From a virus, in IMG/VR virus record IMGVR_UViG_3300033067_001533: DNA of 64,000 nucleotides; one strand, given 5' to 3'. A program made the translations under genes and the position numbers. The notes beneath the pieces are model-generated. The model was not told the DNA's origin, ran no database searches, and saw nothing but the letters and a program-made list of their open reading frames with translations. Position 1 is the stretch's first letter; every line of letters begins with the position of its first letter. This document shows positions 1 to 64,000 of the stretch, one piece after another.

Positions 1-220
1 ACCATCTATTTATCCAATTAATAGTTTTTATTAATTTTTGCTCTAGTAAATAATCCTGCTCTGTCAATAAATTTTCACCACAATTTGGGCATGGCGCATT
101 AATAAAGGCTGCGCTATTATTTTCGATTTCTTCAGAATATGGAATTACATAATCACATGATTCATTATCGCATTGGATTGATATTTCTCTTCTGGTTTCA
201 ATTAATTTTCGTTTCATAAT
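1..220 (-). CDS. Partial Cys-rich (zinc-ribbon-like) protein; start codon at about 218-220, ORF runs off the window start
   Basis: Hand translation of the minus strand gives MKRKLIETRREISIQCDNESCDYVIPYSEEIENNSAAFINAPCPNCGENLL... with no stop before position 1; CxxC...CxxC pattern. Confidence 0.4.
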   Translation of the reverse strand, partial: MMKRKLIETRREISIQCDNESCDYVIPYSEEIENNSAAFINAPCPNCGENLLTEQDYLLEQKLIKTINWINRW

Positions 221-227
221 TTTCTTA

Positions 228-305
228 GTTTAATTATAGTGTAAATATAACTATTATATTTGACTGGTGAAAACTTTAAGTGTTAAATTTGTGTTAAAGT
301 TTACT
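228..305 (-). promoter_or_regulatory. conserved phage promoter element (core + TTAACA-repeat upstream module)
   Basis: ttatagtgtaaatataactattatatttgactggtgaaaactttaagtgttaaatttgtgttaaag. Confidence 0.5.
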
Positions 306-491
306 TAAATTCTTTAGGGTATAATATTTTGTACCTCCTAGTTATGCACCATTTTGCATACATTAACGGAATTCCCCAAAATGAATCTGATACTGGTTTT
401 ACAAATCTATGTCCATTATAATCTCCAGCCAATAAATAACTACCCATATGTGTAGTCGTGGTCTATTTCCCACTTAATAATTCCATCCATA

Positions 492-1412
492 TTACGCTTG
501 TTCTTTATATGTGTTAATTAATTCACCAATTTTGTTTAAAATAAATCTTTGAGAATTGTGTTCTTTTGCTTTAACATCTAAATTAAAAACAGAAGATTGC
601 AAATGCATCAATTGAGTCAATAAGTTTCCAACCGTTGCATCATTTACTTTCTTTTTAGATTGTTTTGCGATATGAAAACTAATTAGGTCTTCTAACTTCT
701 TGCGATTATCATTCATTCTGTCAATACATTTCTCGTAAGTATTGATAATTGCAAGGTTTGAAGTTTTATCAAAATCTTCCATTCCACCTACATATGAGCC
801 ATCGATTTTAACAAATCTCAAACCAGAATGTGTAGGAATATCGATTCTGCTCTTGTCAATTCCATAACTTTCACAAACTTCAAAGAATAATTCATTGTTG
901 TTTGGTGTAAATTTACAATTGGTTTCAAACACATGTTTAGCGTCCATTGAATGTAACGGTAGAATGTTTTTATAAGCACTTACAGGATATTCGATGATTT
1001 CGAATTCCAAGTTATGAACCTCTTCAACACTTTCATAAATTGCTTTATGTGTTCTAAAGAAACGTACAGCAAATATCTCATCTTCTAATGTAGCATAATC
1101 ATAATCATATTGCCCAGAATCTTCATCATATTCTCGAGTCGAATTAATCTTTTCAAGAATCTTATTGTATTCACTTAAACCAATGGTGGTCATGTCTTCT
1201 ACATTATCATAACCAATCAATTTTCGACTAGTATTTTTATATGTAATAGTTTCTGGTTTTTCAGAAATTGTAATCAGATCTGCACCATTTGAAGTACCTC
1301 TTAGGGCATCTACTAATGGTTTACCGTTAACAATAAGAGTTTTGTTATAGATAGTTTTAACGACATATAACCCTGTTTGGGAATCGTAACCTACTTTAAT
1401 TGAATTTTCCAT
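492..1412 (-). CDS. hypothetical protein (306 aa)
   Basis: Long ORF in the track; promoter motif immediately upstream (1425-1497). Confidence 0.5.
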   Translation of the reverse strand: MENSIKVGYDSQTGLYVVKTIYNKTLIVNGKPLVDALRGTSNGADLITISEKPETITYKNTSRKLIGYDNVEDMTTIGLSEYNKILEKINSTREYDEDSGQYDYDYATLEDEIFAVRFFRTHKAIYESVEEVHNLEFEIIEYPVSAYKNILPLHSMDAKHVFETNCKFTPNNNELFFEVCESYGIDKSRIDIPTHSGLRFVKIDGSYVGGMEDFDKTSNLAIINTYEKCIDRMNDNRKKLEDLISFHIAKQSKKKVNDATVGNLLTQLMHLQSSVFNLDVKAKEHNSQRFILNKIGELINTYKEQA

Positions 1413-1424
1413 GATATTTTTGTT

Positions 1425-1497
1425 TTAATTTGATATGTAAAAATAACTACAATCTTTGACTGGTGAAAACTTTAAATGTTAAAACTTTGTTAAAATT
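1425..1497 (-). promoter_or_regulatory. conserved promoter element (TTAACA-repeat module) upstream of 492..1412
   Basis: gatatgtaaaaataactacaatctttgactggtgaaaactttaaatgttaaaactttgttaaaatt. Confidence 0.5.
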
Positions 1498-1498
1498 A

Positions 1499-1732
1499 TT
1501 AATAATTTAGAATCTGTACTATTCTCGAGTTATATGCTCCAAAATATTCTACAATAACGAACTGGGTGTCTTTGTACCCTTTGTGTTTCCATCTAAGAAA
1601 ATCAACCATAATCAAGCAACTTTCATAATCTTCAAAAAGATGGGGTCTTGGGCCAGTTTTACCTCGACCTACTTTCTGCAATTGACCCGAATTGTATTGA
1701 TACAATCTAAAATCTCTTTTAATAGTTTCCAT
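1499..1732 (-). CDS. hypothetical protein
   Basis: ORF track; compact spacing with neighbours. Confidence 0.4.
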   Translation of the reverse strand: METIKRDFRLYQYNSGQLQKVGRGKTGPRPHLFEDYESCLIMVDFLRWKHKGYKDTQFVIVEYFGAYNSRIVQILNY

Positions 1733-1741
1733 TTTCAGAAA

Positions 1742-2050
1742 TTAATATGAAATCCTGTCTTTAGGAACTTCAAGCCCATTTAGTGCGTTTAATAAAACTT
1801 GCACACCATCTTCTGGATTTGGTCTATTAGGACCTGCACATCTCATTGAAAATTGTTCATCATTAATATTTGTTCTCCCGGTAGAAGTGGCAGATACAGA
1901 CTTCATAAACCATGGATTTCTACTAGGATGCATTGTTAAAATTGCATACCATTGATTGTTACTGCATTGTACAAGCGTACCTTCAACACTCGTAGTTGAC
2001 TTTAATGGTTTAGTTTTAATTACTGTAATCGCTACTTTTTCAGTTGACAT
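1742..2050 (-). CDS. hypothetical protein
   Basis: ORF track; promoter motif directly upstream (2062-2133). Confidence 0.45.
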   Translation of the reverse strand: MSTEKVAITVIKTKPLKSTTSVEGTLVQCSNNQWYAILTMHPSRNPWFMKSVSATSTGRTNINDEQFSMRCAGPNRPNPEDGVQVLLNALNGLEVPKDRISY

Positions 2051-2061
2051 ATATTGTTTGT

Positions 2062-2133
2062 TTAAATTATAGTGTAAATATAACTATTATATTTGAATGG
2101 TGAAAACTTTATTTTAAGAAGTTATTAACAATT
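2062..2133 (-). promoter_or_regulatory. conserved promoter element (GTTATTAACA module) upstream of 1742..2050
   Basis: ttatagtgtaaatataactattatatttgaatggtgaaaactttattttaagaagttattaacaattg. Confidence 0.5.
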
Positions 2134-2686
2134 GTAAAATCTTTTCTTTAATACCACTCTGTTTAATACCTTCACTGCTTCTCGGGGTTAGGACAAAGTT
2201 TTTTAATCCATGCCCTCCATTTGCTTCAGGACTCATGTTTAAATCATCAACTGCTACCCACTCTTTAATTTGAGGATTGTCCTTTAAGTACCTTTCAATC
2301 TCTACGATTCTTTTGCGCTCCATCCATCTCTTCCACATAAATAGGTCATTTGCATCTGGATCGAATTCATGCATATTTGGAGTAATTGCGATTGGGCGTT
2401 TAATAATACCCTGTGCCTCATAATAGTCTCCCAATTCATCTAGGGTAGCATGTAGTTTCCAATCAGAACTTACAACAATTTCAGCACCAGTCTCTCTAAG
2501 TATCTCGTTTAATATCTTGATTGCCTTTTTATCGAAATCATCAAATCGGATTTCTACAGGTGCCAGTTTTAAGTCCGGACTAGCTTCTGGATTCTCAGAA
2601 CGATATTTAGACCATTTCTTTGCCCTGCCACCCCAATTATTGTAGAGACATATTACTCCATCATTATCTAGAAATAAAATTTTCAT
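2114..2686 (-). CDS. HAD-superfamily hydrolase (phosphatase/5'-nucleotidase-like)
   Basis: N-terminus MKILFLDNDGVI matches HAD motif I (hhhDxDG[TV]); later VVSSDWK-like segment. Confidence 0.45.
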   Translation of the reverse strand: MKILFLDNDGVICLYNNWGGRAKKWSKYRSENPEASPDLKLAPVEIRFDDFDKKAIKILNEILRETGAEIVVSSDWKLHATLDELGDYYEAQGIIKRPIAITPNMHEFDPDANDLFMWKRWMERKRIVEIERYLKDNPQIKEWVAVDDLNMSPEANGGHGLKNFVLTPRSSEGIKQSGIKEKILQLLITS

Positions 2687-2706
2687 GTTTTGATTTTTAT
2701 GAATGT

Positions 2707-3639
2707 CTATCTTCCTCTATGAGTATTAAGTGCGTTTGTAGATTCCTGTTCATTTAGATAAATTTTTTCTAATAAATTATTTTCATGTACAAAATGAACA
2801 GCATTTTCTCTAATCTGATTTTTACCCTTTTGAATATAACATATTGCATCATATTCATTATATTTCATTTTTGGATATTGTTCCTTAACTTCACGGTTTT
2901 TATCTTCATTGAATTTAATGTCATATCCCCTACCTAATGCCAAATCTAAAACCATCTGTAAATTCTTAGATTCGTCGGTAAATTGTGAATCGTATTTATT
3001 ACCCTTGTCTCTGTCAGATGCAAAATAATTTTCTTTAACAATTTTATTTTGAATAGGATATGATTTAACATTATAAGTTCCATCAGGATCTTCATATGCA
3101 AAGAACGCTCTTTCAGGAGTTTCTTTAATATGATAAAACTTCTTTGGTGTGCGATCATAATATGATGAATATGTCCTAACATAACTATATGTTGCAATAT
3201 TAAATGTACCTAAATACACCATTACGTTACCATGCTTACATATTGCACTGATTACTCGATCTCCTGGAATTAATGCCCTAACACCATAGGTTTTAGCATC
3301 CTCCTTCTCCTTTTTATCATGTAACATTTCCATATAGTCGAGGGTATCTGCTCTGACAAGAACCATCGAACCACCTACCATCACCTGTTCAACAAATGTA
3401 ATTGGATTCTTAATGACACCATATTCTAATTGAATTTTATCCAATGGTAATTGATGGAAATCAACCCAAATATCCTTTGGTAAATCTGGGTGGCTTAATT
3501 GAAATCCTAGTTGGCTCCAACTTATGATTTTTACACCGGTCATTGGGTCATTTTTAAAAGGAACCGTATTTTTGTCCTTTGTTTTACGCACTCTCAATCC
3601 AATATGCACGTCCTTTAATATCCTATAATTACAATTCAT
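2707..3639 (-). CDS. hypothetical protein (310 aa)
   Basis: ORF track; no recognisable motif. Confidence 0.45.
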   Translation of the reverse strand: MNCNYRILKDVHIGLRVRKTKDKNTVPFKNDPMTGVKIISWSQLGFQLSHPDLPKDIWVDFHQLPLDKIQLEYGVIKNPITFVEQVMVGGSMVLVRADTLDYMEMLHDKKEKEDAKTYGVRALIPGDRVISAICKHGNVMVYLGTFNIATYSYVRTYSSYYDRTPKKFYHIKETPERAFFAYEDPDGTYNVKSYPIQNKIVKENYFASDRDKGNKYDSQFTDESKNLQMVLDLALGRGYDIKFNEDKNREVKEQYPKMKYNEYDAICYIQKGKNQIRENAVHFVHENNLLEKIYLNEQESTNALNTHRGR

Positions 3640-3668
3640 CTTTAATTGTTTATATTAGTTCCGGAATA

Positions 3669-4163
3669 CTATTCCTCAAAGTTTTCGTTAAACACTTTGT
3701 TAATTCTATCAAGATTGTCTTGGTACTCTTTTCTTTTTCTTTCCAATTCAATTTCCGCAGCGTTTTCAATTGCCCAAAGTCTTTCAAACATATCTCCAAT
3801 ATCCTCTGCTATATTGTTAATGTTGATGCCATCCAAATCAACATACCCTGTCATTACATACTTATATCTAAATAAATTAATAGGATATGGTATGAATATC
3901 ATTAACATCTGTAAACCAAATTCGCCTGCATAATCTAACTCCCATTTTCTTATGAAGTAACTACCACTAAGATCTGATTTTTCTAACTGATAAATTGGAG
4001 TTGCCTTTGTTTTAAACCTTTTCCGCTTAGGTAATTTAATGTTAATCGCAATCCTATCATACCAATCAAAATGCTGCAACATTAGATGAAAAACACCAAA
4101 TACCATCCACACTATCAAGAGGGTTATAACTGTACCCAACAAATATACTAATAATTCTTCCAT
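3669..4163 (-). CDS. membrane protein (N-terminal TM helix)
   Basis: Hydrophobic N-terminus LLVYLLGTVITLLIVWMVFGVF. Confidence 0.4.
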   Translation of the reverse strand: MEELLVYLLGTVITLLIVWMVFGVFHLMLQHFDWYDRIAINIKLPKRKRFKTKATPIYQLEKSDLSGSYFIRKWELDYAGEFGLQMLMIFIPYPINLFRYKYVMTGYVDLDGININNIAEDIGDMFERLWAIENAAEIELERKRKEYQDNLDRINKVFNENFEE

Positions 4164-4168
4164 AATTT

Positions 4169-4570
4169 TTATTTTTTAACGATTTCTATTAATTTTTTTA
4201 AACATTCAATTTCTGCTTCTTCGTAGTTTTTAAAAGCTGCATAGGGTACAACATCAACAACAAGTTCTTTTTTGGTAGTATCTGGAATTGTTCTACCACA
4301 TGGAATGTATATTGTATTGCTCTCAACTGTTTTTGATGTAACCCATGTGGATAAATTATACTTCTCTCTAAACCATCTAAATGCTTGTGAGAATGTTGGA
4401 GCTTGAATTAATCTCAATAAATGTAAAGACATATTTCCATTGCTTTCCCATTTAAAGCAAAGTTCTTCCTCGGTGGAATAAAATGCCGCGCAATGCTCTC
4501 TAAATCCCAACCATTTCAAATCCAATGCGTGTTCGTAGGGTATAAATTCCTTTTCCATATTATCTAACAC
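4169..4570 (-). CDS. hypothetical protein, paralog of 41112..41528
   Basis: Shares MEKEFIPYE...APTFSQAFRWFREKYNL...YEEAE(I/L)ECLKKLIEIVK with the second copy. Confidence 0.5.
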   Translation of the reverse strand: MLDNMEKEFIPYEHALDLKWLGFREHCAAFYSTEEELCFKWESNGNMSLHLLRLIQAPTFSQAFRWFREKYNLSTWVTSKTVESNTIYIPCGRTIPDTTKKELVVDVVPYAAFKNYEEAEIECLKKLIEIVKK

Positions 4571-4787
4571 GTATTAAAGTTGATTTAATGCTTTTATACT
4601 GTTGTATAAGTTTACCCCTAATATGTCCTTGTATACTATGCGTAAGTGTGCCTTCTGCTTTTATCTTTGCTTCGTAAAAATCAATTAGACGCCTTGCCCT
4701 AACGATCTGACTGACACTCGTACAAGATTCAAAAACCTTGACAATCCAAATTTCAATGTCATTTGGTGTGTTACTTTCTGCTGCCAT
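4560..4787 (-). CDS. hypothetical protein
   Basis: ORF track; 4-codon overlap with downstream gene. Confidence 0.35.
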   Translation of the reverse strand: MAAESNTPNDIEIWIVKVFESCTSVSQIVRARRLIDFYEAKIKAEGTLTHSIQGHIRGKLIQQYKSIKSTLIRVR

Positions 4788-4969
4788 TTCTATCTAATTT
4801 TATTTTAAAAAGTTTGTAATGATTTCAAAGCGTTTTCCATCTAAATGATTTGTTGCAAAATAATATGCTTCATCATAATTTTGAAAACTTGCAACATCAT
4901 TTTGAAAGATTTCAATGCCATCGAAATAAAACGGGATTACTGTATAAATTACCATAAGTTCTTTGTTTT

Positions 4970-5040
4970 TAATTATAATGTAAATATAACTACAATATTT
5001 AAACCAGTAAATTTAAAAGTGTTAAAACTTTGTTAAATTT
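4970..5040 (-). promoter_or_regulatory. conserved promoter element (TTAACA-repeat module)
   Basis: ataatgtaaatataactacaatatttaaaccagtaaatttaaaagtgttaaaactttgttaaatttt. Confidence 0.45.
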
Positions 5041-5249
5041 TAGAAACACCCTCTTGCTCTTGCCCGTCTTACTGCTTCTCTGTCACGTTGCATTTCTTCC
5101 ATCCAACCACATCTAGTCTCAGCATATGCAATACCTTTATCCCATTCAAGGATATACTGATGTTGTCTTGCAAGCTGTTCAATATATTCCTTTGACCTTT
5201 GACTACCGTCACTTTCTCTCATCATTCTTACAAAATCACTAGATACCAT
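5040..5249 (-). CDS. hypothetical protein
   Basis: ORF track. Confidence 0.35.
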   Translation of the reverse strand: MVSSDFVRMMRESDGSQRSKEYIEQLARQHQYILEWDKGIAYAETRCGWMEEMQRDREAVRRARARGCF

Positions 5250-5408
5250 CGCTTAAAAAAGTTTACTATTAAGATATTGAATTTCTTTAATAGTATAACA
5301 TTGGTCATCTAGTCCCTTTGCTCTACCTAATAGTTCAAAAAATCGTCTGTGTGATATTTTATTTAATAAACATTGTTTACCATTCAAGTAAACCTTTAAA
5401 ATTCTAAT

Positions 5409-5576
5409 CATAACTTATTTTTAAGAGATTCATTTCTTTGTTCTGCTGCTTTAGCAAAATCATAATTATACAGAGCCTTTTCGGTACAATCTACACATAA
5501 TCCATCGAACATGTCTCTATTGACAGTTAATTGCTCTGTTAAACAGCCACTACACACTAAAATAGTATTTTCCATA
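5409..5576 (-). CDS. small zinc-ribbon protein (~55 aa, not in ORF track)
   Basis: Hand translation MENTILVCSGCLTEQLTVNRDMFDGLCVDCTEK...; CxxC x2. Confidence 0.3.
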
Positions 5577-5578
5577 TC

Positions 5579-6319
5579 TTATTTCTTTCTGTATCTTTCT
5601 AAACATGCTCCAATTTCGATGTCAGTTTTACCTGATTCTTTCATACCTAAGCACATTCTTGCAATTGAATAAACCTCTTCTACATCATAAAGTCTTGCAG
5701 CTTGCCATTTAGCACCCATTTCAAAAATATCAGCATCATTTTTATTCATATAATTTGAATCTAATATTCTTTTTTTAGCTTCTTCAAGTGTTTCTTGTTT
5801 AGGTTGGTTTAATTGAACTTCATTTAACTTTGGGTCACTAACACCATTACTTCCTATACAACCATTAGTTTCTTCTTTTGGAATGATTATATAGTAAATG
5901 TATTCTCTTGATGTAAGTTGTATCATATTAAACATTTTCATAACTTCAACCTCCTCACAACTCGGATTCTTAACAAACCATTCAAGGAACTCATCATCAA
6001 TAGCTTGTACACCATCAGAGATTAATTCTTGGTCTGTTGTTAGGATGATTTTTAAAGAATATTTATGATTAATAAATGTATATTCATTATTAACTCTAAT
6101 TGTAAAATCATCATTGTACATTATACCTGTTTGAAGTACTTTGCAAACCTCACCTTCATATAATACATAATCCCCTTTTTTAATTTCTTCATCAGAAGTG
6201 ATGCAGATGTTTTGGGGATTTGAACTTGAATAGTAATTACTTGTTAATACTAAGGTATCTTCTCTATTTATCAATAACCTACTTGGTTTATCTGTTGATA
6301 ATATGTGTATGTTTTTCAT
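5579..6319 (-). CDS. hypothetical protein, member of MKNIH(I/V)LSTDKPSR paralog family (3 copies in window)
   Basis: Shares MKNIHILSTDKPSR...ITSDEEIKKGDY...KIILTT..LI.DGVQAIDDEFLEWFVKNPSCEEVEV with 32417..33238 and 43582..44343. Confidence 0.5.
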   Translation of the reverse strand: MKNIHILSTDKPSRLLINREDTLVLTSNYYSSSNPQNICITSDEEIKKGDYVLYEGEVCKVLQTGIMYNDDFTIRVNNEYTFINHKYSLKIILTTDQELISDGVQAIDDEFLEWFVKNPSCEEVEVMKMFNMIQLTSREYIYYIIIPKEETNGCIGSNGVSDPKLNEVQLNQPKQETLEEAKKRILDSNYMNKNDADIFEMGAKWQAARLYDVEEVYSIARMCLGMKESGKTDIEIGACLERYRKK

Positions 6320-6323
6320 AGTT

Positions 6324-6506
6324 TTAAGTTAGTGATTTTAAATATGCTATTGCAGCTTCTTTGTCTGTGAAAGTATCACCGGCTTCGTGAAACTCTCCGC
6401 CATATAAAGGAGTTTCATAACATTGAAATACCCCTTCTGAAATTTGCCTTACTTCGCCATAAGTTTCATGTCCGAAATAATGTTCATATACTATGTTTTT
6501 CACCAT
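6324..6506 (-). CDS. hypothetical protein
   Basis: ORF track. Confidence 0.35.
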   Translation of the reverse strand: MVKNIVYEHYFGHETYGEVRQISEGVFQCYETPLYGGEFHEAGDTFTDKEAAIAYLKSLT

Positions 6507-6778
6507 TATTTAATGTTTGATTTTGGATATGCGTTAGTAATAGAATGTTTGTCTATTGCAACTGAAGTTTGAACTCCAGAACTGGTTCTAAATCCATACA
6601 CCAATGCTTTTTCGCCATTCACATCTATTCTTGCAGCTTCGCCAGCGGCTTGTAATGCAGCTTTCACATGCATGTCTGCAAATTCAACCATCAATGCATA
6701 GACTTCGTTAGGTGTATAGTCACCTGCTAAATATCCATCACTTTCTTTTAATACAAATTCTTTTGCTGATAGTGCCAT
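6506..6778 (-). CDS. hypothetical protein
   Basis: ORF track. Confidence 0.4.
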   Translation of the reverse strand: MALSAKEFVLKESDGYLAGDYTPNEVYALMVEFADMHVKAALQAAGEAARIDVNGEKALVYGFRTSSGVQTSVAIDKHSITNAYPKSNIK

Positions 6779-6782
6779 AGTC

Positions 6783-7034
6783 TTATAAGTTTTTTAATTT
6801 AAAGTCAGCTAGGGTACCGACTATCTCAAATTCAACCTCCCCACCAAACGGAAGTCCCTCAAATAGTTCTTCCCTGTCATATTCATATTTTCTAGATAGG
6901 TCATGATAGTATCTGACATCAAGTTCATTTACACTTAGTACTGCAAATAGGTTTTGCCCATTTACGGTTTGATGCAAATCTACAATGTCATTGTCTCTCA
7001 TTTGCCGCCCGTTTTTATCAAATATTTGTCTCAT
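6783..7034 (-). CDS. hypothetical protein
   Basis: ORF track; promoter motif upstream (7050-7120). Confidence 0.4.
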   Translation of the reverse strand: MRQIFDKNGRQMRDNDIVDLHQTVNGQNLFAVLSVNELDVRYYHDLSRKYEYDREELFEGLPFGGEVEFEIVGTLADFKLKNL

Positions 7035-7049
7035 TTTTATGTCTATTTA

Positions 7050-7120
7050 ATATTATAGTGTAAATATAACTAAAAGTTTCGACCCGTGAAAACTTTTTAC
7101 CAATTATTTGCAAAAAAGGT
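7050..7120 (-). promoter_or_regulatory. conserved promoter element upstream of 6783..7034
   Basis: attatagtgtaaatataactaaaagtttcgacccgtgaaaactttttacc. Confidence 0.45.
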
Positions 7121-7599
7121 CAAAAATATGCCTCTCCACTTGATAAATATTTAAAAATATACTAATTAATCATGGCTAAAACCTCTACCTCAGTTCTTGT
7201 AAAAGAAAAACCAAAAAAAGTACGTAAAGGCGTGCATGCAAAAACCAAGTCTTCTAAAAACAAAGGTTCTCAAAACTACAAAAAGACCTACAAGGGTCAG
7301 GGCAAATAATTTCCACTTGGGTGGCTGTTGTTGTAGGGATTTTTAAATATCTAGACAATATGATACTACAGCACATATTGAAATAGTCACTTGTTATTTC
7401 ATGCGTCATTCGATGGCTTGGATAGTCGGTTGGGTATTCATCAAAGCATTGGAGGGTTACAGTTATTATAAATAGTCTGTGGCCCTCTGATCCATTCTGA
7501 TGGAATCTGTGAGACCCGTGTCGGGCAGGTAACCAGGAGACCGGTCCCGGTAGACCCTTAAAAAATAAAATTTCCAAAAATCTCCTGAGAACTCTGACA

Positions 7600-7640
7600 A
7601 AATAAAAAAGACTCTAATTTCTTAGAGCCTTTGATTCATT
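7600..7640 (-). terminator. rho-independent terminator downstream of 7656..7949
   Basis: Minus strand: CTCTAA-gaaa-TTAGAG hairpin followed by TTTTTTATTTT. Confidence 0.4.
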
Positions 7641-7655
7641 ACATTTTAATATCTA

Positions 7656-7949
7656 TTAGATAGAACCTGGACGTAACACATGAATTGCCTGTGCAATCAT
7701 CACCGAATCCCGAACTGTCAATGCTCCGGCTGCTTGTGCTTGACTAGCTGCCTGAATTAAAACATTCAATGCTCCTTCTGGTTTCATTGTTAGAATTTCT
7801 TCAAAAATTGGAGTGAATGGTTCCTCTTCAGTTTGCCATGCTTTTCTAGCAATTTCAGTTGCTGCAGGCCCTGCAGCTCCAGCTTCTCTAACTTGCTCTT
7901 CTAGCTGTTCGTTTAATTTCTTTTCTAAAGCTTCGTTTACTTGTGACAT
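7656..7949 (-). CDS. hypothetical Ala/Glu-rich protein
   Basis: ORF track. Confidence 0.4.
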   Translation of the reverse strand: MSQVNEALEKKLNEQLEEQVREAGAAGPAATEIARKAWQTEEEPFTPIFEEILTMKPEGALNVLIQAASQAQAAGALTVRDSVMIAQAIHVLRPGSI

Positions 7950-8006
7950 AATTATTTGGTTTAATGATTATAAAATTATTATATTGTATTCTTTAAATTT
8001 GTTTCA

Positions 8007-8903
8007 TTACAATGATTTTAACATTGCAATTAGGTCGGGTTGTGGTGCCATGTCTGATTTGTCCTTGCGTGTTGATGTATGGCTTAACATACCTTTAACA
8101 TTACCTTTAAATGCTGCATCCTTATAGTCGAATGCAACTGATGGGGTTTCTGTTTTTAACCATTCCACCAATCCCTTTTTAATGTCTATTCCATCTCGAT
8201 CTGCAATAAATAAAATTAATTCCCTTAGTGATTCTATCTGAGCTGCTGAGTATTTATGATAGTATCTAAATCCTCTAAATTCAAATCCTAAATCACATAC
8301 TTGATCGGGATGAACAATTGCGCCCGAATATGTTTTAAAAATGGAGCCGACCTTTGTCAGTGGACCGAAATTACAAACTTCAATTCCAACTGAATTAGTA
8401 TGCATGTGCTGAGAACCATTCTTGCCTAGGTGATTTGCATATGCACCATCAGGTAAGCATTTTACAATTACCCCATCATGTTTTGTTTCTTTGCCATTAA
8501 CTGAAGGTCCACCAATTAGAAACTCTGTTGCAATTCTACCTCTAGTGTCATCGTTCCACTGTTTTGCTGTTGCAAATGGATTTGCTGCACCTGCAGTATG
8601 ATGTAAAAATAAGTACTCTGGTTTATTTGGACCTGAAAAATATTCATCATTATCCAAATACGCTAATTCAAACTGAGGCACTGTGATTTCAGTATCTAAA
8701 TGCTCCTCTAATGATTCTTTGAAAATGGCGCGCTGGGTAGTAGGTCCTACAAGTCCATCCATTTTTAAGCCATGGCTACCTTGAAAGTTTCTTACAGCCT
8801 GTTCGGTTTTTGGTCCGAAGTTTCCATCTGCCTTTAATCCTAATGCTTTTTGTAATAATTTGACATCTTCTCCCTTGTCTCCTCTTTTTAATAAACTTCT
8901 CAT
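8007..8903 (-). CDS. endolysin: peptidoglycan-binding domain + N-acetylmuramoyl-L-alanine amidase (amidase_2/PGRP fold)
   Basis: N-terminal LLQKALGLKADGNFGPKTEQAVRNFQ is PG_binding_1-like; FLHHTAGAANP resembles the amidase_2 HHT(A/S) zinc-ligand motif. Confidence 0.65.
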   Translation of the reverse strand: MRSLLKRGDKGEDVKLLQKALGLKADGNFGPKTEQAVRNFQGSHGLKMDGLVGPTTQRAIFKESLEEHLDTEITVPQFELAYLDNDEYFSGPNKPEYLFLHHTAGAANPFATAKQWNDDTRGRIATEFLIGGPSVNGKETKHDGVIVKCLPDGAYANHLGKNGSQHMHTNSVGIEVCNFGPLTKVGSIFKTYSGAIVHPDQVCDLGFEFRGFRYYHKYSAAQIESLRELILFIADRDGIDIKKGLVEWLKTETPSVAFDYKDAAFKGNVKGMLSHTSTRKDKSDMAPQPDLIAMLKSL

Positions 8904-9319
8904 ATTATTTTATTTAAATTATCTATACATTCCTGTACTTGATTATATATTGCCGCTTGATTTTTGTGTTCTAGTACACATTTATAAATAACCTTATTAG
9001 ATTGTAAATGTCTTAATTCACATCGTAATGTATATTTTGGTTTTTTAAGTAATAATGGCTGAAGGTGAGTAACTTGCCATATCTGTGATTTGGCGTCACC
9101 TACAAATCCACATTCTGTTTTTACATATGCTGTTAGGGAATATTCATCTCCCCTAATATCTGCAAATTGTTGTAATTCTTTAATACCATTTGCAATTAAA
9201 TAAAGCCGATATGCTGTATGGTAATTTGAATCAAGGACCTCTTTAAGGGTCCTTGATTCAAACTTTTTAGATATGTATGGATTATTTAGTCGAATTATAC
9301 CTGCTATTAATTCTGTCAT
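8900..9319 (-). CDS. hypothetical protein
   Basis: ORF track. Confidence 0.4.
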   Translation of the reverse strand: MTELIAGIIRLNNPYISKKFESRTLKEVLDSNYHTAYRLYLIANGIKELQQFADIRGDEYSLTAYVKTECGFVGDAKSQIWQVTHLQPLLLKKPKYTLRCELRHLQSNKVIYKCVLEHKNQAAIYNQVQECIDNLNKII

Positions 9320-9638
9320 ATTTATATTAAAAATTAATCCTGACTTACACTTCTGTTTTTATCGTCATCTTCTGACTTTTTTGTTCTAAATTGATATAGT
9401 GGTCCTCTGCCTCCAATAGTTGAAGAGCTTTCATTAACTATTTCGGCAACTGGTTTTGTTGGAACCTCTTTAATTACTTCCTTTACTACTTCAACTGGTT
9501 TTTCAACGTGTATTGTTTTAATTTCAGGTTCAGTTTCCACATTAGATATTACGTCAATTTCATATGGAAGTTCATCAAGACCATCTCCGACAGTTGCATC
9601 AAGTTCTGACTTTAATTCAACTTCATCGCCAATAGGTT

Positions 9639-10160
9639 CTAGTTTAGTTTTTTTTTTGGATGATTAATTTCTTCTGAAATCACATCTAAATCTTCAACTC
9701 TGATTGGATCTGTGTCACTCTCCGGTTTAATATAATCTACTAATGATTTAATAAATCCTAATGCTACAAGCGGTAAGATTGCTCCTGAAACTGCAGCCAA
9801 TAATCTTTTTTGAGCGATTGGTTCCCATTCTACCAGATTAAATAATTCAACCCAACCTTGATAATCTTTAATATGCACATATGCATAGTACATGTTACCC
9901 TGCATTTGCATTGCAGTAATTACAATGAATAAGGACCATACCATGGTTTTATTCATTTTGTCAAGGGTAATTAATGCTGCAAGAGATGCTGCTGCTCCTA
10001 ATTCAAATCCAATCGCAAGTGAAATAGCTAACCAATCAGGATTTGACAATTTAAAAAAGTCAATTACGTGAATAGTTGAGATAATACTCACTAATAGGTA
10101 CAAGGATACAAATGTTCCAATTATAAAAGCATTAACTGCCTTACTCTTTGATGTCTTCAT
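9639..10160 (-). CDS. membrane protein with ~4 TM helices (holin-like candidate)
   Basis: Four hydrophobic stretches; close to the endolysin. Confidence 0.3.
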   Translation of the reverse strand: MKTSKSKAVNAFIIGTFVSLYLLVSIISTIHVIDFFKLSNPDWLAISLAIGFELGAAASLAALITLDKMNKTMVWSLFIVITAMQMQGNMYYAYVHIKDYQGWVELFNLVEWEPIAQKRLLAAVSGAILPLVALGFIKSLVDYIKPESDTDPIRVEDLDVISEEINHPKKKLN

Positions 10161-10355
10161 TGTTTTCTTTATTTTTATAAAATACTCTATTAACTAAAAG
10201 ATCTGGATTGTTTAATTCTTGCTCTCGGCCTTTACAACCACAATCATTATAGCCAAGTAGTTGTGCGATTTTATCGGCAGCAACATCAGCCTTTAAGATT
10301 TTAGCAACTTTGGCAATATCACTGCCAAACCCTTCTGATCTTTTTTCAATAGCCA

Positions 10356-10643
10356 TTATTTAGATTCTAAATCTTTTATTTCTTTTTCAATTTGTGTTTG
10401 TCTTTGTACATCTAGAATTCTTCTATCAGTTGCCTGAATCATTCTTTTCTCAGCCTTTAATCCTTCAATTCTAAGATCAGTTGCTGTTGGTAAAGAATCG
10501 ATTGTAAGTTTTTCTTTACGGATTTCTTTTTTAACTATCGTTAATTCCGAATCAATTGAACAAGATTTGAACCACGTTAATAATAGAAGTACTAAGATTA
10601 ATTTAGTGCCATGTTTTTCTAGAAATAAATTTAATTTTTCCAT
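10356..10643 (-). CDS. N-terminal TM / lipobox-like + coiled-coil protein (spanin-like candidate)
   Basis: LVLLLLTWFKSC hydrophobic/Cys N-terminus followed by charged coiled-coil-like segment. Confidence 0.25.
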   Translation of the reverse strand: MEKLNLFLEKHGTKLILVLLLLTWFKSCSIDSELTIVKKEIRKEKLTIDSLPTATDLRIEGLKAEKRMIQATDRRILDVQRQTQIEKEIKDLESK

Positions 10644-10674
10644 AATTTGTTTATTTTTAATTTTTACTATATAT

Positions 10675-11745
10675 TTATCTATTGTTTATTTCATTGATTT
10701 TTTCAGGTGTTAATGCCTTTAAAAATTCAACAAATAATTTGATACAATTTTTAACGTCAGCTTTATTGGCCATTTCGCATGTAGTGTGCATATATTTTAA
10801 TGGAGTTGCCAAAATTGCAGTTGGTGTATTTTCTAAAAAGAATGCCATTGTATCGTTTCCATAAGATCCTACTGTTAGTTGAACTGGAATCTTTTTCTCT
10901 CCTGCAACCTCTCTTAACATTTTGTTAATTTTTCTATGGTTTTGTGCAGTATACTCTAAACATGGACCTTTTCCTCCAACATTATCACCATCTTTTGCCT
11001 TGTCGATTTTAGGTGTATTTGTATTGTGACAAACATCATGCACCAACGCCAAATCTGCCTTTAATTTTTTAGCAATCATTTTAGCACCATATAAACCAAC
11101 CTCTTCTTGTACTGAATTTACAACATGTAAATTATATGGTAATGCAATTCCTTCTTCTACTATTTTTCTTAAAGCCTCTGCAATAATATAACCACCGATT
11201 TTATTATCTAATGAGCGCCCTACATAATAATCTCCAATCTCTTCTAATTGAGTATCGAATGTAATTAAGTTCCCAATCTCCACGCCTGCCTCTATAACAG
11301 CTTCTTTATCTTTAAGACCCATATCAACCCATAGCTCTTGTTGTTCATATCCTCTTGATGTATATTCATCTCTAGTATGTATTGCAGGCCATCCAAAAAG
11401 TCCTCGCAATTTCTTGCCATCATGTGTATGGATAATTACAGTTTTTGAAGGTGCAATCATATTATCTGAACCGCCATGTCTTTTTACTCTGATCATTCCA
11501 TCACTTTCAATGTGTGTAATAATCCATGCAATTTCATCACAATGCGCTTCAATTACAACATTGTATTTGGAATCTTCGGTATGTACTGTTTCAAGTGTTG
11601 CAACTGCAGTTCCGTATGCATCAACAGATACCCTATGTACCAGTGGTCTTACATAATCAATCCATATTTTTTGACCTTCAGTCTCTTGTGCAACTGGCGA
11701 GTATGCATTTAAATAATTGTAGAGAAATTTACGATTTGCTTTCAT
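10675..11745 (-). CDS. M42-family metallo-aminopeptidase (FrvX/CelM-like)
   Basis: 356 aa with IEAHCDEIAW (HxDE metal site) and overall M42 layout. Confidence 0.65.
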   Translation of the reverse strand: MKANRKFLYNYLNAYSPVAQETEGQKIWIDYVRPLVHRVSVDAYGTAVATLETVHTEDSKYNVVIEAHCDEIAWIITHIESDGMIRVKRHGGSDNMIAPSKTVIIHTHDGKKLRGLFGWPAIHTRDEYTSRGYEQQELWVDMGLKDKEAVIEAGVEIGNLITFDTQLEEIGDYYVGRSLDNKIGGYIIAEALRKIVEEGIALPYNLHVVNSVQEEVGLYGAKMIAKKLKADLALVHDVCHNTNTPKIDKAKDGDNVGGKGPCLEYTAQNHRKINKMLREVAGEKKIPVQLTVGSYGNDTMAFFLENTPTAILATPLKYMHTTCEMANKADVKNCIKLFVEFLKALTPEKINEINNR

Positions 11746-11746
11746 T

Positions 11747-12400
11747 TTAAAAATTTGTTTCGTTAGTTTTATATTTGTTGTGATATTCTACGATTTTATC
11801 TCTGGCCTCTAATGCAGTATCTACTATTCTAAACAATCCTAAGTCCTTTTCGCTAATCATTCCGTTTTCAACAGCAGTATCTTTTAACCATTGGATTAAT
11901 CCACTCCAATATTCCTTACCAACGAGTACAATAGGATATTTAATGTTATGTCCACATTGTGCAAGTGTAACTGCTTCAAAAAATTCATCAAGAGTTCCAA
12001 GACCTCCTGGAAATACTACAAAGCCTTGTGAATATTTAAGGAACATTACCTTTCTTGTAAAGAAGTATCTACATTCAACCCCAAGGTCAACATACTGATT
12101 CATTCCAGCTTCGAACGGTAATTCAATACCAATTCCAATGGATTTACCACGAGACTCCTTAGCACCTTGGTTTGCAGCTTGCATAATACCTGGACCTCCT
12201 CCTGTAATTACACCAAATCCTTCTCCACTAATTAATGAACCAAATTTTCTTGCCTCTTCATACCATTTACTTCCCTCCTCTGTTCTTGCACTTCCAAATA
12301 CTGAAATACATGCATCAAGTTCGCTAAATATATCAAATCCTTTTGTAAATTCTCCCTGGATTCTTAAAATCTGCCAGGCATCTTCCGCTTTATTTATCAT
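11747..12400 (-). CDS. LOG-family protein (Rossmann-fold nucleotide-binding; cytokinin riboside 5'-monophosphate phosphoribohydrolase-like / nucleotide N-glycosidase)
   Basis: VITGGGPGIMQAANQGA and VVFPGGLGTLDEFFEA match the LOG GGGxGxM and PGGxGTxxE motifs. Confidence 0.75.
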   Translation of the reverse strand: MINKAEDAWQILRIQGEFTKGFDIFSELDACISVFGSARTEEGSKWYEEARKFGSLISGEGFGVITGGGPGIMQAANQGAKESRGKSIGIGIELPFEAGMNQYVDLGVECRYFFTRKVMFLKYSQGFVVFPGGLGTLDEFFEAVTLAQCGHNIKYPIVLVGKEYWSGLIQWLKDTAVENGMISEKDLGLFRIVDTALEARDKIVEYHNKYKTNETNF

Positions 12401-13133
12401 TATATTGTTTTAATCGTTTCATAAATTCTTTAAAATAGTGTTTCATATCATTGTATGTCATTTTAAATATCTGTGGTTTATCTTCGGTTTCAGATGCCAT
12501 CCAAATTTCGCAACCCTGTGGAACAATTCCAGTTCTCTCAAAGAATGCAACTGAATATCCTGCAACCTGTATAAAATAATCTTCAATCCACTCATCTCGT
12601 TTGGGCTTTCTACTATTTTTATAATCAATAATTAAAACTCCTCTATCATGCGTTCTTGAAGCATTATCCAATGTACCTGCATATCCACGCTTTGACCATA
12701 TAAATTTTTCAGCAGCAAGTACCTCTTCAATTCTATCAAAAAATTCATCATGATGATTCCAAAACTTCATGAAAAATTCCCATCCTGCATTTAACCAAAC
12801 ATCTCCTAATGGATCAGCATTAAACTGATTAATCTCTTCATCTGTTGATGCAATATTCTTTAACTCATGTAAACGTTCAGTTGGAGTACCCTTAAGACCT
12901 TTATACAATTCAATAAGTCGATGCATAATTGTACCTCTGTTCATTGATAGATTTGAGATTCTGTCTGCCTCTTCATGTCCAACCTTGTTTCTCCATTCAT
13001 CAAGACCTCTCTTGTCTTTGGTTTCTCCTAAGATTGTTGTCATACTTGGAAAAACTCCAACCAGTTCTCCATCAACTGTAACCTTATAATGTCTTAATCC
13101 ATTAATTTCAACACGTTCAATATGTTCGCTCAT
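12390..13133 (-). CDS. putative PD-(D/E)xK-fold nuclease
   Basis: GTLDNASR...VLIIDYK resembles the D...(D/E)xK catalytic core; weak. Confidence 0.35.
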   Translation of the reverse strand: MSEHIERVEINGLRHYKVTVDGELVGVFPSMTTILGETKDKRGLDEWRNKVGHEEADRISNLSMNRGTIMHRLIELYKGLKGTPTERLHELKNIASTDEEINQFNADPLGDVWLNAGWEFFMKFWNHHDEFFDRIEEVLAAEKFIWSKRGYAGTLDNASRTHDRGVLIIDYKNSRKPKRDEWIEDYFIQVAGYSVAFFERTGIVPQGCEIWMASETEDKPQIFKMTYNDMKHYFKEFMKRLKQYNDK

Positions 13134-13555
13134 ATAAAGGATTCAATTATCCATTTAAACATAAATACTGATAGAGTGATAATACCAGCAAATGTAATAT
13201 TTCTTAAAAATGAAATTAAATTAAAATAATCGTTCTCAGGATAGAGAACAACCAAGAATTGGTCTGTATTTGGAATTTTACTTATTTCAGGATATGATAG
13301 ATCTGAGAGACCATATTTCATTAAGACCTCATTTATAGGTCCAAGTTCCTGAAAAACAATAGATTGTTGTATCATTTCGGGTTGAGTTCTAAACTCTTCT
13401 TTGATTGAAAGAACCCCATAGATTCTGCCAATCCAATCAACTCTTAAATTTGCAGCATTAAGTTCAGGTTCAATACTTTTTACTGCTTTGTAGTATTTTC
13501 TTGTAATCCACGCCTCTTTAATAAATCGAGGCCAAAATAGTAATATATCTTTCAT
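13130..13555 (-). CDS. hypothetical protein with C-terminal TM
   Basis: ORF track. Confidence 0.4.
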   Translation of the reverse strand: MKDILLFWPRFIKEAWITRKYYKAVKSIEPELNAANLRVDWIGRIYGVLSIKEEFRTQPEMIQQSIVFQELGPINEVLMKYGLSDLSYPEISKIPNTDQFLVVLYPENDYFNLISFLRNITFAGIITLSVFMFKWIIESFI

Positions 13556-13607
13556 GTTAACGTAATTTAGTATTTATATTAAAAGTAGAGAGTTTGTTTC
13601 ATAAAAA

Positions 13608-13636
13608 ATGGGACCGAAGTCCCATTAGTGTGTTGA
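13608..13636 (-). terminator. rho-independent terminator ending the tRNA cluster 1 transcript
   Basis: Minus strand GGGAC-TTCG-GTCCC followed by ATTTTTTAT. Confidence 0.55.
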
Positions 13637-13791
13637 TTAGAAGGTCACCGATATCACCTTCAGTGGTAACTTTATATACCTGTAATAGTATAAAGGTTTC
13701 GAGTTGTTTTACGTCTCGTTCTGAAAGACATGACTACTAAGTAATCCCGCACGATGTTACTTTGCCTTGAACGCGATTCGGTTTTAAGAAG

Positions 13792-13863
13792 CGGTCTATG
13801 AGAGAATCGAACTCTCATCTCTACCGTGACAGGGTAGCATCCTAGCCGTTGAACGAATAGACC
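13792..13863 (-). tRNA. tRNA-Asp (GTC)
   Basis: Hand-folded cloverleaf: acceptor GGTCTAT/ATAGACC, anticodon stem CTACC/GGTAG with loop CTGTCAC, T arm GAGAG-TTCGATT-CTCTC. Confidence 0.75.
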
Positions 13864-13867
13864 ATGG

Positions 13868-13952
13868 CGGAAGATGTAGGATTCGAACCTACGGTACCTT
13901 GCAGTACAACAGTTTTCAAGACTGCCGCGATCGACCACTCTGCCAATCTTCC
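13868..13952 (-). tRNA. tRNA-Ser (TGA), type II
   Basis: Acceptor GGAAGAT/ATCTTCC, anticodon loop CTTGAAA, long variable arm, T arm GTAGG-TTCGAAT-CCTAC. Confidence 0.7.
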
Positions 13953-13960
13953 ATTTATAG

Positions 13961-14040
13961 TACCCAGGGCGGGACTTGAACCCGCAAGCTTTCGCACACG
14001 AGTTTAAGTCGTGCATGTTTACCAGTTTCATCACCTGGGT
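13961..14040 (-). tRNA. tRNA-Leu (TAA), type II
   Basis: Acceptor ACCCAGG/CCTGGGT, anticodon stem CACGA/TCGTG loop CTTAAAC, long variable arm, T arm GCGGG-TTCAAGT-CCCGC. Confidence 0.7.
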
Positions 14041-14121
14041 GGTTTAATATTTACAGGATAACTTTGTTTGAGTTTGCAGATCAATTTTGTTAATTTGCTG
14101 AACGTATCCTTTAAAATATCG

Positions 14122-14193
14122 TGGAGGATAGGAGATTCGAACTCCTGTCTCCGCCGTGCAAGGGCGGTGCTAAGCCATCTCAGCTAATCCCCC
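14122..14193 (-). tRNA. tRNA-Ala (TGC) with G3:U70
   Basis: Acceptor GGGGGAT/ATCCTCC (G3-U70 identity pair), anticodon stem CCGCC/GGCGG loop CTTGCAC, T arm AGGAG-TTCGAAT-CTCCT. Confidence 0.75.
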
Positions 14194-14254
14194 AATAACA
14201 GGTTCCATTTTCCTTTGACTAGTGTGTCTACCAATTTCACCACTCTCCAACAAG

Positions 14255-14345
14255 TTGGGAGGTAGGACTCGAACCTACACGTCTTTCGACACCAGTTTCT
14301 CTTATAGAATTTTAATTGCTGTAAGGAACCTTTAACGATTTAATA
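14255..14345 (-). tRNA. tRNA-like element (canonical T arm GTAGG-TTCGAGT-CCTAC, but no standard 5' acceptor/D arm found); possible pseudogene or atypical tRNA
   Basis: T arm plus 3' CTCCCAAC; upstream part could not be folded into a cloverleaf. Confidence 0.3.
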
Positions 14346-14577
14346 TGTATAAGAACATTGATAGTATATATCATTTAAAATTTTGCGATATGAGAAACTA
14401 GCCTATTCCATTTAAAACTCATATCACTTCGGAATCCAACCGCTCTAATCTCAAGTTCAGCTTTAGAACTACTGCTTATCGTTATTGACTAGTGACCTTT
14501 ATCTATATATTTGTCCACCACTTTAGCGCCAGAGTGAATAAGTCGTTAACGCCTACTCGAACAGTTTTTTAAATCAA

Positions 14578-14754
14578 TTAGGCTTTTTTAGCCTCAGATA
14601 CTTTAACTCTTACGTCTTGCGCTAAGTTTTTAATAGTTTGCATTGCCTTACGAACACGAGTTCCAGCTGCACCATTTCCTTTTTCTTCAAATTTAGCTGC
14701 ATCTTCTCTAACTGAATCTACTGCCGCTGCGATTTGGTTTAATAAATCTTCCAT
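14578..14754 (-). CDS. histone H1-like (Hc1-type) small DNA-binding protein, 58 aa (below ORF-track cutoff)
   Basis: Hand translation MEDLLNQIAAAVDSVREDAAKFEEKGNGAAGTRVRKAMQTIKNLAQDVRVKVSEAKKA; KGN-AA--RVRK core resembles Hc1/Bacteroidota histone H1 N-terminal domain. Confidence 0.5.
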   Translation of the reverse strand: MEDLLNQIAAAVDSVREDAAKFEEKGNGAAGTRVRKAMQTIKNLAQDVRVKVSEAKKA

Positions 14755-14832
14755 TGTTTTTGTTTTAAATTAGTATTATTATGATTATTATATAGGTGAA
14801 ACTTGTATTGTTTCAATTATTTTTTAGTATTT

Positions 14833-15078
14833 TTATGATGTTTTCCAAACATGTTTTGTTTTTGTACCATCGACATATGTTGCTATGATTTTTTCATCTT
14901 TGTTTTCGGCATATGCCTTGATAGTTCTAATGTAGGCCGTTGGGTTTTTTACATCAGTATACACCTTAACTCTATTTTCGTAATGAACTTCAACTGTACT
15001 GCCGCCTTCAGTTAGTGACAATTCATTGGTTCTATATTCTCTACCAACTATGAATTTATTATTGCTTTCCATTTTCAA
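14833..15078 (-). CDS. hypothetical protein
   Basis: ORF track. Confidence 0.4.
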   Translation of the reverse strand: MKMESNNKFIVGREYRTNELSLTEGGSTVEVHYENRVKVYTDVKNPTAYIRTIKAYAENKDEKIIATYVDGTKTKHVWKTS

Positions 15079-15301
15079 TTACTTTTTTAATTCTATTAAA
15101 TAATTTTTCAAGGTCTTCAATTCCATTTATAGACCATTTGTCGGTTTTAAGAATAAAGAAACAATCATTATCTCGATCAATACCTAATGAACTTTTTGCT
15201 TCTATTTCCAAGAATTCATATTCATCTTGATCTGATAAACAATTTGCATCTTGTGAAAATCTAAAGGTTGCTTCCTCTAATAATGTACCTTGCTCTTCCA
15301 T
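15059..15301 (-). CDS. hypothetical acidic protein
   Basis: ORF track. Confidence 0.4.
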   Translation of the reverse strand: MEEQGTLLEEATFRFSQDANCLSDQDEYEFLEIEAKSSLGIDRDNDCFFILKTDKWSINGIEDLEKLFNRIKKVIENGKQ

Positions 15302-15308
15302 AATTATT

Positions 15309-15911
15309 CTATTTAAATTGATCTTTTTGTTTCAATATATGGTGTAATGGTATTAAATTATTTTCAGATTCAAATCGTTCTGGATGCCATTGCACTGCCC
15401 AAATATTTAATTTACTATCTTCAATTCCTTCTGGTATATTTCCACCATCAACCGATCTGTATGTGACTTTAAAATTCTTTGCAACCTTGTGACAATATTG
15501 ATGATGTCTACTATTAACCATAAATGTATTGCCAAATTCATCCTGTACCCTATGATATTGTGATACTCTTTCTCCATGGTCATCGTCATCCTCAAATGAA
15601 TCCAATCTATGTGATTCTGTGATAGTGTTATTTAAACTTTTAACAATACCACCAAAATAAACATTTAAGATTTGCATACCCCGACAGATACCAATAATTG
15701 GTTGGCCATTTTCAATAGCGCTTCGTATCCAACTAAATTCTTGCATGTCTCTCTTTCGATTAATACCAACATCTGCACCACCACATAGAAGTAATGGTTG
15801 ATTTATTACCTTGATGTTTGGATTTAATAGAGTGTGACTGATATCATATCTATTTAGCCACTGTATGTATTGTTCTAATTCAATAGAACCCTTTGGAGGC
15901 GCTATAAACAT
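15309..15911 (-). CDS. class I glutamine amidotransferase-like / C26 gamma-glutamyl hydrolase-like protein
   Basis: IIGICRGMQILNV (nucleophile Cys in G-x-C-x-G-x-Q) and WAVQWHPE (His/Glu of triad). Confidence 0.65.
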   Translation of the reverse strand: MFIAPPKGSIELEQYIQWLNRYDISHTLLNPNIKVINQPLLLCGGADVGINRKRDMQEFSWIRSAIENGQPIIGICRGMQILNVYFGGIVKSLNNTITESHRLDSFEDDDDHGERVSQYHRVQDEFGNTFMVNSRHHQYCHKVAKNFKVTYRSVDGGNIPEGIEDSKLNIWAVQWHPERFESENNLIPLHHILKQKDQFK

Positions 15912-16123
15912 TATTTTTTCTTTTTATCCTGTCCTGGCTCTTCTAATATTCTTAAATAAGACTCTTTATCGCTGATACAATCTTCACAATATGGTGCATA
16001 ATATTCATCGTGATTTGTTGCAACTCCTCTGTGCATTTTTCTTACAACAGTATACATTTCCTTAGTGACAAATTCATCTAAACAATTTGTGCATACGGTG
16101 GTTCTTACTACTCTCTTTGCCAT
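15911..16123 (-). CDS. small zinc-ribbon protein
   Basis: CTNC ... CEDC pairs. Confidence 0.4.
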   Translation of the reverse strand: MAKRVVRTTVCTNCLDEFVTKEMYTVVRKMHRGVATNHDEYYAPYCEDCISDKESYLRILEEPGQDKKKK

Positions 16124-16128
16124 CTTAA

Positions 16129-16371
16129 TTATTTTGTATAATTTCTATCTAATAAATCATGCCATGTTAAAACTCCAACCAGATGTGGAAGTGAACTTGA
16201 ATCAGTATGCATTTCCCAATCTCCATCAAAGTTTGTGAATTGTATTTGATAAAAGTTTTCATGAATAGTTACTATACACTTTTCATTTGCCCATTTATTG
16301 ATACCTACGTTTTTAAATGAGTTTCTTTCTAAGAAAGAATCTACATAAGGATTAATAATCTCTTCTGCCAT
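16129..16371 (-). CDS. hypothetical protein
   Basis: ORF track. Confidence 0.4.
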   Translation of the reverse strand: MAEEIINPYVDSFLERNSFKNVGINKWANEKCIVTIHENFYQIQFTNFDGDWEMHTDSSSLPHLVGVLTWHDLLDRNYTK

Positions 16372-17266
16372 CGTAAACTGCTTTTACTGTTGGAAATCTT
16401 AATGAAACGGTTCCTTTATCGTTTTGTGTTTCTTCAAAGTACTGTACAACTATTTCCTTTCCAAGAATTTTCTCAGGATGTTCAAAATAATATCTCTTTT
16501 GCTCGTGTGAAAATCCACTACCAACTTGCACTCTATTACCTTTATGTTCTATTACAACATTTCGCATCATCATCTCTTCCACCTCTACACCATCAACAAT
16601 AACTCGATTGATTGCATTTTCAATGTCAACTACAATATATTCTGCGTCGTAAAATTGTTTTACCTTTAAAACATCATTACTACGCTTTCCTTGGTATGGA
16701 GCATCTTTACGCAACATAAGTCCTTCCCATCCGTTTTGTTTTGCTTCAGTAATTTTAACCATTAACATTCTTTCGTCAAGCAGAATTGTTTGTTCTAAAT
16801 AACCAATGTTCTTGAATTCTTTTTCATAGAATAAATTGTCTAATTGAACATTTCTATGTGAAAATGGTCTGGTTCCTTCTTTATTGATAAATTCTTCAAT
16901 TGTTAAAATATCAAACATATAAAAGAAAGGATTTTTAATCGTATGGTCTTTGCGCTTGATTTCTTTAATGATACCTTGGAAATTCTCATTTCCATTCTCA
17001 TCCATCATACAAATTTCGCCATCAATAACCATATTCTTTAGTCCTAATGAAATAATTTCAGCATCTAAATTCTTTAGGGTCATGAATTCATTTCCAGCAC
17101 GTGAAAAATATTTAGGTTCTCCATTCTCATCAATGATACAAATACAGCGACAATTATGTACCAATATATTATTCGCAAAGAAATTTTCATTATCTTCTAT
17201 TTGAAGGTCATATTTATCATAACCTTTATTTAATTTTTTAATTGATTTAATTCTAATATTTTCCAT
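16352..17266 (-). CDS. C-terminal split-intein fragment (IntC, ~38 aa) fused to C-terminal ~266 aa of ATP-dependent DNA ligase (adenylation motifs III-V + OB domain)
   Basis: Starts MENIRIKSIKKLNKGYDKYDLQIEDNENFFANNILVHN|CRC, resembling DnaE-type IntC (…VYDIGVERDHNFALKNGFIASN|C); downstream VIDGEI, FYMFDIL, EGLMLRK, LKVK, LRFPTVK ligase motifs. Confidence 0.75.
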   Translation of the reverse strand: MENIRIKSIKKLNKGYDKYDLQIEDNENFFANNILVHNCRCICIIDENGEPKYFSRAGNEFMTLKNLDAEIISLGLKNMVIDGEICMMDENGNENFQGIIKEIKRKDHTIKNPFFYMFDILTIEEFINKEGTRPFSHRNVQLDNLFYEKEFKNIGYLEQTILLDERMLMVKITEAKQNGWEGLMLRKDAPYQGKRSNDVLKVKQFYDAEYIVVDIENAINRVIVDGVEVEEMMMRNVVIEHKGNRVQVGSGFSHEQKRYYFEHPEKILGKEIVVQYFEETQNDKGTVSLRFPTVKAVYDGRRDY

Positions 17267-18600
17267 AATTTTTCACTATTTAGTTCTTTAATATCCGATT
17301 CCCATAGAACAATAACCTTAAATCCAAATGACTCTATTTGATTATTTCTTTTTTTATCATATTCCCAAATCTCTTTAACCATGATTGCTCCTCCCCATTT
17401 GTGAATAATATCATTTTCTTTATACTTTAAGGGATTTCCATGCCAATAATCTCCATTAATTTCAATTACAACGTTTAAACTTGGAATAATAATATCGGGT
17501 CTAGGATTATATCCATCGACTGTAAAATCATATGTGTTATCTTCAGATGTAAAATCAATACTTAATTCGTTTAATAACGATTCTACTATAATATGAGGTT
17601 TAGATTTTCTTCCTGAGTTAGTATATCTGCCAGGAATACTAACCGCATTTAAAACTCCATATTTTTCAAATATCGTATTAGTTATTTTATCTTTAATTTC
17701 TTTAGATTGAAATACATTACTAACTCCATATTTTTCAATTATAGTGTTATTCCTCTCATGAAATTTATAACTATTTTTGCCTAAAACATTAATATCTCCA
17801 TATTTTTCTAAGCATGTTTCTTTGTATAATGTTCTACACGAATCCATTTTTGAGGCATCTTGTATATTTCTAGTTTCATATCCAAATTCCTTTAGTAAAT
17901 GAATTATATAACCTGCACCTACTCCAGGATAATTAAGCGTTTTTGAAATCTGATATGCCGATAACCCATTAATAAAATACATTTTATACAAATATTCTTT
18001 AGTTATCAAATCTTTATATGATTTAATATAATCTAAAGAAATTTTACATTTTGCAGCATGTCCTTTTAATTGAGGTTTTCTTTCAAATTTTTTACCACAA
18101 ATACACGTAAATTCAAAATTTGAAACATTAATTTCTTTTTTTTGATAAAATTTACATTTATTATGATGTAATCCTTTTCCTATTTTACTACTAAAAGATC
18201 TATCACATCCAATTCCTTCGCACTTATACATAACTAACTTATTTTTATTTAAGTTATATATCTTTAGTCTTCGAGTAAAAAACTAGATGGTAATTAATAA
18301 TTTTTCATCTCCATTTAATTCGTCAGTTCTTCTCCAACATCTTAATTCAGGTAGCCATACTCTATGATTTCCAGTCAATTTTATTTTTTTACCATTTTCT
18401 AATTCAATTTCAAACCATTCTGAATTATTTTCATTAATATCATCTAAATTAACCATCCAATTTTTAATGGTTTTAAATTCTATTTTATTAGAATTAATGT
18501 TGTATGATTTAATTTTGCCTTCAACTTTATTATCTACCACTTCCTTTATAGATATCTTTGTACCATCTTCAAATTCTATAATAGTATCTGCATGTAAACA
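17153..18600 (-). mobile_element. split intein (IntN + free-standing HE gene + IntC) inserted after motif I of the DNA ligase gene ('fractured gene' arrangement)
   Basis: Boundaries computed from ORF-track coordinates: Cys1 of IntN is residue 165 of ORF 18283..19092; HN|C junction is residue 38/39 of ORF 16352..17266. Confidence 0.65.
17230..18231 (-). CDS. free-standing homing endonuclease between the split-intein halves: N-terminal C2H2-like zinc fingers + C-terminal Vsr/DUF559-like PD-(D/E)xK nuclease domain
   Basis: CDRSF..HHNKC and CICGKKF..GHAAKC fingers; VVIEINGDYWHGNP resembles Vsr FV(D/H)GCFWH core; position between IntN and IntC ORFs. Confidence 0.55.
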   Translation of the reverse strand: MYKCEGIGCDRSFSSKIGKGLHHNKCKFYQKKEINVSNFEFTCICGKKFERKPQLKGHAAKCKISLDYIKSYKDLITKEYLYKMYFINGLSAYQISKTLNYPGVGAGYIIHLLKEFGYETRNIQDASKMDSCRTLYKETCLEKYGDINVLGKNSYKFHERNNTIIEKYGVSNVFQSKEIKDKITNTIFEKYGVLNAVSIPGRYTNSGRKSKPHIIVESLLNELSIDFTSEDNTYDFTVDGYNPRPDIIIPSLNVVIEINGDYWHGNPLKYKENDIIHKWGGAIMVKEIWEYDKKRNNQIESFGFKVIVLWESDIKELNSEKLWKILELNQLKN

Positions 18601-19092
18601 TCCATCGAGTTTTCTTGAAACAAACCAAATATCATTATTAAGGTCGACCTTCTTTGCCATTTTCTCATCATAAGAATTTGCCAATGCAACGTCAAATGTT
18701 GGAATCAGTCCAGGAATCACCTTATTAATCATTGAAGTAGTCGATCTGGTTTTAAGGTTTCTATCAATGATATTAAAAATTAACTCCTCATAGTCCTTGT
18801 TTGCCTCTATAAAACCATTAACACAACTAATCGCAAGGTGCCCTGTAATAAATCGATCATTTAAATCATCAAGTAGTGTTGATAAATCTGAATAAGAATA
18901 TTTAACTAAATGTGAATTCTTTTTACAATTTTCTGAAGTAACTCCATATTGTTTAAAAGTATTGTAAGTGTAGTTAAGAGCCTTACATACTGATTCATTA
19001 TCTGCATACTTTTTAAGTATGTTTAATTTGTCAGTGTTTGAATTTGTCTGATTCGACGCATTAACAAAGTCTTGAATGTCTTGTAATTTCAT
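18283..19092 (-). CDS. N-terminal part of ATP-dependent DNA ligase (through KxDG adenylation motif I) fused to N-terminal split-intein fragment (IntN, ~105 aa)
   Basis: ...FVSRKLDG|CLHADTIIEFEDG...: catalytic-lysine motif KLDG followed by Cys1 and CLxxDT (block A); LTGNH (block B); ORF ends ~105 aa after Cys1, the length of known IntN fragments. Confidence 0.75.
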   Translation of the reverse strand: MKLQDIQDFVNASNQTNSNTDKLNILKKYADNESVCKALNYTYNTFKQYGVTSENCKKNSHLVKYSYSDLSTLLDDLNDRFITGHLAISCVNGFIEANKDYEELIFNIIDRNLKTRSTTSMINKVIPGLIPTFDVALANSYDEKMAKKVDLNNDIWFVSRKLDGCLHADTIIEFEDGTKISIKEVVDNKVEGKIKSYNINSNKIEFKTIKNWMVNLDDINENNSEWFEIELENGKKIKLTGNHRVWLPELRCWRRTDELNGDEKLLITI

Positions 19093-19099
19093 ATTGTTT

Positions 19100-19172
19100 T
19101 AATTTAGTATGTAAATATAACTATAAATCATGATATATTAAACCTTTACTTTAAAAAGTTATTAACAATTTT
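19100..19172 (-). promoter_or_regulatory. conserved promoter element (GTTATTAACA module) upstream of the ligase N-fragment gene
   Basis: tagtatgtaaatataactataaatcatgatatattaaacctttactttaaaaagttattaacaatttt. Confidence 0.45.
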
Positions 19173-19709
19173 AAGTATGTTGTGTAGATGACTATTTAAT
19201 GATATTGTTGTGGATTTCTTAACATTCCAAATCTGATAAACCTTAATGTGTTTAAATTTAAATATTTGAGGAAACACCATCAACCTTAAACGTATCCACA
19301 GGATGTTTAGAGACTTCCACCTGATTGATTTAGGTGATGTTGATGTGACAATCACTCCAAGTTTTTTGTCCTCTAAGAGACCCTTACCATCCTTAAATGC
19401 AAACCCATTAATAAAAACTTGGTCAATAAATCCTTCAACTAAAGGAGACAATGATAACCATCTGCTCGGTGAAATTATCCAAATATGTTGAGATGTTTTT
19501 ATCAAATGTCGATATGATTTTGCAAATGCATTATCATTTATTTTAGAAAGATCTCCAATAAAAAATGATGGATTATAACCATCTAAATATAGGTCAACCA
19601 CGTTAACCTGATGGCCATGTCGCTTATAGTTCTGTTGAATGGTTTTTACAAGCTTTGTGTTTTCAAAGGAGTTACGATCAGGATGTGCTATAACTATAAG
19701 ACAATTCAT
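19146..19709 (-). CDS. flavodoxin-like fold NAD(P)H-dependent oxidoreductase (NQO1/MdaB-like)
   Basis: N-terminus MNCLIVIAHPDRNSFENTKL resembles MKxLIVxAHPExxSFN of Flavodoxin_2 family. Confidence 0.45.
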   Translation of the reverse strand: MNCLIVIAHPDRNSFENTKLVKTIQQNYKRHGHQVNVVDLYLDGYNPSFFIGDLSKINDNAFAKSYRHLIKTSQHIWIISPSRWLSLSPLVEGFIDQVFINGFAFKDGKGLLEDKKLGVIVTSTSPKSIRWKSLNILWIRLRLMVFPQIFKFKHIKVYQIWNVKKSTTISLNSHLHNILKIVNNFLK

Positions 19710-19713
19710 TACT

Positions 19714-20046
19714 TTAAAAAAGTTTACTAAAAATATTTAAACAAAACATTTTAAATCTTCCTGGTTTATAACCCCATAACATATTTTCCTTTGTATCTAA
19801 GACCCAATCATATAATGGTGTACTTATATAAAATAAATCCCAATTAGTCCAATGTATCTTAGTTATTTCGACACCGTTTGGTAATCTAAATTCAATTGCT
19901 AAAAGTGAATATGGACGGTGGTCTTTAATTACCTCACAGAATGAAAATCCCCAGCAAGCATCACCATCATGTAAATAAACCTCAAGTAGATTAAACTTAA
20001 GGTTCCATTTTCGGGTGTTCCAACTTATTTTTTGCAATATTCCCAT
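19714..20046 (-). CDS. hypothetical protein
   Basis: ORF track. Confidence 0.4.
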   Translation of the reverse strand: MGILQKISWNTRKWNLKFNLLEVYLHDGDACWGFSFCEVIKDHRPYSLLAIEFRLPNGVEITKIHWTNWDLFYISTPLYDWVLDTKENMLWGYKPGRFKMFCLNIFSKLF

Positions 20047-20047
20047 T

Positions 20048-20728
20048 TTATGCCTTATAACATTGTCTAAGCAACATTACAACATCCATTGCATCTTCAA
20101 CAGCGTTGTGAGTTACAACACCATCGATTCCTGCACGTTTTTTACATTCATCAAGACTTGGAATCGATTCATCATTAATCCAATCAACAAATAGGATTCC
20201 TGGGTCTAATACTCTGCTACGAATTGAAAATACTTGTTTCCATCTAGGTAGTTTTTCTAAGAATTTCTTGTCAAATCCTGCAAAATTCTTACCTGCACAG
20301 TTTAAATAAACCTTTGGCATATTTGAGGTTAGTATTGGATATGGTTTACCGTTTACAATTTTAATTTGTTTATTTAAAAAGTCAGGGTCAACTGGAACCA
20401 ATCCATTATCATAACAAAATTGGAAAAGAGCTTCAACAACCTCATCTTCATGATAGAATTTAGCACCAAAAGATTCCTCAACCTCTTGTTTTAATTCTTC
20501 AGTTCTTGCTTCAGAATAATCCTTTATCGCTTGAATTAAATCCCTATTTAAGTTCAGTGCGAAGATACTTCCGTAAACACTTTCACGTTTAATAACAGCA
20601 TGAAACTTTGGTAACTCTTCAAATGGAAGGGGATTCAAAGTGTCTTCAATTACTGCTCCTATTGAAAGGATTTGATTAAAATCTACATCTAATCCGGTGG
20701 TCTCGACATCGATCGATATATATTTCAT
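20048..20728 (-). CDS. DEDDh 3'-5' exonuclease (oligoribonuclease/RNase T/DnaQ-like)
   Basis: Exo I motif ISIDVETTGLD near N-terminus; Exo III H-x4-D in THNAVEDAMD. Confidence 0.65.
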   Translation of the reverse strand: MKYISIDVETTGLDVDFNQILSIGAVIEDTLNPLPFEELPKFHAVIKRESVYGSIFALNLNRDLIQAIKDYSEARTEELKQEVEESFGAKFYHEDEVVEALFQFCYDNGLVPVDPDFLNKQIKIVNGKPYPILTSNMPKVYLNCAGKNFAGFDKKFLEKLPRWKQVFSIRSRVLDPGILFVDWINDESIPSLDECKKRAGIDGVVTHNAVEDAMDVVMLLRQCYKA

Positions 20729-20730
20729 GT

Positions 20731-20988
20731 TTATCTATTTTGTGGGTTCATTGCATGGTAATTAGCCAATACATATTTTTGTACTCTCCTAGATGCTTTT
20801 GAAGTTCCATTTAACATGGCTTCGTGTGCTTCTTTAAAAGACAAATTAACATATCTTAAATGTCTGTATAATTCTCGGTGAATTGGATATGGTTCGTTTG
20901 ACCATTCATTTCCATCCTCTGATATGTACATTCCTTGTACTTCTCTAATATCAGAAAAATCTGGTGCTGTTCCTGTATAAAATGCCAT
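20731..20988 (-). CDS. hypothetical protein
   Basis: ORF track. Confidence 0.4.
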   Translation of the reverse strand: MAFYTGTAPDFSDIREVQGMYISEDGNEWSNEPYPIHRELYRHLRYVNLSFKEAHEAMLNGTSKASRRVQKYVLANYHAMNPQNR

Positions 20989-21012
20989 AATTATTTTATT
21001 TTAAGTTATATC

Positions 21013-21372
21013 TTAAACCTTTGAAAAGTTTACAAATTCGGTTGCCTTCTTCGCATCATTAAATGTTTTTAATGCGCTGTTAAAAGATACCTTTCTGCCG
21101 CTTTTTGTGGTTAAGTGTTGAAATCCAGAATCTTCAAATCGATCATCAGTTCCCCATACCAAATAGTAGTGATAGCTAATTTCTCCTCTATTATTACGAG
21201 ATGTTTTAAACGACATTTCACCATAATTATGACGATATGTCGACTCGTATGGTTTTTTACTTGACTTTGTCAATGCAATTACCTTTGGTAAATCTTTACC
21301 ATTTTCAGTTCTTTGGAAGCTCATTAAAACTTCTACAATTCCTAAATCTTTGTGACTAATAAATCTTTCCAT
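21013..21372 (-). CDS. hypothetical protein
   Basis: ORF track. Confidence 0.4.
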   Translation of the reverse strand: MERFISHKDLGIVEVLMSFQRTENGKDLPKVIALTKSSKKPYESTYRHNYGEMSFKTSRNNRGEISYHYYLVWGTDDRFEDSGFQHLTTKSGRKVSFNSALKTFNDAKKATEFVNFSKV

Positions 21373-21593
21373 TATTCTTCTAGTTTTTCGTATTTATATT
21401 TACCTTTAATCAGTGAATTTAGTGAAATTCCTTGTGATTTGGCGTTTGCAAATTCTTGATAAACCTCTTCAGGTATCTCAGTGTATCGGTAAGTAGCATG
21501 CACAAAAACCACATAAAGGTTTTTAGACTCATATTCATATGTCGAAGCTTTAATTGTAGACGAATCATAAATATTTGTTTGTGATTTTATCAT
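21372..21593 (-). CDS. small protein, possibly KTSC-domain
   Basis: YVVFVHATYRYTEIPEEVYQEFANAKSQGISLNSLIKGKY resembles KTSC pattern; weak. Confidence 0.3.
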   Translation of the reverse strand: MIKSQTNIYDSSTIKASTYEYESKNLYVVFVHATYRYTEIPEEVYQEFANAKSQGISLNSLIKGKYKYEKLEE

Positions 21594-21807
21594 GCTTGTT
21601 CTGTTTTTTGTAAATGTTTTTCTTTTAACACTTTAACTAAATCTGTGTAGGTTTCTACTGCACTATTTGCATCAACACTTTTTGCCTTAATTAATTGTGA
21701 TGTTTTTACATCTCTAATCATAATAACGTCAACGTCTAATTCAATTGATAATCCTCCGATTATATTTTTCATGTTTATTTAGTTAAATTGTAAATATTAA
21801 GAAATTT

Positions 21808-22227
21808 TTATTGTTTGTCTAAATCTTTTTTAATTTGATTTAAAGATTTTTGAATGTTACTGGTAATATCCTTTTCCATTCTATTTCGCGTATCTTCCAT
21901 TTTATTGTCAAAGGCATCTAATGTTTTATTTAAGATTCTACCTCCAATTGGAATTGTATAACTATATACGTGATTAATAATTTGAATATAACTTGAACTA
22001 ATAATTACGAAAATTTCTTCACTATCTAATTTAATGTATCTCTTACCACTTAGTGGTGACATTAAAAGAACTGAACCTGGTTTTTCAATAAGTTTTTTGC
22101 AAATTAAATACGCTGCAGTTTGTTGACTATCAACCTCTCCTTTAAATGTTGAATCAAATGTTGATTTTCTCCAAATGTAAAATTTTTGTTTAAATCTCTT
22201 AATACGATGCTTTAAATTTACTTTCAT
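21808..22227 (-). CDS. hypothetical protein
   Basis: ORF track. Confidence 0.4.
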   Translation of the reverse strand: MKVNLKHRIKRFKQKFYIWRKSTFDSTFKGEVDSQQTAAYLICKKLIEKPGSVLLMSPLSGKRYIKLDSEEIFVIISSSYIQIINHVYSYTIPIGGRILNKTLDAFDNKMEDTRNRMEKDITSNIQKSLNQIKKDLDKQ

Positions 22228-22231
22228 TTTC

Positions 22232-22438
22232 TTAGATTTTAGTTAGTGGAATCCATTTACCCTCTTTTAATTTATGAGGTATGCCATTAATTGTTTTAAA
22301 TATACTATGTGGATTGATGTGATTTTCATCCAACTTTGCTCTACTTAGTGTATTTTCAAAATCTTCAGCAGTAGTTCTACGTCTTACAATTGAAGGGTCT
22401 ACTTTCTTTTTTCTGCGAGGTCCTGTATAATATGCCAT
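22232..22438 (-). CDS. hypothetical basic protein
   Basis: ORF track. Confidence 0.35.
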   Translation of the reverse strand: MAYYTGPRRKKKVDPSIVRRRTTAEDFENTLSRAKLDENHINPHSIFKTINGIPHKLKEGKWIPLTKI

Positions 22439-22472
22439 ATAGATGTTATATAAAAAATTAAACGATTGTTTC

Positions 22473-23117
22473 TTATTCGTGGTGGTCCTTAAATGTAAAC
22501 ATTGATTTGATAGGTTGCTTGTCTAGAATAGAAAGAACCTCGCGTAATTCAATTGGATTAAAATTATTTCCATCAACTCCAACATCCATCATTTTTCCAG
22601 GACCAACTCTTTTGCCCTTTGACAAGTGAACATGTCCATGCAAATGCTTAACACCTTGTCCCATGTCTTGCCAACTTGCAATTGGAAAGTGACATAGCAC
22701 AAATCTGTGTTTTTGGGCTGGTAGGTTTTTTGCCTTTGCCTGCTCAACAATTGTTAAGTAACACATATCATGCACACTTTTAAAAAGTCCTTTGACCCCT
22801 TCTTTATCATTTTTGATATGATGGTCATGGTTGCCTAAAATTAAGTGTACATTTTTACATACAATAAGATTTCTAAACTCTTCTATTTTTTCAAATCCAC
22901 CAAAACTCCAGTCACCTAGGTGAATCAAGATATCATCTTCTCCTACTGTATTGTTTATACCTTCAACAATTGAACTGTTCATCTGATGTAACGTGTTAAA
23001 CTCACGTGTACCTCTTGAACCATCCCATTCCGATATTCCTCTACAGATATTCGTATGATTATAATGTGTATCTGATGTAAAAAATACTCTTTGTCCTTTT
23101 TCTACTACGATTTTCAT
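22473..23117 (-). CDS. calcineurin-like metallophosphoesterase
   Basis: FFTSDTHYNH (DxH), LGDWSFGG (GD), ILGNHDHH (GNH[DE]) motifs. Confidence 0.65.
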   Translation of the reverse strand: MKIVVEKGQRVFFTSDTHYNHTNICRGISEWDGSRGTREFNTLHQMNSSIVEGINNTVGEDDILIHLGDWSFGGFEKIEEFRNLIVCKNVHLILGNHDHHIKNDKEGVKGLFKSVHDMCYLTIVEQAKAKNLPAQKHRFVLCHFPIASWQDMGQGVKHLHGHVHLSKGKRVGPGKMMDVGVDGNNFNPIELREVLSILDKQPIKSMFTFKDHHE

Positions 23118-23128
23118 TGTTCTTATTT

Positions 23129-23329
23129 TTAGTATAAACTTTCATGGGCTTTGATAGAGATAAATTCTCCATCTTCATTTAAAACGTCCAATTCATCATC
23201 TGTCATTTCGCGATCTTCATAATCTGCCGATTCAATATATGCATCACAAAAATCGGGGTAATCTTGCATATCTAAACCTCCGATTAAAACGTTACTAATT
23301 TTACTGTAATCTAATTTAATGTTTGCCAT
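23129..23329 (-). CDS. hypothetical acidic protein
   Basis: ORF track. Confidence 0.35.
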   Translation of the reverse strand: MANIKLDYSKISNVLIGGLDMQDYPDFCDAYIESADYEDREMTDDELDVLNEDGEFISIKAHESLY

Positions 23330-23341
23330 AATGTACTTATT

Positions 23342-23420
23342 TTAATTTGATATGTAAATATAACTATAATATTTGAACCATGAAAACTTTTTTACAATTA
23401 TTTTCAAAAGTTATTAACAG
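23342..23420 (-). promoter_or_regulatory. conserved promoter element (GTTATTAACAG module)
   Basis: ttgatatgtaaatataactataatatttgaaccatgaaaacttttttacaattattttcaaaagttattaacag. Confidence 0.5.
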
Positions 23421-23469
23421 AAAAAAGTCCCTTATAAGGGACTTTTGATATATTTTTATGTATGTTTTA

Positions 23470-24315
23470 TTATTTGATACCAATCATTGTATTCGATTTA
23501 TCTCCTAACATTGTTACTGGTAATTTACCATTCCATTTATTAATCCATTCAAGTTGAAGCAACATTGGGGTAATAGTTTGTTGTTTTAATCTATTTGCCT
23601 CGGCTTCAGCCTTTGCAGATGCCAACATTGCAGCAGCATTACCATTAGCCGTTGCGACTTTAATTTTTGCCTGTGCCTCTGCAGTTTTAACCTCATTCTC
23701 TGCTCTTAATGCTGATTGTACTGCATTGTTTTTAGCTTCAATAGATCTTTTAAAAGTTTCAGGATAAATTAAATTTGATGTAAATTGATTAATTACAAAT
23801 CCTTCTTTAAGTAATTGTCCCTCTAATAATCTTCGAACTTCTACCTCAAATACAGCACGGTTAGAAATTAATTCGTCTGCTGTATATTTATTAGTAGCTA
23901 AACGAAATGCGTCATATACTGCTGTCTTTAAGAAACCTTCTTCAATTTCTGGCAAAGATCTACGATATTTAGCGAAGATTGCAGGTACTTTTTCTGCTTT
24001 AACCGAATAGTTCATAATAGGTGAAACACTGAATTCAGAACCATCCTTGCTATTTACAATAAATGAATTATCTGCATCTGCTGTTTTCTTATATTCCTTA
24101 TGTTGAATATACGTTGGAAACTCATAAATTTTTGTGGAAATTGGATTATAAAATACAACTCCAGTACATGCAGTCACATCATCTACTCCTTTACCACTTC
24201 CATAAAGATTAACCTTTACACCCACATGTCCGGCATCAATACGTTCACATGAATTTACTAAAAAACTTAATACTCCTAATACAGCAAGAATTGCTAAAAT
24301 TGATTTAATTCTCAT
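23470..24315 (-). CDS. SPFH/Band-7 (prohibitin/HflK-like) membrane protein
   Basis: N-terminal TM, central SPFH-like region, C-terminal Ala-rich coiled coil KTAEAQAKIKVATANGNAAAMLASAKAEAEANRLKQQ. Confidence 0.65.
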   Translation of the reverse strand: MRIKSILAILAVLGVLSFLVNSCERIDAGHVGVKVNLYGSGKGVDDVTACTGVVFYNPISTKIYEFPTYIQHKEYKKTADADNSFIVNSKDGSEFSVSPIMNYSVKAEKVPAIFAKYRRSLPEIEEGFLKTAVYDAFRLATNKYTADELISNRAVFEVEVRRLLEGQLLKEGFVINQFTSNLIYPETFKRSIEAKNNAVQSALRAENEVKTAEAQAKIKVATANGNAAAMLASAKAEAEANRLKQQTITPMLLQLEWINKWNGKLPVTMLGDKSNTMIGIK

Positions 24316-24535
24316 TTTGATTTGATTTTGAATTGTTAAACATTGAATAAATTGCGTATCCTATAGCACCGATACATACTGTGTAAATAAAGAATCCTAC
24401 AAAAAATGAAACATCACTGGGATATGTCATTAAAAAATTTGCAAGGTCTATTGCCTTGATTGTAATAACTCCAATGATAAACCAAATGTAAAATTTGAGA
24501 AATTTGTCATAGAAGTCTTTTAGTTTTTCTTTCAT
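24305..24535 (-). CDS. small 2-TM membrane protein (NfeD-like partner of the SPFH protein?)
   Basis: Two hydrophobic helices; 11-nt overlap with the SPFH gene. Confidence 0.3.
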   Translation of the reverse strand: MKEKLKDFYDKFLKFYIWFIIGVITIKAIDLANFLMTYPSDVSFFVGFFIYTVCIGAIGYAIYSMFNNSKSNQNEN

Positions 24536-24547
24536 TAATTTATGTTT

Positions 24548-24625
24548 AAGATTATAGTGTAAATATAACTAAATATTTTGATGTGTAAAAATTTAAAATG
24601 TTAAATTTATGTTAAATTATAAAAA
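24548..24625 (-). promoter_or_regulatory. conserved promoter element (TTAAA/TTAACA-repeat module)
   Basis: attatagtgtaaatataactaaatattttgatgtgtaaaaatttaaaatgttaaatttatgttaaattat. Confidence 0.45.
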
Positions 24626-24735
24626 TTCTTCATTGTCAATTTCGATAATGTTTTTATCTTCTTTAGGCTGTGATTTATACAGATGGTAAAAAAGCCAACC
24701 CCATATACATATTGATGCCAATATAATAAAAATCC

Positions 24736-25371
24736 CTAATCCCACCATCGTTCGATATTTTCTTCCATTAATTTAAACAATAACTTATTGGCTCGGTTAT
24801 GATTAATTTGCCCAATGTTCATTGCAATGATTTGCTTGTCATCTTCTCTATTTTCTCTATTAAAAGGACCTTCGCCATTTATTACTCTTTTGTATATCAA
24901 TGGATATTTCTTAAAGAAATCATCAAAGTTCTCTTCTAATAAACGAGATTCCCATGAGCTATAACCCTCTTTTCCAGGTACATCTTCAAACCAATGTTTC
25001 GTTTTATGATAATCAAAGTACTCTGAACTGTAAAAATCATCTTGTACCTTTTTCATTAATCGAACACATGTCATCATGATTTCAGCATCTCTCTTGGCTC
25101 TCGTATGAATATCTCGCTCTCCAATATATTTAGACTGTGCCTTGATTTTATGCATCATAATTTCAAAGATGTAGTGAGAATCCCAATTACGATCTTTCCA
25201 AATGATAGGAAACCAATAAATTAAGTTCTTCATACCTGTTCTAAACATCTTATGATAATACTTACCTTCGTTGACCCACCATGTTGGGATAAATCTAAGC
25301 TTTCTTACAATCCAAGATTCTTTTTCTCGTTCTTCGGCCCATTGGTCGAATATGTCTTTTTCTGGTTCCAT
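24736..25371 (-). CDS. hypothetical protein (Trp-rich)
   Basis: ORF track. Confidence 0.4.
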   Translation of the reverse strand: MEPEKDIFDQWAEEREKESWIVRKLRFIPTWWVNEGKYYHKMFRTGMKNLIYWFPIIWKDRNWDSHYIFEIMMHKIKAQSKYIGERDIHTRAKRDAEIMMTCVRLMKKVQDDFYSSEYFDYHKTKHWFEDVPGKEGYSSWESRLLEENFDDFFKKYPLIYKRVINGEGPFNRENREDDKQIIAMNIGQINHNRANKLLFKLMEENIERWWD

Positions 25372-25376
25372 GCTAA

Positions 25377-26087
25377 TTATATAAATGTTATTTCGTTTGT
25401 TTCAGGGTTCCAATCAAATGTAACTGGTTTGTTTACATAATCATATCTTTCATTTAAAATACTTGCATTAAAGAAATGCGTGCCATTATGAAATTTATAA
25501 CCATAACTTCCATGTATATGTCCAAATACATGAATCTTTGGTGGTTGTGCATCTACCTTTTCTCTAAGCAATGCACAACCTAAATGTCCTTCATTATATG
25601 GAGGTCCGCTTACATCTAAATGGTCTTGCGGAGGTCCATGTGTAATAAGGATATCAGTATCTTCTGGAATTGCCTCCCATTTTGACATTAATCCGGGACC
25701 ACCCTTTGGTAAGTTAAACGCCCAATCATAAAACCAGGGTTGCCATGGGCTTCCATATATTTTAATCATGGTTTCATCGTTAAATTGGCCATCATCGCCT
25801 ATTTTAATCCATGAATCTTGTAAATATGTTATTAACTTATATGAGTTAACAATCGCCATTGCTCTTTCCGGAAAATCCTCAAACATATGGTCATGATTAC
25901 CTGCAATAAAAATTTTTGAATTGTAATTTTGTTCGTCAAACCACTTGCAAAAATCTTTAATATCTTCTAAATTTCTACCCGAATTCATAAGATCTCCGGC
26001 ATGGATTAATATATCTCCACCTGGTAAATCTCCGTCAAGTTCCCAATGTTTCGTATGAGTGTCAGATATTAAGGTAATTCTTTGCAT
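25377..26087 (-). CDS. calcineurin-like metallophosphoesterase
   Basis: LISDTHTKH (DxH), HAGDLMN (GD), IAGNHDH (GNHD) motifs. Confidence 0.65.
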   Translation of the reverse strand: MQRITLISDTHTKHWELDGDLPGGDILIHAGDLMNSGRNLEDIKDFCKWFDEQNYNSKIFIAGNHDHMFEDFPERAMAIVNSYKLITYLQDSWIKIGDDGQFNDETMIKIYGSPWQPWFYDWAFNLPKGGPGLMSKWEAIPEDTDILITHGPPQDHLDVSGPPYNEGHLGCALLREKVDAQPPKIHVFGHIHGSYGYKFHNGTHFFNASILNERYDYVNKPVTFDWNPETNEITFI

Positions 26088-26088
26088 T

Positions 26089-26565
26089 TTAATTTATATT
26101 TTTTAATTCGCTTCTTAATCGACCTATTGCTGCTTCCAATGTATTATAGACTGGAATGTTAAATCTACTACAAACAATATCTACATTTCCTTTACGATAA
26201 AAATCATCTGGGCAACATACAATCATTTTTTCTAGATTTGCATATAATCCAAGTTCTAATAGACTAATTGGACTCTTGGTTTCTGGTGAAAAGTACATGA
26301 AAATTAGGTCAGATTTATCAAGATGGTCTAATTCCCAATTAACTTGATAGTTAAATTCAGGGTTAGATTCCTTTTGTTCCCATGAACTGTCCCAATCATC
26401 TCTACGAGGATTAAAGAAAGTTAAATCGTTGCGATCTTTAAATAGCTGTGGAATCATTGCTTGCCAATCTTCGGCTTTTCCCATTTCGATAGAACCTGCT
26501 AAAAATATTTTAATACTTTTATCAGAATATACTCGGTTTTTTGGTTCTGGTTTAATTACTTCCAT
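26089..26565 (-). CDS. nucleoside 2-deoxyribosyltransferase-like protein
   Basis: KIFLAGSIEMG resembles the (Y/F)LAGP(F/L) N-terminal motif of the NDT/DNPH1 family; directly downstream of NAMPT. Confidence 0.4.
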   Translation of the reverse strand: MEVIKPEPKNRVYSDKSIKIFLAGSIEMGKAEDWQAMIPQLFKDRNDLTFFNPRRDDWDSSWEQKESNPEFNYQVNWELDHLDKSDLIFMYFSPETKSPISLLELGLYANLEKMIVCCPDDFYRKGNVDIVCSRFNIPVYNTLEAAIGRLRSELKNIN

Positions 26566-28031
26566 TATGCTTGCTTTAAACGTTCACGAATTTCAGTTAG
26601 GGTGGTTTGATTTTCAAATTGACCATTTATATAAATTGCCTGCAGTGCTCCTCCTGTTCCATTTTCAATGTCCCATTGCACTTTATCAAAAAGTTTAAAT
26701 GTACCATCTTCCATTTTCTTAACAAATAATAATCCAGTTGCTGATTTTTTAGTTCCATCATCAGTGATTGGATCTTTAAAGATTTCTCTTCCTTCACCGT
26801 TAACTTCTACATAGGTTGCTTTCATTGCAAATCCAAAAGTATCTCTTGTGTTAAATTGATATGTAAAACTTCCAATACCTAATACAACGTTAGTACTTGC
26901 GAAACCTTTGGCTTCTAATCTTCTACAAATCTCATCGGCTCTATCAATTGTGATTGAATCTCCATAGATAGCCCCGATGTGAGAGTCAAGAACTTTATAA
27001 CCTTGTTCGTTGATAGTTCCGCCAAATACATCCCAAAGTAATTCAATAACACCTTTTTCTTCTGGAGTTATAGATTTTCTTAAAGGATGCCATTTAGTAC
27101 CGCAAAGAATATCGACTGGGTCACCGCTATCAGGGCGAATAACCAATTTACCATCACGGGCTAAGATTTCTTCTTTAAGAGTTACAACATGTTCAGTACA
27201 AACTCTCCAAAGATCCCATGTGTCCGAGACTACGCTTAAAATTCCGGTTGGATAGGTATCTAATAATCTTCGGAATGTTTCTATCTCATCTTCTTTACCT
27301 CCAGCACACATTACAGAATGTTCAGTGGCATTGACAGAACCCGCAACAGCACCTTCAGCGCCATAGTACTTTCTTGCACCATAGATTGCTGGTAAACTAT
27401 CGGTTCCCATAAAACTTGTTAAGTGAGCAACCCCTGATGAGATTACAGCATCAACACTATCCATACCTCTCATTGAAAAATCATGTCCTTGCCAATCAAT
27501 AAACCAACCTTTTTCTGCATCTGTTTTTTCTTGCCATTTAGTTAATACCTTACGATATGTATGTGCAATTGTGGCAGAAGTCATTGGTTTCCATAATAGG
27601 TTAGAGATAATAGTCTCCAAGTAATTTGTAATCCAATAAAAATCTGGATGTGTATTGTAAATTGTCAAAACCGGTACCTTAATAGGCACTAAACTACCCT
27701 CTGGAAGTGCCTTAACGACAATTGGTAAATAACCTAAATCGTGTAGAGCTTCAAAGTGACTTACATCATAATCTGAACCTAAGTACATTGACAACTCTGC
27801 TTTCATTTCGCCGCAAACTTCAGCCTTTGGTTTACTAAAAAATTCATTAGCAAATGCTTCGTGAATTTGTTTGATTACCATTTGTTGGCCAAAAGAGACT
27901 AATTGGTCACACCCTTTAGGTGCATACTTGTTACTTCTTGGTGTGAAGTTTGAATAAACTAAAGTTGTTCCTTTAGGATATTGTTGGTGATGGCCACATT
28001 TATAGCCGTCAGTAAGAAATAATGGATTCAT
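26565..28031 (-). CDS. nadV: nicotinamide phosphoribosyltransferase (NAMPT/NadV family; a Namat-like alternative cannot be excluded)
   Basis: 488 aa; N-terminus NPLFLTDGYKCGHHQQYPKGT matches NAMPT N-terminal substrate-binding segment (…TDSYKVTHYKQYPP…). Confidence 0.8.
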   Translation of the reverse strand: MNPLFLTDGYKCGHHQQYPKGTTLVYSNFTPRSNKYAPKGCDQLVSFGQQMVIKQIHEAFANEFFSKPKAEVCGEMKAELSMYLGSDYDVSHFEALHDLGYLPIVVKALPEGSLVPIKVPVLTIYNTHPDFYWITNYLETIISNLLWKPMTSATIAHTYRKVLTKWQEKTDAEKGWFIDWQGHDFSMRGMDSVDAVISSGVAHLTSFMGTDSLPAIYGARKYYGAEGAVAGSVNATEHSVMCAGGKEDEIETFRRLLDTYPTGILSVVSDTWDLWRVCTEHVVTLKEEILARDGKLVIRPDSGDPVDILCGTKWHPLRKSITPEEKGVIELLWDVFGGTINEQGYKVLDSHIGAIYGDSITIDRADEICRRLEAKGFASTNVVLGIGSFTYQFNTRDTFGFAMKATYVEVNGEGREIFKDPITDDGTKKSATGLLFVKKMEDGTFKLFDKVQWDIENGTGGALQAIYINGQFENQTTLTEIRERLKQA

Positions 28032-28047
28032 AATTTGTTTGTTTTAA

Positions 28048-28130
28048 TTTTGATATGTAAATATAATCAATTTATTTTGATTCCGAAAACATTTTTTAAT
28101 TTATTTTCAAAAAGTTATTAGCAATTACCA
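28048..28130 (-). promoter_or_regulatory. conserved promoter element (GTTATTAGCA module) upstream of NAMPT
   Basis: ttgatatgtaaatataatcaatttattttgattccgaaaacattttttaatttattttcaaaaagttattagcaatt. Confidence 0.45.
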
Positions 28131-28613
28131 GTCACTAGAACTTGAGCTTCCTGAATCATAAGAAGATCCTGAATCATAAGCGTATGAATCTGAACTGCTA
28201 GATGAACTATCACTCCAATCTCCTCCAGACCCTCCGCCGGAGAAATCTCCACCTCCAAAACCTCCATCAAAACCAGGATCTTTTGAATTGGGATCGCTGT
28301 CATTTAATGCATCTCCAGCGATTGCTCCAAAAATATCTCCACCAACTAAGGCGCCAGCAACCGTAGAATCTGTTACAGCAGCAACTGCCATTGAAGTTAA
28401 GAAATTTGATTCATCTTCTCTAGCTTTTTTACGGGAACTTTCATAGATTTCATCGCGACGAATGCGCTCTGCTTCTACGATTTCTCTCATACGTTTTTCT
28501 TTATCAATAGTATTAGTACCAGAAATTCCATTAGGAGTGTAATATGATTCTTTCATTTGTAAACCTTGAGGTTCTACTTCTGTAATTCCGAATAATCTTT
28601 TAAACCAATTCAT
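28125..28613 (-). CDS. hypothetical protein with Gly/Ser/Asp-rich low-complexity C-terminal tail
   Basis: FGGGDFSGGGSGGDWSDSSSSSSDSYAYDSGSSYDSGSSSSSDW tail. Confidence 0.4.
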   Translation of the reverse strand: MNWFKRLFGITEVEPQGLQMKESYYTPNGISGTNTIDKEKRMREIVEAERIRRDEIYESSRKKAREDESNFLTSMAVAAVTDSTVAGALVGGDIFGAIAGDALNDSDPNSKDPGFDGGFGGGDFSGGGSGGDWSDSSSSSSDSYAYDSGSSYDSGSSSSSDW

Positions 28614-28616
28614 ATC

Positions 28617-28859
28617 TTATTTGTTAAATGCTTTTAAATAAATTGCTTGTTGTCTAATTCCAAATTCTCTGGTAAGAACGTTTGCTGGCATCTCATCTTT
28701 CATGAAATAATTTAAGCCAATAATCATTTTTTCCGCATCGAATTTACGTTCTCTTCCCTGAATCATTCCTTCAGGATCTGCCAGTTTATTAATAATAAAA
28801 GCCAAAGCTTCTGCTGTTTCAGCTTGATTAACCATTTGCCATGTTTCTAACTCTGTCAT
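28617..28859 (-). CDS. hypothetical protein
   Basis: ORF track; promoter motif upstream (28872-28935). Confidence 0.4.
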   Translation of the reverse strand: MTELETWQMVNQAETAEALAFIINKLADPEGMIQGRERKFDAEKMIIGLNYFMKDEMPANVLTREFGIRQQAIYLKAFNK

Positions 28860-28871
28860 AATTTATATGGT

Positions 28872-28935
28872 TTTAATTATGGTGTAAATATAATTATTTC
28901 GGGTGAACCGTGAAAATTTATTTGCAATTATTTTT
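28872..28935 (-). promoter_or_regulatory. conserved promoter element
   Basis: ttatggtgtaaatataattatttcgggtgaaccgtgaaaatttatttgcaatt. Confidence 0.45.
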
Positions 28936-29063
28936 TATTTTTTTTACGTTTGTATAAACTTTTTAATTTAGTTGCATCTATTTTTTCATGAGTACTTACG
29001 TGACTGAACATAAGTATCGCAAATGTAATGCACAAAGCTCCAACAGATATTAATATTACTTCC
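28925..29063 (-). CDS. small single-TM protein (~45 aa, below ORF-track cutoff)
   Basis: Hand translation MEVILISVGALCITFAILMFSHVSTHEKIDATKLKSLYKRKKNKK. Confidence 0.25.
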
Positions 29064-29066
29064 ATA

Positions 29067-29522
29067 TTACATTTCTACTAATTCATTAACGATCATTTTA
29101 ACTGTTCCGATGTCTGCACGACCTTGATATTTCTTATTAAATTCTCCAATAGTTTTACCAACAAGCGCCTGAGGATTTTTAATAGTTACTGAAAAATCCT
29201 GTAGAATTTCTTTAAGCGCTAGCGTAATTTCTTGCTCACTCATTTGTGCAGGCATATAGTTTCTAAGAACTTGTACTTCTTTAGTTTCTTTAAGCGCTAA
29301 TTCTGGTCTATTTGCCAAATCATACATTTTAATAGATTCCTCGCGCTGCTTGATTGCTTTATTAATGATTTTAATAATTTCTTCGTCAGTTGCAACCCAA
29401 GTTCCATTATTCTTTTCGGCATTCGTGATTGCCGCTTTAATACTATTAAGTGCCATTTTGGCTACTTCATCCTTTGCTTTCATTGCAGTTATAAAATCTG
29501 CGTTTATTTGTTCTCTAATCAT
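29067..29522 (-). CDS. GatB/YqeY-domain protein
   Basis: 151 aa; AMKAKDEVAKMALNSIKAAITNAEK... and C-terminal LALKEILQDF pattern typical of YqeY-like proteins. Confidence 0.55.
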   Translation of the reverse strand: MIREQINADFITAMKAKDEVAKMALNSIKAAITNAEKNNGTWVATDEEIIKIINKAIKQREESIKMYDLANRPELALKETKEVQVLRNYMPAQMSEQEITLALKEILQDFSVTIKNPQALVGKTIGEFNKKYQGRADIGTVKMIVNELVEM

Positions 29523-29764
29523 AATCCTTTTTCTTTTTTAAATATTTCTAATAGTTCTTTTGCTGTAAAGTAATCTCTTTTTATTAAGTGAAAATACTTT
29601 GCTTTTTGGCTTAATATTTTTTGCATTTGAGTACAACTAAGTGCCATCCACTCTGCAAACTCAATAGCGTAATCATCTGCTATTTCAACACAATTTTCTG
29701 CGTTATCTTCTCTGTTTGCATATTGATGGTCACAATAGCCTATAAACTTTTCTTTTAGTGTCAT
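29519..29764 (-). CDS. hypothetical protein
   Basis: ORF track. Confidence 0.35.
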   Translation of the reverse strand: MTLKEKFIGYCDHQYANREDNAENCVEIADDYAIEFAEWMALSCTQMQKILSQKAKYFHLIKRDYFTAKELLEIFKKEKGL

Positions 29765-29768
29765 CTTC

Positions 29769-29975
29769 TTAATTTTTTCTAATTCCGGTTACCATAATAT
29801 ATTTAAACATTCCACTCTTTTTAAAGAAGTGTTGGATAAAAGTTACCTCATATGTTATAAATCCACTATCGCTTTCCATGGTTATGGATTCATCAATTAA
29901 CGGCTTTTCAACTTCACACATGAAATCATGTTCTAAAACACCTTTATTCATTAAAATAAATCTACACTTCGTCAT
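29769..29975 (-). CDS. hypothetical protein
   Basis: ORF track. Confidence 0.35.
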   Translation of the reverse strand: MTKCRFILMNKGVLEHDFMCEVEKPLIDESITMESDSGFITYEVTFIQHFFKKSGMFKYIMVTGIRKN

Positions 29976-31014
29976 CCCATCTTTTTTTAGTAATTACTTT
30001 TCCGTTTTTGTCGTAATATTTTACTTTGCTTTCATCGTATGGTTCAACATCCTTTACGAATACCCATGAGCTTTGTTTTACGTTATGTGTTCCACCACTC
30101 CAGTCTCCATAGATTTCAACTTCGCCTTCTCTAATACCAATTACGGTAAATGGCGCAGCATCTGCTGGAAAATAGACTAAGTCACCTAATTTAGGACTAT
30201 GTGGTACAGTACTTTGTTCAACATCTATATTTCCTTTTGAATTGCTTAATAAGCCAGATAAAAAGAATGGATCCTGTGTAAAGATTGGAGTATGAATTTC
30301 TTGCCATTTGTTTCTGGTAAAAGTTCCATTATCATTTGTTGTTATAACTTCTACTTTGGCAATTACTGCTCCTCTTTTCTTACGAAAATCACAATCATTC
30401 CAATTAATTCCTTTCTGAAAGATCATCTCTTGCATTTGATCAGTTTTAACACCATGGAGTTCTTTAGTACTATAAAGACTTTGAGCAACTGAAGAGATTG
30501 AATTTCTTACAGCATCTTGTTGTCTCCAGATAAAATAGTTTTTAACCTCATCAATAAATGGAATTTGAAATGCTCTAGCGTCGAATTCTGCCATTTTAAA
30601 TGTTTCAATATCATGGTGGAATGAAAAAGAACCATCAGTTCTAGCAATTCTCTTCAACCTAAGTTTATTAAATTCTGCAGTGGCCATAGAAGCTGCAACT
30701 GATACCATTTTCTGTAGGTTATTGTCAAACCATGCATGAGTTCCTAACTCATCAAAGTCTGTTAGGACTAAACTAATCTCATCTGATTGTACATAACCGA
30801 ATTTAGCACCTTGGATGTTTTTACATAGATATGCTGTAGTTGCATTCATGTCTTCAATAAGACCCTCATCAAATGGTCTCTCTAATCCTTTCGTGTAGGT
30901 GTGAAAGGCTTTTCCGTCAATACGGATAATTGTAAATGTTCTCCTTGGGAGTTTGATCCTGGTTCTATCTTCGTAGAACTCTTTCATGCGATCGCCTAAT
31001 GCATCGTTTTTCAT
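29962..31014 (-). CDS. tRNA(His) guanylyltransferase (Thg1)-like protein with ~100-aa C-terminal extension
   Basis: DRMKEFYEDRTRIKLPRRTFTIIRIDGKAFHTYTKGLERPFDEGL...AKFGYVQSDEISLVL matches Thg1 N-terminal catalytic region (…VVRIDG+AFH+F…PFD..…QSDEIS). Confidence 0.75.
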   Translation of the reverse strand: MKNDALGDRMKEFYEDRTRIKLPRRTFTIIRIDGKAFHTYTKGLERPFDEGLIEDMNATTAYLCKNIQGAKFGYVQSDEISLVLTDFDELGTHAWFDNNLQKMVSVAASMATAEFNKLRLKRIARTDGSFSFHHDIETFKMAEFDARAFQIPFIDEVKNYFIWRQQDAVRNSISSVAQSLYSTKELHGVKTDQMQEMIFQKGINWNDCDFRKKRGAVIAKVEVITTNDNGTFTRNKWQEIHTPIFTQDPFFLSGLLSNSKGNIDVEQSTVPHSPKLGDLVYFPADAAPFTVIGIREGEVEIYGDWSGGTHNVKQSSWVFVKDVEPYDESKVKYYDKNGKVITKKRWDDEV

Positions 31015-31079
31015 AATATATGTTATTGCGCAACCGTCGTTAGTTGGATGCTGGTTTATAAGTATTATATTAAATACTT

Positions 31080-31883
31080 TTATTTTGTTTCAGTTTTCCA
31101 TTTAGGGTCAAACCAAAATGTTCTACCATTTCTATCAACAACTTTACTTGAGCCTGGTCTACTGTAACAAATCATAAATTCTGACCATGAACTCATTTCT
31201 GATTCTTTACTGAATGGATTTTCCCAATCCTTTAACTGCCCACATCCTAATTTATATGCTTGCATTGGAGCCCATCTACATAGTTGATATATCTCAGGAT
31301 TACTTTGTAATGCTTCTCTTGCACTAATAAATGGATTTACATTAACCCTATATAAGATTTCAGCACGTAAATAATTGCCGATACCATTAAAGTATTTTTG
31401 ATTCATTAATGCCTCACAAATAGGTTTATCAAAATCTTTTTTATGTAGATTAGATTTGATATTTCTAACAAAGTTTTGAAACTCAAGTGTTGGATCTGGT
31501 CCTCTATTATCTGACCATTCCTCTGCAAACTTCCATTTGCCAAATCTGCGAACATCTACAAAACTTAAGGTATGGCCATCTGTACTATAAAATTTAAGAT
31601 GTGCATGTTTTGCTTCTTTGCCAGTTTCAGTGAGTTGAAAATGCCCTGACATTCCCATTGTCATTCGAATAGGTACATACATATATGGTGCAGCTTCATT
31701 TTCATAAAGATACATAACAATTTCTTTACCTTTACTTTTAGCCTTAATCTTAAATTTAGAATATGGCGCTGGAAATTCAATACCTTTATGTGTGGGATTC
31801 TTTTCTATTTTAAAGAATTCTCTACCTTCGGATGCTGCATTAATATATTCTGAAGTTAATCTTAATTCTGCTAATTCTGGCAT
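31080..31883 (-). CDS. Fpg/Nei-family DNA glycosylase/AP lyase
   Basis: N-terminal MPELAEL (canonical MPELPEV with Pro2/Glu3 catalytic residues); H2TH-like FNGIGNYLRAEILYRVNVNPF. Confidence 0.65.
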   Translation of the reverse strand: MPELAELRLTSEYINAASEGREFFKIEKNPTHKGIEFPAPYSKFKIKAKSKGKEIVMYLYENEAAPYMYVPIRMTMGMSGHFQLTETGKEAKHAHLKFYSTDGHTLSFVDVRRFGKWKFAEEWSDNRGPDPTLEFQNFVRNIKSNLHKKDFDKPICEALMNQKYFNGIGNYLRAEILYRVNVNPFISAREALQSNPEIYQLCRWAPMQAYKLGCGQLKDWENPFSKESEMSSWSEFMICYSRPGSSKVVDRNGRTFWFDPKWKTETK

Positions 31884-32054
31884 ATTCTATCTTAATTTAT
31901 TTTTGGCATATAGGTTGTTTGCGATTCTTTTAAAACTACCATCTCTAACTCCAACTTCCGCTGTGAATTTTGCAAATCGTGTTGTAGTTGTAAAGATACC
32001 TGTGTCACTTACAATAAATCCCATTTTTACCATTAATGCTTCTATCATGTTCCT

Positions 32055-32312
32055 TTAAATTAAGTCTTCTTTATCAATATAAGTCTCTGTTGAAAATCCG
32101 GAGTAATCGCTGAATTTATATTTTGAAACTCGAATTTTATCTTGTTTAAAACCTAAAATAGTTCCATAATAAGGTTCTAACTTATTTTTATTTGTTTTGT
32201 ATTTAACTGGATCGCCAATTTTCAATGATGGTTCTGTGTTAATTGATAAACTCATCGATATTAATGTACATCCTTTGCCTAAAATTATACCTTCAGAAGA
32301 TGATTTTGCCAT
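32055..32312 (-). CDS. hypothetical protein
   Basis: ORF track. Confidence 0.4.
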   Translation of the reverse strand: MAKSSSEGIILGKGCTLISMSLSINTEPSLKIGDPVKYKTNKNKLEPYYGTILGFKQDKIRVSKYKFSDYSGFSTETYIDKEDLI

Positions 32313-32416
32313 GTTTATTTCTTTTTAGATTGTTTTTTATATAATGACACTGATGTTCGTAATAAATTACACCATATTATAACGATTAGACAGGAGATAA
32401 TTAATGTTATCATATC

Positions 32417-33238
32417 TTATTTCTTTTTAATCTGTTGAAACCAACTAACAACTCTGTAAGGTTTGGTTGGATTTGTTTTTACATATTCTATTAAAATATT
32501 TTCAACCTCTTCCTCACTATACTTATTCTTGTCTTGTTCTTGTTGCCATTTAATTATTTCTTTACAAACTGCCATCATTAACTTTCCATTTGGAGTTGTA
32601 TGGTCAAATATCTTTGTATCTTCTCTTGTTTCATAACCAAAACTTGGAGCTAATTTCTCATAAGTGTTATGAAATAAAACAGCTAATTCAAGTGTTTCTT
32701 GTTTAAAGACTTTAGTGTTTAAGCTTCTTGATAAAATATTAGGATGGTTTATAGCTTCTTCTTTTGGAATGATTATTTTTAAAGATTGTTCATAATCATT
32801 TTTAAAATATCCTTTGCCAATTCGCACAAACTCACAACTTGGATTCTTAACAAACCATTCTAAAAACTCATCGTCAATATCTTGTACACCATCTTCGATT
32901 AGTTCTACGTTGGTTGTTAGGATTATTTTTAATTCTGTTTTTTGTACTCCTAAAACTTCTTCTTTTGTTGTTAATTGTCTTATAACAGGATAAGCGTTTT
33001 TGAATATGTCAAATACCCAATCTCCAATTTTAATTTCTTCATCAGAAGTAATGTAGATGTTATGTGGTTTAAAGCTATTATTTAATGCTTTTTCTAAACC
33101 CCAAAAATCAGCACCGCTAACTTTTCCATCATTAATAAACATTCCATCAATTTCTTTTTGAATACAGAATGATTTTAGTGTAGAGTTATATAATACTCTA
33201 CTTGGTTTGTCTGTTGATAATACATGAATGTTTTTCAT
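32417..33238 (-). CDS. hypothetical protein, MKNIH(I/V)LSTDKPSR paralog family copy 2
   Basis: MKNIHVLSTDKPSRVL...ITSDEEIKIGDWV...KIILTTNVELIEDGVQDIDDEFLEWFVKNPSCEFV. Confidence 0.5.
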   Translation of the reverse strand: MKNIHVLSTDKPSRVLYNSTLKSFCIQKEIDGMFINDGKVSGADFWGLEKALNNSFKPHNIYITSDEEIKIGDWVFDIFKNAYPVIRQLTTKEEVLGVQKTELKIILTTNVELIEDGVQDIDDEFLEWFVKNPSCEFVRIGKGYFKNDYEQSLKIIIPKEEAINHPNILSRSLNTKVFKQETLELAVLFHNTYEKLAPSFGYETREDTKIFDHTTPNGKLMMAVCKEIIKWQQEQDKNKYSEEEVENILIEYVKTNPTKPYRVVSWFQQIKKK

Positions 33239-33249
33239 AATTTATTTGT

Positions 33250-33320
33250 TTTAATTAGATATGTAAATATAACTATAATAATTGACAATAAAAAACTTTA
33301 AGCAACTATTTTTAAATATT
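33250..33320 (-). promoter_or_regulatory. conserved promoter element
   Basis: ttagatatgtaaatataactataataattgacaataaaaaactttaagcaactatttttaaatattttt. Confidence 0.4.
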
Positions 33321-33321
33321 T

Positions 33322-33510
33322 TTATACTTCAGCATATAACTGTATTAAGTTTAAACCGCCGCCTGTCATATACTTCCCGTACTTATCATCAAACTTTCCA
33401 CTATCAACAAAATTCTCGTCTTGCATGTCTTTGTAAAACTGATCTACTAAGTCAATAGGAACTACATACCAATGGCATGAATTATCTTGAATTGCTTTTA
33501 CTTTTTTCAT
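33322..33510 (-). CDS. hypothetical protein
   Basis: ORF track; promoter motifs on both sides. Confidence 0.35.
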   Translation of the reverse strand: MKKVKAIQDNSCHWYVVPIDLVDQFYKDMQDENFVDSGKFDDKYGKYMTGGGLNLIQLYAEV

Positions 33511-33514
33511 AATT

Positions 33515-33590
33515 TATTTGTTTTAATTAGATATGTAAATATAAACAAAAAACTCCAGACTAAAAAATCCGGAGTGTTAATATTTTGTTA
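33515..33590 (-). promoter_or_regulatory. promoter core fused to terminator-like hairpin variant (ACTCC...GGAGT)
   Basis: ttagatatgtaaatataaacaaaaaactccagactaaaaaatccggagtgttaatattttgtt. Confidence 0.4.
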
Positions 33591-33821
33591 AATTTTTTCA
33601 AGTTCAAATCTAAATTGTTCTTTGTCCTTTTTCCAAATCCTTTCTAATCTTTTCATTTCTTTAATAAAGATTGGATGATTATCAGAACTCATTTTACCAT
33701 ATCTAGTTTCAAGAGCATCAAACGCTTCACCTCTCATTGTAGTCCATTCTTTCATACAACCAGAACAAATTCTTCGATTGTCAAAGATATTCTTTTCACG
33801 ACATCTAGTACAGGTTCTCAT
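33588..33821 (-). CDS. small zinc-ribbon protein
   Basis: CTRC...CSGC. Confidence 0.4.
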   Translation of the reverse strand: MRTCTRCREKNIFDNRRICSGCMKEWTTMRGEAFDALETRYGKMSSDNHPIFIKEMKRLERIWKKDKEQFRFELEKI

Positions 33822-34181
33822 TCTGTTCGGTTTGCGTTATTTTCTAAATCATGTAATGTATGACAATTGTTGCAGTATATTAAAACGCGATCGTATGGTA
33901 AATTAGTATCATCACTTATCTCTTCAACTATCTCATAGTCAAACATGTCGTTTTGACCGCAGTTTCCACAGATAATATGTAATTTTGCATTTGCCATAGT
34001 TACTCAATTATACCTTGAACAACAGTTGTAGAAACTGGAAATGCCCATAACAGTTTATTTGTTTTTCCATATTCTCCTGCCCAAAAACAATATGAATAAC
34101 CTTCAATTGTCATTTCTCGACATTCGATAGTTCGTCTCCAAACTTCGTTTTCTATCCTGCATGTTATTTTATATTGTGCCA

Positions 34182-34760
34182 TTATTTAAACATGGTTTGT
34201 AATGTTGCTACATATGCAGCGTTTTTAAATGGATTTCCTTCAGTTTCTTTTGCTGCACCTATAAATAATTCTCTTGCCTTTACAATACCATGATATTTCA
34301 TAATTAAAGTTGCTACACTTGGAACAGTTTTAGGCATCTCTTCCCCATGTTCTTCAATAATTTTATCAACTTCGATCTTAATCTGCTCAATGTAAGTTGG
34401 TTTTAAATTATCTAATGCTTCTTCTAACATTTCAGCGAAGTATGTACCGCCATTATAGAATTGCCCAATAAATGAAAGGCTTCCATCACTATTTCTGTTA
34501 AGTTTCATGAAGTATTCTTCGTCAGAACTTTCTTCATGGTCAATGACTCTATAAAGATTCTCACCGTGAATAAAATACTCTTCATTTTGAACACTTCCAA
34601 ATTTAGATTCATATTCATCAAAAGCATCTCTAAAATCTTCTTGCCAATCTTCACCTAACACAATATTATGTCGGGCTGCAATGGCTCTGCAAGTCTCTTC
34701 TAAACTTTTTTCATGTTTAACTGGATAAAGTTTTCCTGTGTGAAATTCTGTTCTACTCAT
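34182..34760 (-). CDS. hypothetical protein
   Basis: ORF track. Confidence 0.4.
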   Translation of the reverse strand: MSRTEFHTGKLYPVKHEKSLEETCRAIAARHNIVLGEDWQEDFRDAFDEYESKFGSVQNEEYFIHGENLYRVIDHEESSDEEYFMKLNRNSDGSLSFIGQFYNGGTYFAEMLEEALDNLKPTYIEQIKIEVDKIIEEHGEEMPKTVPSVATLIMKYHGIVKARELFIGAAKETEGNPFKNAAYVATLQTMFK

Positions 34761-35047
34761 TATATGATTGTGTGTTTGTGTTTTAAATTAAAGTGAATAA
34801 CTCTCATGTGCTTAGGAAATCCCTGTATTGGGTACATTTTAACGTTCAATTCAGTGTTTTTAAACCAACCTATGGGTGCATACAACTTGTGCCAAATCTC
34901 ATAAACCTTTTCTATTAAATGGTCCTGTGAATTATTTGAAGCATCTTCATCAAATACAAAATGATCTGTAACAATTACATTGCCGCAGTCAAGTAACTGA
35001 TCAATTGCATAATTTGCAATTCTTGTTGTTCTACCACTTCGTCTCAT
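34760..35047 (-). CDS. hypothetical protein
   Basis: ORF track. Confidence 0.4.
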   Translation of the reverse strand: MRRSGRTTRIANYAIDQLLDCGNVIVTDHFVFDEDASNNSQDHLIEKVYEIWHKLYAPIGWFKNTELNVKMYPIQGFPKHMRVIHFNLKHKHTII

Positions 35048-35204
35048 TATTCTTCGTCTCTTTGATTAAATCCAGTTGCTCGTGCTAAAATAAAAAATGG
35101 GATTACTATGGCATAAAATTGCCATTGCATAAATGATATATGGCCAAAACATGCCAATGAAAAACCTAACCATAAAGGCGCTACTAATTTATATGATTTC
35201 ATAC

Positions 35205-35720
35205 TTATGGTTTATAAATTACTACTGACACTTTCATGTCTTTTAATTCTGTTTGAATAATCTTCTTAATTCTGTTCCAATCTCCGCCAGCCAATCCAGC
35301 TCCAATCTTTGGCAATCCAATATGTTTACCTTCAAATTGAAAATTGATCTTACGCATACAAAGAGTTAATGCCTCATAGTCTAATGGTTTTGAAACTCCA
35401 TCAGTATGATTTCTACCATAACGAAATTGAGTGTATGAATTTACAACCACTAATTCAGGCTCATTCAATTTATTGTCTGCTCTATCTAAAGACCAAATTG
35501 AATTTTTTCCAAGAACAAATGTTTTCCAATCAATGCAACCTAGTTTTTCAATTGTTGCACCCCAGGTTTCCATTTCAAATGTATTAACTCCAAATGCTTT
35601 TGCCATTTGCGGAGCTATTCCAGCTCCCATATTTGACAAACAATTACAGCCATGTGTGATTACATCAAATTCTCCCTGTTTTGCTAGTGCAATTAAATCA
35701 CCTTCTATTTCTTGATACAT
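35205..35720 (-). CDS. Macro-domain protein (ADP-ribose binding/hydrolase)
   Basis: GDLIALAKQGEFDVITHGCNCLSNMGAGIAPQMAKAF matches Macro-domain N-terminal core (…VNAAN..L.GGGVAGAI…). Confidence 0.65.
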   Translation of the reverse strand: MYQEIEGDLIALAKQGEFDVITHGCNCLSNMGAGIAPQMAKAFGVNTFEMETWGATIEKLGCIDWKTFVLGKNSIWSLDRADNKLNEPELVVVNSYTQFRYGRNHTDGVSKPLDYEALTLCMRKINFQFEGKHIGLPKIGAGLAGGDWNRIKKIIQTELKDMKVSVVIYKP

Positions 35721-35721
35721 C

Positions 35722-36228
35722 TTATGCTAATCTAAAGTTATTTAAAAATCTTCTTAAGAATACAATTCTTTGTGCTTCTTGTTCTGAATCACTGAATTTC
35801 ATTGTCCAGTTCCAATATTCAGCGCTATTTGGTACTCCATTTAAATAATATGGTCCATCATAATCTGGCCAAGCAACTTTATCAAAAACTCTGTCATCGA
35901 CTAAGAAAACTACTGCAGTTAATTGGTCACCTAAATCTGGCTCAAAGAAACTACTGAATTGAACACCCTCGTCTGATAATAATTGTCTGTGATTATTTAA
36001 AGAACCTACATGATTATTATTTTCATCGTATCTTGTGTTCGTAGTACCGCCATTTAAAATGATAAATGTTTTATCTTCTCTGGCCCATTTTTGATACGCT
36101 TCAGTACTACCAAATTCTAATCCATATTCAACAACAGCATGGCCGAATTGAATTCCTTGTTGGATTGGGCTTAAATTATAAGGGACCAGGCCATACATTC
36201 TATAAGTTCTATCCTTCATTTGTTTCAA
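35722..36228 (-). CDS. hypothetical protein (weak resemblance to PTH2-type peptidyl-tRNA hydrolase AQ..HA motif)
   Basis: SPIQQGIQFGHAV segment; weak. Confidence 0.25.
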   Translation of the reverse strand: MKQMKDRTYRMYGLVPYNLSPIQQGIQFGHAVVEYGLEFGSTEAYQKWAREDKTFIILNGGTTNTRYDENNNHVGSLNNHRQLLSDEGVQFSSFFEPDLGDQLTAVVFLVDDRVFDKVAWPDYDGPYYLNGVPNSAEYWNWTMKFSDSEQEAQRIVFLRRFLNNFRLA

Positions 36229-36362
36229 ATTTTGTAGAGTCTAATTCGGCATAAACTTCCACTGATTGTAACTCATATCTAGAGCCTAAAATTGGGTCTT
36301 GTACCAATATTAATTGGTCTACTGTTTCTGTGGTCATTGGTGTTTGTTTTTCGTTGCTCATC

Positions 36363-36575
36363 TTATATTAATTTTAAAAATTTTAATTCTTCTACTGCTG
36401 CTTCAAATGCTTCTTGCCATGTTCGATATAAATACCATTCTCTGACCTGAATCAGTTCATAATTTCCAAAGTGTTCATATTTATATATGTCAAATGCAAA
36501 TTTAGGAGCACTTGTTCTATCTAAACCAATTTCTATAACAAAGCCTAATGTGGCTAATGAATCTATAGTGTACAT
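36363..36575 (-). CDS. hypothetical protein
   Basis: ORF track. Confidence 0.35.
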   Translation of the reverse strand: MYTIDSLATLGFVIEIGLDRTSAPKFAFDIYKYEHFGNYELIQVREWYLYRTWQEAFEAAVEELKFLKLI

Positions 36576-37453
36576 TATATTACTTTAAATGCGGTTGTAT
36601 GTGTTTTTTCTTCATATTCATTATCGGCAATATCTCTATAAGAATTTGTAGTGTAAATATGTTCGAAGTTGCGTGATAATTCTTTAAAACCAGCACTAAA
36701 TATTCCATGGGTTACTACCAAATAAATTTTGGCATCTGCTCTCTGTGCTTTGATTGCTTTGGCAAGTTCGTTAAATGTTCTACCGCCATCACAAATATCA
36801 TCAATGATTACATATTGTAAATCATCGCCAACCAATCCTGGTAAGTCTGGAATCTCAGTTTTAAGAATGTTACCAGTTCTCATGTCTCTAACCTTATTTG
36901 CGGTAACGACATTTTGAATTTGAAATTTCTTAGCAACGTCGAAGATTTTTTTGTATGCTCCAGCATCTGGGCTTACTAAGCAAATTCTCTCTTTCGCATC
37001 TTTCTTATTGTCGATTTCTGTAAGTGCGTATTTAACTACGGTGTGATTATCTAATTTCTCGTAGTTATTTAAACATGCCTCTAAGACATCTGAATGAGGA
37101 TCTAATGTAATTACCGTTACAAAATTTAGGGAATTGATAATCGGACAAATTACTTGTTTTAAATAATTAACTCCACCATCAACAAATTTACGGTCTGAAC
37201 GAGCTCCTATAAAATATGGAACGTAAAGAGCAATTTCTCTGTTTGGTTTAATATTTCTGATTGCAGCTGTTGCACAAATGATCAGTTCTAAGTCCTTAAA
37301 ACTATTTAAACGTGAACTGATTTTCACAGCATCATCATATACTACTAAGTCATTCCAATCAATAAGATCTATTGTTTGTTGACCATCTGGAAATTGACTA
37401 ATTTTGTATTTAATCTGTGATTTTTCTAGATTAACCAAGTCTAATGTTATCAT
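36575..37453 (-). CDS. prs: ribose-phosphate pyrophosphokinase (PRPP synthetase) family protein; could alternatively be an ADP-ribose pyrophosphokinase-type homolog
   Basis: VITLDPHSD (DLHS-like), LVSPDAGAYKK, and PRPP-binding loop VIIDDICDGGRTF. Confidence 0.75.
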   Translation of the reverse strand: MITLDLVNLEKSQIKYKISQFPDGQQTIDLIDWNDLVVYDDAVKISSRLNSFKDLELIICATAAIRNIKPNREIALYVPYFIGARSDRKFVDGGVNYLKQVICPIINSLNFVTVITLDPHSDVLEACLNNYEKLDNHTVVKYALTEIDNKKDAKERICLVSPDAGAYKKIFDVAKKFQIQNVVTANKVRDMRTGNILKTEIPDLPGLVGDDLQYVIIDDICDGGRTFNELAKAIKAQRADAKIYLVVTHGIFSAGFKELSRNFEHIYTTNSYRDIADNEYEEKTHTTAFKVI

Positions 37454-37469
37454 AATTTTTATTGTTTTA

Positions 37470-37550
37470 AATTATATGTAAATATAAACAAAAGTTTCGA
37501 TATATAAAAATATTTAACTAATTATTTTTCAAACTTATTAACAGTTATTC
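37470..37550 (-). promoter_or_regulatory. conserved promoter core (variant) + CTTATTAACAG module upstream of PRPP synthetase
   Basis: aattatatgtaaatataaacaaaagtttcgatatataaaaatatttaactaattatttttcaaacttattaacag. Confidence 0.4.
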
Positions 37551-37890
37551 TTGCAGCAACTCTAGTTCCCATTGCAGTTTCATCAATTGACCATTCAAAT
37601 AGATCGCTTCTCATAATCTCATCACAGATTTCTCGTTTTAATCCCATTTTAACAGTGTTTAATGCAAAATCAGAGTCAATTTTACCATACATTCTTTCGT
37701 ATTGTGACATTATCTTTTCAGATTTTATAGTCACTGGATGTCCCTGTTTGGTACTGTATATGGTTCCAACATAATATGTGTCATTCTTGCTTTTAATGAA
37801 AGCACTGAATGGAAATAAAATACCAATCGTTCTTTTAAGAGATTCGATCGCTGGTTTAAAATCTAACTTTTTATCTAAAAATGATGCCAT
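37522..37890 (-). CDS. hypothetical protein
   Basis: ORF track. Confidence 0.4.
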   Translation of the reverse strand: MASFLDKKLDFKPAIESLKRTIGILFPFSAFIKSKNDTYYVGTIYSTKQGHPVTIKSEKIMSQYERMYGKIDSDFALNTVKMGLKREICDEIMRSDLFEWSIDETAMGTRVAARITVNKFEK

Positions 37891-37892
37891 AA

Positions 37893-38321
37893 TTAACTTC
37901 TATATATGCATTCTTTATTCTTATAAATACTTAACACACTTCCCTGGCCATGTGTGATTGCAAATTGATAGCCATAATAATCATATACTATTGAAGGAAA
38001 ATGATCAGTTAAGTCATCGACCGAGTCAATAAGGTTACCCTCAAAAGATACAAGTTCCCATAGTAGATTGGTAATATGTAATGGTCTTTCAGAATAGGTT
38101 TTATAATGACGAGCATCATAAATCTCCTGTTTCTTTAGAACTCTTTGCATTAATTGGTTGAATTCATCAACTGTCTTAAAATGTTCTTTGATTCGTTGTG
38201 CTCGAGCCCTTTCAATTGCATCTTTTTTAGCAAGTTTCTCAAAATAAATATCCATACTCTTTTGGCCTTCTGGACTTTTCATCCACTCTAATCCCTGTTT
38301 AAGGGTTTCATTTGCATTCAT
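37893..38321 (-). CDS. hypothetical protein
   Basis: ORF track. Confidence 0.4.
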   Translation of the reverse strand: MNANETLKQGLEWMKSPEGQKSMDIYFEKLAKKDAIERARAQRIKEHFKTVDEFNQLMQRVLKKQEIYDARHYKTYSERPLHITNLLWELVSFEGNLIDSVDDLTDHFPSIVYDYYGYQFAITHGQGSVLSIYKNKECIYRS

Positions 38322-38323
38322 AA

Positions 38324-38557
38324 TTATATTTTAAAAAGGTGACATGAATTAACTGATCTTTTGCGAGTTTGTGGTTTGAAAGATTCTTTTATTTCTCCAT
38401 AAGCCCCTGAACGCTCTTCAATATTTGTTAAAGTTACCTTTAGTTCATTTATTTTTTCAACGGTTCCTACTACTATTGTAACATGGCCGCTACTTTGTTG
38501 TGAATATCCATAACGATGTCCAATTTCGATTGGATTTCCTAGTGCATCTGTTGTCAT
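38324..38557 (-). CDS. hypothetical protein
   Basis: ORF track. Confidence 0.35.
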   Translation of the reverse strand: MTTDALGNPIEIGHRYGYSQQSSGHVTIVVGTVEKINELKVTLTNIEERSGAYGEIKESFKPQTRKRSVNSCHLFKI

Positions 38558-38560
38558 AAT

Positions 38561-38848
38561 TTACATTTTAAATCGTTTCAAAACTTTCATTTTATCAATT
38601 TGATATGCCAAATCTTCATAAGATTTAGTAGCATAAATAACTTGATTTGTTTTGGCATCCATCATTACTCTGTCATATTCTCCAGTTTCTTTGCATCTTG
38701 TAACAAAACAGTGGATATTTTTTAGAGCATCTTTATGGAGACCATTATCCGTTTGTGCATAATTTGTATTGATTTTATCATGGAACCATTCATGTGTTCC
38801 AGACTCAAAATATAAGCCATCCATTTCTAAGATTTTGTTTCTACTCAT
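38561..38848 (-). CDS. hypothetical protein
   Basis: ORF track. Confidence 0.35.
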   Translation of the reverse strand: MSRNKILEMDGLYFESGTHEWFHDKINTNYAQTDNGLHKDALKNIHCFVTRCKETGEYDRVMMDAKTNQVIYATKSYEDLAYQIDKMKVLKRFKM

Positions 38849-39156
38849 CGTCTCCGGATTTTGAAGTCCATTGTGGAGTAAATACTAATGCCCATAACGG
38901 CCATCCTGAATTTGTGAAATAGCATGCAAAACCGATTAATGTAAAGAATGCTATAAATACTAATGATATTGAAAAATGTTTCATAGTTATTTTTTTAAGA
39001 ATTTAATAAGAAAGTTAATAACTGTACCAAAGATAATGCTAAACCATACTATTCCCATTTGAAACTTAAGGGTATTAACCTGTTCAAACATATAGAATGG
39101 AATAATTAAGACTTGAATTACCAGAAAAGTAATTAAGATTGCTGCAATAATATTTT

Positions 39157-39477
39157 TCATGATTTTATTTGTTTATTGTTAATTTCTTCTTTTTGAACTT
39201 CTATTAGGTTTTTAATTTCTTTTGGAATAATTACACCGGCAGATTCCATGTCCCTTATAGTTCTAAACATTGCATGATACAATATTCTTCTCTCTTTTTC
39301 TGGAATTTGTTTATCTTCAAATAAACACATCATAAAGACAAACATTTCAAAGTTTTTTCTAGATTCTTTATCACATATGCTTACGTTTATTTTTTTTAAT
39401 TCTTTAAAAGCAAAGACCGCGCAAATAGGAAATACTACTATAATAATGAATGATACTATTATGTTTAAATATTCCAT
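39157..39477 (-). CDS. membrane protein (N-terminal TM)
   Basis: IVSFIIIVVFPICAVFAF. Confidence 0.35.
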   Translation of the reverse strand: MEYLNIIVSFIIIVVFPICAVFAFKELKKINVSICDKESRKNFEMFVFMMCLFEDKQIPEKERRILYHAMFRTIRDMESAGVIIPKEIKNLIEVQKEEINNKQIKS

Positions 39478-39485
39478 GTTTGTCT

Positions 39486-39890
39486 TTATTTATTAATGAT
39501 TACGTGAAATTTTTTGTCTGAAGATGCTATTAAATCATCAACATATGCCTGAGCTTCTTCATTTGAATCAAAGTACATTCCCAAAGTATGCCTGTAACTT
39601 AAATAAATTACAACATGTGCTTTATTATGAATACGAAATGGTAATACTTTGAGCCAATCATAACCTTCAAAATGCGTTGATTGTTTTCTTTGATGTGGAT
39701 ATCGATCCATGCCATCTCCTTTGATGTAGTCATTCCAACCTGCTGGAATTTCAGGTTCCATACCGTATTTAAATCCTAAAAATGTTTTAGGACGTGCTGG
39801 AATTGAATCCATCCATCTCCATGATGTTTCTGTTTCATGTGTTATAGTAATTGACTGTACTTTGTCTAATTCGAAATAATATTTTTTCAT
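39486..39890 (-). CDS. hypothetical protein
   Basis: ORF track. Confidence 0.4.
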   Translation of the reverse strand: MKKYYFELDKVQSITITHETETSWRWMDSIPARPKTFLGFKYGMEPEIPAGWNDYIKGDGMDRYPHQRKQSTHFEGYDWLKVLPFRIHNKAHVVIYLSYRHTLGMYFDSNEEAQAYVDDLIASSDKKFHVIINK

Positions 39891-39900
39891 CTTTTTAATT

Positions 39901-40290
39901 TTAAAGTTCTATTGTGATAAATGTTCTTTGATATTCTATTAATTCAATTCCTTTGAATTTTAAATCTTTTACCCAATCAGATGGTTTAAATGTTAATAAA
40001 CGTTCTTTGATTACTTGAACCTGTTCTTTAGTAGGTTCTGAATCAAAGTAAATTACTACATCATGCGAGGTTGCTCCTTCATTTTGAGAACCTAAACCTA
40101 CAGGTCTTCTGGTTCCATTATCATCAGCTGGAGTATCAATTGATTGTTCAAATATTTCGGTGATTTCTTCATCTACATATTCTTTTCCGACTTCACATTC
40201 TCCAACAATTCCTGTTAAGTGAGCGCATAATTCGCGTTCAAAGTTACCAGCGTATTGGTTTGTTTTAATTACTATTGAATAGTTTGACAT
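39901..40290 (-). CDS. hypothetical protein
   Basis: ORF track. Confidence 0.4.
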   Translation of the reverse strand: MSNYSIVIKTNQYAGNFERELCAHLTGIVGECEVGKEYVDEEITEIFEQSIDTPADDNGTRRPVGLGSQNEGATSHDVVIYFDSEPTKEQVQVIKERLLTFKPSDWVKDLKFKGIELIEYQRTFITIEL

Positions 40291-40292
40291 TT

Positions 40293-40862
40293 TTATTTTT
40301 CTTTACGGGGTTCAACAAATAATTCTTGTAAAGTACAGAATAACTCATAGTTAGGGTCTGTAACATCTCCAAACCATCCAAGTTCTTGAATGAAGTTTGA
40401 GTTTTCTTTCTTATACATTTCAAACATTCTACTTCCAGTCATTTTAGAATATTGAACGTTTGCGATACGGTCACATAGTTTTACGAACACTGCACCTGGA
40501 GTTTCACGAATTCCTTTATAATAGGCAGCATTTGCACGTTCTTTACGGTTTTTACCTTTCTCATTAGTAACTGCATAAATAATTTCAGCAGCATAGCGTC
40601 CTAAAACTTCTCTAACATCATTGTAAGATACTCTAGTGTCTTCAATTAAATCATGACCCCATGCTCCTAAGATAACTCCATCTCTAAAAGATTCTTCACC
40701 ATCATTAGAATCCGGAAGCAAATATAAATATTTTGCAGCGGTCGCAACTACCATTCTTAAATGGAATTCATATGGAAGATACTCATCATATTTATGATTT
40801 GTATCGGAATGCTGCTTCATAATCCATTTTAATTTACTAGCATTTGACATTGTTTTTTCCAT
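40293..40862 (-). CDS. HD-domain phosphohydrolase of the RelA/SpoT (Mesh1/SAH-like (p)ppGpp hydrolase) type
   Basis: ILGAWGHDLIEDT matches the SpoT/Mesh1 HDxxEDT signature; upstream His-containing helix present. Confidence 0.55.
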   Translation of the reverse strand: MEKTMSNASKLKWIMKQHSDTNHKYDEYLPYEFHLRMVVATAAKYLYLLPDSNDGEESFRDGVILGAWGHDLIEDTRVSYNDVREVLGRYAAEIIYAVTNEKGKNRKERANAAYYKGIRETPGAVFVKLCDRIANVQYSKMTGSRMFEMYKKENSNFIQELGWFGDVTDPNYELFCTLQELFVEPRKEK

Positions 40863-40863
40863 C

Positions 40864-41118
40864 TTAGTAAGTATTAGTGATTTGACTTGTTAATATTCTT
40901 GAATCATCTTCTTGTGATTCTATTCCTAAAGAGATTGATTTACCATAAGCAATTACTTTAATGATAGTTTCTCCGTAACTATCAACTTCTGTTGTAAATC
41001 TTACGAAACCTGCACCGGTGCATCTTTTATTAAATCCAACCATGACACTGTGTTGGATTGCTGCTGAGAATATGATTGCACATCCATCAACTATTACGTA
41101 TTTTGCTGGGCTTAACAT
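40864..41118 (-). CDS. hypothetical protein
   Basis: ORF track. Confidence 0.35.
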   Translation of the reverse strand: MLSPAKYVIVDGCAIIFSAAIQHSVMVGFNKRCTGAGFVRFTTEVDSYGETIIKVIAYGKSISLGIESQEDDSRILTSQITNTY

Positions 41119-41528
41119 GTTTCCTTTGTTTTAACAATTTCTATTAGTTTCTTTAAACATTCAAGTTCTGCTTCTTCGTAAGTTCCGACTTTAGGGTCTT
41201 TGTTAAACTCTTCTAATGTTCTTTGTTTAACATATTCTGTACCTGATAAGGACATATCATAAACATGGCAATCAAATTGTTTTACATTAGGTCTGAATCC
41301 AATAAATCCTTTTAAATTGTATTTCTCTCTAAACCATCTAAATGCTTGCGAGAATGTTGGTGCTATACAAGCTGAAGAACCTTTAGGGTATTGACCTTCT
41401 CCTGAAAAATCAAGTGTTAATATCCATTCATTACCTTGGCGTGTATTATACTGTGCAAGTGTTCTTCTATTAAACCCTAATTCTTTTAAAGCTAATGCTT
41501 CTTCGTAAGGTATAAATTCTTTTTCCAT
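41112..41528 (-). CDS. hypothetical protein, paralog of 4169..4570
   Basis: Shared MEKEFIPYE / APTFSQAFRWFREKYNL / ECLKKLIEIVK blocks. Confidence 0.5.
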   Translation of the reverse strand: MEKEFIPYEEALALKELGFNRRTLAQYNTRQGNEWILTLDFSGEGQYPKGSSACIAPTFSQAFRWFREKYNLKGFIGFRPNVKQFDCHVYDMSLSGTEYVKQRTLEEFNKDPKVGTYEEAELECLKKLIEIVKTKETC

Positions 41529-41529
41529 C

Positions 41530-41868
41530 TTACTTAACCTCTATAATGTTAGGATATTCACTTGCCCATCCAATACGATAACCTGAAGTCTTGATTGTAT
41601 ATGTAGAATCTTGTTTGATTTTACCATATACATCACTTGAATAATAGTTACCTCGTAACATATCATCTTCTAATTTGAATGTACCTTTATCAGTATACAC
41701 AACATAAAATGACGTGATTGTTTTTCCAGATTGTTCTGTGATTCTTTCCTTACCTTCTACCTTTATGGTATGCGTTTCGACATGATTGTATGCCTTAACG
41801 TTAAAATAAATAGCTGCAATGATAAATGCTGCAAATAATCCAATAAATAATTTACCTAGTGTATTCAT
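41530..41868 (-). CDS. membrane-anchored protein (N-terminal TM)
   Basis: LFIGLFAAFIIAAIYF. Confidence 0.4.
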   Translation of the reverse strand: MNTLGKLFIGLFAAFIIAAIYFNVKAYNHVETHTIKVEGKERITEQSGKTITSFYVVYTDKGTFKLEDDMLRGNYYSSDVYGKIKQDSTYTIKTSGYRIGWASEYPNIIEVK

Positions 41869-41883
41869 TTTTATATGTTTTAA

Positions 41884-41952
41884 AATTATAATGTAAATAT
41901 AACTATAATATTTGACCCGTGAAAATTTATTTACAAAAAGTTATTAACAATT
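41884..41952 (-). promoter_or_regulatory. conserved promoter element (GTTATTAACA module)
   Basis: attataatgtaaatataactataatatttgacccgtgaaaatttatttacaaaaagttattaacaatt. Confidence 0.5.
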
Positions 41953-42187
41953 AGTTAATATTTTCTTGATATGATGTTTTACCAACTGTTTGATTTGAGA
42001 TAGTTTCTCCCCTTGAAGTAAAATAGTGATAATCCCCTTTATCAAAGAATCTATAAACTTTGATACTATCCTTTTCAAATAAAAGGGTTGTTTGATGTAA
42101 TTCAGCTGGAGTTTTACTTCCTGCTGTTCTTTCTTCACAAGAAACTAAAAGGAGTCCAATAACTAATAGTGATAATGTTTTTTTCAT
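41951..42187 (-). CDS. small lipoprotein
   Basis: MKKTLSLLVIGLLLVSC signal/lipobox. Confidence 0.45.
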   Translation of the reverse strand: MKKTLSLLVIGLLLVSCEERTAGSKTPAELHQTTLLFEKDSIKVYRFFDKGDYHYFTSRGETISNQTVGKTSYQENIN

Positions 42188-42207
42188 GATTTTAAATGTT
42201 ATGTTTA

Positions 42208-42285
42208 ATTAAAGTGTAAATATAACCATTTCTGGTGACATGAAAAAATTTAATTACATTTATTTTTAAAAAGTTTCCCCGGATG
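42208..42285 (-). promoter_or_regulatory. conserved promoter element (variant)
   Basis: ttaaagtgtaaatataaccatttctggtgacatgaaaaaatttaattacatttatttttaaaaagtttcccc. Confidence 0.4.
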
Positions 42286-42519
42286 TTATTTTACCCTCAG
42301 GCTTAAAGACTTAAGTTATATTGACCTGGTAAAAATTTGTTTCAGTTATATAAATTATCTTTGTGAATAATATGTTAGAGATAGCCTAGAATTTGAAAAG
42401 TATGCAATCCCTGTATACCTCATTTTTAATATTAATACGACAGTGTTATGTTTTACAATAACATTAATGATGTCCTAGAAACACCTAAAAGAACCCATCC
42501 ATGTCTCAGTAGAAGGCAT

Positions 42520-42550
42520 AAAAAAACCAGGCGTATTTACCTGGTTTATA
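42520..42550 (-). terminator. rho-independent terminator downstream of 42559..42951
   Basis: Minus strand ACCAGG-TAAATACG-CCTGGT followed by TTTTTTTTAT. Confidence 0.5.
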
Positions 42551-42558
42551 ATTTGTAT

Positions 42559-42951
42559 CTATTCAAAAGATTCTCGTCCTTCACTATGTTCATCGCATAG
42601 AGTTGCAATCCAACCACCCTTTCTTGATGAGCCAAGTTCACCACATTTTTCACAAGTAATATAGGAAGCCGATTCAGCCAATTGAATACGCTGCCAAACT
42701 TCTTCACTACCACTATTAATATAGAATCGTAGACCTCCAAACTTTTCTTTAACTTGACAAATTTGTTTGTCCCATCCAAGTTCTATTAGGTCTTCAATTA
42801 ATCGTTTGATAATACCATACCAACCTTTATCACATGAAAAAAATCCAGCACTCTTAATTGGAGGTCTATCTGGATAAAATCCATTTTCCAATCCTCCAAT
42901 ACTTTCGAGGAATTGGTTCATTTCCTCATCAGTCATGTAATTATTATTCAT
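42559..42951 (-). CDS. hypothetical protein with Cys4 cluster
   Basis: CEKCG...CDEH; KFGGLRFY block. Confidence 0.4.
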   Translation of the reverse strand: MNNNYMTDEEMNQFLESIGGLENGFYPDRPPIKSAGFFSCDKGWYGIIKRLIEDLIELGWDKQICQVKEKFGGLRFYINSGSEEVWQRIQLAESASYITCEKCGELGSSRKGGWIATLCDEHSEGRESFE

Positions 42952-43139
42952 TATTTCTTATTTAAATGTTCATTAATTGATTTTTGCATCTCTGCAAATG
43001 CTGCTTTGATATTAGGGTCTAATTGCGCATTATACCGCAATCTGGCATCTTGGAAATTCTCAATTGGAGTTGTTGGATATTGCCATGTCCATCTAAAGAA
43101 GGCTCCAGTTGCATCGAAAAAAGCTTTAATCTTTTCCAT
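42951..43139 (-). CDS. hypothetical protein
   Basis: ORF track. Confidence 0.35.
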   Translation of the reverse strand: MEKIKAFFDATGAFFRWTWQYPTTPIENFQDARLRYNAQLDPNIKAAFAEMQKSINEHLNKK

Positions 43140-43552
43140 TATATAGTATGTTCAATTCTTACTCTTACGCAATTTTGAGGTAACCTATTGATATGTCGGT
43201 AATTATTAATGTAACCCATCATATTTGCACTTCCAATTGCATTCGCTGAATGAATCACAACATCAACGACTGGCTTACCGTCCATCCACTGTTCAACCAA
43301 CCATTTCGTGCAATCCATACCTGTCTTTTCGGTAATATTATCATAGTTCAATTCATAGTTATGATAAACGTTTCGTTGCCATTCTCGCATTGCAGTGTCT
43401 CCAAGGTCATGGTCTAATGAAATAAGTTCAATATTTTCCAACCCAATGTATGTTACAACATCAATGAATTGTTCATAGTTTCTCACAACAACCCAATTAG
43501 GGTCTGTTGGGGTTCTTACGTCATCTAAGTATATCTTTGTCTTTTGCATCAT
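43139..43552 (-). CDS. possible cyclic-phosphate-processing receiver-like (cREC-REC) domain protein
   Basis: KIYLDDVRTP.DPNWVVVRNYEQFIDVV...IELISLDHDLG pattern. Confidence 0.35.
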   Translation of the reverse strand: MMQKTKIYLDDVRTPTDPNWVVVRNYEQFIDVVTYIGLENIELISLDHDLGDTAMREWQRNVYHNYELNYDNITEKTGMDCTKWLVEQWMDGKPVVDVVIHSANAIGSANMMGYINNYRHINRLPQNCVRVRIEHTI

Positions 43553-43581
43553 ATTTATTATATGAATTTAATTTGATTTGT

Positions 43582-44343
43582 TTATTTCTTTTTAGATTGT
43601 TCAAACCATTCTTCAAATGTTAAATAATATAAATTTTCTGCATCACTTACTCCAACATTAATTCCAACTCCAAATGCTTCTTTCATATCTTCCTCACTAT
43701 ACATTCTTTCTTGTTGCCATTTAGCACCTTCTATAATTCCGTAAATAACACCTGCTTTAAAACTTGATTCTTCAAAATTATGTGCAATACGTTCAGCAGT
43801 TTCTTCAAGCGTTTCTTGTTTATCAAAATCAATAAACTCATAAGCATTACTTCTATTAGCTAACACTTCTTCTTTAGACATTACGTGTAACTCGTGTTTA
43901 AAATCTTCTTCTTTTGGAATGATTATTTTGTAATAATAAGTTTTGTCTTTTACTAACATAGGGCTATTGTCATCTTCATATTTAATAACCTCGACCTCTT
44001 CACAACTTGGGTTCTTTACAAACCATTCTAAAAACTCATCATCAATAGCTTGTACACCATCTTTGATTAAGTCTACATCTGTTGTTAAAATGATTTTACC
44101 TTTTTCTTTCTTGCGTTCTTTATATTCTGATGCACATGATATATAAGGTTTTTTATCGATTGTAACAGAATATGCAATAAAGTAATCTCCCTCTTTAATT
44201 TCTTCATCAGAAGTGATGTAGATGTTTTGATTAGATATTCCTAAATTTTTAGGGGCAGTTGTCAAATCTCCCAATCTTAGTTTTCCTTCCCAATAGTATA
44301 ACTTACTTTGTTTATCTGTTGGTAATATGTGTACGTTTTTCAT
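43582..44343 (-). CDS. hypothetical protein, MKNIH(I/V)LSTDKPSR paralog family copy 3
   Basis: MKNVHILPTDKQSKL...YITSDEEIKEGDYF...ILTTDVDLIKDGVQAIDDEFLEWFVKNPSCEEVEV. Confidence 0.5.
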   Translation of the reverse strand: MKNVHILPTDKQSKLYYWEGKLRLGDLTTAPKNLGISNQNIYITSDEEIKEGDYFIAYSVTIDKKPYISCASEYKERKKEKGKIILTTDVDLIKDGVQAIDDEFLEWFVKNPSCEEVEVIKYEDDNSPMLVKDKTYYYKIIIPKEEDFKHELHVMSKEEVLANRSNAYEFIDFDKQETLEETAERIAHNFEESSFKAGVIYGIIEGAKWQQERMYSEEDMKEAFGVGINVGVSDAENLYYLTFEEWFEQSKKK

Positions 44344-44347
44344 AATT

Positions 44348-45082
44348 TTATTGTTTAAAGGTTGGCATTAACCACATTCCATCTTTAAAGATTAATTCTA
44401 AAAATCCTGGAATAATCTCATCAACATCCATCAAGAGTCTAAAACTTCTAACTGTATTAAATCTCATCATCTTGTCAATTTCCTCTCTGATTCTTTGGCC
44501 ACTTACTGTTTGTTCAAGTTTCTTTAAGATGTTTGGTTGTTTCATTGCTTCCCATATATCGTCGCTCATCACAAAATCCTTTGTGATTGTAAATCTTAGG
44601 GCTCTTAGGATGCGTAATGGGTCATCCATCATTGTAACGTTAGCATCCATTGGAGTTCTTAGTACGCCAATCTTTAAATCTTCAATACCACCAAAAAGAT
44701 CGATAATGTTTCCATCGATATCTTCTGCAAGCGCATTTAGGGTAAAGTCTCTGCGTAGTAAATCATCTTCAAGAGTACCTAATTCTAAAATAGGTCGGCG
44801 GGTACCTTCAACGTATCCGACCTCTTTACGGGCCATTACAAAATCTGCAACTAATCCAGTAAACTGGTGGTCCTTTGGAAATTTGGCACGAATTGTAAAA
44901 CAATCTGGAGTACTTAAGAATATCTCAAATCCATTAACTGTCATCCAATCTGTCATGATTTCAAATCCGCTCTCTACTGTCCGATTTAAGTCATCTAACA
45001 CAAATGTGAAATCTATGTCCTTTGAGTCAATGCCAAGGAATTTATCCCTGATGCAACCTCCGACGCGATAGATATGTGGCAT
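44348..45082 (-). CDS. tRNA nucleotidyltransferase (CCA-adding enzyme) / poly(A) polymerase head-domain protein
   Basis: HIYRVGGCIRDKFLGIDSKDIDF matches GGxVRDxLLGxxxxDxD class II nucleotidyltransferase motif. Confidence 0.6.
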   Translation of the reverse strand: MPHIYRVGGCIRDKFLGIDSKDIDFTFVLDDLNRTVESGFEIMTDWMTVNGFEIFLSTPDCFTIRAKFPKDHQFTGLVADFVMARKEVGYVEGTRRPILELGTLEDDLLRRDFTLNALAEDIDGNIIDLFGGIEDLKIGVLRTPMDANVTMMDDPLRILRALRFTITKDFVMSDDIWEAMKQPNILKKLEQTVSGQRIREEIDKMMRFNTVRSFRLLMDVDEIIPGFLELIFKDGMWLMPTFKQ

Positions 45083-45408
45083 TAGAATGGAAGATTAAAT
45101 AGGGCACGTGGAGCCCCTACGTTATACATTAATTTCGCAAAGAATTTAAAACCTTTGTATGAAATTCCATCTGCACTTCCAATAGCTCTCATCAAATCAT
45201 TATCTACGAATGCTTGTACAAATCCACCGCCAGGATAACCGACTCCCCATTTTGTACAAAGGATTGAAGTACCGATATTAATGATGTGCGCTTTTTCATC
45301 TTCAGATAATTTTTCTAAAGTTAACCATCCAATAGTACCTCCTGCATTTTCATTAAAATACCCGGTTACTAATTCTTTAACTAATTTTATTTGATTTTCT
45401 GTAGTCAT
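45082..45408 (-). CDS. hypothetical protein
   Basis: ORF track. Confidence 0.4.
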   Translation of the reverse strand: MTTENQIKLVKELVTGYFNENAGGTIGWLTLEKLSEDEKAHIINIGTSILCTKWGVGYPGGGFVQAFVDNDLMRAIGSADGISYKGFKFFAKLMYNVGAPRALFNLPF

Positions 45409-45421
45409 AATATGTTTGTTT

Positions 45422-45500
45422 TAATTATAGTGTAAATATAAACAAAAAAAGCCAAACAAAAAAATGTTTGGCTAATTATTTTCAAAAAGTTATTAACAGT
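45422..45500 (-). promoter_or_regulatory. promoter core + embedded terminator hairpin (GCCAAACA-A7-TGTTTGGC) + GTTATTAACAG module
   Basis: ttatagtgtaaatataaacaaaaaaagccaaacaaaaaaatgtttggctaattattttcaaaaagttattaacag. Confidence 0.5.
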
Positions 45501-45501
45501 A

Positions 45502-45927
45502 TTAGTCTTCGTTAAATGCTACAATATCTGCTGGATTTATTTCTAAAAGTTCCTTCATTGTATAAGTATACATAGATTCATCCGTTGTAAAAATTACATC
45601 TTTAGTTGAAGATATTATCACCTCACTACATGATGATGGATTATAAAGTCTTTTATCACCTTGTGCTTCCATTGGTAGAAAAATATCATCAGTATGCTTA
45701 ATTTCATGCTTCCATTTTTTTTCTGGACATGAATTTACTGGTGAATATATTTTACCGGTAAGAGGACAATTACATGCAGCACAATAATTAAACTTTAGTT
45801 CATCATTGTATGTTTTATGTTCACATCCATCGCATGTTATAGATCTTAACAATGCACGGTCCTTTTGATAATCCGATGGATTCAATGCTGTAATCCATGC
45901 CTTTGCTATTTCTTCTAGTTTTTTCAT
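45502..45927 (-). CDS. Cys-rich hypothetical protein
   Basis: CDGCEH...CAACNC...C. Confidence 0.4.
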   Translation of the reverse strand: MKKLEEIAKAWITALNPSDYQKDRALLRSITCDGCEHKTYNDELKFNYCAACNCPLTGKIYSPVNSCPEKKWKHEIKHTDDIFLPMEAQGDKRLYNPSSCSEVIISSTKDVIFTTDESMYTYTMKELLEINPADIVAFNED

Positions 45928-45939
45928 GTTTAATATAGA

Positions 45940-46182
45940 TTAAAATCCAAATGCCATGATTGCGGCTTTTACTTCTTCCTTTTTAGTTAAAAATTCTTCC
46001 TCAGTTATTTCTGTGAAAAAACCTTCCTCTACTTTAATTACAGTCATTAAGCCGAATGTACTTTCGTCTAATACATTATATACGATTCTTTTGCTATTAG
46101 CATCGTCCCATACAGATAATGACTCCTTTGTTTCAGTGTTAATTTTAATTACACCAATTTCAGATTTTAAATATTTCATCAT
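45940..46182 (-). CDS. hypothetical protein
   Basis: ORF track. Confidence 0.35.
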   Translation of the reverse strand: MMKYLKSEIGVIKINTETKESLSVWDDANSKRIVYNVLDESTFGLMTVIKVEEGFFTEITEEEFLTKKEEVKAAIMAFGF

Positions 46183-46210
46183 AATTTTTATATTTTTATT
46201 TAGTTATTTA

Positions 46211-46597
46211 TTATTGAGCTGCTCCTCCCCCACCACAATCATAATATCCATATACCCAACATGGTTCTGGATAAATTCCACAAGGATCTCCGGGATATGA
46301 TGTACAATAGTATGCTCCTCCACATCCACAGGCAGACGAATTGTATTGATAGCTATAGTAGTATCCACAGTTTCCATCATGGTATCTATAAACTAATGTA
46401 CATCCTTCACAATATTGTGTGTCATAAGACCACGCTGGTGGACAGTTATTATAATTGTAAAATTCGCTCATTGCGTCTTGTGGACTGAATCCAACATGAG
46501 CTGATAAACCTCTTAAGCTTATATTAGAAAGCGGGCGGTTAAGGTGGTTTGCAATTTGCCACATAGTTAATTGCCCAGATCCTGGTAGTGTAGCCAT
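46211..46597 (-). CDS. Cys/Tyr/Gly-rich small protein (locally higher GC)
   Basis: CGYYYSYQYNSSACGCGGAYYCTSYPGDPCGIYPEPCWVYGYYDCGGGG. Confidence 0.3.
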   Translation of the reverse strand: MATLPGSGQLTMWQIANHLNRPLSNISLRGLSAHVGFSPQDAMSEFYNYNNCPPAWSYDTQYCEGCTLVYRYHDGNCGYYYSYQYNSSACGCGGAYYCTSYPGDPCGIYPEPCWVYGYYDCGGGGAAQ

Positions 46598-46673
46598 ATT
46601 ATTAGTATATTTTTATTCTATATATCTATATTATTGTTAAGTATCTGCCACCACACTGAATAATATTATAATA

Positions 46674-47576
46674 TTATTCAACATAATTTGTCTGAGGATC
46701 TTTAGCCCACCAGTTTGTAGAATATAAAACCCCAGATGAAGAACTTTGATTTCTATATGCATTAACGTCTGCAACACTATTTACTTTAATTTCAAATAGA
46801 TTTGGATTATCTGCAGTAATACACATTTGTGGAACTCCATTTCTATTAGCAGCAGTACCTTTAATATTTAAAGATCTTAGGTCACATCCACCTGCCCATA
46901 ACGAAATTAGTCTTGGATTTTTAGAAAGATCTAATGTTTGAATTGGATTTCCACATCTTAAAGCATCTCCTCGTACACTACCAATACAAAGATCCGTAAG
47001 ATTAGGTAACATACTAACATCTAATTCAGTAAGTCTATTTGTCCAAACATAAATTCTTTCTAATTTAGTGTTAAATCTTAGGTCTAACTTTGTAAAACCA
47101 ACTGTTTTACCAAATGGATATGTAGGGTCTTGTGCCTTTGACGAATTATGTTGAAAATTAATTTCAATTAACTCAGTGTTTTGCGATAAATCTATTTCAT
47201 TTACCGGACATTCACTAAGTCCAAGTGACTTTAACTTTTTTAGACTGCGAACATTAATTGTTGTAAAGTCATTGTCCCATAGTGAAAGAAACTCAAGACC
47301 TATAAAGTTTTCAATTCCACTTATATTTTTAATTCTTTTATGTTCAATCCTAAGAGTCGTGATACCTGTAATTCTGCTGGTTAAAACTCTACCATCTAAT
47401 ATATCGTCGTGATTAAGTTGTATCAATGCATTTTCAAAGGCTTGATCGGGAATAAGTGTCCATTCAGGCAATTGCTGAACTGGTGGAGTTTCTGGAACAG
47501 GTTGTACAATTTCATCTGTTGAACATGCTGTAAAAAATAAGGCTGTAATTACTGATAATAGTGATAATTTTTTCAT
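46674..47576 (-). CDS. leucine-rich-repeat lipoprotein (start moved to internal MKKLSLLSVITALFFTAC)
   Basis: Lipobox FTAC after signal peptide; LRR-like LTELDVSMLPNLTDLCIG / LDLSKNPRLISLWAGGCDLRSLNI; promoter motif overlaps the track's N-terminal extension. Confidence 0.55.
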   Translation of the reverse strand: MKKLSLLSVITALFFTACSTDEIVQPVPETPPVQQLPEWTLIPDQAFENALIQLNHDDILDGRVLTSRITGITTLRIEHKRIKNISGIENFIGLEFLSLWDNDFTTINVRSLKKLKSLGLSECPVNEIDLSQNTELIEINFQHNSSKAQDPTYPFGKTVGFTKLDLRFNTKLERIYVWTNRLTELDVSMLPNLTDLCIGSVRGDALRCGNPIQTLDLSKNPRLISLWAGGCDLRSLNIKGTAANRNGVPQMCITADNPNLFEIKVNSVADVNAYRNQSSSSGVLYSTNWWAKDPQTNYVE

Positions 47577-47594
47577 GATTTTTATTTGTTTAAT

Positions 47595-47680
47595 AATTAT
47601 AGTGTAAATATAACTATAATATTTGAACCGTGAAAACTTTTTAACAAATATTTTACACTTTTTTTCCAAAAAGTTTCATA
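47595..47680 (-). promoter_or_regulatory. conserved promoter element upstream of LRR lipoprotein gene (overlaps C-terminus of the peptidase gene)
   Basis: ttatagtgtaaatataactataatatttgaaccgtgaaaactttttaacaaatattttacactttttttccaaaaagtttcat. Confidence 0.5.
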
Positions 47681-48441
47681 AAAAATGTAGAGATACCCTT
47701 TTTATTAGCCCGAGGTACCGTTGAGGGTATTCTTTTAGTTGATGTCATATCATCAATTGATGTCCAAATTTCAAGATGCATGCCAAAATCATTATATGGA
47801 TAAATTGTGTGTCCATCTCCATTCCAATCTGAACCCCATGAATTTCTTAAAATAAATCCCTGTTTATTATACCCAACAACTACAAGCGCATGTCCACCTA
47901 ACATATGTGCTCCTCTTTCACCTTTCCAAAAACTTGCCTCTTCATGATAAACTGGCATTGCAATATATGCAGGTCCATTTTTAATTAGTGCACCTTTAAG
48001 TCCATCGATTGTATTTATTGCAGCATAGCCAAAAATCCTGTGATTTCTTGCATCATCGAGTATTTCTTTGGATAGAGTATTAACGTCCTTGATTGGTTTG
48101 CTATTATAAATCTTTTTGCGAGGAATTCCCCAGCTTTGTAAAAGTCTCATTGTTGTGCGAGGATTCATGCCAGGTTGTGGGGCATTTGGTCTTATATTAT
48201 AGATAAAATATTTTGAAAGCTCTTCGTCTAGTCCATAGTTCATTTTTTCTTGCCACATTTTAATAGCGGCTGCTGCAAAACTCGAACATGGGCCATCTTC
48301 TCCCTGGTCCCATACCTCTGGCATATCCTTTCTATAATCTAATTCAACTGGAAATTTAAGTTCAGGATTAAGTATGCTTTCAATAACAATATCCCTAGTA
48401 TCGAGTGGAGAATTTTCAATATTTAACAATTCAGCTTTCAT
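47653..48441 (-). CDS. papain-like cysteine peptidase (C1 family)
   Basis: DQGEDGPCSSFAAAA (catalytic Cys context), GGHALVVVGY...ILRNSWGSDWNGDGH (His/Asn context). Confidence 0.65.
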   Translation of the reverse strand: MKAELLNIENSPLDTRDIVIESILNPELKFPVELDYRKDMPEVWDQGEDGPCSSFAAAAIKMWQEKMNYGLDEELSKYFIYNIRPNAPQPGMNPRTTMRLLQSWGIPRKKIYNSKPIKDVNTLSKEILDDARNHRIFGYAAINTIDGLKGALIKNGPAYIAMPVYHEEASFWKGERGAHMLGGHALVVVGYNKQGFILRNSWGSDWNGDGHTIYPYNDFGMHLEIWTSIDDMTSTKRIPSTVPRANKKGISTFFMKLFGKKV

Positions 48442-48472
48442 AGTATTTCTATAATTTTAAGATTTATATATC

Positions 48473-48976
48473 TTAAAATAAGAAATCTTTCCATTCCTTT
48501 GGCACATAATCAATAGTCTTCATTAACATCAGATAATGAGGTCTACGTGGCATTGGAATTTCCTTACCATATTCCTCAAGGCTAAGATTTGCCTTTTCAC
48601 CATTACATTTTTTACATGCAGTTACAAGATTCTCCCATGTGTTAGGACCACCTTTACTTTGCGGAATTACGTGGTCAATTGTTAATACCTTTCGATTTGT
48701 TTCTTCACAGTACACACAAGTATATTGGTCTCTTTTAAAAACATTCTCCCTGGTTAATGGCACATTAACGTGTTTAGTGTTAACATACTTAGGTACTCTA
48801 ATAACCGATGGTTTATGCAATACAAGGTCTGGGTTGCAAACTTTAAAGGTTGCATCATAATTATATACTACATCAGCATTACCCTTGTATACAATTGTAA
48901 ATGCCCTAGCACTACTAATAATACTACGAGGAATATAGCTTGAATCCAATACTAATGACTTTGCAAATTTATCCAT
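48473..48976 (-). CDS. HNH endonuclease
   Basis: CVYCEE...LTIDHVIPQSKGGPNTWENLVTACKKCN. Confidence 0.7.
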   Translation of the reverse strand: MDKFAKSLVLDSSYIPRSIISSARAFTIVYKGNADVVYNYDATFKVCNPDLVLHKPSVIRVPKYVNTKHVNVPLTRENVFKRDQYTCVYCEETNRKVLTIDHVIPQSKGGPNTWENLVTACKKCNGEKANLSLEEYGKEIPMPRRPHYLMLMKTIDYVPKEWKDFLF

Positions 48977-49056
48977 AATCTAATTTGGTAATAATTTATA
49001 AATATTACTTCTATTATATGTGTATGGATGTAATTGTTTCAACCTAGGACACTATA

Positions 49057-52000
49057 TTATCCACAGTAAATATAACCATAGATTCCTGTTGCCTTTCCTT
49101 CACTATCAAATATACAATCTTCCATACATTTACCTAAAGTATATGAAGTTACTATTTGTCTTTCTTCATATTGAGGTACTCCATTATCAAAACCGATTAT
49201 AGCATATTCAACCGGTTGTTTCATAGCATATCCTGGTATATCCGATGAACATAACAGATCTCCTCTAAGAACTGGTCCATTTTGATTACATATTTTCATA
49301 CCCTGTAATCCAGAATTGACATCAACAGAATCCCCTAATGAAGCTACTCTCCAGATACCTTTTTGATCCCTGTCTTCTGTTGGTATTTGATTACCAAGTG
49401 AATCTCTATAATGATGAGGTTTTTCCGAATCATCATGTGTTATAGAAAAAATAGCCTCTTCCCATAAAATACCTATGATCGCAGGATCTTTGGCAGTTGA
49501 TGCTTTAACTAATTCATTGTTTTCATCTAATTTAACAAGATCTCCTACTTCTAATTGAGTATCGTTTCTTTTTATGTAAACGTGTGATAATGTTGTCTGT
49601 ATGGATTGTTCCATTCTGGTATTATATTCATCACGGAATGTTCCAAAGTTAGATGATACTGTCCTAAGATCTTCTGAAAAATTTGTAAATCTCGATTCTC
49701 CGATATATATGTCGCCTCTCATTTTAAGAACTGGCCTATACACATCAAATTCATCAAGTGCAGGTTCTACAACAAATAAATCAGTCATTGGACTTCCCTT
49801 TATTGTTGCGCCATCTGAATCAATATCTCCTCTAAATTTTGCATTACCAGCAGCATCAATATAAAAATTCTTGGAATTTATTGCACCTTTGTCCAGATTT
49901 ATACCCATACCTGAATTTGAATATGTGTCCCAATTCGGATTTGCAGCAACAAAATTACCATTCTTTATTATTCCAGTAGTTATTTGACCACCGTTTATAC
50001 TAGTGGATGTTGTTAAATATGTAGAAGTATCTGGCGCTGGACCTTGTGGACCTTGAGCTCCATCCGCACCTTTAATTAAAGCCCATGTATAAAGTGCCGG
50101 ATTAGATGAATCAGCTTCAGTAAAATCAGTATATGTTCCTAAATATAATTTATTAGTAGAATCTGATGTACTAAATCCACTAGTACCTGATGCATTATTA
50201 GCATAAGCAATATGTAAATATGAAGTTTGACCATTAACACCATTGGTACCTGGAATTCCATTTGAACCATTAAGACCATCTGCTCCTTTAACTAATTGCC
50301 ATTTCCATAAAGAACTTCCAGCAGGAGCATCTGCTTGGGTATTATCAACATAGGTACCAATATAAAGTTTTCCGGTGGCATTTTGACTAAAACCTCCGCC
50401 TGATGATGTATCAGCGTATGCTACGTGAAAATATGTAGAAACTCCATCAGCCCCAGGTGCTCCTGGAAGACCATTAGTTCCATTTAATCCATCAGATCCT
50501 TTTATCAAAGTCCATTTATAAAGAGCCGGATTTGTTGAATCAGCTAATGTAAAATCAGTATATGTTCCTAAATAGGTCTTACTGTTAGAATCAGTCGTAC
50601 TAAACCCACTTGTACCTGTTGAATTATTAGCGTATGCAATATGTAAATATGTAGTTTTTCCATCAGTACCATTAGTTCCAGGAATACCATTCTCTCCATC
50701 TACTCCATCAGCTCCTTTAACTAATTGCCATTTCCATAAAGAACTTCCTGCTAGTGCATCTGATAAGGTACTATCAACATATGTACCAATATATAATTTT
50801 CCTTCTGGAGATTGACTAAAACCTCCACCTATTGCTGTATCGGCATACGCTACGTGAAAATATGTAGAAACTCCATCAGCGCCAGGTGCGCCTGGAAGAC
50901 CATCGGATCCATCTAATCCATTAGTACCAGGTGTACCTTGAGGACCGGTTGCTCCTTGTGGACCTTCAGAAAAACTAACAGCACCATTGAATGCAACTTG
51001 ACCATCTATTATAGAAAAAGGTGTTAGTATTTGACCCTGTGGTCCCCCTGTAGATACTTTAAAAGAGTCTGCTGTAAATGCAATTGAACTACCAGTTTCA
51101 TCAGCCCCTAATTTTATACCCGCGACATTACCATTTGCATCTACCTCTATTGTATATTGCGCATTGACTTTATTAGTAAGTGCATCAATATTGGCAGTCA
51201 TGGTTTCTGTTACTGTTGCAGTTTGGTCCCCTAGTTCAGCTATTAGTTCAGTTGTTGAAATTACAGTTGCCTCATTTGCTGTTGCAATGGCAGAATCGAT
51301 TGCAGTCTTAAGAGCTGATGCTTGACTAAACCCTGTGATCGATCCATCTTCTATAGTATATTGTGCTTCTAACGTTGTTACGGATTCTGCAAGCGCCGAG
51401 TTTGCGTCATTTAATGTTGTTAGCGTTTGATTTATGCTTGATATTGCTTCGGTTCTTAATGATTTTTCAGCATCAACGGCATTCGCAATTTCGGTTATAA
51501 ATGAAGAATTTAAATTTGTGATAGATTCTGCAATTGCCTCACTGTCATTTGAAAGCGATGTCAATGTTTGGTTTATATTTGATATTGCCTCAGTTCGCGC
51601 TGCTGCCTCTTCGCCTAATGCGTCTGTAATTTCGCTCGTAAAAGAAGTACCTAAATCCGTAACTGATTGTGCAATTGCCTGATTAGCATTGGATAATGAA
51701 GTTAATGTTTGATTAATATCGGACACTGCCTCAATTCTTGCCAATCTTTCATCACCAATTGCTGTTGCTATTTCAGCTTCAAAGGTTGTATTTAAATTTG
51801 TTAAAGTTTGGGCCATTGCAGATGTTGAATCCGCGAGTGAAGATATTTGATTGGTAACGTTTGATATTGCCTGGGTTCTTGCGTTTGTTTCGATACCCAA
51901 CAAACGTGCTCTTTCAGCAACCTCCTCTAATAATCGATTATCAGTAACAAGACGTCTACCGTTAATCATCATGTTATTACCTGACATGCTTATTGAATTA

Positions 52001-52263
52001 TTGCCAAGATAAATTGTGTTGTTACTTAAGTATAAATCTCTAAATCTATTAGTTTCAGAACCCAAGTCATATACTTCATTTTGATTTGGAATTATATTTG
52101 TTGTAACTTCTCCATTAAAAGATCCTCCGAATCCTCCTTCAAATCCATCAAATAATTGAGAAAATTCGTTAAGTTGCTGATTAATAGAAGCAAAATTTTC
52201 ATTTAAAGTTATTCTTGATAATGATACAGTATCCGTACCTAAGATCGTTTTGATATTGGCCAT
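49057..52263 (-). CDS. large tail-fibre-like structural protein with collagen-like G-x-y tracts and internal ~110-aa repeats
   Basis: GPQGATGPQGTPGTNGLDGSDGLPGAPGADG; thrice-repeated GVSTYFHVAYADT...GKLYIGTYVD... modules; N-terminal ~37-aa coiled-coil repeats (RTEAISNINQTLTSLSN...). Confidence 0.65.
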   Translation of the reverse strand: MANIKTILGTDTVSLSRITLNENFASINQQLNEFSQLFDGFEGGFGGSFNGEVTTNIIPNQNEVYDLGSETNRFRDLYLSNNTIYLGNNSISMSGNNMMINGRRLVTDNRLLEEVAERARLLGIETNARTQAISNVTNQISSLADSTSAMAQTLTNLNTTFEAEIATAIGDERLARIEAVSDINQTLTSLSNANQAIAQSVTDLGTSFTSEITDALGEEAAARTEAISNINQTLTSLSNDSEAIAESITNLNSSFITEIANAVDAEKSLRTEAISSINQTLTTLNDANSALAESVTTLEAQYTIEDGSITGFSQASALKTAIDSAIATANEATVISTTELIAELGDQTATVTETMTANIDALTNKVNAQYTIEVDANGNVAGIKLGADETGSSIAFTADSFKVSTGGPQGQILTPFSIIDGQVAFNGAVSFSEGPQGATGPQGTPGTNGLDGSDGLPGAPGADGVSTYFHVAYADTAIGGGFSQSPEGKLYIGTYVDSTLSDALAGSSLWKWQLVKGADGVDGENGIPGTNGTDGKTTYLHIAYANNSTGTSGFSTTDSNSKTYLGTYTDFTLADSTNPALYKWTLIKGSDGLNGTNGLPGAPGADGVSTYFHVAYADTSSGGGFSQNATGKLYIGTYVDNTQADAPAGSSLWKWQLVKGADGLNGSNGIPGTNGVNGQTSYLHIAYANNASGTSGFSTSDSTNKLYLGTYTDFTEADSSNPALYTWALIKGADGAQGPQGPAPDTSTYLTTSTSINGGQITTGIIKNGNFVAANPNWDTYSNSGMGINLDKGAINSKNFYIDAAGNAKFRGDIDSDGATIKGSPMTDLFVVEPALDEFDVYRPVLKMRGDIYIGESRFTNFSEDLRTVSSNFGTFRDEYNTRMEQSIQTTLSHVYIKRNDTQLEVGDLVKLDENNELVKASTAKDPAIIGILWEEAIFSITHDDSEKPHHYRDSLGNQIPTEDRDQKGIWRVASLGDSVDVNSGLQGMKICNQNGPVLRGDLLCSSDIPGYAMKQPVEYAIIGFDNGVPQYEERQIVTSYTLGKCMEDCIFDSEGKATGIYGYIYCG

Positions 52264-52389
52264 TCGTTGTTGTTTCTTTATTTAATGTTATTTATGTTAT
52301 ATATTTAATTTTTAAATATTAACAGATTTAAATAAGGGGAAATGTTTTTAAATCTTTAAATAAAGAATAAGTATTGATAATAAAAATTA

Positions 52390-52461
52390 GGGTGTTACCG
52401 GGGATCGAACCCTGTTCTCCTGATTCACAGTCAAGCGCTTTACCAATAAGCTAGAAACACC
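52390..52461 (-). tRNA. tRNA-His (GTG)
   Basis: Anticodon stem CTTGA/TCAGG loop CTGTGAA; T arm CAGGG-TTCGATC-CCCGG; discriminator C73; one acceptor mismatch, G-1 status ambiguous. Confidence 0.55.
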
Positions 52462-52820
52462 ATATTGAGAGGTTTAGGTATGGCTCACCTCTCCATGACT
52501 GACATCCTACCTTTACAGTCTAATTTGTACCGACTAGTGGTAACGATCCACTCTGAAAATACTTATGAGATATTTTCGATCACCTGATCAAGTCGGCAAT
52601 TAAGTACCTTGCGTTAGATTTGTCTGTTAAGAGTCGAACTTAACATACCAAAAGACAACGTTACAAATATAAAATGGCCATTCTACAATGTATGTTGGTG
52701 CACCAATTCTCTAACGCTTTATCAGTACTTAGTGGAAAGCAGAAGTCTCGATCTCCATGCCCTAAGGCACGATTCGCTTAGCAAGCGGTCCTGAATCCTA
52801 TTCAGTTTACTTTCCAATTG

Positions 52821-52894
52821 TAGTCAATGGAGGACTCGAACCTCCGACCCTCGCAGTATCAGTGCGATGCTCTAACCAACTGAGCTAATTGACT
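52821..52894 (-). tRNA. tRNA-Ile (GAT)
   Basis: Perfect cloverleaf: AGTCAAT-TA-GCTCAGTTGGTTAGAGC-A-TCGCA-CTGATAC-TGCGA-GGGTC-GGAGGTTCGAGTCCTCC-ATTGACT-A. Confidence 0.8.
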
Positions 52895-53070
52895 ATGTAA
52901 GAGAGACTTTGGGTCTTTCAGGGTTACTGGTTAAATGCAATAAGTGAGCCCTTCCTACTATTAACCCTTTTTCGGAAATTAATACACTCTACCTTTTAAC
53001 TACAGCTTAACTATCTCTCTCATGCGTTCTATCAAAAATGGAAGTTGTTGCGCCTATACCATATATTTGA

Positions 53071-53115
53071 AAGATGGTAGGATTCGAACCTACGTGACCA
53101 CCATTGTCTCATCTT
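53071..53115 (-). tRNA. 45-nt mini tRNA-like element (acceptor-like stem + 3-bp/7-nt hairpin + canonical T arm)
   Basis: AAGATG-A-GACAATGGTGGTC-AC-GTAGGTTCGAATCCTAC-CATCTT. Confidence 0.3.
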
Positions 53116-53121
53116 CCACAG

Positions 53122-53197
53122 TACCTCCAGTGGGAGTCGAACCCACAAAATCTTCTGATCCTAAGTCAGACGGCTTTTCCAGTTTGCCCATGGAGGC
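53122..53197 (-). tRNA. tRNA with anticodon TAG (Leu-CUA reading) but short variable loop
   Basis: Acceptor GCCTCCA/TGGAGGT, anticodon stem TCTGA/TCAGA loop CTTAGGA, T arm GTGGG-TTCGACT-CCCAC; 7-nt variable region atypical for Leu. Confidence 0.4.
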
Positions 53198-53290
53198 ATA
53201 AAGCCAATCCCGTAGATTGGCCGCTCAACTTAAGGTATTGAGTTTGCAAGAATAAATCTTTGACCAGGTCATGCGTCCTATGGGCGCCGA

Positions 53291-53366
53291 CTAGTACCTC
53301 GTAGTAGAATCGAACTACTGCCATTTCCATGTAAAAGAAATACGCTTCCATTACGCCAACGAGGCT
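53291..53366 (-). tRNA. atypical tRNA-like element (canonical acceptor and T arm, no foldable D stem; anticodon loop could read TAC or TTA depending on register)
   Basis: GCCTCGT...AGTAG-TTCGATT-CTACT-ACGAGGT; internal ATTTCTTTTACATGGAAAT ambiguous. Confidence 0.3.
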
Positions 53367-53936
53367 GGTCGACTCCGATTTTTATGTGCACCATACAGAA
53401 CGTTGTCGAAGTAAACTGTGTTTGTACCCCTTGTAGGTAATGCTCCTACTTCCCGATATTAAAAGTATCGTGCTTCACTTTAAAGCCTAAGGGGCTTGCC
53501 TTTTTTAGAGTTTTTGATAGAACAATAGAACCCAAGGACAGAACTACCTATAAAACTATTTGTAATTAAGAGTGTAAAAGGAACGTTTTGCCTAAGACCG
53601 CGGATCCATACAAAACTTAACTTTACCAAAATGTTGATTTGCAACTCATCATTTTGTCAGGTTACTACATATACAGAACCTTTTACTGCTTCTAATAATT
53701 CGCAAGGACAATACAGGATTCGAACCTGTAACTCCGGATCCGTTCCGGTGTTATGTGTCCAACTACACCAATCGCCCAAACTACTTATTTTCCGCTTTTC
53801 TCTTTGTGACTGTAAGGGGACTCGAACCTTAATGATTACTCCAGCGCTACTTTCATCATTTTTAAATTAACCTAGCCTAAAAGGCACCCAGCTTACCGGT
53901 GGGCTGTGCTTCCCTGCACAAGTACAATCGTTTTAG

Positions 53937-54010
53937 TAGCGGGTGGCAGAATCGAACTACCCTTCATTCGGCTTATGAGACCGATAAGTTCACCAGAACT
54001 TTAACCCGCA
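53937..54010 (-). tRNA. tRNA-Met/Ile2 (CAT) copy 1
   Basis: Anticodon stem TCGGT/GCCGA loop CTCATAA; T arm GGTAG-TTCGATT-CTGCC. Confidence 0.55.
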
Positions 54011-54020
54011 ATATATTTTG

Positions 54021-54092
54021 TAGTCAATATAGGACTCGAACCCATACCACTAGAGTCGAAATCTAGCATTCTATCCATTAAACTAATCGACT
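54021..54092 (-). tRNA. tRNA-Arg (TCG)
   Basis: Acceptor AGTCGAT/ATTGACT, anticodon stem CTAGA/TCTAG loop TTTCGAC, T arm ATGGG-TTCGAGT-CCTAT. Confidence 0.65.
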
Positions 54093-54155
54093 AATGCATC
54101 CCGTTACTCGTGCACGAGCCATGGCATTACGGGATCGATGTTTTTCCATATTCTG

Positions 54156-54229
54156 TGGACCAGGCTGGCCTCGAACCAGCGACCTACTGATTATGAGTCA
54201 GGCGCTCTAACCAACTGAGCTACAGGTCC
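54156..54229 (-). tRNA. tRNA-Met/Ile2 (CAT) copy 2
   Basis: Canonical D arm GCTCAGTTGGTTAGAGC, anticodon loop CTCATAA, T arm GCTGG-TTCGAGG-CCAGC. Confidence 0.7.
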
Positions 54230-54430
54230 AATTAAATAATAAACCGTTCCAGACCGAACTATTAGGAACTATTAGGGCTTCTCGGACGAGGTGCACAACC
54301 CACAAAACGGCTATGATATGTTATCTGTTACTTGGCTTCTACCTCTGATTAGAATTATTATACGGGCCTCGAACCCACCTAATTAATGTATGCCTACATT
54401 AACTTTCACAGTATATCAGTTTATTATTTG

Positions 54431-54501
54431 CACAAGTAGAAGGGGTCGAACCTCCATCGTCGGTTTTGGAGACCGGTATGCTACCATTGCACCATACTTG
54501 T
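54431..54501 (-). tRNA. tRNA-Trp (CCA)
   Basis: Acceptor ACAAGTA/TACTTGT, anticodon loop CTCCAAA, T arm GGAGG-TTCGACC-CCTTC. Confidence 0.55.
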
Positions 54502-54506
54502 AATTG

Positions 54507-54587
54507 TGGGACCTGGTGGACTCGAACCACTCCCAAAAGGACGAGATTTACAGTCTCGCTGCCGTATCCGAACGACTTTCAGTTCCC
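54507..54587 (-). tRNA. tRNA-Tyr (GTA), type II
   Basis: Anticodon stem CGAGA/TCTCG loop CTGTAAA, long variable arm, T arm (A)GTGG-TTCGAGT-CCAC(C). Confidence 0.55.
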
Positions 54588-54719
54588 GATTAATTTATTC
54601 TATTCCACATGACCGGACTTTATCAGGATGTGCTTTTTACCTTACAGGATTTGAACCTGTGTCCTTTCGGCTCCCGCCGAATGTTCTTACCAACTACAAC
54701 TAAAGGTTGAATAAATTTG

Positions 54720-54791
54720 CTGGCCCGGAAGGAATCGAACCTTCATAAGATGATTAACAGTCATCCGTAATAACCCTTATACGACAGGCCA
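54720..54791 (-). tRNA. tRNA-Asn (GTT)
   Basis: Acceptor TGGCCTG/CGGGCCA, D stem CGTA/TACG, anticodon stem GATGA/TCATC loop CTGTTAA, T arm GAAGG-TTCGATT-CCTTC. Confidence 0.7.
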
Positions 54792-54949
54792 ATTTACCTC
54801 ATGTGAGGTCACTTATCATTCTATAATACTACTCATAGAAACTAGATTGAGTATCTGCTGATTAAAATGGATTCGAACCATAATCCTGAGTCCCATTTCC
54901 GCGTTAATACCACGTACTCCGTTCCTCTGTGCGCCTTTACACCATAATC

Positions 54950-55008
54950 AATCGTCAGTTTCGAACCTGACAGTTCTAAGTTAATTACTCTTAGAATTTG
55001 TTGCGATT
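54950..55008 (-). tRNA. ~59-nt armless tRNA-like element (T arm GTCAG-TTCGAAA-CTGAC plus one hairpin CTAAG-AGTAATTAA-CTTAG)
   Basis: Hand fold; no D arm and no standard acceptor partner. Confidence 0.25.
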
Positions 55009-55085
55009 AGAGGAATTGAACCTCTAGAGGGTATATCTACCGATACGGCTCATGAGACCGTCTCTGACCACTATCGCAATATAGT
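55005..55085 (-). tRNA. atypical tRNA-like element with CAT anticodon loop (ACGGT-CTCATGA-GCCGT), truncated D region and long variable region; T arm AGAGG-TTCAATT-CCTCT
   Basis: Hand fold. Confidence 0.3.
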
Positions 55086-55816
55086 GTCTTTACATGGGAT
55101 TCGAACCCATACTCTTCCGGGCTTATATGCCGGCGTTCCAAACCACGTTAAACTACGTAAAGCAATCAATTAAAATTACAGAAATTAGTGACGTCAAATC
55201 TCTTTAAGCTATGTGTAATTTTAATCGTTAGGAAGATATTGCTGATCAGGCATCTTCTTTGTAATTATGATTGGATTCGAACCAATTCCAGCTTTACAAT
55301 AAAGAGTATATTTCAACTCAACCTTTGTGAGGTGCCGCCAACAAATGGCCTCATAATCATTTGGAGCAGAGATAGGATTCGAACCTATAACCTAATCCGG
55401 TCGTGTACCGGTTGCACGTCCACTTGTGCTTCAAAGCTCATGTATTTGCGAAGTGAAGGGATTCGAACCCTTTGTCTGTGGCTCCACGACTTTAACCAGA
55501 CCACTTCAAGAGCTGCAGCTCTGTTATACTTAGTGCATTAACCTCATATGCTATTCCCTGTGGCTAGGAAATGTGAGTCTCGATCCGACATTCTCTAAGT
55601 ACCTAATTACATTCGATCCTTTAAAGAGGGACGTATTGCTAGGCAAAACTCTATTGTTGTCAGGACAGGATTCGAACCTGTAAGGATATAACACTTCTTG
55701 CTGTGTTTTCTCCGGCAGTTTCCGTCCGTGAGCAAGAGATTGAGAAGTTCACTCTCAACCAATCATATTGGACTAGACCCCCGTGTATACCAATTGCACC
55801 ACCTGACTAATTTGAT

Positions 55817-55902
55817 GTTGTGGCAGGACTCGAACCTGCATCTCTCTACGCTGGATAAATCCATCTTGAACGTTTGCGACATACCTTTTAATCCACACAA
55901 CA
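55817..55902 (-). tRNA. type-II-like tRNA candidate (isotype undetermined); T arm GCAGG-TTCGAGT-CCTGC, acceptor TGTTGTG/CACAACA
   Basis: Acceptor and T arm clear; anticodon arm not resolved by hand. Confidence 0.3.
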
Positions 55903-55907
55903 AATTG

Positions 55908-55979
55908 TAGCGCCACGGGGAATCGAACCCCGCTTTCTAGGATGAAAACCTAACGTCCTAACCGATAGACGATGGCGCC
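55908..55979 (-). tRNA. tRNA-Glu (TTC)
   Basis: Acceptor GGCGCCA/TGGCGCT, anticodon stem TTAGG/CCTAG loop TTTTCAT, T arm CGGGG-TTCGATT-CCCCG. Confidence 0.65.
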
Positions 55980-56011
55980 ATTTTATTACCAATATGTCAA
56001 ATAACGTTTGT

Positions 56012-56088
56012 TTTAATTATAGTGTAAATATAATTATAATATTTGAACCGTGAAAATTTAAAGTGTTAAAACTTTGTTAAAATTTTTG
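56012..56088 (-). promoter_or_regulatory. conserved promoter element inside tRNA cluster (part of a ~110-nt duplicated unit)
   Basis: ttatagtgtaaatataattataatatttgaaccgtgaaaatttaaagtgttaaaactttgttaaaattt. Confidence 0.5.
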
Positions 56089-56160
56089 AGCGACTAGACA
56101 GGATCGAACTGTCATTTTCAGATTGGAAGTCTGAAGTAATGGCCATTATACGATAGTCGC
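56089..56160 (-). tRNA. tRNA-Gly (TCC)
   Basis: Perfect acceptor GCGACTA/TAGTCGC, anticodon stem TCAGA/TCTGA loop CTTCCAA, T arm GACAG-TTCGATC-CTGTC. Confidence 0.75.
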
Positions 56161-56391
56161 ATTTGGGTAGGACAGAGGCCTTCTGCCTACCGAGACCTCG
56201 TCGTTGAATTGCTTCAGAGCGTACCGAGACACTTTTTAAAAAATAACAGGATGGATTAATACGTGCTCTACCAACTGAGCTACTCCGAACGTGCCACTTA
56301 AGGCGGTGTTCAAAGGCCGGATTCGAACCGACGACCACGAGGTTAACAGCCTAAGTTTTATTATTTGCGGTAACCATCCTTTATATTTTTG

Positions 56392-56464
56392 AGCCTCTTG
56401 TCGGGCTCGAACCAACGACCTGATCATTACAAATGATCTGCTCTACCAACTGAGCTAAAGAGGC
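56392..56464 (-). tRNA. tRNA-Thr (TGT)
   Basis: Acceptor GCCTCTT/AAGAGGC, D arm GCTCAGTTGGTAGAGC, anticodon stem GATCA/TGATC loop TTTGTAA, T arm GTTGG-TTCGAGC-CCGAC. Confidence 0.75.
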
Positions 56465-56524
56465 AAATTGTCGACTTTCTTGGTAGCGGCACCTTTACAC
56501 GGCCGTCGACTCTACTTGTGGTGG

Positions 56525-56600
56525 TCTGGTAGGCAGGATTCGAACCTGCGTGCTCTAGCGTCCAAGGCCAGCGAGATAAACCGGGCTCCTCTACTACCAG
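56525..56600 (-). tRNA. tRNA-Pro (TGG)
   Basis: Acceptor CTGGTAG/CTACCAG, anticodon stem CTGGC/GCTAG loop CTTGGAC, T arm GCAGG-TTCGAAT-CCTGC; enlarged D loop. Confidence 0.55.
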
Positions 56601-56654
56601 TGGTGAAGGGATTATTTTTTTATAGTAGAATTCGCCCATCTCAAAACTACTTTG

Positions 56655-56726
56655 TTACCCGACCAGGACTCGAACCTGGACGAACAGAATCAAAATCTGT
56701 GATGCTAGCCATTACATCATCGGGCA
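56655..56726 (-). tRNA. tRNA-Gln (TTG)
   Basis: D stem GATG/CATC, anticodon stem ACAGA/TCTGT loop TTTTGAT, T arm CCAGG-TTCGAGT-CCTGG. Confidence 0.7.
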
Positions 56727-56734
56727 AATTATTG

Positions 56735-56807
56735 TGGACCCTGTAGGAATCGAACCTACTCCTCTAGTTCTTCAGACTAGCGTACGCACCAGCTATACCA
56801 AAGGTCC
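56735..56807 (-). tRNA. tRNA-Phe (GAA)
   Basis: Acceptor GGACCTT/AGGGTCC, anticodon stem CTAGT/ACTAG loop CTGAAGA, T arm GTAGG-TTCGATT-CCTAC. Confidence 0.7.
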
Positions 56808-56837
56808 ATTTTTATTATCAACATGTCAAATAACGTT

Positions 56838-56918
56838 TGTTCTAAATTGTTATACAAATATAACTATAACGTTTGAACCATGAAAACTTTAAGTGTTAAA
56901 TTTATGTTAAAATTTTCT
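56838..56918 (-). promoter_or_regulatory. conserved promoter element inside tRNA cluster (second copy of the ~110-nt unit)
   Basis: ttgttatacaaatataactataacgtttgaaccatgaaaactttaagtgttaaatttatgttaaaatttt. Confidence 0.5.
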
Positions 56919-56922
56919 TTTG

Positions 56923-56993
56923 AATTCAGTATTGGAATCGAACCAATCTCTCGGAGTTTGCAATCCCGCGCCTAACCACTCGGCCAACTGAAC
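56923..56993 (-). tRNA. tRNA-Cys (GCA)
   Basis: D arm GCCGAGTGGTTAGGC, anticodon loop TTGCAAA, T arm ATTGG-TTCGATT-CCAAT. Confidence 0.5.
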
Positions 56994-57002
56994 ATTTAAA
57001 AT

Positions 57003-57040
57003 CAAAAAAGGACCAATCATTTCTGAGAGGTCCTTTTGAA
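57003..57040. terminator. bidirectional rho-independent terminator between DUF4326 gene and tRNA-Cys
   Basis: AAAAAAGGACC-[14 nt]-GGTCCTTTTGAA: hairpin flanked by A-run and T-run. Confidence 0.45.
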
Positions 57041-57296
57041 TATTATATATGTTAATAGTGCTTAGCTCATACTAACATTTCTTTTTTCAAAAAGACCAAA
57101 CCCCTGTTCCCAATTATAAAAGGGACATATCGTGCCAACCATCCCTAGGGTCGGTTGATTAAAATTAATATGTTTTTGAGTTGTTTGCATTTTTATTATT
57201 TTATTCTTTATAAACAAGAGTATTAATGTTCTTGTGTATATTATATATGTATATATCTTTATGTTTCAGCAAATTTGCACTTTTTTTAAATTATTT

Positions 57297-57590
57297 TTAA
57301 AAAAGTTCATTACCATGTGTCTTTAATAACTTTATGATAATATCGCCATGACATGGACCGGGCTTGCACCAACATCCGAGCGTCTTACCCTTTAGCTCAT
57401 GTAAACTTTCCATCAGTTTACTATTTGCCAATAAATATTTTTCGTATGCTTCAATTGCCTCCTTTACAGTGTTTACTTTAAATTGGGCAAGCGTGCCAGG
57501 TTTATGTGAATATGGATTGCCCCACTTTGATGGTCTGCCGATATACGCATCATAAGGTTCTTTATTTACATGTACAACCTTCATATACAT
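57297..57590 (-). CDS. DUF4326-like protein
   Basis: VHVNKEPYDAYIGRPSKWGNPY...LGCWCKPGPCHGDII matches the GNPF...CWCxPxxCHGD pattern of that family. Confidence 0.45.
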   Translation of the reverse strand: MYMKVVHVNKEPYDAYIGRPSKWGNPYSHKPGTLAQFKVNTVKEAIEAYEKYLLANSKLMESLHELKGKTLGCWCKPGPCHGDIIIKLLKTHGNELF

Positions 57591-57601
57591 TTTTTAATTA
57601 G

Positions 57602-57675
57602 TGACTCGGGAAGGATTCAAACCTTCGACCTACACATTAGAAGTGTGTTGCTCTATTCAGCTGAGCTACCGAGCC
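57602..57675 (-). tRNA. tRNA-Arg (TCT)
   Basis: Acceptor GGCTCGG/CCGAGTC, D arm GCTCAGCTGAATAGAGC, anticodon stem ACACA/TGTGT loop CTTCTAA, T arm GAAGG-TTTGAAT-CCTTC. Confidence 0.7.
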
Positions 57676-57684
57676 TGTTGTTAA

Positions 57685-58038
57685 TTATATATTAACTTCT
57701 ATTTTTGTTTCAAGAGATTTAATGTGTTTGCAATGTCCTCTTCTAAATGAAGATGCTGGACAATTACAATTCCATTGGCCTCTCTTATATGTAACTAAAT
57801 ATTCTGACTTTCCGTTTGATGAAGGTACCCTAAATTCAAGTTCCTTTTGAGATGTTTTAGGTGTCTCTGTGGATACTATCTCGGATTCAATTATTATATC
57901 ATCCGAAAATTCTATATCCTCTCGGGTTGTTCCCTCATCCACATGGATCCATCCTGGACAGACATATAAACCAGTAAGAGTTCTTACTAATGCAAAGTCC
58001 TTGAATACACTATCTCTGGGTATTTTATATTTAGTCAT
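57685..58038 (-). CDS. SWIM-type zinc-finger protein
   Basis: C-terminal CNCPASSFRRGHCKHI (CxCx(n)CxH). Confidence 0.45.
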   Translation of the reverse strand: MTKYKIPRDSVFKDFALVRTLTGLYVCPGWIHVDEGTTREDIEFSDDIIIESEIVSTETPKTSQKELEFRVPSSNGKSEYLVTYKRGQWNCNCPASSFRRGHCKHIKSLETKIEVNI

Positions 58039-58396
58039 TTAAAAAGGTTTTAATAAAATGCTCAAAAACATGTTTAGCAGCTCTTTTATTACCTCTTAAT
58101 TTTTGTTTATAAAACGTGGGTGCATTTCCAAAAGTATAATCGCCACATACTCCATATATTTTATGCATCACCCTATCTCCTGAAATTGAATATTCCTGAG
58201 AATACAAATCCCATACATAATTTCCAAAAGGAATTTTTTTAATTAGGTCAGATGAAGGTCTGCCGGCAGCATCAAATAAGTGTTTAATTTTTTGCCAACT
58301 ATCATCTTCAATCTTAAGTACCCATGTAGATTTACCTTGACCTGAATCTTCTTTAAGTATGTACTTAGGATTATTTTTTGTGTTAATTGTTTCCAT
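58031..58396 (-). CDS. hypothetical protein
   Basis: ORF track. Confidence 0.4.
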   Translation of the reverse strand: METINTKNNPKYILKEDSGQGKSTWVLKIEDDSWQKIKHLFDAAGRPSSDLIKKIPFGNYVWDLYSQEYSISGDRVMHKIYGVCGDYTFGNAPTFYKQKLRGNKRAAKHVFEHFIKTFLND

Positions 58397-58414
58397 TTTT
58401 ATTTAATATTAAGA

Positions 58415-58490
58415 TTAATAATAGTACAAATATAAACAAAAAAAGCCAAACAAAAAAATGTTTGGCCTTTTATTTTTGAAAATAAAATAA
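58415..58490 (-). promoter_or_regulatory. promoter core (GTACAAATATAA variant) + embedded terminator hairpin GCCAAACA-A7-TGTTTGGC
   Basis: aatagtacaaatataaacaaaaaaagccaaacaaaaaaatgtttggccttttatttttgaaaat. Confidence 0.45.
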
Positions 58491-58703
58491 TTATCTTACG
58501 GCCGGTGTAATTTGGTCATTTTGCCCTGGTTCAATAGGTTGAACTGGTTGAAGAGTAGTATCTACTGAAACGGAATCAACTGATGTTGAATCTACGTAAA
58601 CTGCAGTTGTGTCAACTGAAACTTCTTCCGTCGTTGCATTGTTATTTTTACACGATGTCAAAGTTGCTGTAGCAATTAATGCTAAGAAAAGTAATTTTTT
58701 CAT
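58491..58703 (-). CDS. small lipoprotein
   Basis: MKKLLFLALIATATLTSC lipobox. Confidence 0.45.
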   Translation of the reverse strand: MKKLLFLALIATATLTSCKNNNATTEEVSVDTTAVYVDSTSVDSVSVDTTLQPVQPIEPGQNDQITPAVR

Positions 58704-58773
58704 TTTGTTATTTTTTAAGTTTATTTGTTTAACTATAATTATATTGTGTAATTAAGGTTTGTTTCAATTATTT

Positions 58774-59133
58774 TTATTTATTTGGGTATTTTACCATTGT
58801 ATTTCTTGTTAAGCTTTTGTCTGTGTTTTTTACAAAACCTAGACCTTTATAAAATTTCTCTAATCGTGAAACGGATGTTGCTCCAAAATCTTTTGATGGT
58901 GTTAAAAATATCGGTTTATCTTGAGCATCTGCAAAAGCAATAACTAACTCCATTACTTCTGTTCCGATTCCACTTCCTCTTTTTTCTTTAGGTATTTCAA
59001 TTCGTGTAAGTTCAACATAATTTGGTGTATTGAACACATCCAACTTTATTCCAAACTTACCTTCTAAATCTTTAAGGACCATTTCCTCATTTACGAATTC
59101 TTCAAAAAGTTTAATCCTTTGCATTAATTTCAT
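58774..59133 (-). CDS. GNAT-family N-acetyltransferase
   Basis: RGSGIGTEVMELVIAFA matches acetyl-CoA-binding motif A (R/Q-x-x-G-x-G/A). Confidence 0.55.
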   Translation of the reverse strand: MKLMQRIKLFEEFVNEEMVLKDLEGKFGIKLDVFNTPNYVELTRIEIPKEKRGSGIGTEVMELVIAFADAQDKPIFLTPSKDFGATSVSRLEKFYKGLGFVKNTDKSLTRNTMVKYPNK

Positions 59134-59596
59134 CCATTTTTTTCATTGCCCAATCAACTCCTTCGTCTCCTCCCCAAATGAGCCATGCGACATAGCCCCT
59201 ATCGCGCCAGGGAGTTGCCTTAAATTCATCTGCTATCTTTGAATTTTTTCTATGTCGATTAAATTGTGCCATTCTACTAACAACATCTCTGGAAAGCTTT
59301 TCTCCTTTTGCTAATTGATTTGCTCTTTGCCATCCAACTGGAGTACCTGCATCTACCTCATCTCTACCATATTCATCTCTCCAGTCAAGTGCCTTCTTTG
59401 CATTTGCCTTTGCGGCGGCTGGATAATCATTATAAGTTTCTTCTGCCTCTTGCATTAATGTGGGAGAATTATCATGTCCACATTCATGACAAATATAAAT
59501 ATCTTCGCCGCCATCTTCAAGCCTCCATTGCCAACCACAGTTATCACACTCGACTCTATTTGCTGAAAATTCCTCAAATGTTTTTAATTTTTTCAT
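59111..59596 (-). CDS. hypothetical protein with zinc ribbon
   Basis: CDNCG...CHECGH. Confidence 0.4.
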   Translation of the reverse strand: MKKLKTFEEFSANRVECDNCGWQWRLEDGGEDIYICHECGHDNSPTLMQEAEETYNDYPAAAKANAKKALDWRDEYGRDEVDAGTPVGWQRANQLAKGEKLSRDVVSRMAQFNRHRKNSKIADEFKATPWRDRGYVAWLIWGGDEGVDWAMKKMDEINAKD

Positions 59597-60537
59597 TCTA
59601 TCTCAAATCTTTTTGGGTCAAGCTCAAGTGTTTTATTATCCATGTACTTGCTTAATTTACTTAATTCTATATCTGATTTTGATTCAATATCTCTGCCATA
59701 AAAATCAGTAAATAATTGACGATATGCCTGTACTGTTGAATCAAATGGAACTCCAGGTTGACTATTACTTTCAATCACATATAATTTACCATCTTGGTCT
59801 TCCATTACATCAAAACAAATGTATGGTAAGTCTGAAAAAATCTTGCCGAATTTTTCAACAAGTTTTGTAAATTTTTCAGGCATTTTATCTACATTCTTTT
59901 TGATGTATTTAAACATCATTTGTTCATCTCCTTTGCCTTCACCTGATTTTGCCTTGTCATTCATTGGCTGTCTTTCCATCCAAAAGAAGGTTTTACCCTT
60001 AAACGTAATTAATCTATGTTCCGCTGATTTATCAACGTATTCTGAATATACATCAAATTTCGAATGGTCCGCCGCATCCCAATCCTTTTGGTTTTTAAAG
60101 ATTTGAATTCCAAGACCTGAATGTCCCTCTGATGGTTTTGCAATTAGTGGAAATCCAATCTCTAGGGCGTCCTTTTCATTATGTGCAGTTTTTGGAATAT
60201 TTTCATCTCCGTCAACAAGTTTATGAAACTCTGCCTTTGAACCAGACTGCTTAATAAATTCAGGTAAATTGTAAACATTTTCCTTTTTAACCAATCCCTC
60301 ATCTAATAATTTCTGAGTAACTGCTGAATTATACGTTAAAATTGGATAGTCGGGATTAATATCTAATTCCTTATAATTATCGAGTGTTACTTGTATGAAA
60401 AAGTTATCTCCTGCAAAATCCTTATAGGACCACCATCTATGGCCACTCTTTGGATTAATTGCCAAATAAATCTTATGTAAATCTGTATTCTCCGTTTGTT
60501 CAGCAATAAACTGTTCAAATAGTTTAATTTTTTTCAT
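59593..60537 (-). CDS. ATP-grasp-fold enzyme (RimK/glutathione-synthetase-like)
   Basis: GFPLIAKPSEGHSGLGIQIF resembles the ATP-grasp phosphate-binding loop (…VKP..GS.G.GV…). Confidence 0.45.
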   Translation of the reverse strand: MKKIKLFEQFIAEQTENTDLHKIYLAINPKSGHRWWSYKDFAGDNFFIQVTLDNYKELDINPDYPILTYNSAVTQKLLDEGLVKKENVYNLPEFIKQSGSKAEFHKLVDGDENIPKTAHNEKDALEIGFPLIAKPSEGHSGLGIQIFKNQKDWDAADHSKFDVYSEYVDKSAEHRLITFKGKTFFWMERQPMNDKAKSGEGKGDEQMMFKYIKKNVDKMPEKFTKLVEKFGKIFSDLPYICFDVMEDQDGKLYVIESNSQPGVPFDSTVQAYRQLFTDFYGRDIESKSDIELSKLSKYMDNKTLELDPKRFEIE

Positions 60538-60552
60538 ATATCTTATTTATAT

Positions 60553-61095
60553 TTATACACCTCTAAATTCAGCAAAAGGCTTTATATCGCTTCTTCCCGA
60601 TTCAGTGTATATTTTGTATGCCTTTCTTTTATCAGAGGATGTTAATGAATCATATAATGATGTGATTTGTTTTTCATGGGCTAATCCAGAATTGTAAGAC
60701 CTTGAATCATCTGCAAAATGATAGGTACTATCAAATCCTTTAAAGTTTAATGTCCATCTTTCAAGAGGTGAAATTGCAGTTTCCATGAAATATGTCTTTA
60801 TTTCATTTTCTGACTTCTTTTTCTTGTTTAAGTACCACTCCCAATTTCCAAGAAATCTACCAATTTTAAATGCATGTAAAGTGTCTCCTGTTGAAGTTTT
60901 TATTTCAAACTTAATTCCTTTTTTATCATCTGAAACATCATCAATGGATGAAATCCATTTATTGTCAAACGTTGGCATTAAATGTTTTACTTTTAGATTA
61001 AGATCTTTTTCAAGTTCCATTGGCATTTGCTCAGCAGTTTTACCATAATCATTATATGTCTGATATGCCTCAAATGTCATTATTATTTTACTCAT
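60553..61095 (-). CDS. hypothetical protein
   Basis: ORF track. Confidence 0.4.
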   Translation of the reverse strand: MSKIIMTFEAYQTYNDYGKTAEQMPMELEKDLNLKVKHLMPTFDNKWISSIDDVSDDKKGIKFEIKTSTGDTLHAFKIGRFLGNWEWYLNKKKKSENEIKTYFMETAISPLERWTLNFKGFDSTYHFADDSRSYNSGLAHEKQITSLYDSLTSSDKRKAYKIYTESGRSDIKPFAEFRGV

Positions 61096-61129
61096 AATCC
61101 TATGTATTATTTAGTATATTTATCTTTGT

Positions 61130-61200
61130 TTTATAGTACAAATATAATAAAAAATCCCGAGATAAAAAAATCTCAGGATTAAATTTATTGACAACTTAAA
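61130..61200 (-). promoter_or_regulatory. promoter core (GTACAAATATAA variant) + embedded hairpin (CCCGAGAT-A7-ATCTCAGG)
   Basis: tatagtacaaatataataaaaaatcccgagataaaaaaatctcaggattaaatttattgac. Confidence 0.4.
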
Positions 61201-61408
61201 TTGTCGTATGGTTTTTTATTTTATGCTGTTTCTTATAGTCTTCTATAAATCTTTCACCAATTCCAATTTCTTCAATGATGTACTCATTTGCAATCAATGG
61301 TTTTCTTGCATTTCCATTAATAATTCTATCTGGATTTTGTTCATTTTCAAATACTGTCATGTACTTTGTTTTTGAACGCTCTGATTTTCTATATACAACC
61401 ACTATCAC
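61196..61408 (-). CDS. hypothetical protein
   Basis: ORF track. Confidence 0.35.
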   Translation of the reverse strand: MIVVVYRKSERSKTKYMTVFENEQNPDRIINGNARKPLIANEYIIEEIGIGERFIEDYKKQHKIKNHTTI

Positions 61409-62004
61409 TATACGAAAGATTCTTCAATTATTGCTTTACCTCTACGAATTCTATTTTTAATGGTTTGAAGTGGAAGGTTATGTTTTTCAGCAATATCCTC
61501 ATATTTCATATCGTTAATCAATCGGTCAACCACGATACCCTTATACATTTCCTTAAGAGAATCGATTGCCTTAAGAGCATTGCCATATTTTTCCATTAAT
61601 TCATCTTCTTCTTCAAGAAAATCTTGTTCAGTTTTCATTTCATAATCTTCGAATGCACCTTGTAGTCCATTTGAGAATTCGCCAGTTTCATTAATTTCAA
61701 CTCCAAATTCAATTAAAGTATCTAATGATGTTTTTTTGTTTCTAGCACTAATATGGCCAAGAGCGTCGTTAAATGCTATTCTATATAACCACGTTGTAAT
61801 TTGATATTGTGGGTCATATTGATCGATTTTAGTCCATAATTTTGTTAAGGTATTAGTGGCAATATCTTCTGCCATTTCCCTGTCTTTAACTATTTTGTTA
61901 ACATATGTCGTAAGACCTGGTTTAACTTTGTAAAATAATGCTGTAAAATCTGCGTCTGAACGCGTTTGTAAAAAGTTTTCTGTTAGCTCGCGGTAACTTG
62001 CCAT
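61408..62004 (-). CDS. sigma-70-family (ECF-like, regions 2 and 4) RNA polymerase sigma factor; start moved to internal MASYREL
   Basis: Region-2-like YQITTWLYRIAFNDALGHI and region-4 HTH YEDIAEKHNLPLQTIKNRIRRGKAII; promoter motif lies inside the track's N-terminal extension. Confidence 0.65.
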   Translation of the reverse strand: MASYRELTENFLQTRSDADFTALFYKVKPGLTTYVNKIVKDREMAEDIATNTLTKLWTKIDQYDPQYQITTWLYRIAFNDALGHISARNKKTSLDTLIEFGVEINETGEFSNGLQGAFEDYEMKTEQDFLEEEDELMEKYGNALKAIDSLKEMYKGIVVDRLINDMKYEDIAEKHNLPLQTIKNRIRRGKAIIEESFV

Positions 62005-62024
62005 AAATTTGTGTTTTTTGTGAG

Positions 62025-62095
62025 GATTAATTATAATACAAATATAACTAATATTTTTGGTAAATAAAAATATTTTGCAAAAAATATTAGTGTTG
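62025..62095 (-). promoter_or_regulatory. conserved promoter core (ATACAAATATAA variant) upstream of the sigma-factor gene
   Basis: aattataatacaaatataactaatatttttggtaaataaaaatattttgcaaaaaatattagtgttg. Confidence 0.4.
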
Positions 62096-62614
62096 TTCTG
62101 AAACTTCATTGAGTAATTCTACAATTCCCATGACCTCAACTGGTTTAAAATCCCAAAGGTCACATGAGCAATTGATTACTCTATTTTTATGATCGGTTTT
62201 ATAAGCAGTGCTGGGATATCCAATGATTGAATATGTTCCTTTCTTTTTTCCTGGCCATTCATTTAAAGGCCAATATGATAATACAGAGTTTGCCTCAGGA
62301 TGTTCCTCTATTGCATTATATAAATAATCAATATCTACAATTCCCATTATTTCAGCAACATCTTGAGTTGCCTTGTCATACTCTCCTGAAATTACCACAA
62401 TATTGCCATTCAATGATTTAACGATAACTTCAAGTGTTTCCGGATCCCATGCAAAATTTCCAAGCACGTATACGATGTCATCCTTACCAACTACTGAATT
62501 CCATGCGTTGACCATTTGTAGGTCCATATCTTCCACGTCTATAAAGGGTCTTTTATATGCCTTAATGGCACCCTTTCTACCAAATTGTTGGTTTGATGTT
62601 ACAAATACTTTCAT
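62087..62614 (-). CDS. hypothetical protein (possible degenerate metallophosphoesterase-like fold)
   Basis: MKVFVTSNQQFG...VYVLGNFAWD; catalytic DxH/GNH motifs not evident. Confidence 0.25.
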   Translation of the reverse strand: MKVFVTSNQQFGRKGAIKAYKRPFIDVEDMDLQMVNAWNSVVGKDDIVYVLGNFAWDPETLEVIVKSLNGNIVVISGEYDKATQDVAEIMGIVDIDYLYNAIEEHPEANSVLSYWPLNEWPGKKKGTYSIIGYPSTAYKTDHKNRVINCSCDLWDFKPVEVMGIVELLNEVSEQH

Positions 62615-63151
62615 TTATACTATTGCGAATTTTACATTAAAGTTATCCCACAAGTTTTGTAAGAATTTTTGTTCGTTTACTGCAGTAGAACCATTTATGA
62701 TTTTACCATCTAATGATGTATCGATAAACATATACATTACAAAGTCATAAGCTGTTGAATAAATAATTGATTGACCAAATCCCTCACGAAGAGAGGATCC
62801 TCTGTCACCTTTTTTAAATTCAATTGCTATGGTAACTCCTTCACTCTCAACTGTCATATCTGGGCGATTTGCAGTGCCCATAAATTGAATGTTTTTTACG
62901 GTAGTGTTTACGTTACCTTCCCATTTAATCATTGTTCTCGCCTTTTCTTTTGCGAGACCTCTACTAAAGCCCTTTTTTTCAATAACATATTCAGTCAGTT
63001 GCTCTAGTAGGTGAGGATAAATAAATTGCTTTATTTTATCCTCACTCTGAGACTTATAATCAATAGTTTCGAAAATATCACGTGTTGTGATTCCTTCTTG
63101 GATAGCTTCTAGTAGATCTATTCGTTTCTTAGACTTACTTGCTAATTTCAT
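62615..63151 (-). CDS. hypothetical protein (possible PD-(D/E)xK-like core RPDMTVE...IAIEFKKG)
   Basis: Weak motif only. Confidence 0.3.
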   Translation of the reverse strand: MKLASKSKKRIDLLEAIQEGITTRDIFETIDYKSQSEDKIKQFIYPHLLEQLTEYVIEKKGFSRGLAKEKARTMIKWEGNVNTTVKNIQFMGTANRPDMTVESEGVTIAIEFKKGDRGSSLREGFGQSIIYSTAYDFVMYMFIDTSLDGKIINGSTAVNEQKFLQNLWDNFNVKFAIV

Positions 63152-63159
63152 AATGTCTA

Positions 63160-63666
63160 TTATGCTTGTTCTACTTCAACAGTTGGCTTTGAAGCCTTTT
63201 CAATTTCAATGTCTAATTCAGCTAATTCAACATGTCTTTGTTGAACAATTTTATTATCGTCTGCTGTTTGTTTTAGTGCTTCTGTAATTTGTGCACCTAC
63301 ATTCGTTAATAATCTTGTAAATCTACGAGCTGCTTCAATACCAGTTCCATTGATGTTAGTCAATACAGTGTAAAGGGTATTTAATTGCATGCTATTTAAT
63401 AAAACTGTAGTCGTTTTTTCTTTAGAGTTTGCATTAATTTTCTTTTGATCGTTTAATGTGTCAAATAAATTAATTAAGAATGCAGCATTTTTAATATTCC
63501 ATGTATAACTTTTATCAACCTGAGTAAGAATTGCATTTAAATTTGCAGCGTTTTCAATATCTACAGAATATTCTCTAGTTGCTAATTCAGTTTGCAACTC
63601 ATTTACTTCAATTTCTAATTGAGCGCGTAGGTCTTTTAATTCACTAATTGATTTTGATTTTCCCAT
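63160..63666 (-). CDS. hypothetical coiled-coil protein
   Basis: ORF track. Confidence 0.4.
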   Translation of the reverse strand: MGKSKSISELKDLRAQLEIEVNELQTELATREYSVDIENAANLNAILTQVDKSYTWNIKNAAFLINLFDTLNDQKKINANSKEKTTTVLLNSMQLNTLYTVLTNINGTGIEAARRFTRLLTNVGAQITEALKQTADDNKIVQQRHVELAELDIEIEKASKPTVEVEQA

Positions 63667-63685
63667 TGTTTGTCTTTATTTATTG

Positions 63686-64000
63686 TTAAAAATTTTCATT
63701 ATTTATTATACAATCATAATTGATAAAGTTTCCAAACTGCTCACTATCTGCCTGGATTCTACGTTCAATTGTATCATCTTTATCATTTCGTTGATGTAAT
63801 CTTGCTCTTCTAGTTTCTTCTGGAATGTCTAGATAGATTACAAATAATCTTTCACGATATTCATCAGCTAGTAAATTTACAGCTTCTGCGTTTAAAATCA
63901 TTACATCACATCTTTCAAATTCATCCTTTGTTAAGCCATACTTCCAACCATTAAAATCTTGCCATTCAACAAATTCTCCTCTTTCGATCTTAGCGTCAAA
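63686..64000 (-). CDS. guanylate-kinase-like nucleoside monophosphate kinase, partial (N-terminus beyond window end)
   Basis: Reading frame open to position 64000; ...ERGEFVEWQDFNGWKYGLTKDEF resembles GMP kinase (E)GEFLEWAEV.GN.YGT block. Confidence 0.45.
   Translation of the reverse strand, partial: FDAKIERGEFVEWQDFNGWKYGLTKDEFERCDVMILNAEAVNLLADEYRERLFVIYLDIPEETRRARLHQRNDKDDTIERRIQADSEQFGNFINYDCIINNENF

Follow-up and report, generated by a model that had tools for sequence, protein, structure and literature searches.

An uncultured giant (jumbo) phage has, within a 5.3-kb array, 17 ordinary tRNA genes and, alternating with them, about 20 conserved tRNA-shaped RNAs. We consider it fairly probable that this region is a jumbo-phage tRNA operon in which genuine tRNAs are interleaved, in register, with non-decoding, tRNA-derived RNAs maintained by selection. 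The window analyzed was the complete 64,000-nucleotide stretch of IMG/VR record IMGVR_UViG_3300033067_001533. The cluster is dense, and all of its genes lie on the minus strand.

52390-57675, minus strand: whole array, with tRNAs and tRNA mimics, structured spacers and a single gene for a small protein
57297-57590, minus strand: DUF4326 protein gene within the array (Pfam E=2e-24), in the same position in relatives
57684-57713, minus strand: site resembling a promoter, TTGAAA-18-TATAAT, immediately upstream of the first tRNA gene, a consensus match only (11/12 positions)

ARAGORN in its default mode called 20 genes in the array, and Rfam gave 19 tRNA matches at the gathering score. The solid standard tRNAs, all called by ARAGORN, number 17 and are listed here with their Rfam scores.

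57601-57675, minus strand: tRNA-Arg(TCT), 66.7 bits
56922-56993, minus strand: tRNA-Cys(GCA), 52.1 bits
56734-56807, minus strand: tRNA-Phe(GAA), 61.7 bits
56654-56726, minus strand: tRNA-Gln(TTG), 53.9 bits
56522-56600, minus strand: tRNA-Pro(TGG), 54.1 bits, 100% identical in L006
56391-56464, minus strand: tRNA-Thr(TGT), 67.3 bits
56088-56160, minus strand: tRNA-Gly(TCC), 60.9 bits
55907-55979, minus strand: tRNA-Glu(TTC), 56.8 bits
54719-54791, minus strand: tRNA-Asn(GTT), 58.6 bits
54506-54587, minus strand: tRNA-Tyr(GTA), class II, no Rfam match, loop CTGTAAA in 11/12 family genes
54430-54501, minus strand: tRNA-Trp(CCA), 60.1 bits
54155-54229, minus strand: tRNA(CAT), standard cloverleaf of Met or Ile2 type, 66.3 bits
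54020-54092, minus strand: tRNA-Arg(TCG), 63.2 bits
53294-53365, minus strand: tRNA-Val(TAC), 58.1 bits
53121-53197, minus strand: tRNA-Leu(TAG), 57.1 bits
52820-52894, minus strand: tRNA-Ile(GAT), 73.2 bits
52390-52461, minus strand: tRNA-His(GTG), 52 bits

A preliminary description had placed about 19 clean cloverleaves in a dense mixed cluster at 52390-57675. The cluster itself, and the many T-arm-bearing extra elements interspersed among its standard tRNAs, are confirmed, with 17 solid tRNAs. The segment 53291-53366, thought at that time to be atypical with a TTA or TAC loop, is the standard tRNA-Val(TAC) (58 bits). One further ARAGORN call, Leu-CAA, is doubtful.

55815-55902, minus strand: doubtful "tRNA-Leu(CAA)", ARAGORN only, with a good acceptor stem and T arm and poor D and anticodon stems

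There was no Rfam tRNA match for it at E<=10, and no orthologue was found, matches elsewhere being confined to the T-arm end.

The abundance of T arms was assessed with a strict motif, namely a 5/5 paired stem closed by G-C with the loop TTCRANN. This motif occurs 33 times in the window, always in the array or in a small cluster at 13.8-14.3 kb. Thirteen copies fall outside the ARAGORN calls, 12 of which are in the array. In tRNA-free phage loci there are only 8 in 833 kb. Because about 0.05 would be expected per 5.3 kb at that rate, the excess in the array goes far beyond chance, and the earlier impression that the elements are regular and non-random holds.

The largest group of elements (B, C1, C2, C3, D, G, H, L and M), as read from the sequence, consists of about 10 tRNA mimics that lack an anticodon; elements F, I and K probably belong with them. 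These retain the upper half of a tRNA, that is, the acceptor stem, the T arm and usually a D loop with GG. The upper half is the part read by RNase P, by the 3'-end processing enzymes and by the CCA-adding enzyme. As for the anticodon arm, it is missing, ends in a 3-6-nt loop (including a tetraloop), or has been swapped for a fast-evolving hairpin or hypervariable insert. Whereas the Y-U33-NNN-R loops of real tRNAs in the family are near-invariant, D, C2, L, G and B carry 3-10-nt loops or long inserts that lack U33 and differ between close relatives. Element N is listed with them.

55658-55807, minus strand: element B, 150-nt mimic, its 5' part about 90% identical to relatives' Leu-TAG genes; acceptor, D arm and T arm retained, with a ~90-nt insert replacing the anticodon and variable region
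55449-55507, minus strand: element C1, 59-nt mimic with 9 unique homologues; 6-bp acceptor, invariant GGTCTGGTTAAAGT, 17-nt hairpin and T arm, in that order
55363-55440, minus strand: element C2, mimic whose D arm is canonical; its 4-bp hairpin bears a hypervariable 7-8-nt loop lacking U33
55262-55358, minus strand: element C3, 97-nt mimic with 90-99% identity among family members; a 7-bp acceptor, a D arm, a pair of internal hairpins and a T arm
55086-55164, minus strand: element D, four-armed cloverleaf, ARAGORN "Tyr-ATA", Rfam 32.3 bits
54953-54997, minus strand: element F, hairpins of 7 bp with a 9-nt loop and of a T-like stem with the 8-nt loop GTTCGAAA; fold z=-2.1, both stems covarying on direct reading
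54858-54950, minus strand: element G, mimic with acceptor, D arm, T arm and a long, irregular, hypervariable central hairpin (indels up to 30 nt)
54638-54707, minus strand: element H, cloverleaf, Rfam tRNA 35.5 bits, a singleton; anticodon arm a hairpin of 6 bp that ends in a GNRA tetraloop, GGGA
54356-54418, minus strand: element I, T arm and 8-10-bp hairpin with loop GGCA, acceptor weak and short; 7 unique homologues
53810-53877, minus strand: element K, conserved module with 10 unique homologues and a weak consensus fold; T-like arm whose loop in the window is 8 nt long, 5-6-bp hairpin ATGAT/ATCAT, and nothing that folds convincingly as a cloverleaf
53705-53777, minus strand: element L, cloverleaf, Rfam 38.1 bits, 4 unique homologues with differing loops; variable 5-8-nt loop instead of an anticodon loop
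53069-53117, minus strand: element M, 49-nt minihelix with 6 unique homologues; 8-bp acceptor, small D-like hairpin (GAC/GTC, loop with GG) and T arm, with neither anticodon arm nor variable region
52620-52658, minus strand: element N, a T arm standing alone (TTAAG TTCGACT CTTAA) inside a 6-bp outer stem, a weak singleton

Element B derives from tRNA-Leu. Its insert is wholly different in the closest relative, and in L001 the ends are shared and the centre is not; the segment previously given as 55655-55740 reaches 55807. Element L is likewise a derivative of tRNA-Arg, its 3' half being 86% identical to Arg-ACG genes. The hairpin of C1, which has a variable 3-4-nt loop, stands where an anticodon arm would be, and C1 was absent from 185,579 species genomes. 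In C2 the hairpin stem changes from CCGG/CCGG to CTGG/CCAG beneath the loops TACACGA, TAAAAGG, TAATAGG and CAATGTGG, and in C3 the D stem changes in a compensatory manner from GCCA/TGGC to TCCA/TGGA. Element M gives a weak match, at 11 bits, to the tRNA-like domain of tmRNA. No convincing acceptor stem is present in F, I, K or N; in the segment 54950-55008, described before as a T arm with an acceptor-like stem, a conserved acceptor stem is absent.

Cloverleaves above the Rfam tRNA threshold were recovered for L (53705-53777, 38 bits), H (54636-54709, 35.5 bits) and D (55087-55162, 32 bits), but in shape only, the "anticodon" loops being abnormal. Among the other loci once thought atypical, only Val proved a standard cloverleaf. 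In D, the ARAGORN "Tyr-ATA", the "anticodon" loop lacks U33 and varies both in sequence and in length (6-10 nt).

A second, smaller group is of a different character. In E, J, O, a tRNA-Lys gene and Q the anticodon loop is invariant and canonical (CAU in three cases, UUU and GCU), and it is the D arm and/or the T loop that is remodeled, with D loops down to 3-4 nt or T loops without the T-Psi-C consensus.

55000-55079, minus strand: element E, non-canonical tRNA(CAU), tRNA-Sec-like at 19.8 bits, its L001 orthologue called Met by ARAGORN; in the alignment the loop is CTCATGA throughout and the anticodon stem covaries, the variable arm being long and the D arm reduced
53937-54010, minus strand: element J, non-canonical tRNA(CAU), scoring 32.2 bits with the Rfam tRNA model and 36 bits with tRNA-Sec, Met by ARAGORN -mt; 6-bp D stem with 4-nt loop, canonical T arm, T:T mismatch at 1:72; fold z=-3.0, 97-100% identity in relatives
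52528-52598, minus strand: element O, non-canonical tRNA(CAU), ARAGORN Met, no Rfam match; acceptor and anticodon stem each of 8 bp, D stem of 4 bp closed by 3-4 nt, anticodon loop CTCATAA and T loop ATCGTTA; fold z=-3.7
53425-53495, minus strand: non-canonical tRNA-Lys(UUU), called by ARAGORN -mt and -ps90 and missed by default ARAGORN and by Rfam; perfect cloverleaf, with CTTTTAA in the anticodon loop and AGCATTA in the T loop, a D stem of 6 bp under a 3-nt loop, and the trailer A-CAAAC
52734-52815, minus strand: element Q, tRNA-Ser(GCU)-like, aligning with Ser tRNAs and missed by both ARAGORN and Rfam; acceptor GGAAAGT, D stem of 6 bp closed by a 3-nt loop, invariant CGC-TTGCTAA-GCG, T loop ATCGAGA; fold z=-3.4

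The D arm of J resembles that of tRNA-Sec. In Q, which is derived from a Ser tRNA, the long variable arm and the T stem covary. All five genes could be non-functional: the Lys gene has a single orthologue group (L003) with one pair-preserving change, and the anticodon stem of Q has only 3 clear pairs if its loop is read as 7 nt. Most probably they work as tRNAs whose elbow is unusual. The suggestion that the elements are genuinely minimalist tRNAs is upheld for this minority, but not for the majority, in which the anticodon position is empty or is taken up by a loop of 3-6 nt, by a hypervariable one of 6-10 nt lacking U33, or by a large insert that varies.

Two additional elements, one in the array and one at 14.2 kb, are tRNA mimics that are circularly permuted and share their architecture with the YrlA Y RNAs of bacteria.

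56247-56381, minus strand: element A, YrlA-like, 135 nt, 7 unique homologues; 34.5 bits with Rfam YrlA (E=4e-6), short of its gathering score, 69
14199-14333, minus strand: element P, second YrlA-like mimic by direct reading, 135 nt, adjoining the small tRNA cluster at 13791-14193

Element A begins with a basal stem (AGGATGG/CCATCCT), a small hairpin with loop CTGTTAA and a 3-bp helix (CGT/ACG), and continues with a T arm, an acceptor-like stem closed by a variable loop, and the invariant D arm TAGCTCAGTTGGTAGAGCA. Its T arm, closed acceptor stem and D arm agree with the Rfam YrlA alignment, and its relatives reach 44 bits (E=6e-9). Element P contains a basal stem (GGTTCC/GGAACC), the GTCGAAAG motif, a T arm, a closed acceptor and a D arm; the basal stem covaries among 3 homologues, and there was no Rfam YrlA match. 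No Ro60/TROVE gene was observed among the window ORFs of at least 150 aa. In Mycobacterium smegmatis, YrlA is cleaved by RNase P and acquires CCA (PMC4201824). Note that element A, J (53939-54009, a CAU cloverleaf at 32 bits), the tRNA-Lys(UUU) and the tRNA-Ser(GCU)-like gene had all been overlooked in the preliminary description.

The element families recur in about 12 related jumbo-phage contigs. Clustering of the orphan T arms placed families in 6-24 of the retrieved loci (many of these overlap the same contigs); the distinct sequences number 11 for E/J, 10 for C3 (a cluster of 12 that includes two unrelated sequences), 9 for C1, 8 for G, 7 each for I and A, and 6 for M. C3 is 90-99% identical in phages whose neighboring DUF4326 protein is just 67-68% identical. 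In C1, 98% of cells are paired, as opposed to 27-49% in slid controls, and 6 pairs have changed on both sides (0/500 shuffles); in G the values are 97% and 7 pairs (0/500). Element A has 99% of cells paired and 2 compensatory pairs (14/500). Compensatory pairs number 6 in O, 5 in I (in its hairpin), 4 each in M and D, 3 in Q and 2 in E, counts that are small since each family contributes 4-11 distinct sequences, drawn from some 12 contigs that are closely related; phylogeny alone can beat the shuffle control. The recurrence, the compensatory changes in stems, and a tRNA-like trailer and spacing argue that the elements are tRNA-derived RNAs maintained by selection and not decaying pseudogenes, as regards the centre of B, H and N with less force, for these are singletons and could be decaying copies.

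The trailer in question is N73-CAA, common to mimics and real tRNAs. CAA follows the discriminator directly in 54% of canonical and 35% of orphan units (49% of the latter with a one-base shift allowed) against a background of 2.2%, and the spacers are 4-9 nt for both. The idea that the elements are processing signals fits this trailer and spacing, but it leaves unexplained the 90-99% identity in unpaired regions of a dozen distinct families. Most likely the mimics are matured by the tRNA-processing pathway. The phage tRNA toolkit in the window includes a CCA-adding-type nucleotidyltransferase, a Thg1-like enzyme, an RNase T-like exonuclease and an RNA-repair HAD domain.

44348-45082, minus strand: nucleotidyltransferase of the CCA-adding/poly(A) polymerase head family (Pfam PolyA_pol E=1.5e-18)
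29962-31014, minus strand: Thg1-like 3'-5' tRNA nucleotidyltransferase (Pfam Thg1 E=1.9e-29)

Phage homologues of the Thg1-like enzyme carry the annotation tRNA-His guanylyltransferase.

From these data we infer how the elements would be expressed, processed and used. Promoters at the start of the array and within it would drive its transcription, RNase P would cleave at every acceptor 5' end, the short N73-CAA(A/T) trailers would be trimmed, and the 3' ends would be completed by the phage's own CCA-adding-type enzyme, yielding stable small RNAs unable to read codons. A role as decoys for anticodon nucleases, as once proposed, is disfavored because the mimics have no anticodon loop, the part read by such nucleases being missing or unconstrained. 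The mimics probably bind proteins for which the tRNA body is the recognition feature. One possibility is that they serve, in the manner of Y RNAs, as cofactors or regulators in RNA repair and decay; another is that they compete for, or act as decoys of, host factors with affinity for the tRNA acceptor and elbow. Their variable central hairpins may be cargo that the tRNA scaffold displays.

Adjoining the 5' end of C1 is one additional conserved feature, which was found in only 10 IMG/VR contigs.

55509-55528, minus strand: 20-nt block with the palindrome TATAACAGAGCTGCAGCTCT, invariant in the alignment

All of the tRNA-type features in the array at 52390-57675 lie on the minus strand. A score at or above the Rfam RF00005 gathering threshold of 29 bits, or a call by ARAGORN, was used as the test for a standard tRNA. 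In the array, ARAGORN called 20 tRNAs, and Rfam returned 19 at the gathering score with one more in E-value mode. Sixteen genes score between 52 and 73 bits with Rfam, namely those for Ile, Thr, Arg-TCT, Arg-TCG, Phe, Gly, Trp, Asn, Val, Leu-TAG, Glu, Pro, Gln, Cys and His, together with a CAT gene. With the addition of tRNA-Tyr(GTA), which was called by ARAGORN only and which displays the loop CTGTAAA in 11 of 12 family genes, the standard complement of the array is 17. The region 53291-53366, listed as atypical in a preliminary description of this DNA, is an ordinary tRNA-Val(TAC) according to both programs. A smaller cluster at 13791-14193 contains tRNAs for Ala, Leu-TAA, Ser-TGA and Asp. 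The atypical elements are designated here by letters. Besides the 17 standard genes, the same cutoff is reached by D (32 bits), L (38 bits), H (35.5 bits), J (32 bits) and O (ARAGORN only). Elements B, C1, C2, C3, F, G, I, K, M, N and Q and a gene for tRNA-Lys fall below the Rfam tRNA threshold and were uncalled by ARAGORN.

The strict T-arm motif, defined by five of five stem pairs closed by G-C and a loop of the form TTCRANN, occurs 33 times in the 64-kb window, in every case within the array or the small cluster at 13.8-14.3 kb. Thirteen of these motifs are positioned outside of the ARAGORN calls, 12 of them in the array. As a control, 833 kb of tRNA-free phage loci were searched on both strands. 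Only eight such motifs were found, and thus ~0.05 would be expected per 5.3 kb. The earlier impression that the additional T-arm elements are too numerous to be random is borne out by this comparison of 12 with ~0.05.

No close match to the window was found among 50,697 cultured-phage records by a near DNA search, and a sensitive DNA search of the same records revealed generic tRNA similarity only, with coverage of 5% or less. As judged from these searches, the window is without a cultured relative. Its genes for a tail fibre, an HNH endonuclease and a sigma factor are phage-like. With the DUF4326 protein encoded within the array and the flanking tail fibre as queries, related viral and metagenomic contigs of up to 256 kb with syntenic tRNA arrays were retrieved. 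In ~12 distinct genomes, the arrays have blocks in common with this one in shuffled order. A search with the Thg1-like protein of the window gave a best identity of 52%, to Bacillus phages.

Recurrent families were obtained by clustering the sequence context of all orphan T arms, which are the T-arm motifs outside ARAGORN-called tRNAs, across the fetched loci. Three classes of atypical element are backed by alignments and pair counts, each family being composed of a few, closely related sequences such that phylogeny can inflate the covariation controls. The pattern for element C1 was observed in 10 viral contigs and in none of 185,579 species genomes; on such pattern and similarity searches, the element families are restricted to this phage clade. 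The arrays of more distant huge phages, represented by the 430-kb contigs L009 and L012 (for example L009:2074-2090 and L012:10119-10135), likewise contain orphan T-arm elements, with lengths of 60-124 nt and abnormal centres, and elements of this kind may be widespread among very large phages.

In five of the atypical units, the anticodon loops are canonical and conserved among orthologues: CAU in E, J and O, CTTTTAA in the tRNA-Lys gene and TTGCTAA in Q. These units, referred to as class 1, are as follows.

55000-55079, minus strand: E, in which the loop CTCATGA is invariant, the anticodon stem covaries, the variable arm is long and the D arm is reduced
53937-54010, minus strand: J, in which the loop is CTCATAA, a T:T mismatch occupies 1:72, and the D arm resembles that of tRNA-Sec, with a 4-nt loop on a 6-bp stem
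52528-52598, minus strand: O, with an acceptor stem of 8 bp, a D stem of 4 bp with a 3-4-nt loop, and an anticodon stem of 8 bp
53425-53495, minus strand: tRNA-Lys(UUU), with CGATA-CTTTTAA-TATCG in a perfect cloverleaf and a D stem of 6 bp
52734-52815, minus strand: Q, Ser(GCU)-like, with a class II cloverleaf (fold z=-3.4) alignable with Ser tRNAs

The tRNA-Lys gene was located by scanning outside the known genes for canonical anticodon stem-loops. It was missed by default ARAGORN and by Rfam, and recovered by ARAGORN in mitochondrial mode and at a relaxed threshold. It is the sole Lys gene of the window; a canonical Lys-TTT is present in most sister phages. The D loop is AAG (3 nt) and the T loop is AGCATTA. 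In Q, which is the only Ser(GCU) gene in the window, the segment CGC-TTGCTAA-GCG is invariant, the variable arm and the T-like stem covary, and the loops are AGG (D, 3 nt) and ATCGAGA (T). Homologues of Q are found as five other distinct sequences in the relatives, with identities of 86-92%. This element was undetected by every tool, including ARAGORN with the -mt option, by which J and the Lys gene were found. Element O, with a D loop of AGGT and a T loop of ATCGTTA, displays compensatory changes at six pairs, three of which are in the T stem. O, Q and the Lys gene all combine a shrunken D loop lacking G18G19 and a T loop lacking the T-Psi-C-R-A consensus with a canonical anticodon arm, the arrangement expected of a mitochondrial-type elbow. 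From their sequences and predicted folds, the simplest reading of the three is that they would be working tRNAs whose elbow has been remodelled.

Parallels for these features are known from non-canonical tRNAs. The D arm of J is similar to that of tRNA-Sec, the 8-bp acceptor stem of O recalls the group formed by tRNA-Sec and the allo-tRNAs (PMC5389517), and O, Q and the Lys gene resemble mitochondrial tRNAs (PMC7609411) in their lack of G18G19 and of the T-Psi-C consensus. Unlike those molecules, the present ones are encoded by a phage of bacteria, and their anticodons are CAU, UUU and GCU rather than UCA. The word "phage" is absent from the review PMC7609411, and a literature search gave no description of phage tRNAs with remodelled elbows. 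Comparison may also be made with phage T5, whose tRNAs are altered to escape tRNA-targeting defences (PMC10264068); the present phage has a near-complete tRNA set in which some members, and notably Lys, deviate from the host-like consensus. The changes described in T5 are point mutations in the anticodon loop, whereas here the loop is canonical and the D/T elbow is remodelled. Escape from tRNA-targeting defences by elbow remodelling is offered as a hypothesis. The ability of bacterial translation to use tRNAs without a canonical elbow would be demonstrated by the odd-loop tRNAs for Lys, Ser and CAU, and a route of nuclease escape other than mutation of the anticodon loop would be suggested.

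The second class is composed of B, C1, C2, C3, D, G, H, L and M, and probably F, I and K. A true anticodon loop was taken to be one of 7 nt with U33 and with conservation among orthologues; in the real tRNAs of the same genomes, the loops are nearly invariant and U33 is always present. The loops of class 2, in contrast, range from 3 to 10 nt, are without U33 and change from one close relative to the next. What is retained is the upper half of the tRNA, namely the acceptor/T-arm stack and the D/T elbow, whereas the decoding end has been lost.

M (49 nt) is limited to an 8-bp acceptor stem, a T arm and a small hairpin of D-like type, the anticodon arm being absent altogether, and displays four compensatory pairs. 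C1 (59 nt) is built from a 6-bp acceptor stem, the invariant segment GGTCTGGTTAAAGT, a 17-nt hairpin with a variable loop of 3-4 nt, and a T arm. Its pairing is 98%, with changes on both sides of six pairs; none of 500 shuffles equalled it, and slid controls gave 27-49%. D adopts a four-armed cloverleaf in which the loop, at 6-10 nt, is different in each relative, and thus its orthologues are labelled Tyr-ATA, Gln-CTG, Gly-ACC or Leu-TAG by ARAGORN. In C2, the D arm is canonical and a 4-bp stem covaries, but the loops in the four sequences are all different. The acceptor, D and T arms of G flank a long covarying central hairpin with indels of up to 30 nt. Pairing is 97%, with seven pairs changed on both sides, mostly in that hairpin, and with none of 500 shuffles as good. 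B (150 nt) has an acceptor stem, a D arm and a T arm in common with a tRNA-Leu-like ancestor, and its ~90-nt centre is wholly different in L001, the closest relative. L is derived from a tRNA-Arg, with a loop of 5-8 nt and with part of the Arg-ACG anticodon arm kept, and H, a singleton, carries a GNRA tetraloop at the anticodon position. C3 (97 nt) is 90-99% identical across phages, as compared to 67-68% for the adjacent protein. F, I, K and N are hairpin modules with a T arm and an unconvincing acceptor stem; the hairpins of F and I covary, and K and N are weak.

Several other assignments were considered and rejected. B and G are not intron-containing tRNAs in that their inserts of 20-90 nt are below group I size and are not flanked by an anticodon stem-loop. 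A hidden tRNA-Ser or tRNA-Lys in C3 or B was dismissed, there being no 5-bp stem with a Y-U-NNN-R loop in either. The GTCTG/CAGAC fold given by RNAalifold for C1 is broken by two sequences, and the alternative hairpin compensates at those columns; for G, it is the canonical T stem that covaries rather than the T-region pairing from the same program. Rfam matches to Plastid-ycf2, skipping-rope, mascRNA and Dicty class I fall on genuine tRNAs, tRNA antisense or tRNA-like elements and were regarded as noise.

The preliminary description had entertained the idea that the atypical elements are genuinely minimalist tRNAs. This probably holds for E, J, O, the Lys gene and Q with their invariant canonical anticodon loops, and fails for class 2. 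Given the latter, it is exceedingly improbable that every atypical element is a charged, decoding tRNA akin to the armless mitochondrial tRNAs. Several elements are indeed called by ARAGORN in its mitochondrial or relaxed mode, but the would-be anticodons of class 2 are unlike between orthologues, they are housed in loops of 3-10 nt without U33, and M has no arm in which to carry one.

The same loss of the decoding end with retention of the upper half argues not only against cryptic decoders but also against decoys for host anticodon nucleases, which had been the leading idea beforehand. Such decoys would soak up PrrC, PARIS AriB, retron PtuAB or colicin-type enzymes. The phage has many tRNAs and RNA-repair-type genes, L keeps part of an Arg-ACG anticodon arm, and tRNA-targeting defences are known to shape phage tRNAs (PMC10264068). 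A decoy of this type, however, is required to present the targeted anticodon loop, and that loop is deleted in M, reduced to 3-6 nt in C1, H and L, and variable between close relatives in D, C2 and G. A canonical tRNA's anticodon loop without the remaining features is seen in none of the elements. The decoy explanation is accordingly considered very unlikely.

Neutral decay was addressed by means of the alignments of the families with homologues (H, N and the centre of B are singletons): 97-100% of the stem cells are paired, with compensatory changes, and unpaired blocks are invariant. If the atypical elements were functionless tRNA pseudogenes and recombination debris left by the gain, loss and shuffling of genes, the mosaic nature of the array, with its module order differing among relatives, would be expected. 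B, L and Q are visibly descended from Leu, Arg and Ser tRNAs, the three singletons have no counterparts, and one upstream T arm is off consensus in the window copy relative to L001. Yet the anticodon-less architecture is common to whole families, and thus loss of the anticodon predates their divergence, and the stems have been kept paired by compensatory changes. Unpaired segments such as that of C1 are invariant, C3 is better conserved than the protein next to it, and the trailer signal has been kept. Decay of the entire set is therefore quite unlikely, although H, N, K, a "Leu-CAA" call and the centre of B may be decaying copies.

Somewhat less improbable, but still rather unlikely, is an arrangement in which the tRNA body is simply a scaffold that provides for RNase P and 3'-end processing and for protection from nucleases, the functional part being the variable hairpin or insert of B, G, D and C2. 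The displayed portion would act by base pairing or protein binding on host-specific targets. The inserts of G and B are located exactly at the anticodon-arm position, the central hairpin of G covaries despite rapid change in sequence and length, and the centre of B has been replaced completely in L001. Engineered tRNA scaffolds, those of Ponchon and Dardel from 2007, reportedly work likewise, and the tRNA-miRNA transcripts of MHV68 employ tRNA-like handles. M, C1 and H, however, carry no cargo, having tetraloops or nothing, and the interior of C3, far from being variable, is highly conserved. No complementarity to a target was identified, the loops being too short for a meaningful search.

The third class contains two elements of 135 nt, A (56247-56381) and P (14199-14333, minus strand), the latter of which adjoins the small tRNA cluster. 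In A, the T arm precedes the D arm, a variable loop closes the acceptor-like stem, and the ends of the molecule form a basal stem. Pairing is 99%, with one compensatory change each in the basal stem and in a 3-bp junction helix; the closed acceptor stem changes in sequence among the relatives with pairing kept in each. Against the Rfam YrlA model (RF02553), A scores 34.5 bits (E=4e-6) and its relatives 44.1 and 43.5 bits, the gathering score being 69. P has the same layout but was not matched in the Rfam YrlA search. It carries GTCGAAAG, which fits the GNCGAAN0-1G motif described for YrlA. YrlA RNAs occur in bacteria and phages beside Ro60 genes, and in one example the RNA is cleaved by RNase P and CCA is added (PMC4201824). 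The YrlA order of basal stem, T arm, closed acceptor-like stem-loop and D arm is seen in A from the cmscan alignment, where GUAGCUCAGUUGGUAGAGC fits the model consensus, and in P by direct reading. In contrast to YrlA, A and P are situated within tRNA arrays rather than beside a Ro60 gene, and they contain, in addition, an anticodon-like hairpin and, on the 5' side, a long stretch of single strand. No TROVE/Ro60 domain was found in the window ORFs of at least 150 aa or in four shorter flanking ORFs. YrlA is the nearest defined family; the architecture fits, whereas the score threshold and the Ro60 linkage do not.

Several signals are shared by the atypical units and the tRNA genes. The triplet CAA follows the discriminator in 54% of the canonical family tRNAs and in 35% of the orphan units (49% with a one-base shift), as compared to a background of 2.2%. 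CCA is encoded in 9% of the canonical genes and in none of the orphans. Spacers of 4-9 nt separate the units, canonical and orphan alike. A strong promoter-like site lies upstream of the first tRNA, and a promoter-like block of ~108 nt with hexamers precedes both tRNA-Phe (56807-56916) and tRNA-Glu (55979-56086) on the minus strand. A 6-8-bp acceptor stem with a 5-bp T arm is observed in B, C1, C3, D, E, G, J, L, M and O. Weaker cases are C2, with an acceptor stem of 4-5 bp, H, with a bulged one of 6 bp, and G, for which four T-stem pairs were counted. In sequence and predicted fold, the elements are candidate substrates for tRNA maturation, with an acceptor stacked on a T arm and a tRNA-like leader and trailer. 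The window also encodes, on the minus strand at 2114-2686, 20048-20728, 29067-31014 and 44348-45082, a toolkit that includes a "Swiss army knife" RNA-repair HAD domain, an RNase T-like exonuclease, YqeY, a Thg1-like enzyme and a CCA-adding-type nucleotidyltransferase. On the basis of the trailers, spacers, promoter-like sites and toolkit, the most economical reading is that the units would be co-transcribed and matured by the tRNA pathway. That the atypical elements are pure processing signals, as had also been suggested, fails to account for a dozen distinct families with invariant unpaired blocks.

Additional features of the array were noted. Further copies of the ~108-nt block occur inside and outside the arrays of the relatives, for example at six places in the contig L010. 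A 20-nt block at 55509-55528 (minus strand), TATAACAGAGCTGCAGCTCT, which contains the palindrome AGAGCTGCAGCTCT, is invariant in all family members and lies immediately against the 5' end of C1, where it might serve for processing or for the binding of a protein. The spacer at 53198-53293 (minus strand) is 86-98% identical in six other distinct sequences of the relatives (fold z=-2.1) and forms covarying hairpins, the final stem-loop being followed by TTTAT directly before tRNA-Leu(TAG). The 5' end of tRNA-His (52390-52461, minus strand) is ambiguous, having been placed at 52461 by ARAGORN and at 52460 by Rfam. In light of this mismatch, position 52461 may represent an encoded G-1 facing C73, a point of relevance to the purpose of the Thg1-like enzyme.

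Non-decoding, tRNA-shaped RNAs that are cut out by tRNA enzymes are an established idea, as exemplified by YrlA, mascRNA and the herpesvirus transcripts. The mascRNA of MALAT1 and the TMERs of MHV68 are tRNA-shaped, are excised by tRNA-processing enzymes and do not decode. They belong to another domain of life, however, and have no homology to the array elements; the Rfam mascRNA match of 20.7 bits falls on the genuine tRNA-Glu and is noise. The tRNA cluster of phage T4 is co-transcribed with two stable RNAs of unknown function, species 1 and 2 (rnaC/rnaD). There, too, small stable RNAs lie among phage tRNA genes, arising in T4 from the same precursors, but T4 has two such RNAs as compared to ~15 here, which fall into distinct families and are clearly tRNA-like in anatomy. 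In cultured phages, sequence similarity to the array was limited to generic tRNA matches. M and C1, in which the acceptor is stacked on the T arm with a small D-like loop, are reminiscent of minihelices and of the tRNA-like domain of tmRNA. They differ from the latter as stand-alone array units without an mRNA-like domain, a tag reading frame or the conserved G3:U70. M scores 11 bits against Rfam tmRNA (threshold 47), and ARAGORN found no tmRNA in the window. A literature search gave no description of multiple conserved families of anticodon-less tRNA mimics in phage arrays.

The class 2 RNAs might serve as protein-binding tRNA mimics, either assisting as Y-RNA-like cofactors or competing for the factors by which the tRNA body is recognised; alternatively, they could be tRNA scaffolds that show fast-evolving hairpins. 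Tentatively, and with considerable doubt, it is proposed that the array may encode a two-part RNA counter-measure to tRNA-directed host immunity, consisting of elbow-remodelled Lys(UUU), Ser(GCU) and CAU tRNAs together with the mimics and Y-RNA-like RNAs. In the first part, the remodelled tRNAs would still decode while escaping recognition by host tRNA nucleases. In the second, the tRNA pathway would excise the dozen anticodon-less families and the Y-RNA-like RNAs, and the excised mimics would either act on the host proteins by which the tRNA body is sensed or cut, titrating or misleading them, or guide phage repair enzymes. Were this two-part proposal true, it would define a previously undescribed class of phage non-coding RNA.

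The usual annotation of a phage tRNA array is a list of tRNAs, between which lie "spacers" or "pseudo-tRNAs". In the present array, conserved structured RNAs make up nearly half of the units and are missed or mislabelled by standard tools, and tRNA counts for large phages, along with the arguments on codon usage, are possibly wrong in both directions. If the mimics are stable RNAs, they would constitute a family-rich set of tRNA-shaped non-coding RNAs, and roles in the conflict between phage and defence over tRNAs or in Y-RNA-type surveillance would become directly testable.

Three other observations concern protein genes of the window. The DUF4326 gene (57297-57590, minus strand) lies within the tRNA array, and its position is kept in the relatives; DUF4326 has been proposed to function in the processing of phosphates on ADP-ribose derivatives (PMC9503650). 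A set of NAD-salvage type at 26089-28031 and 36575-37453 (minus strand), consisting of nucleoside 2-deoxyribosyltransferase-like, NAPRTase/NAMPT and phosphoribosyl-transferase/synthetase-like genes, recalls phage pathways that rebuild NAD after defence-induced depletion. Lastly, an ATP-dependent ligase at 16352-19092 (minus strand) is apparently interrupted by an intein, with intein/Hint matches at 16352-17266 and 18283-19092 and an ORF in between.
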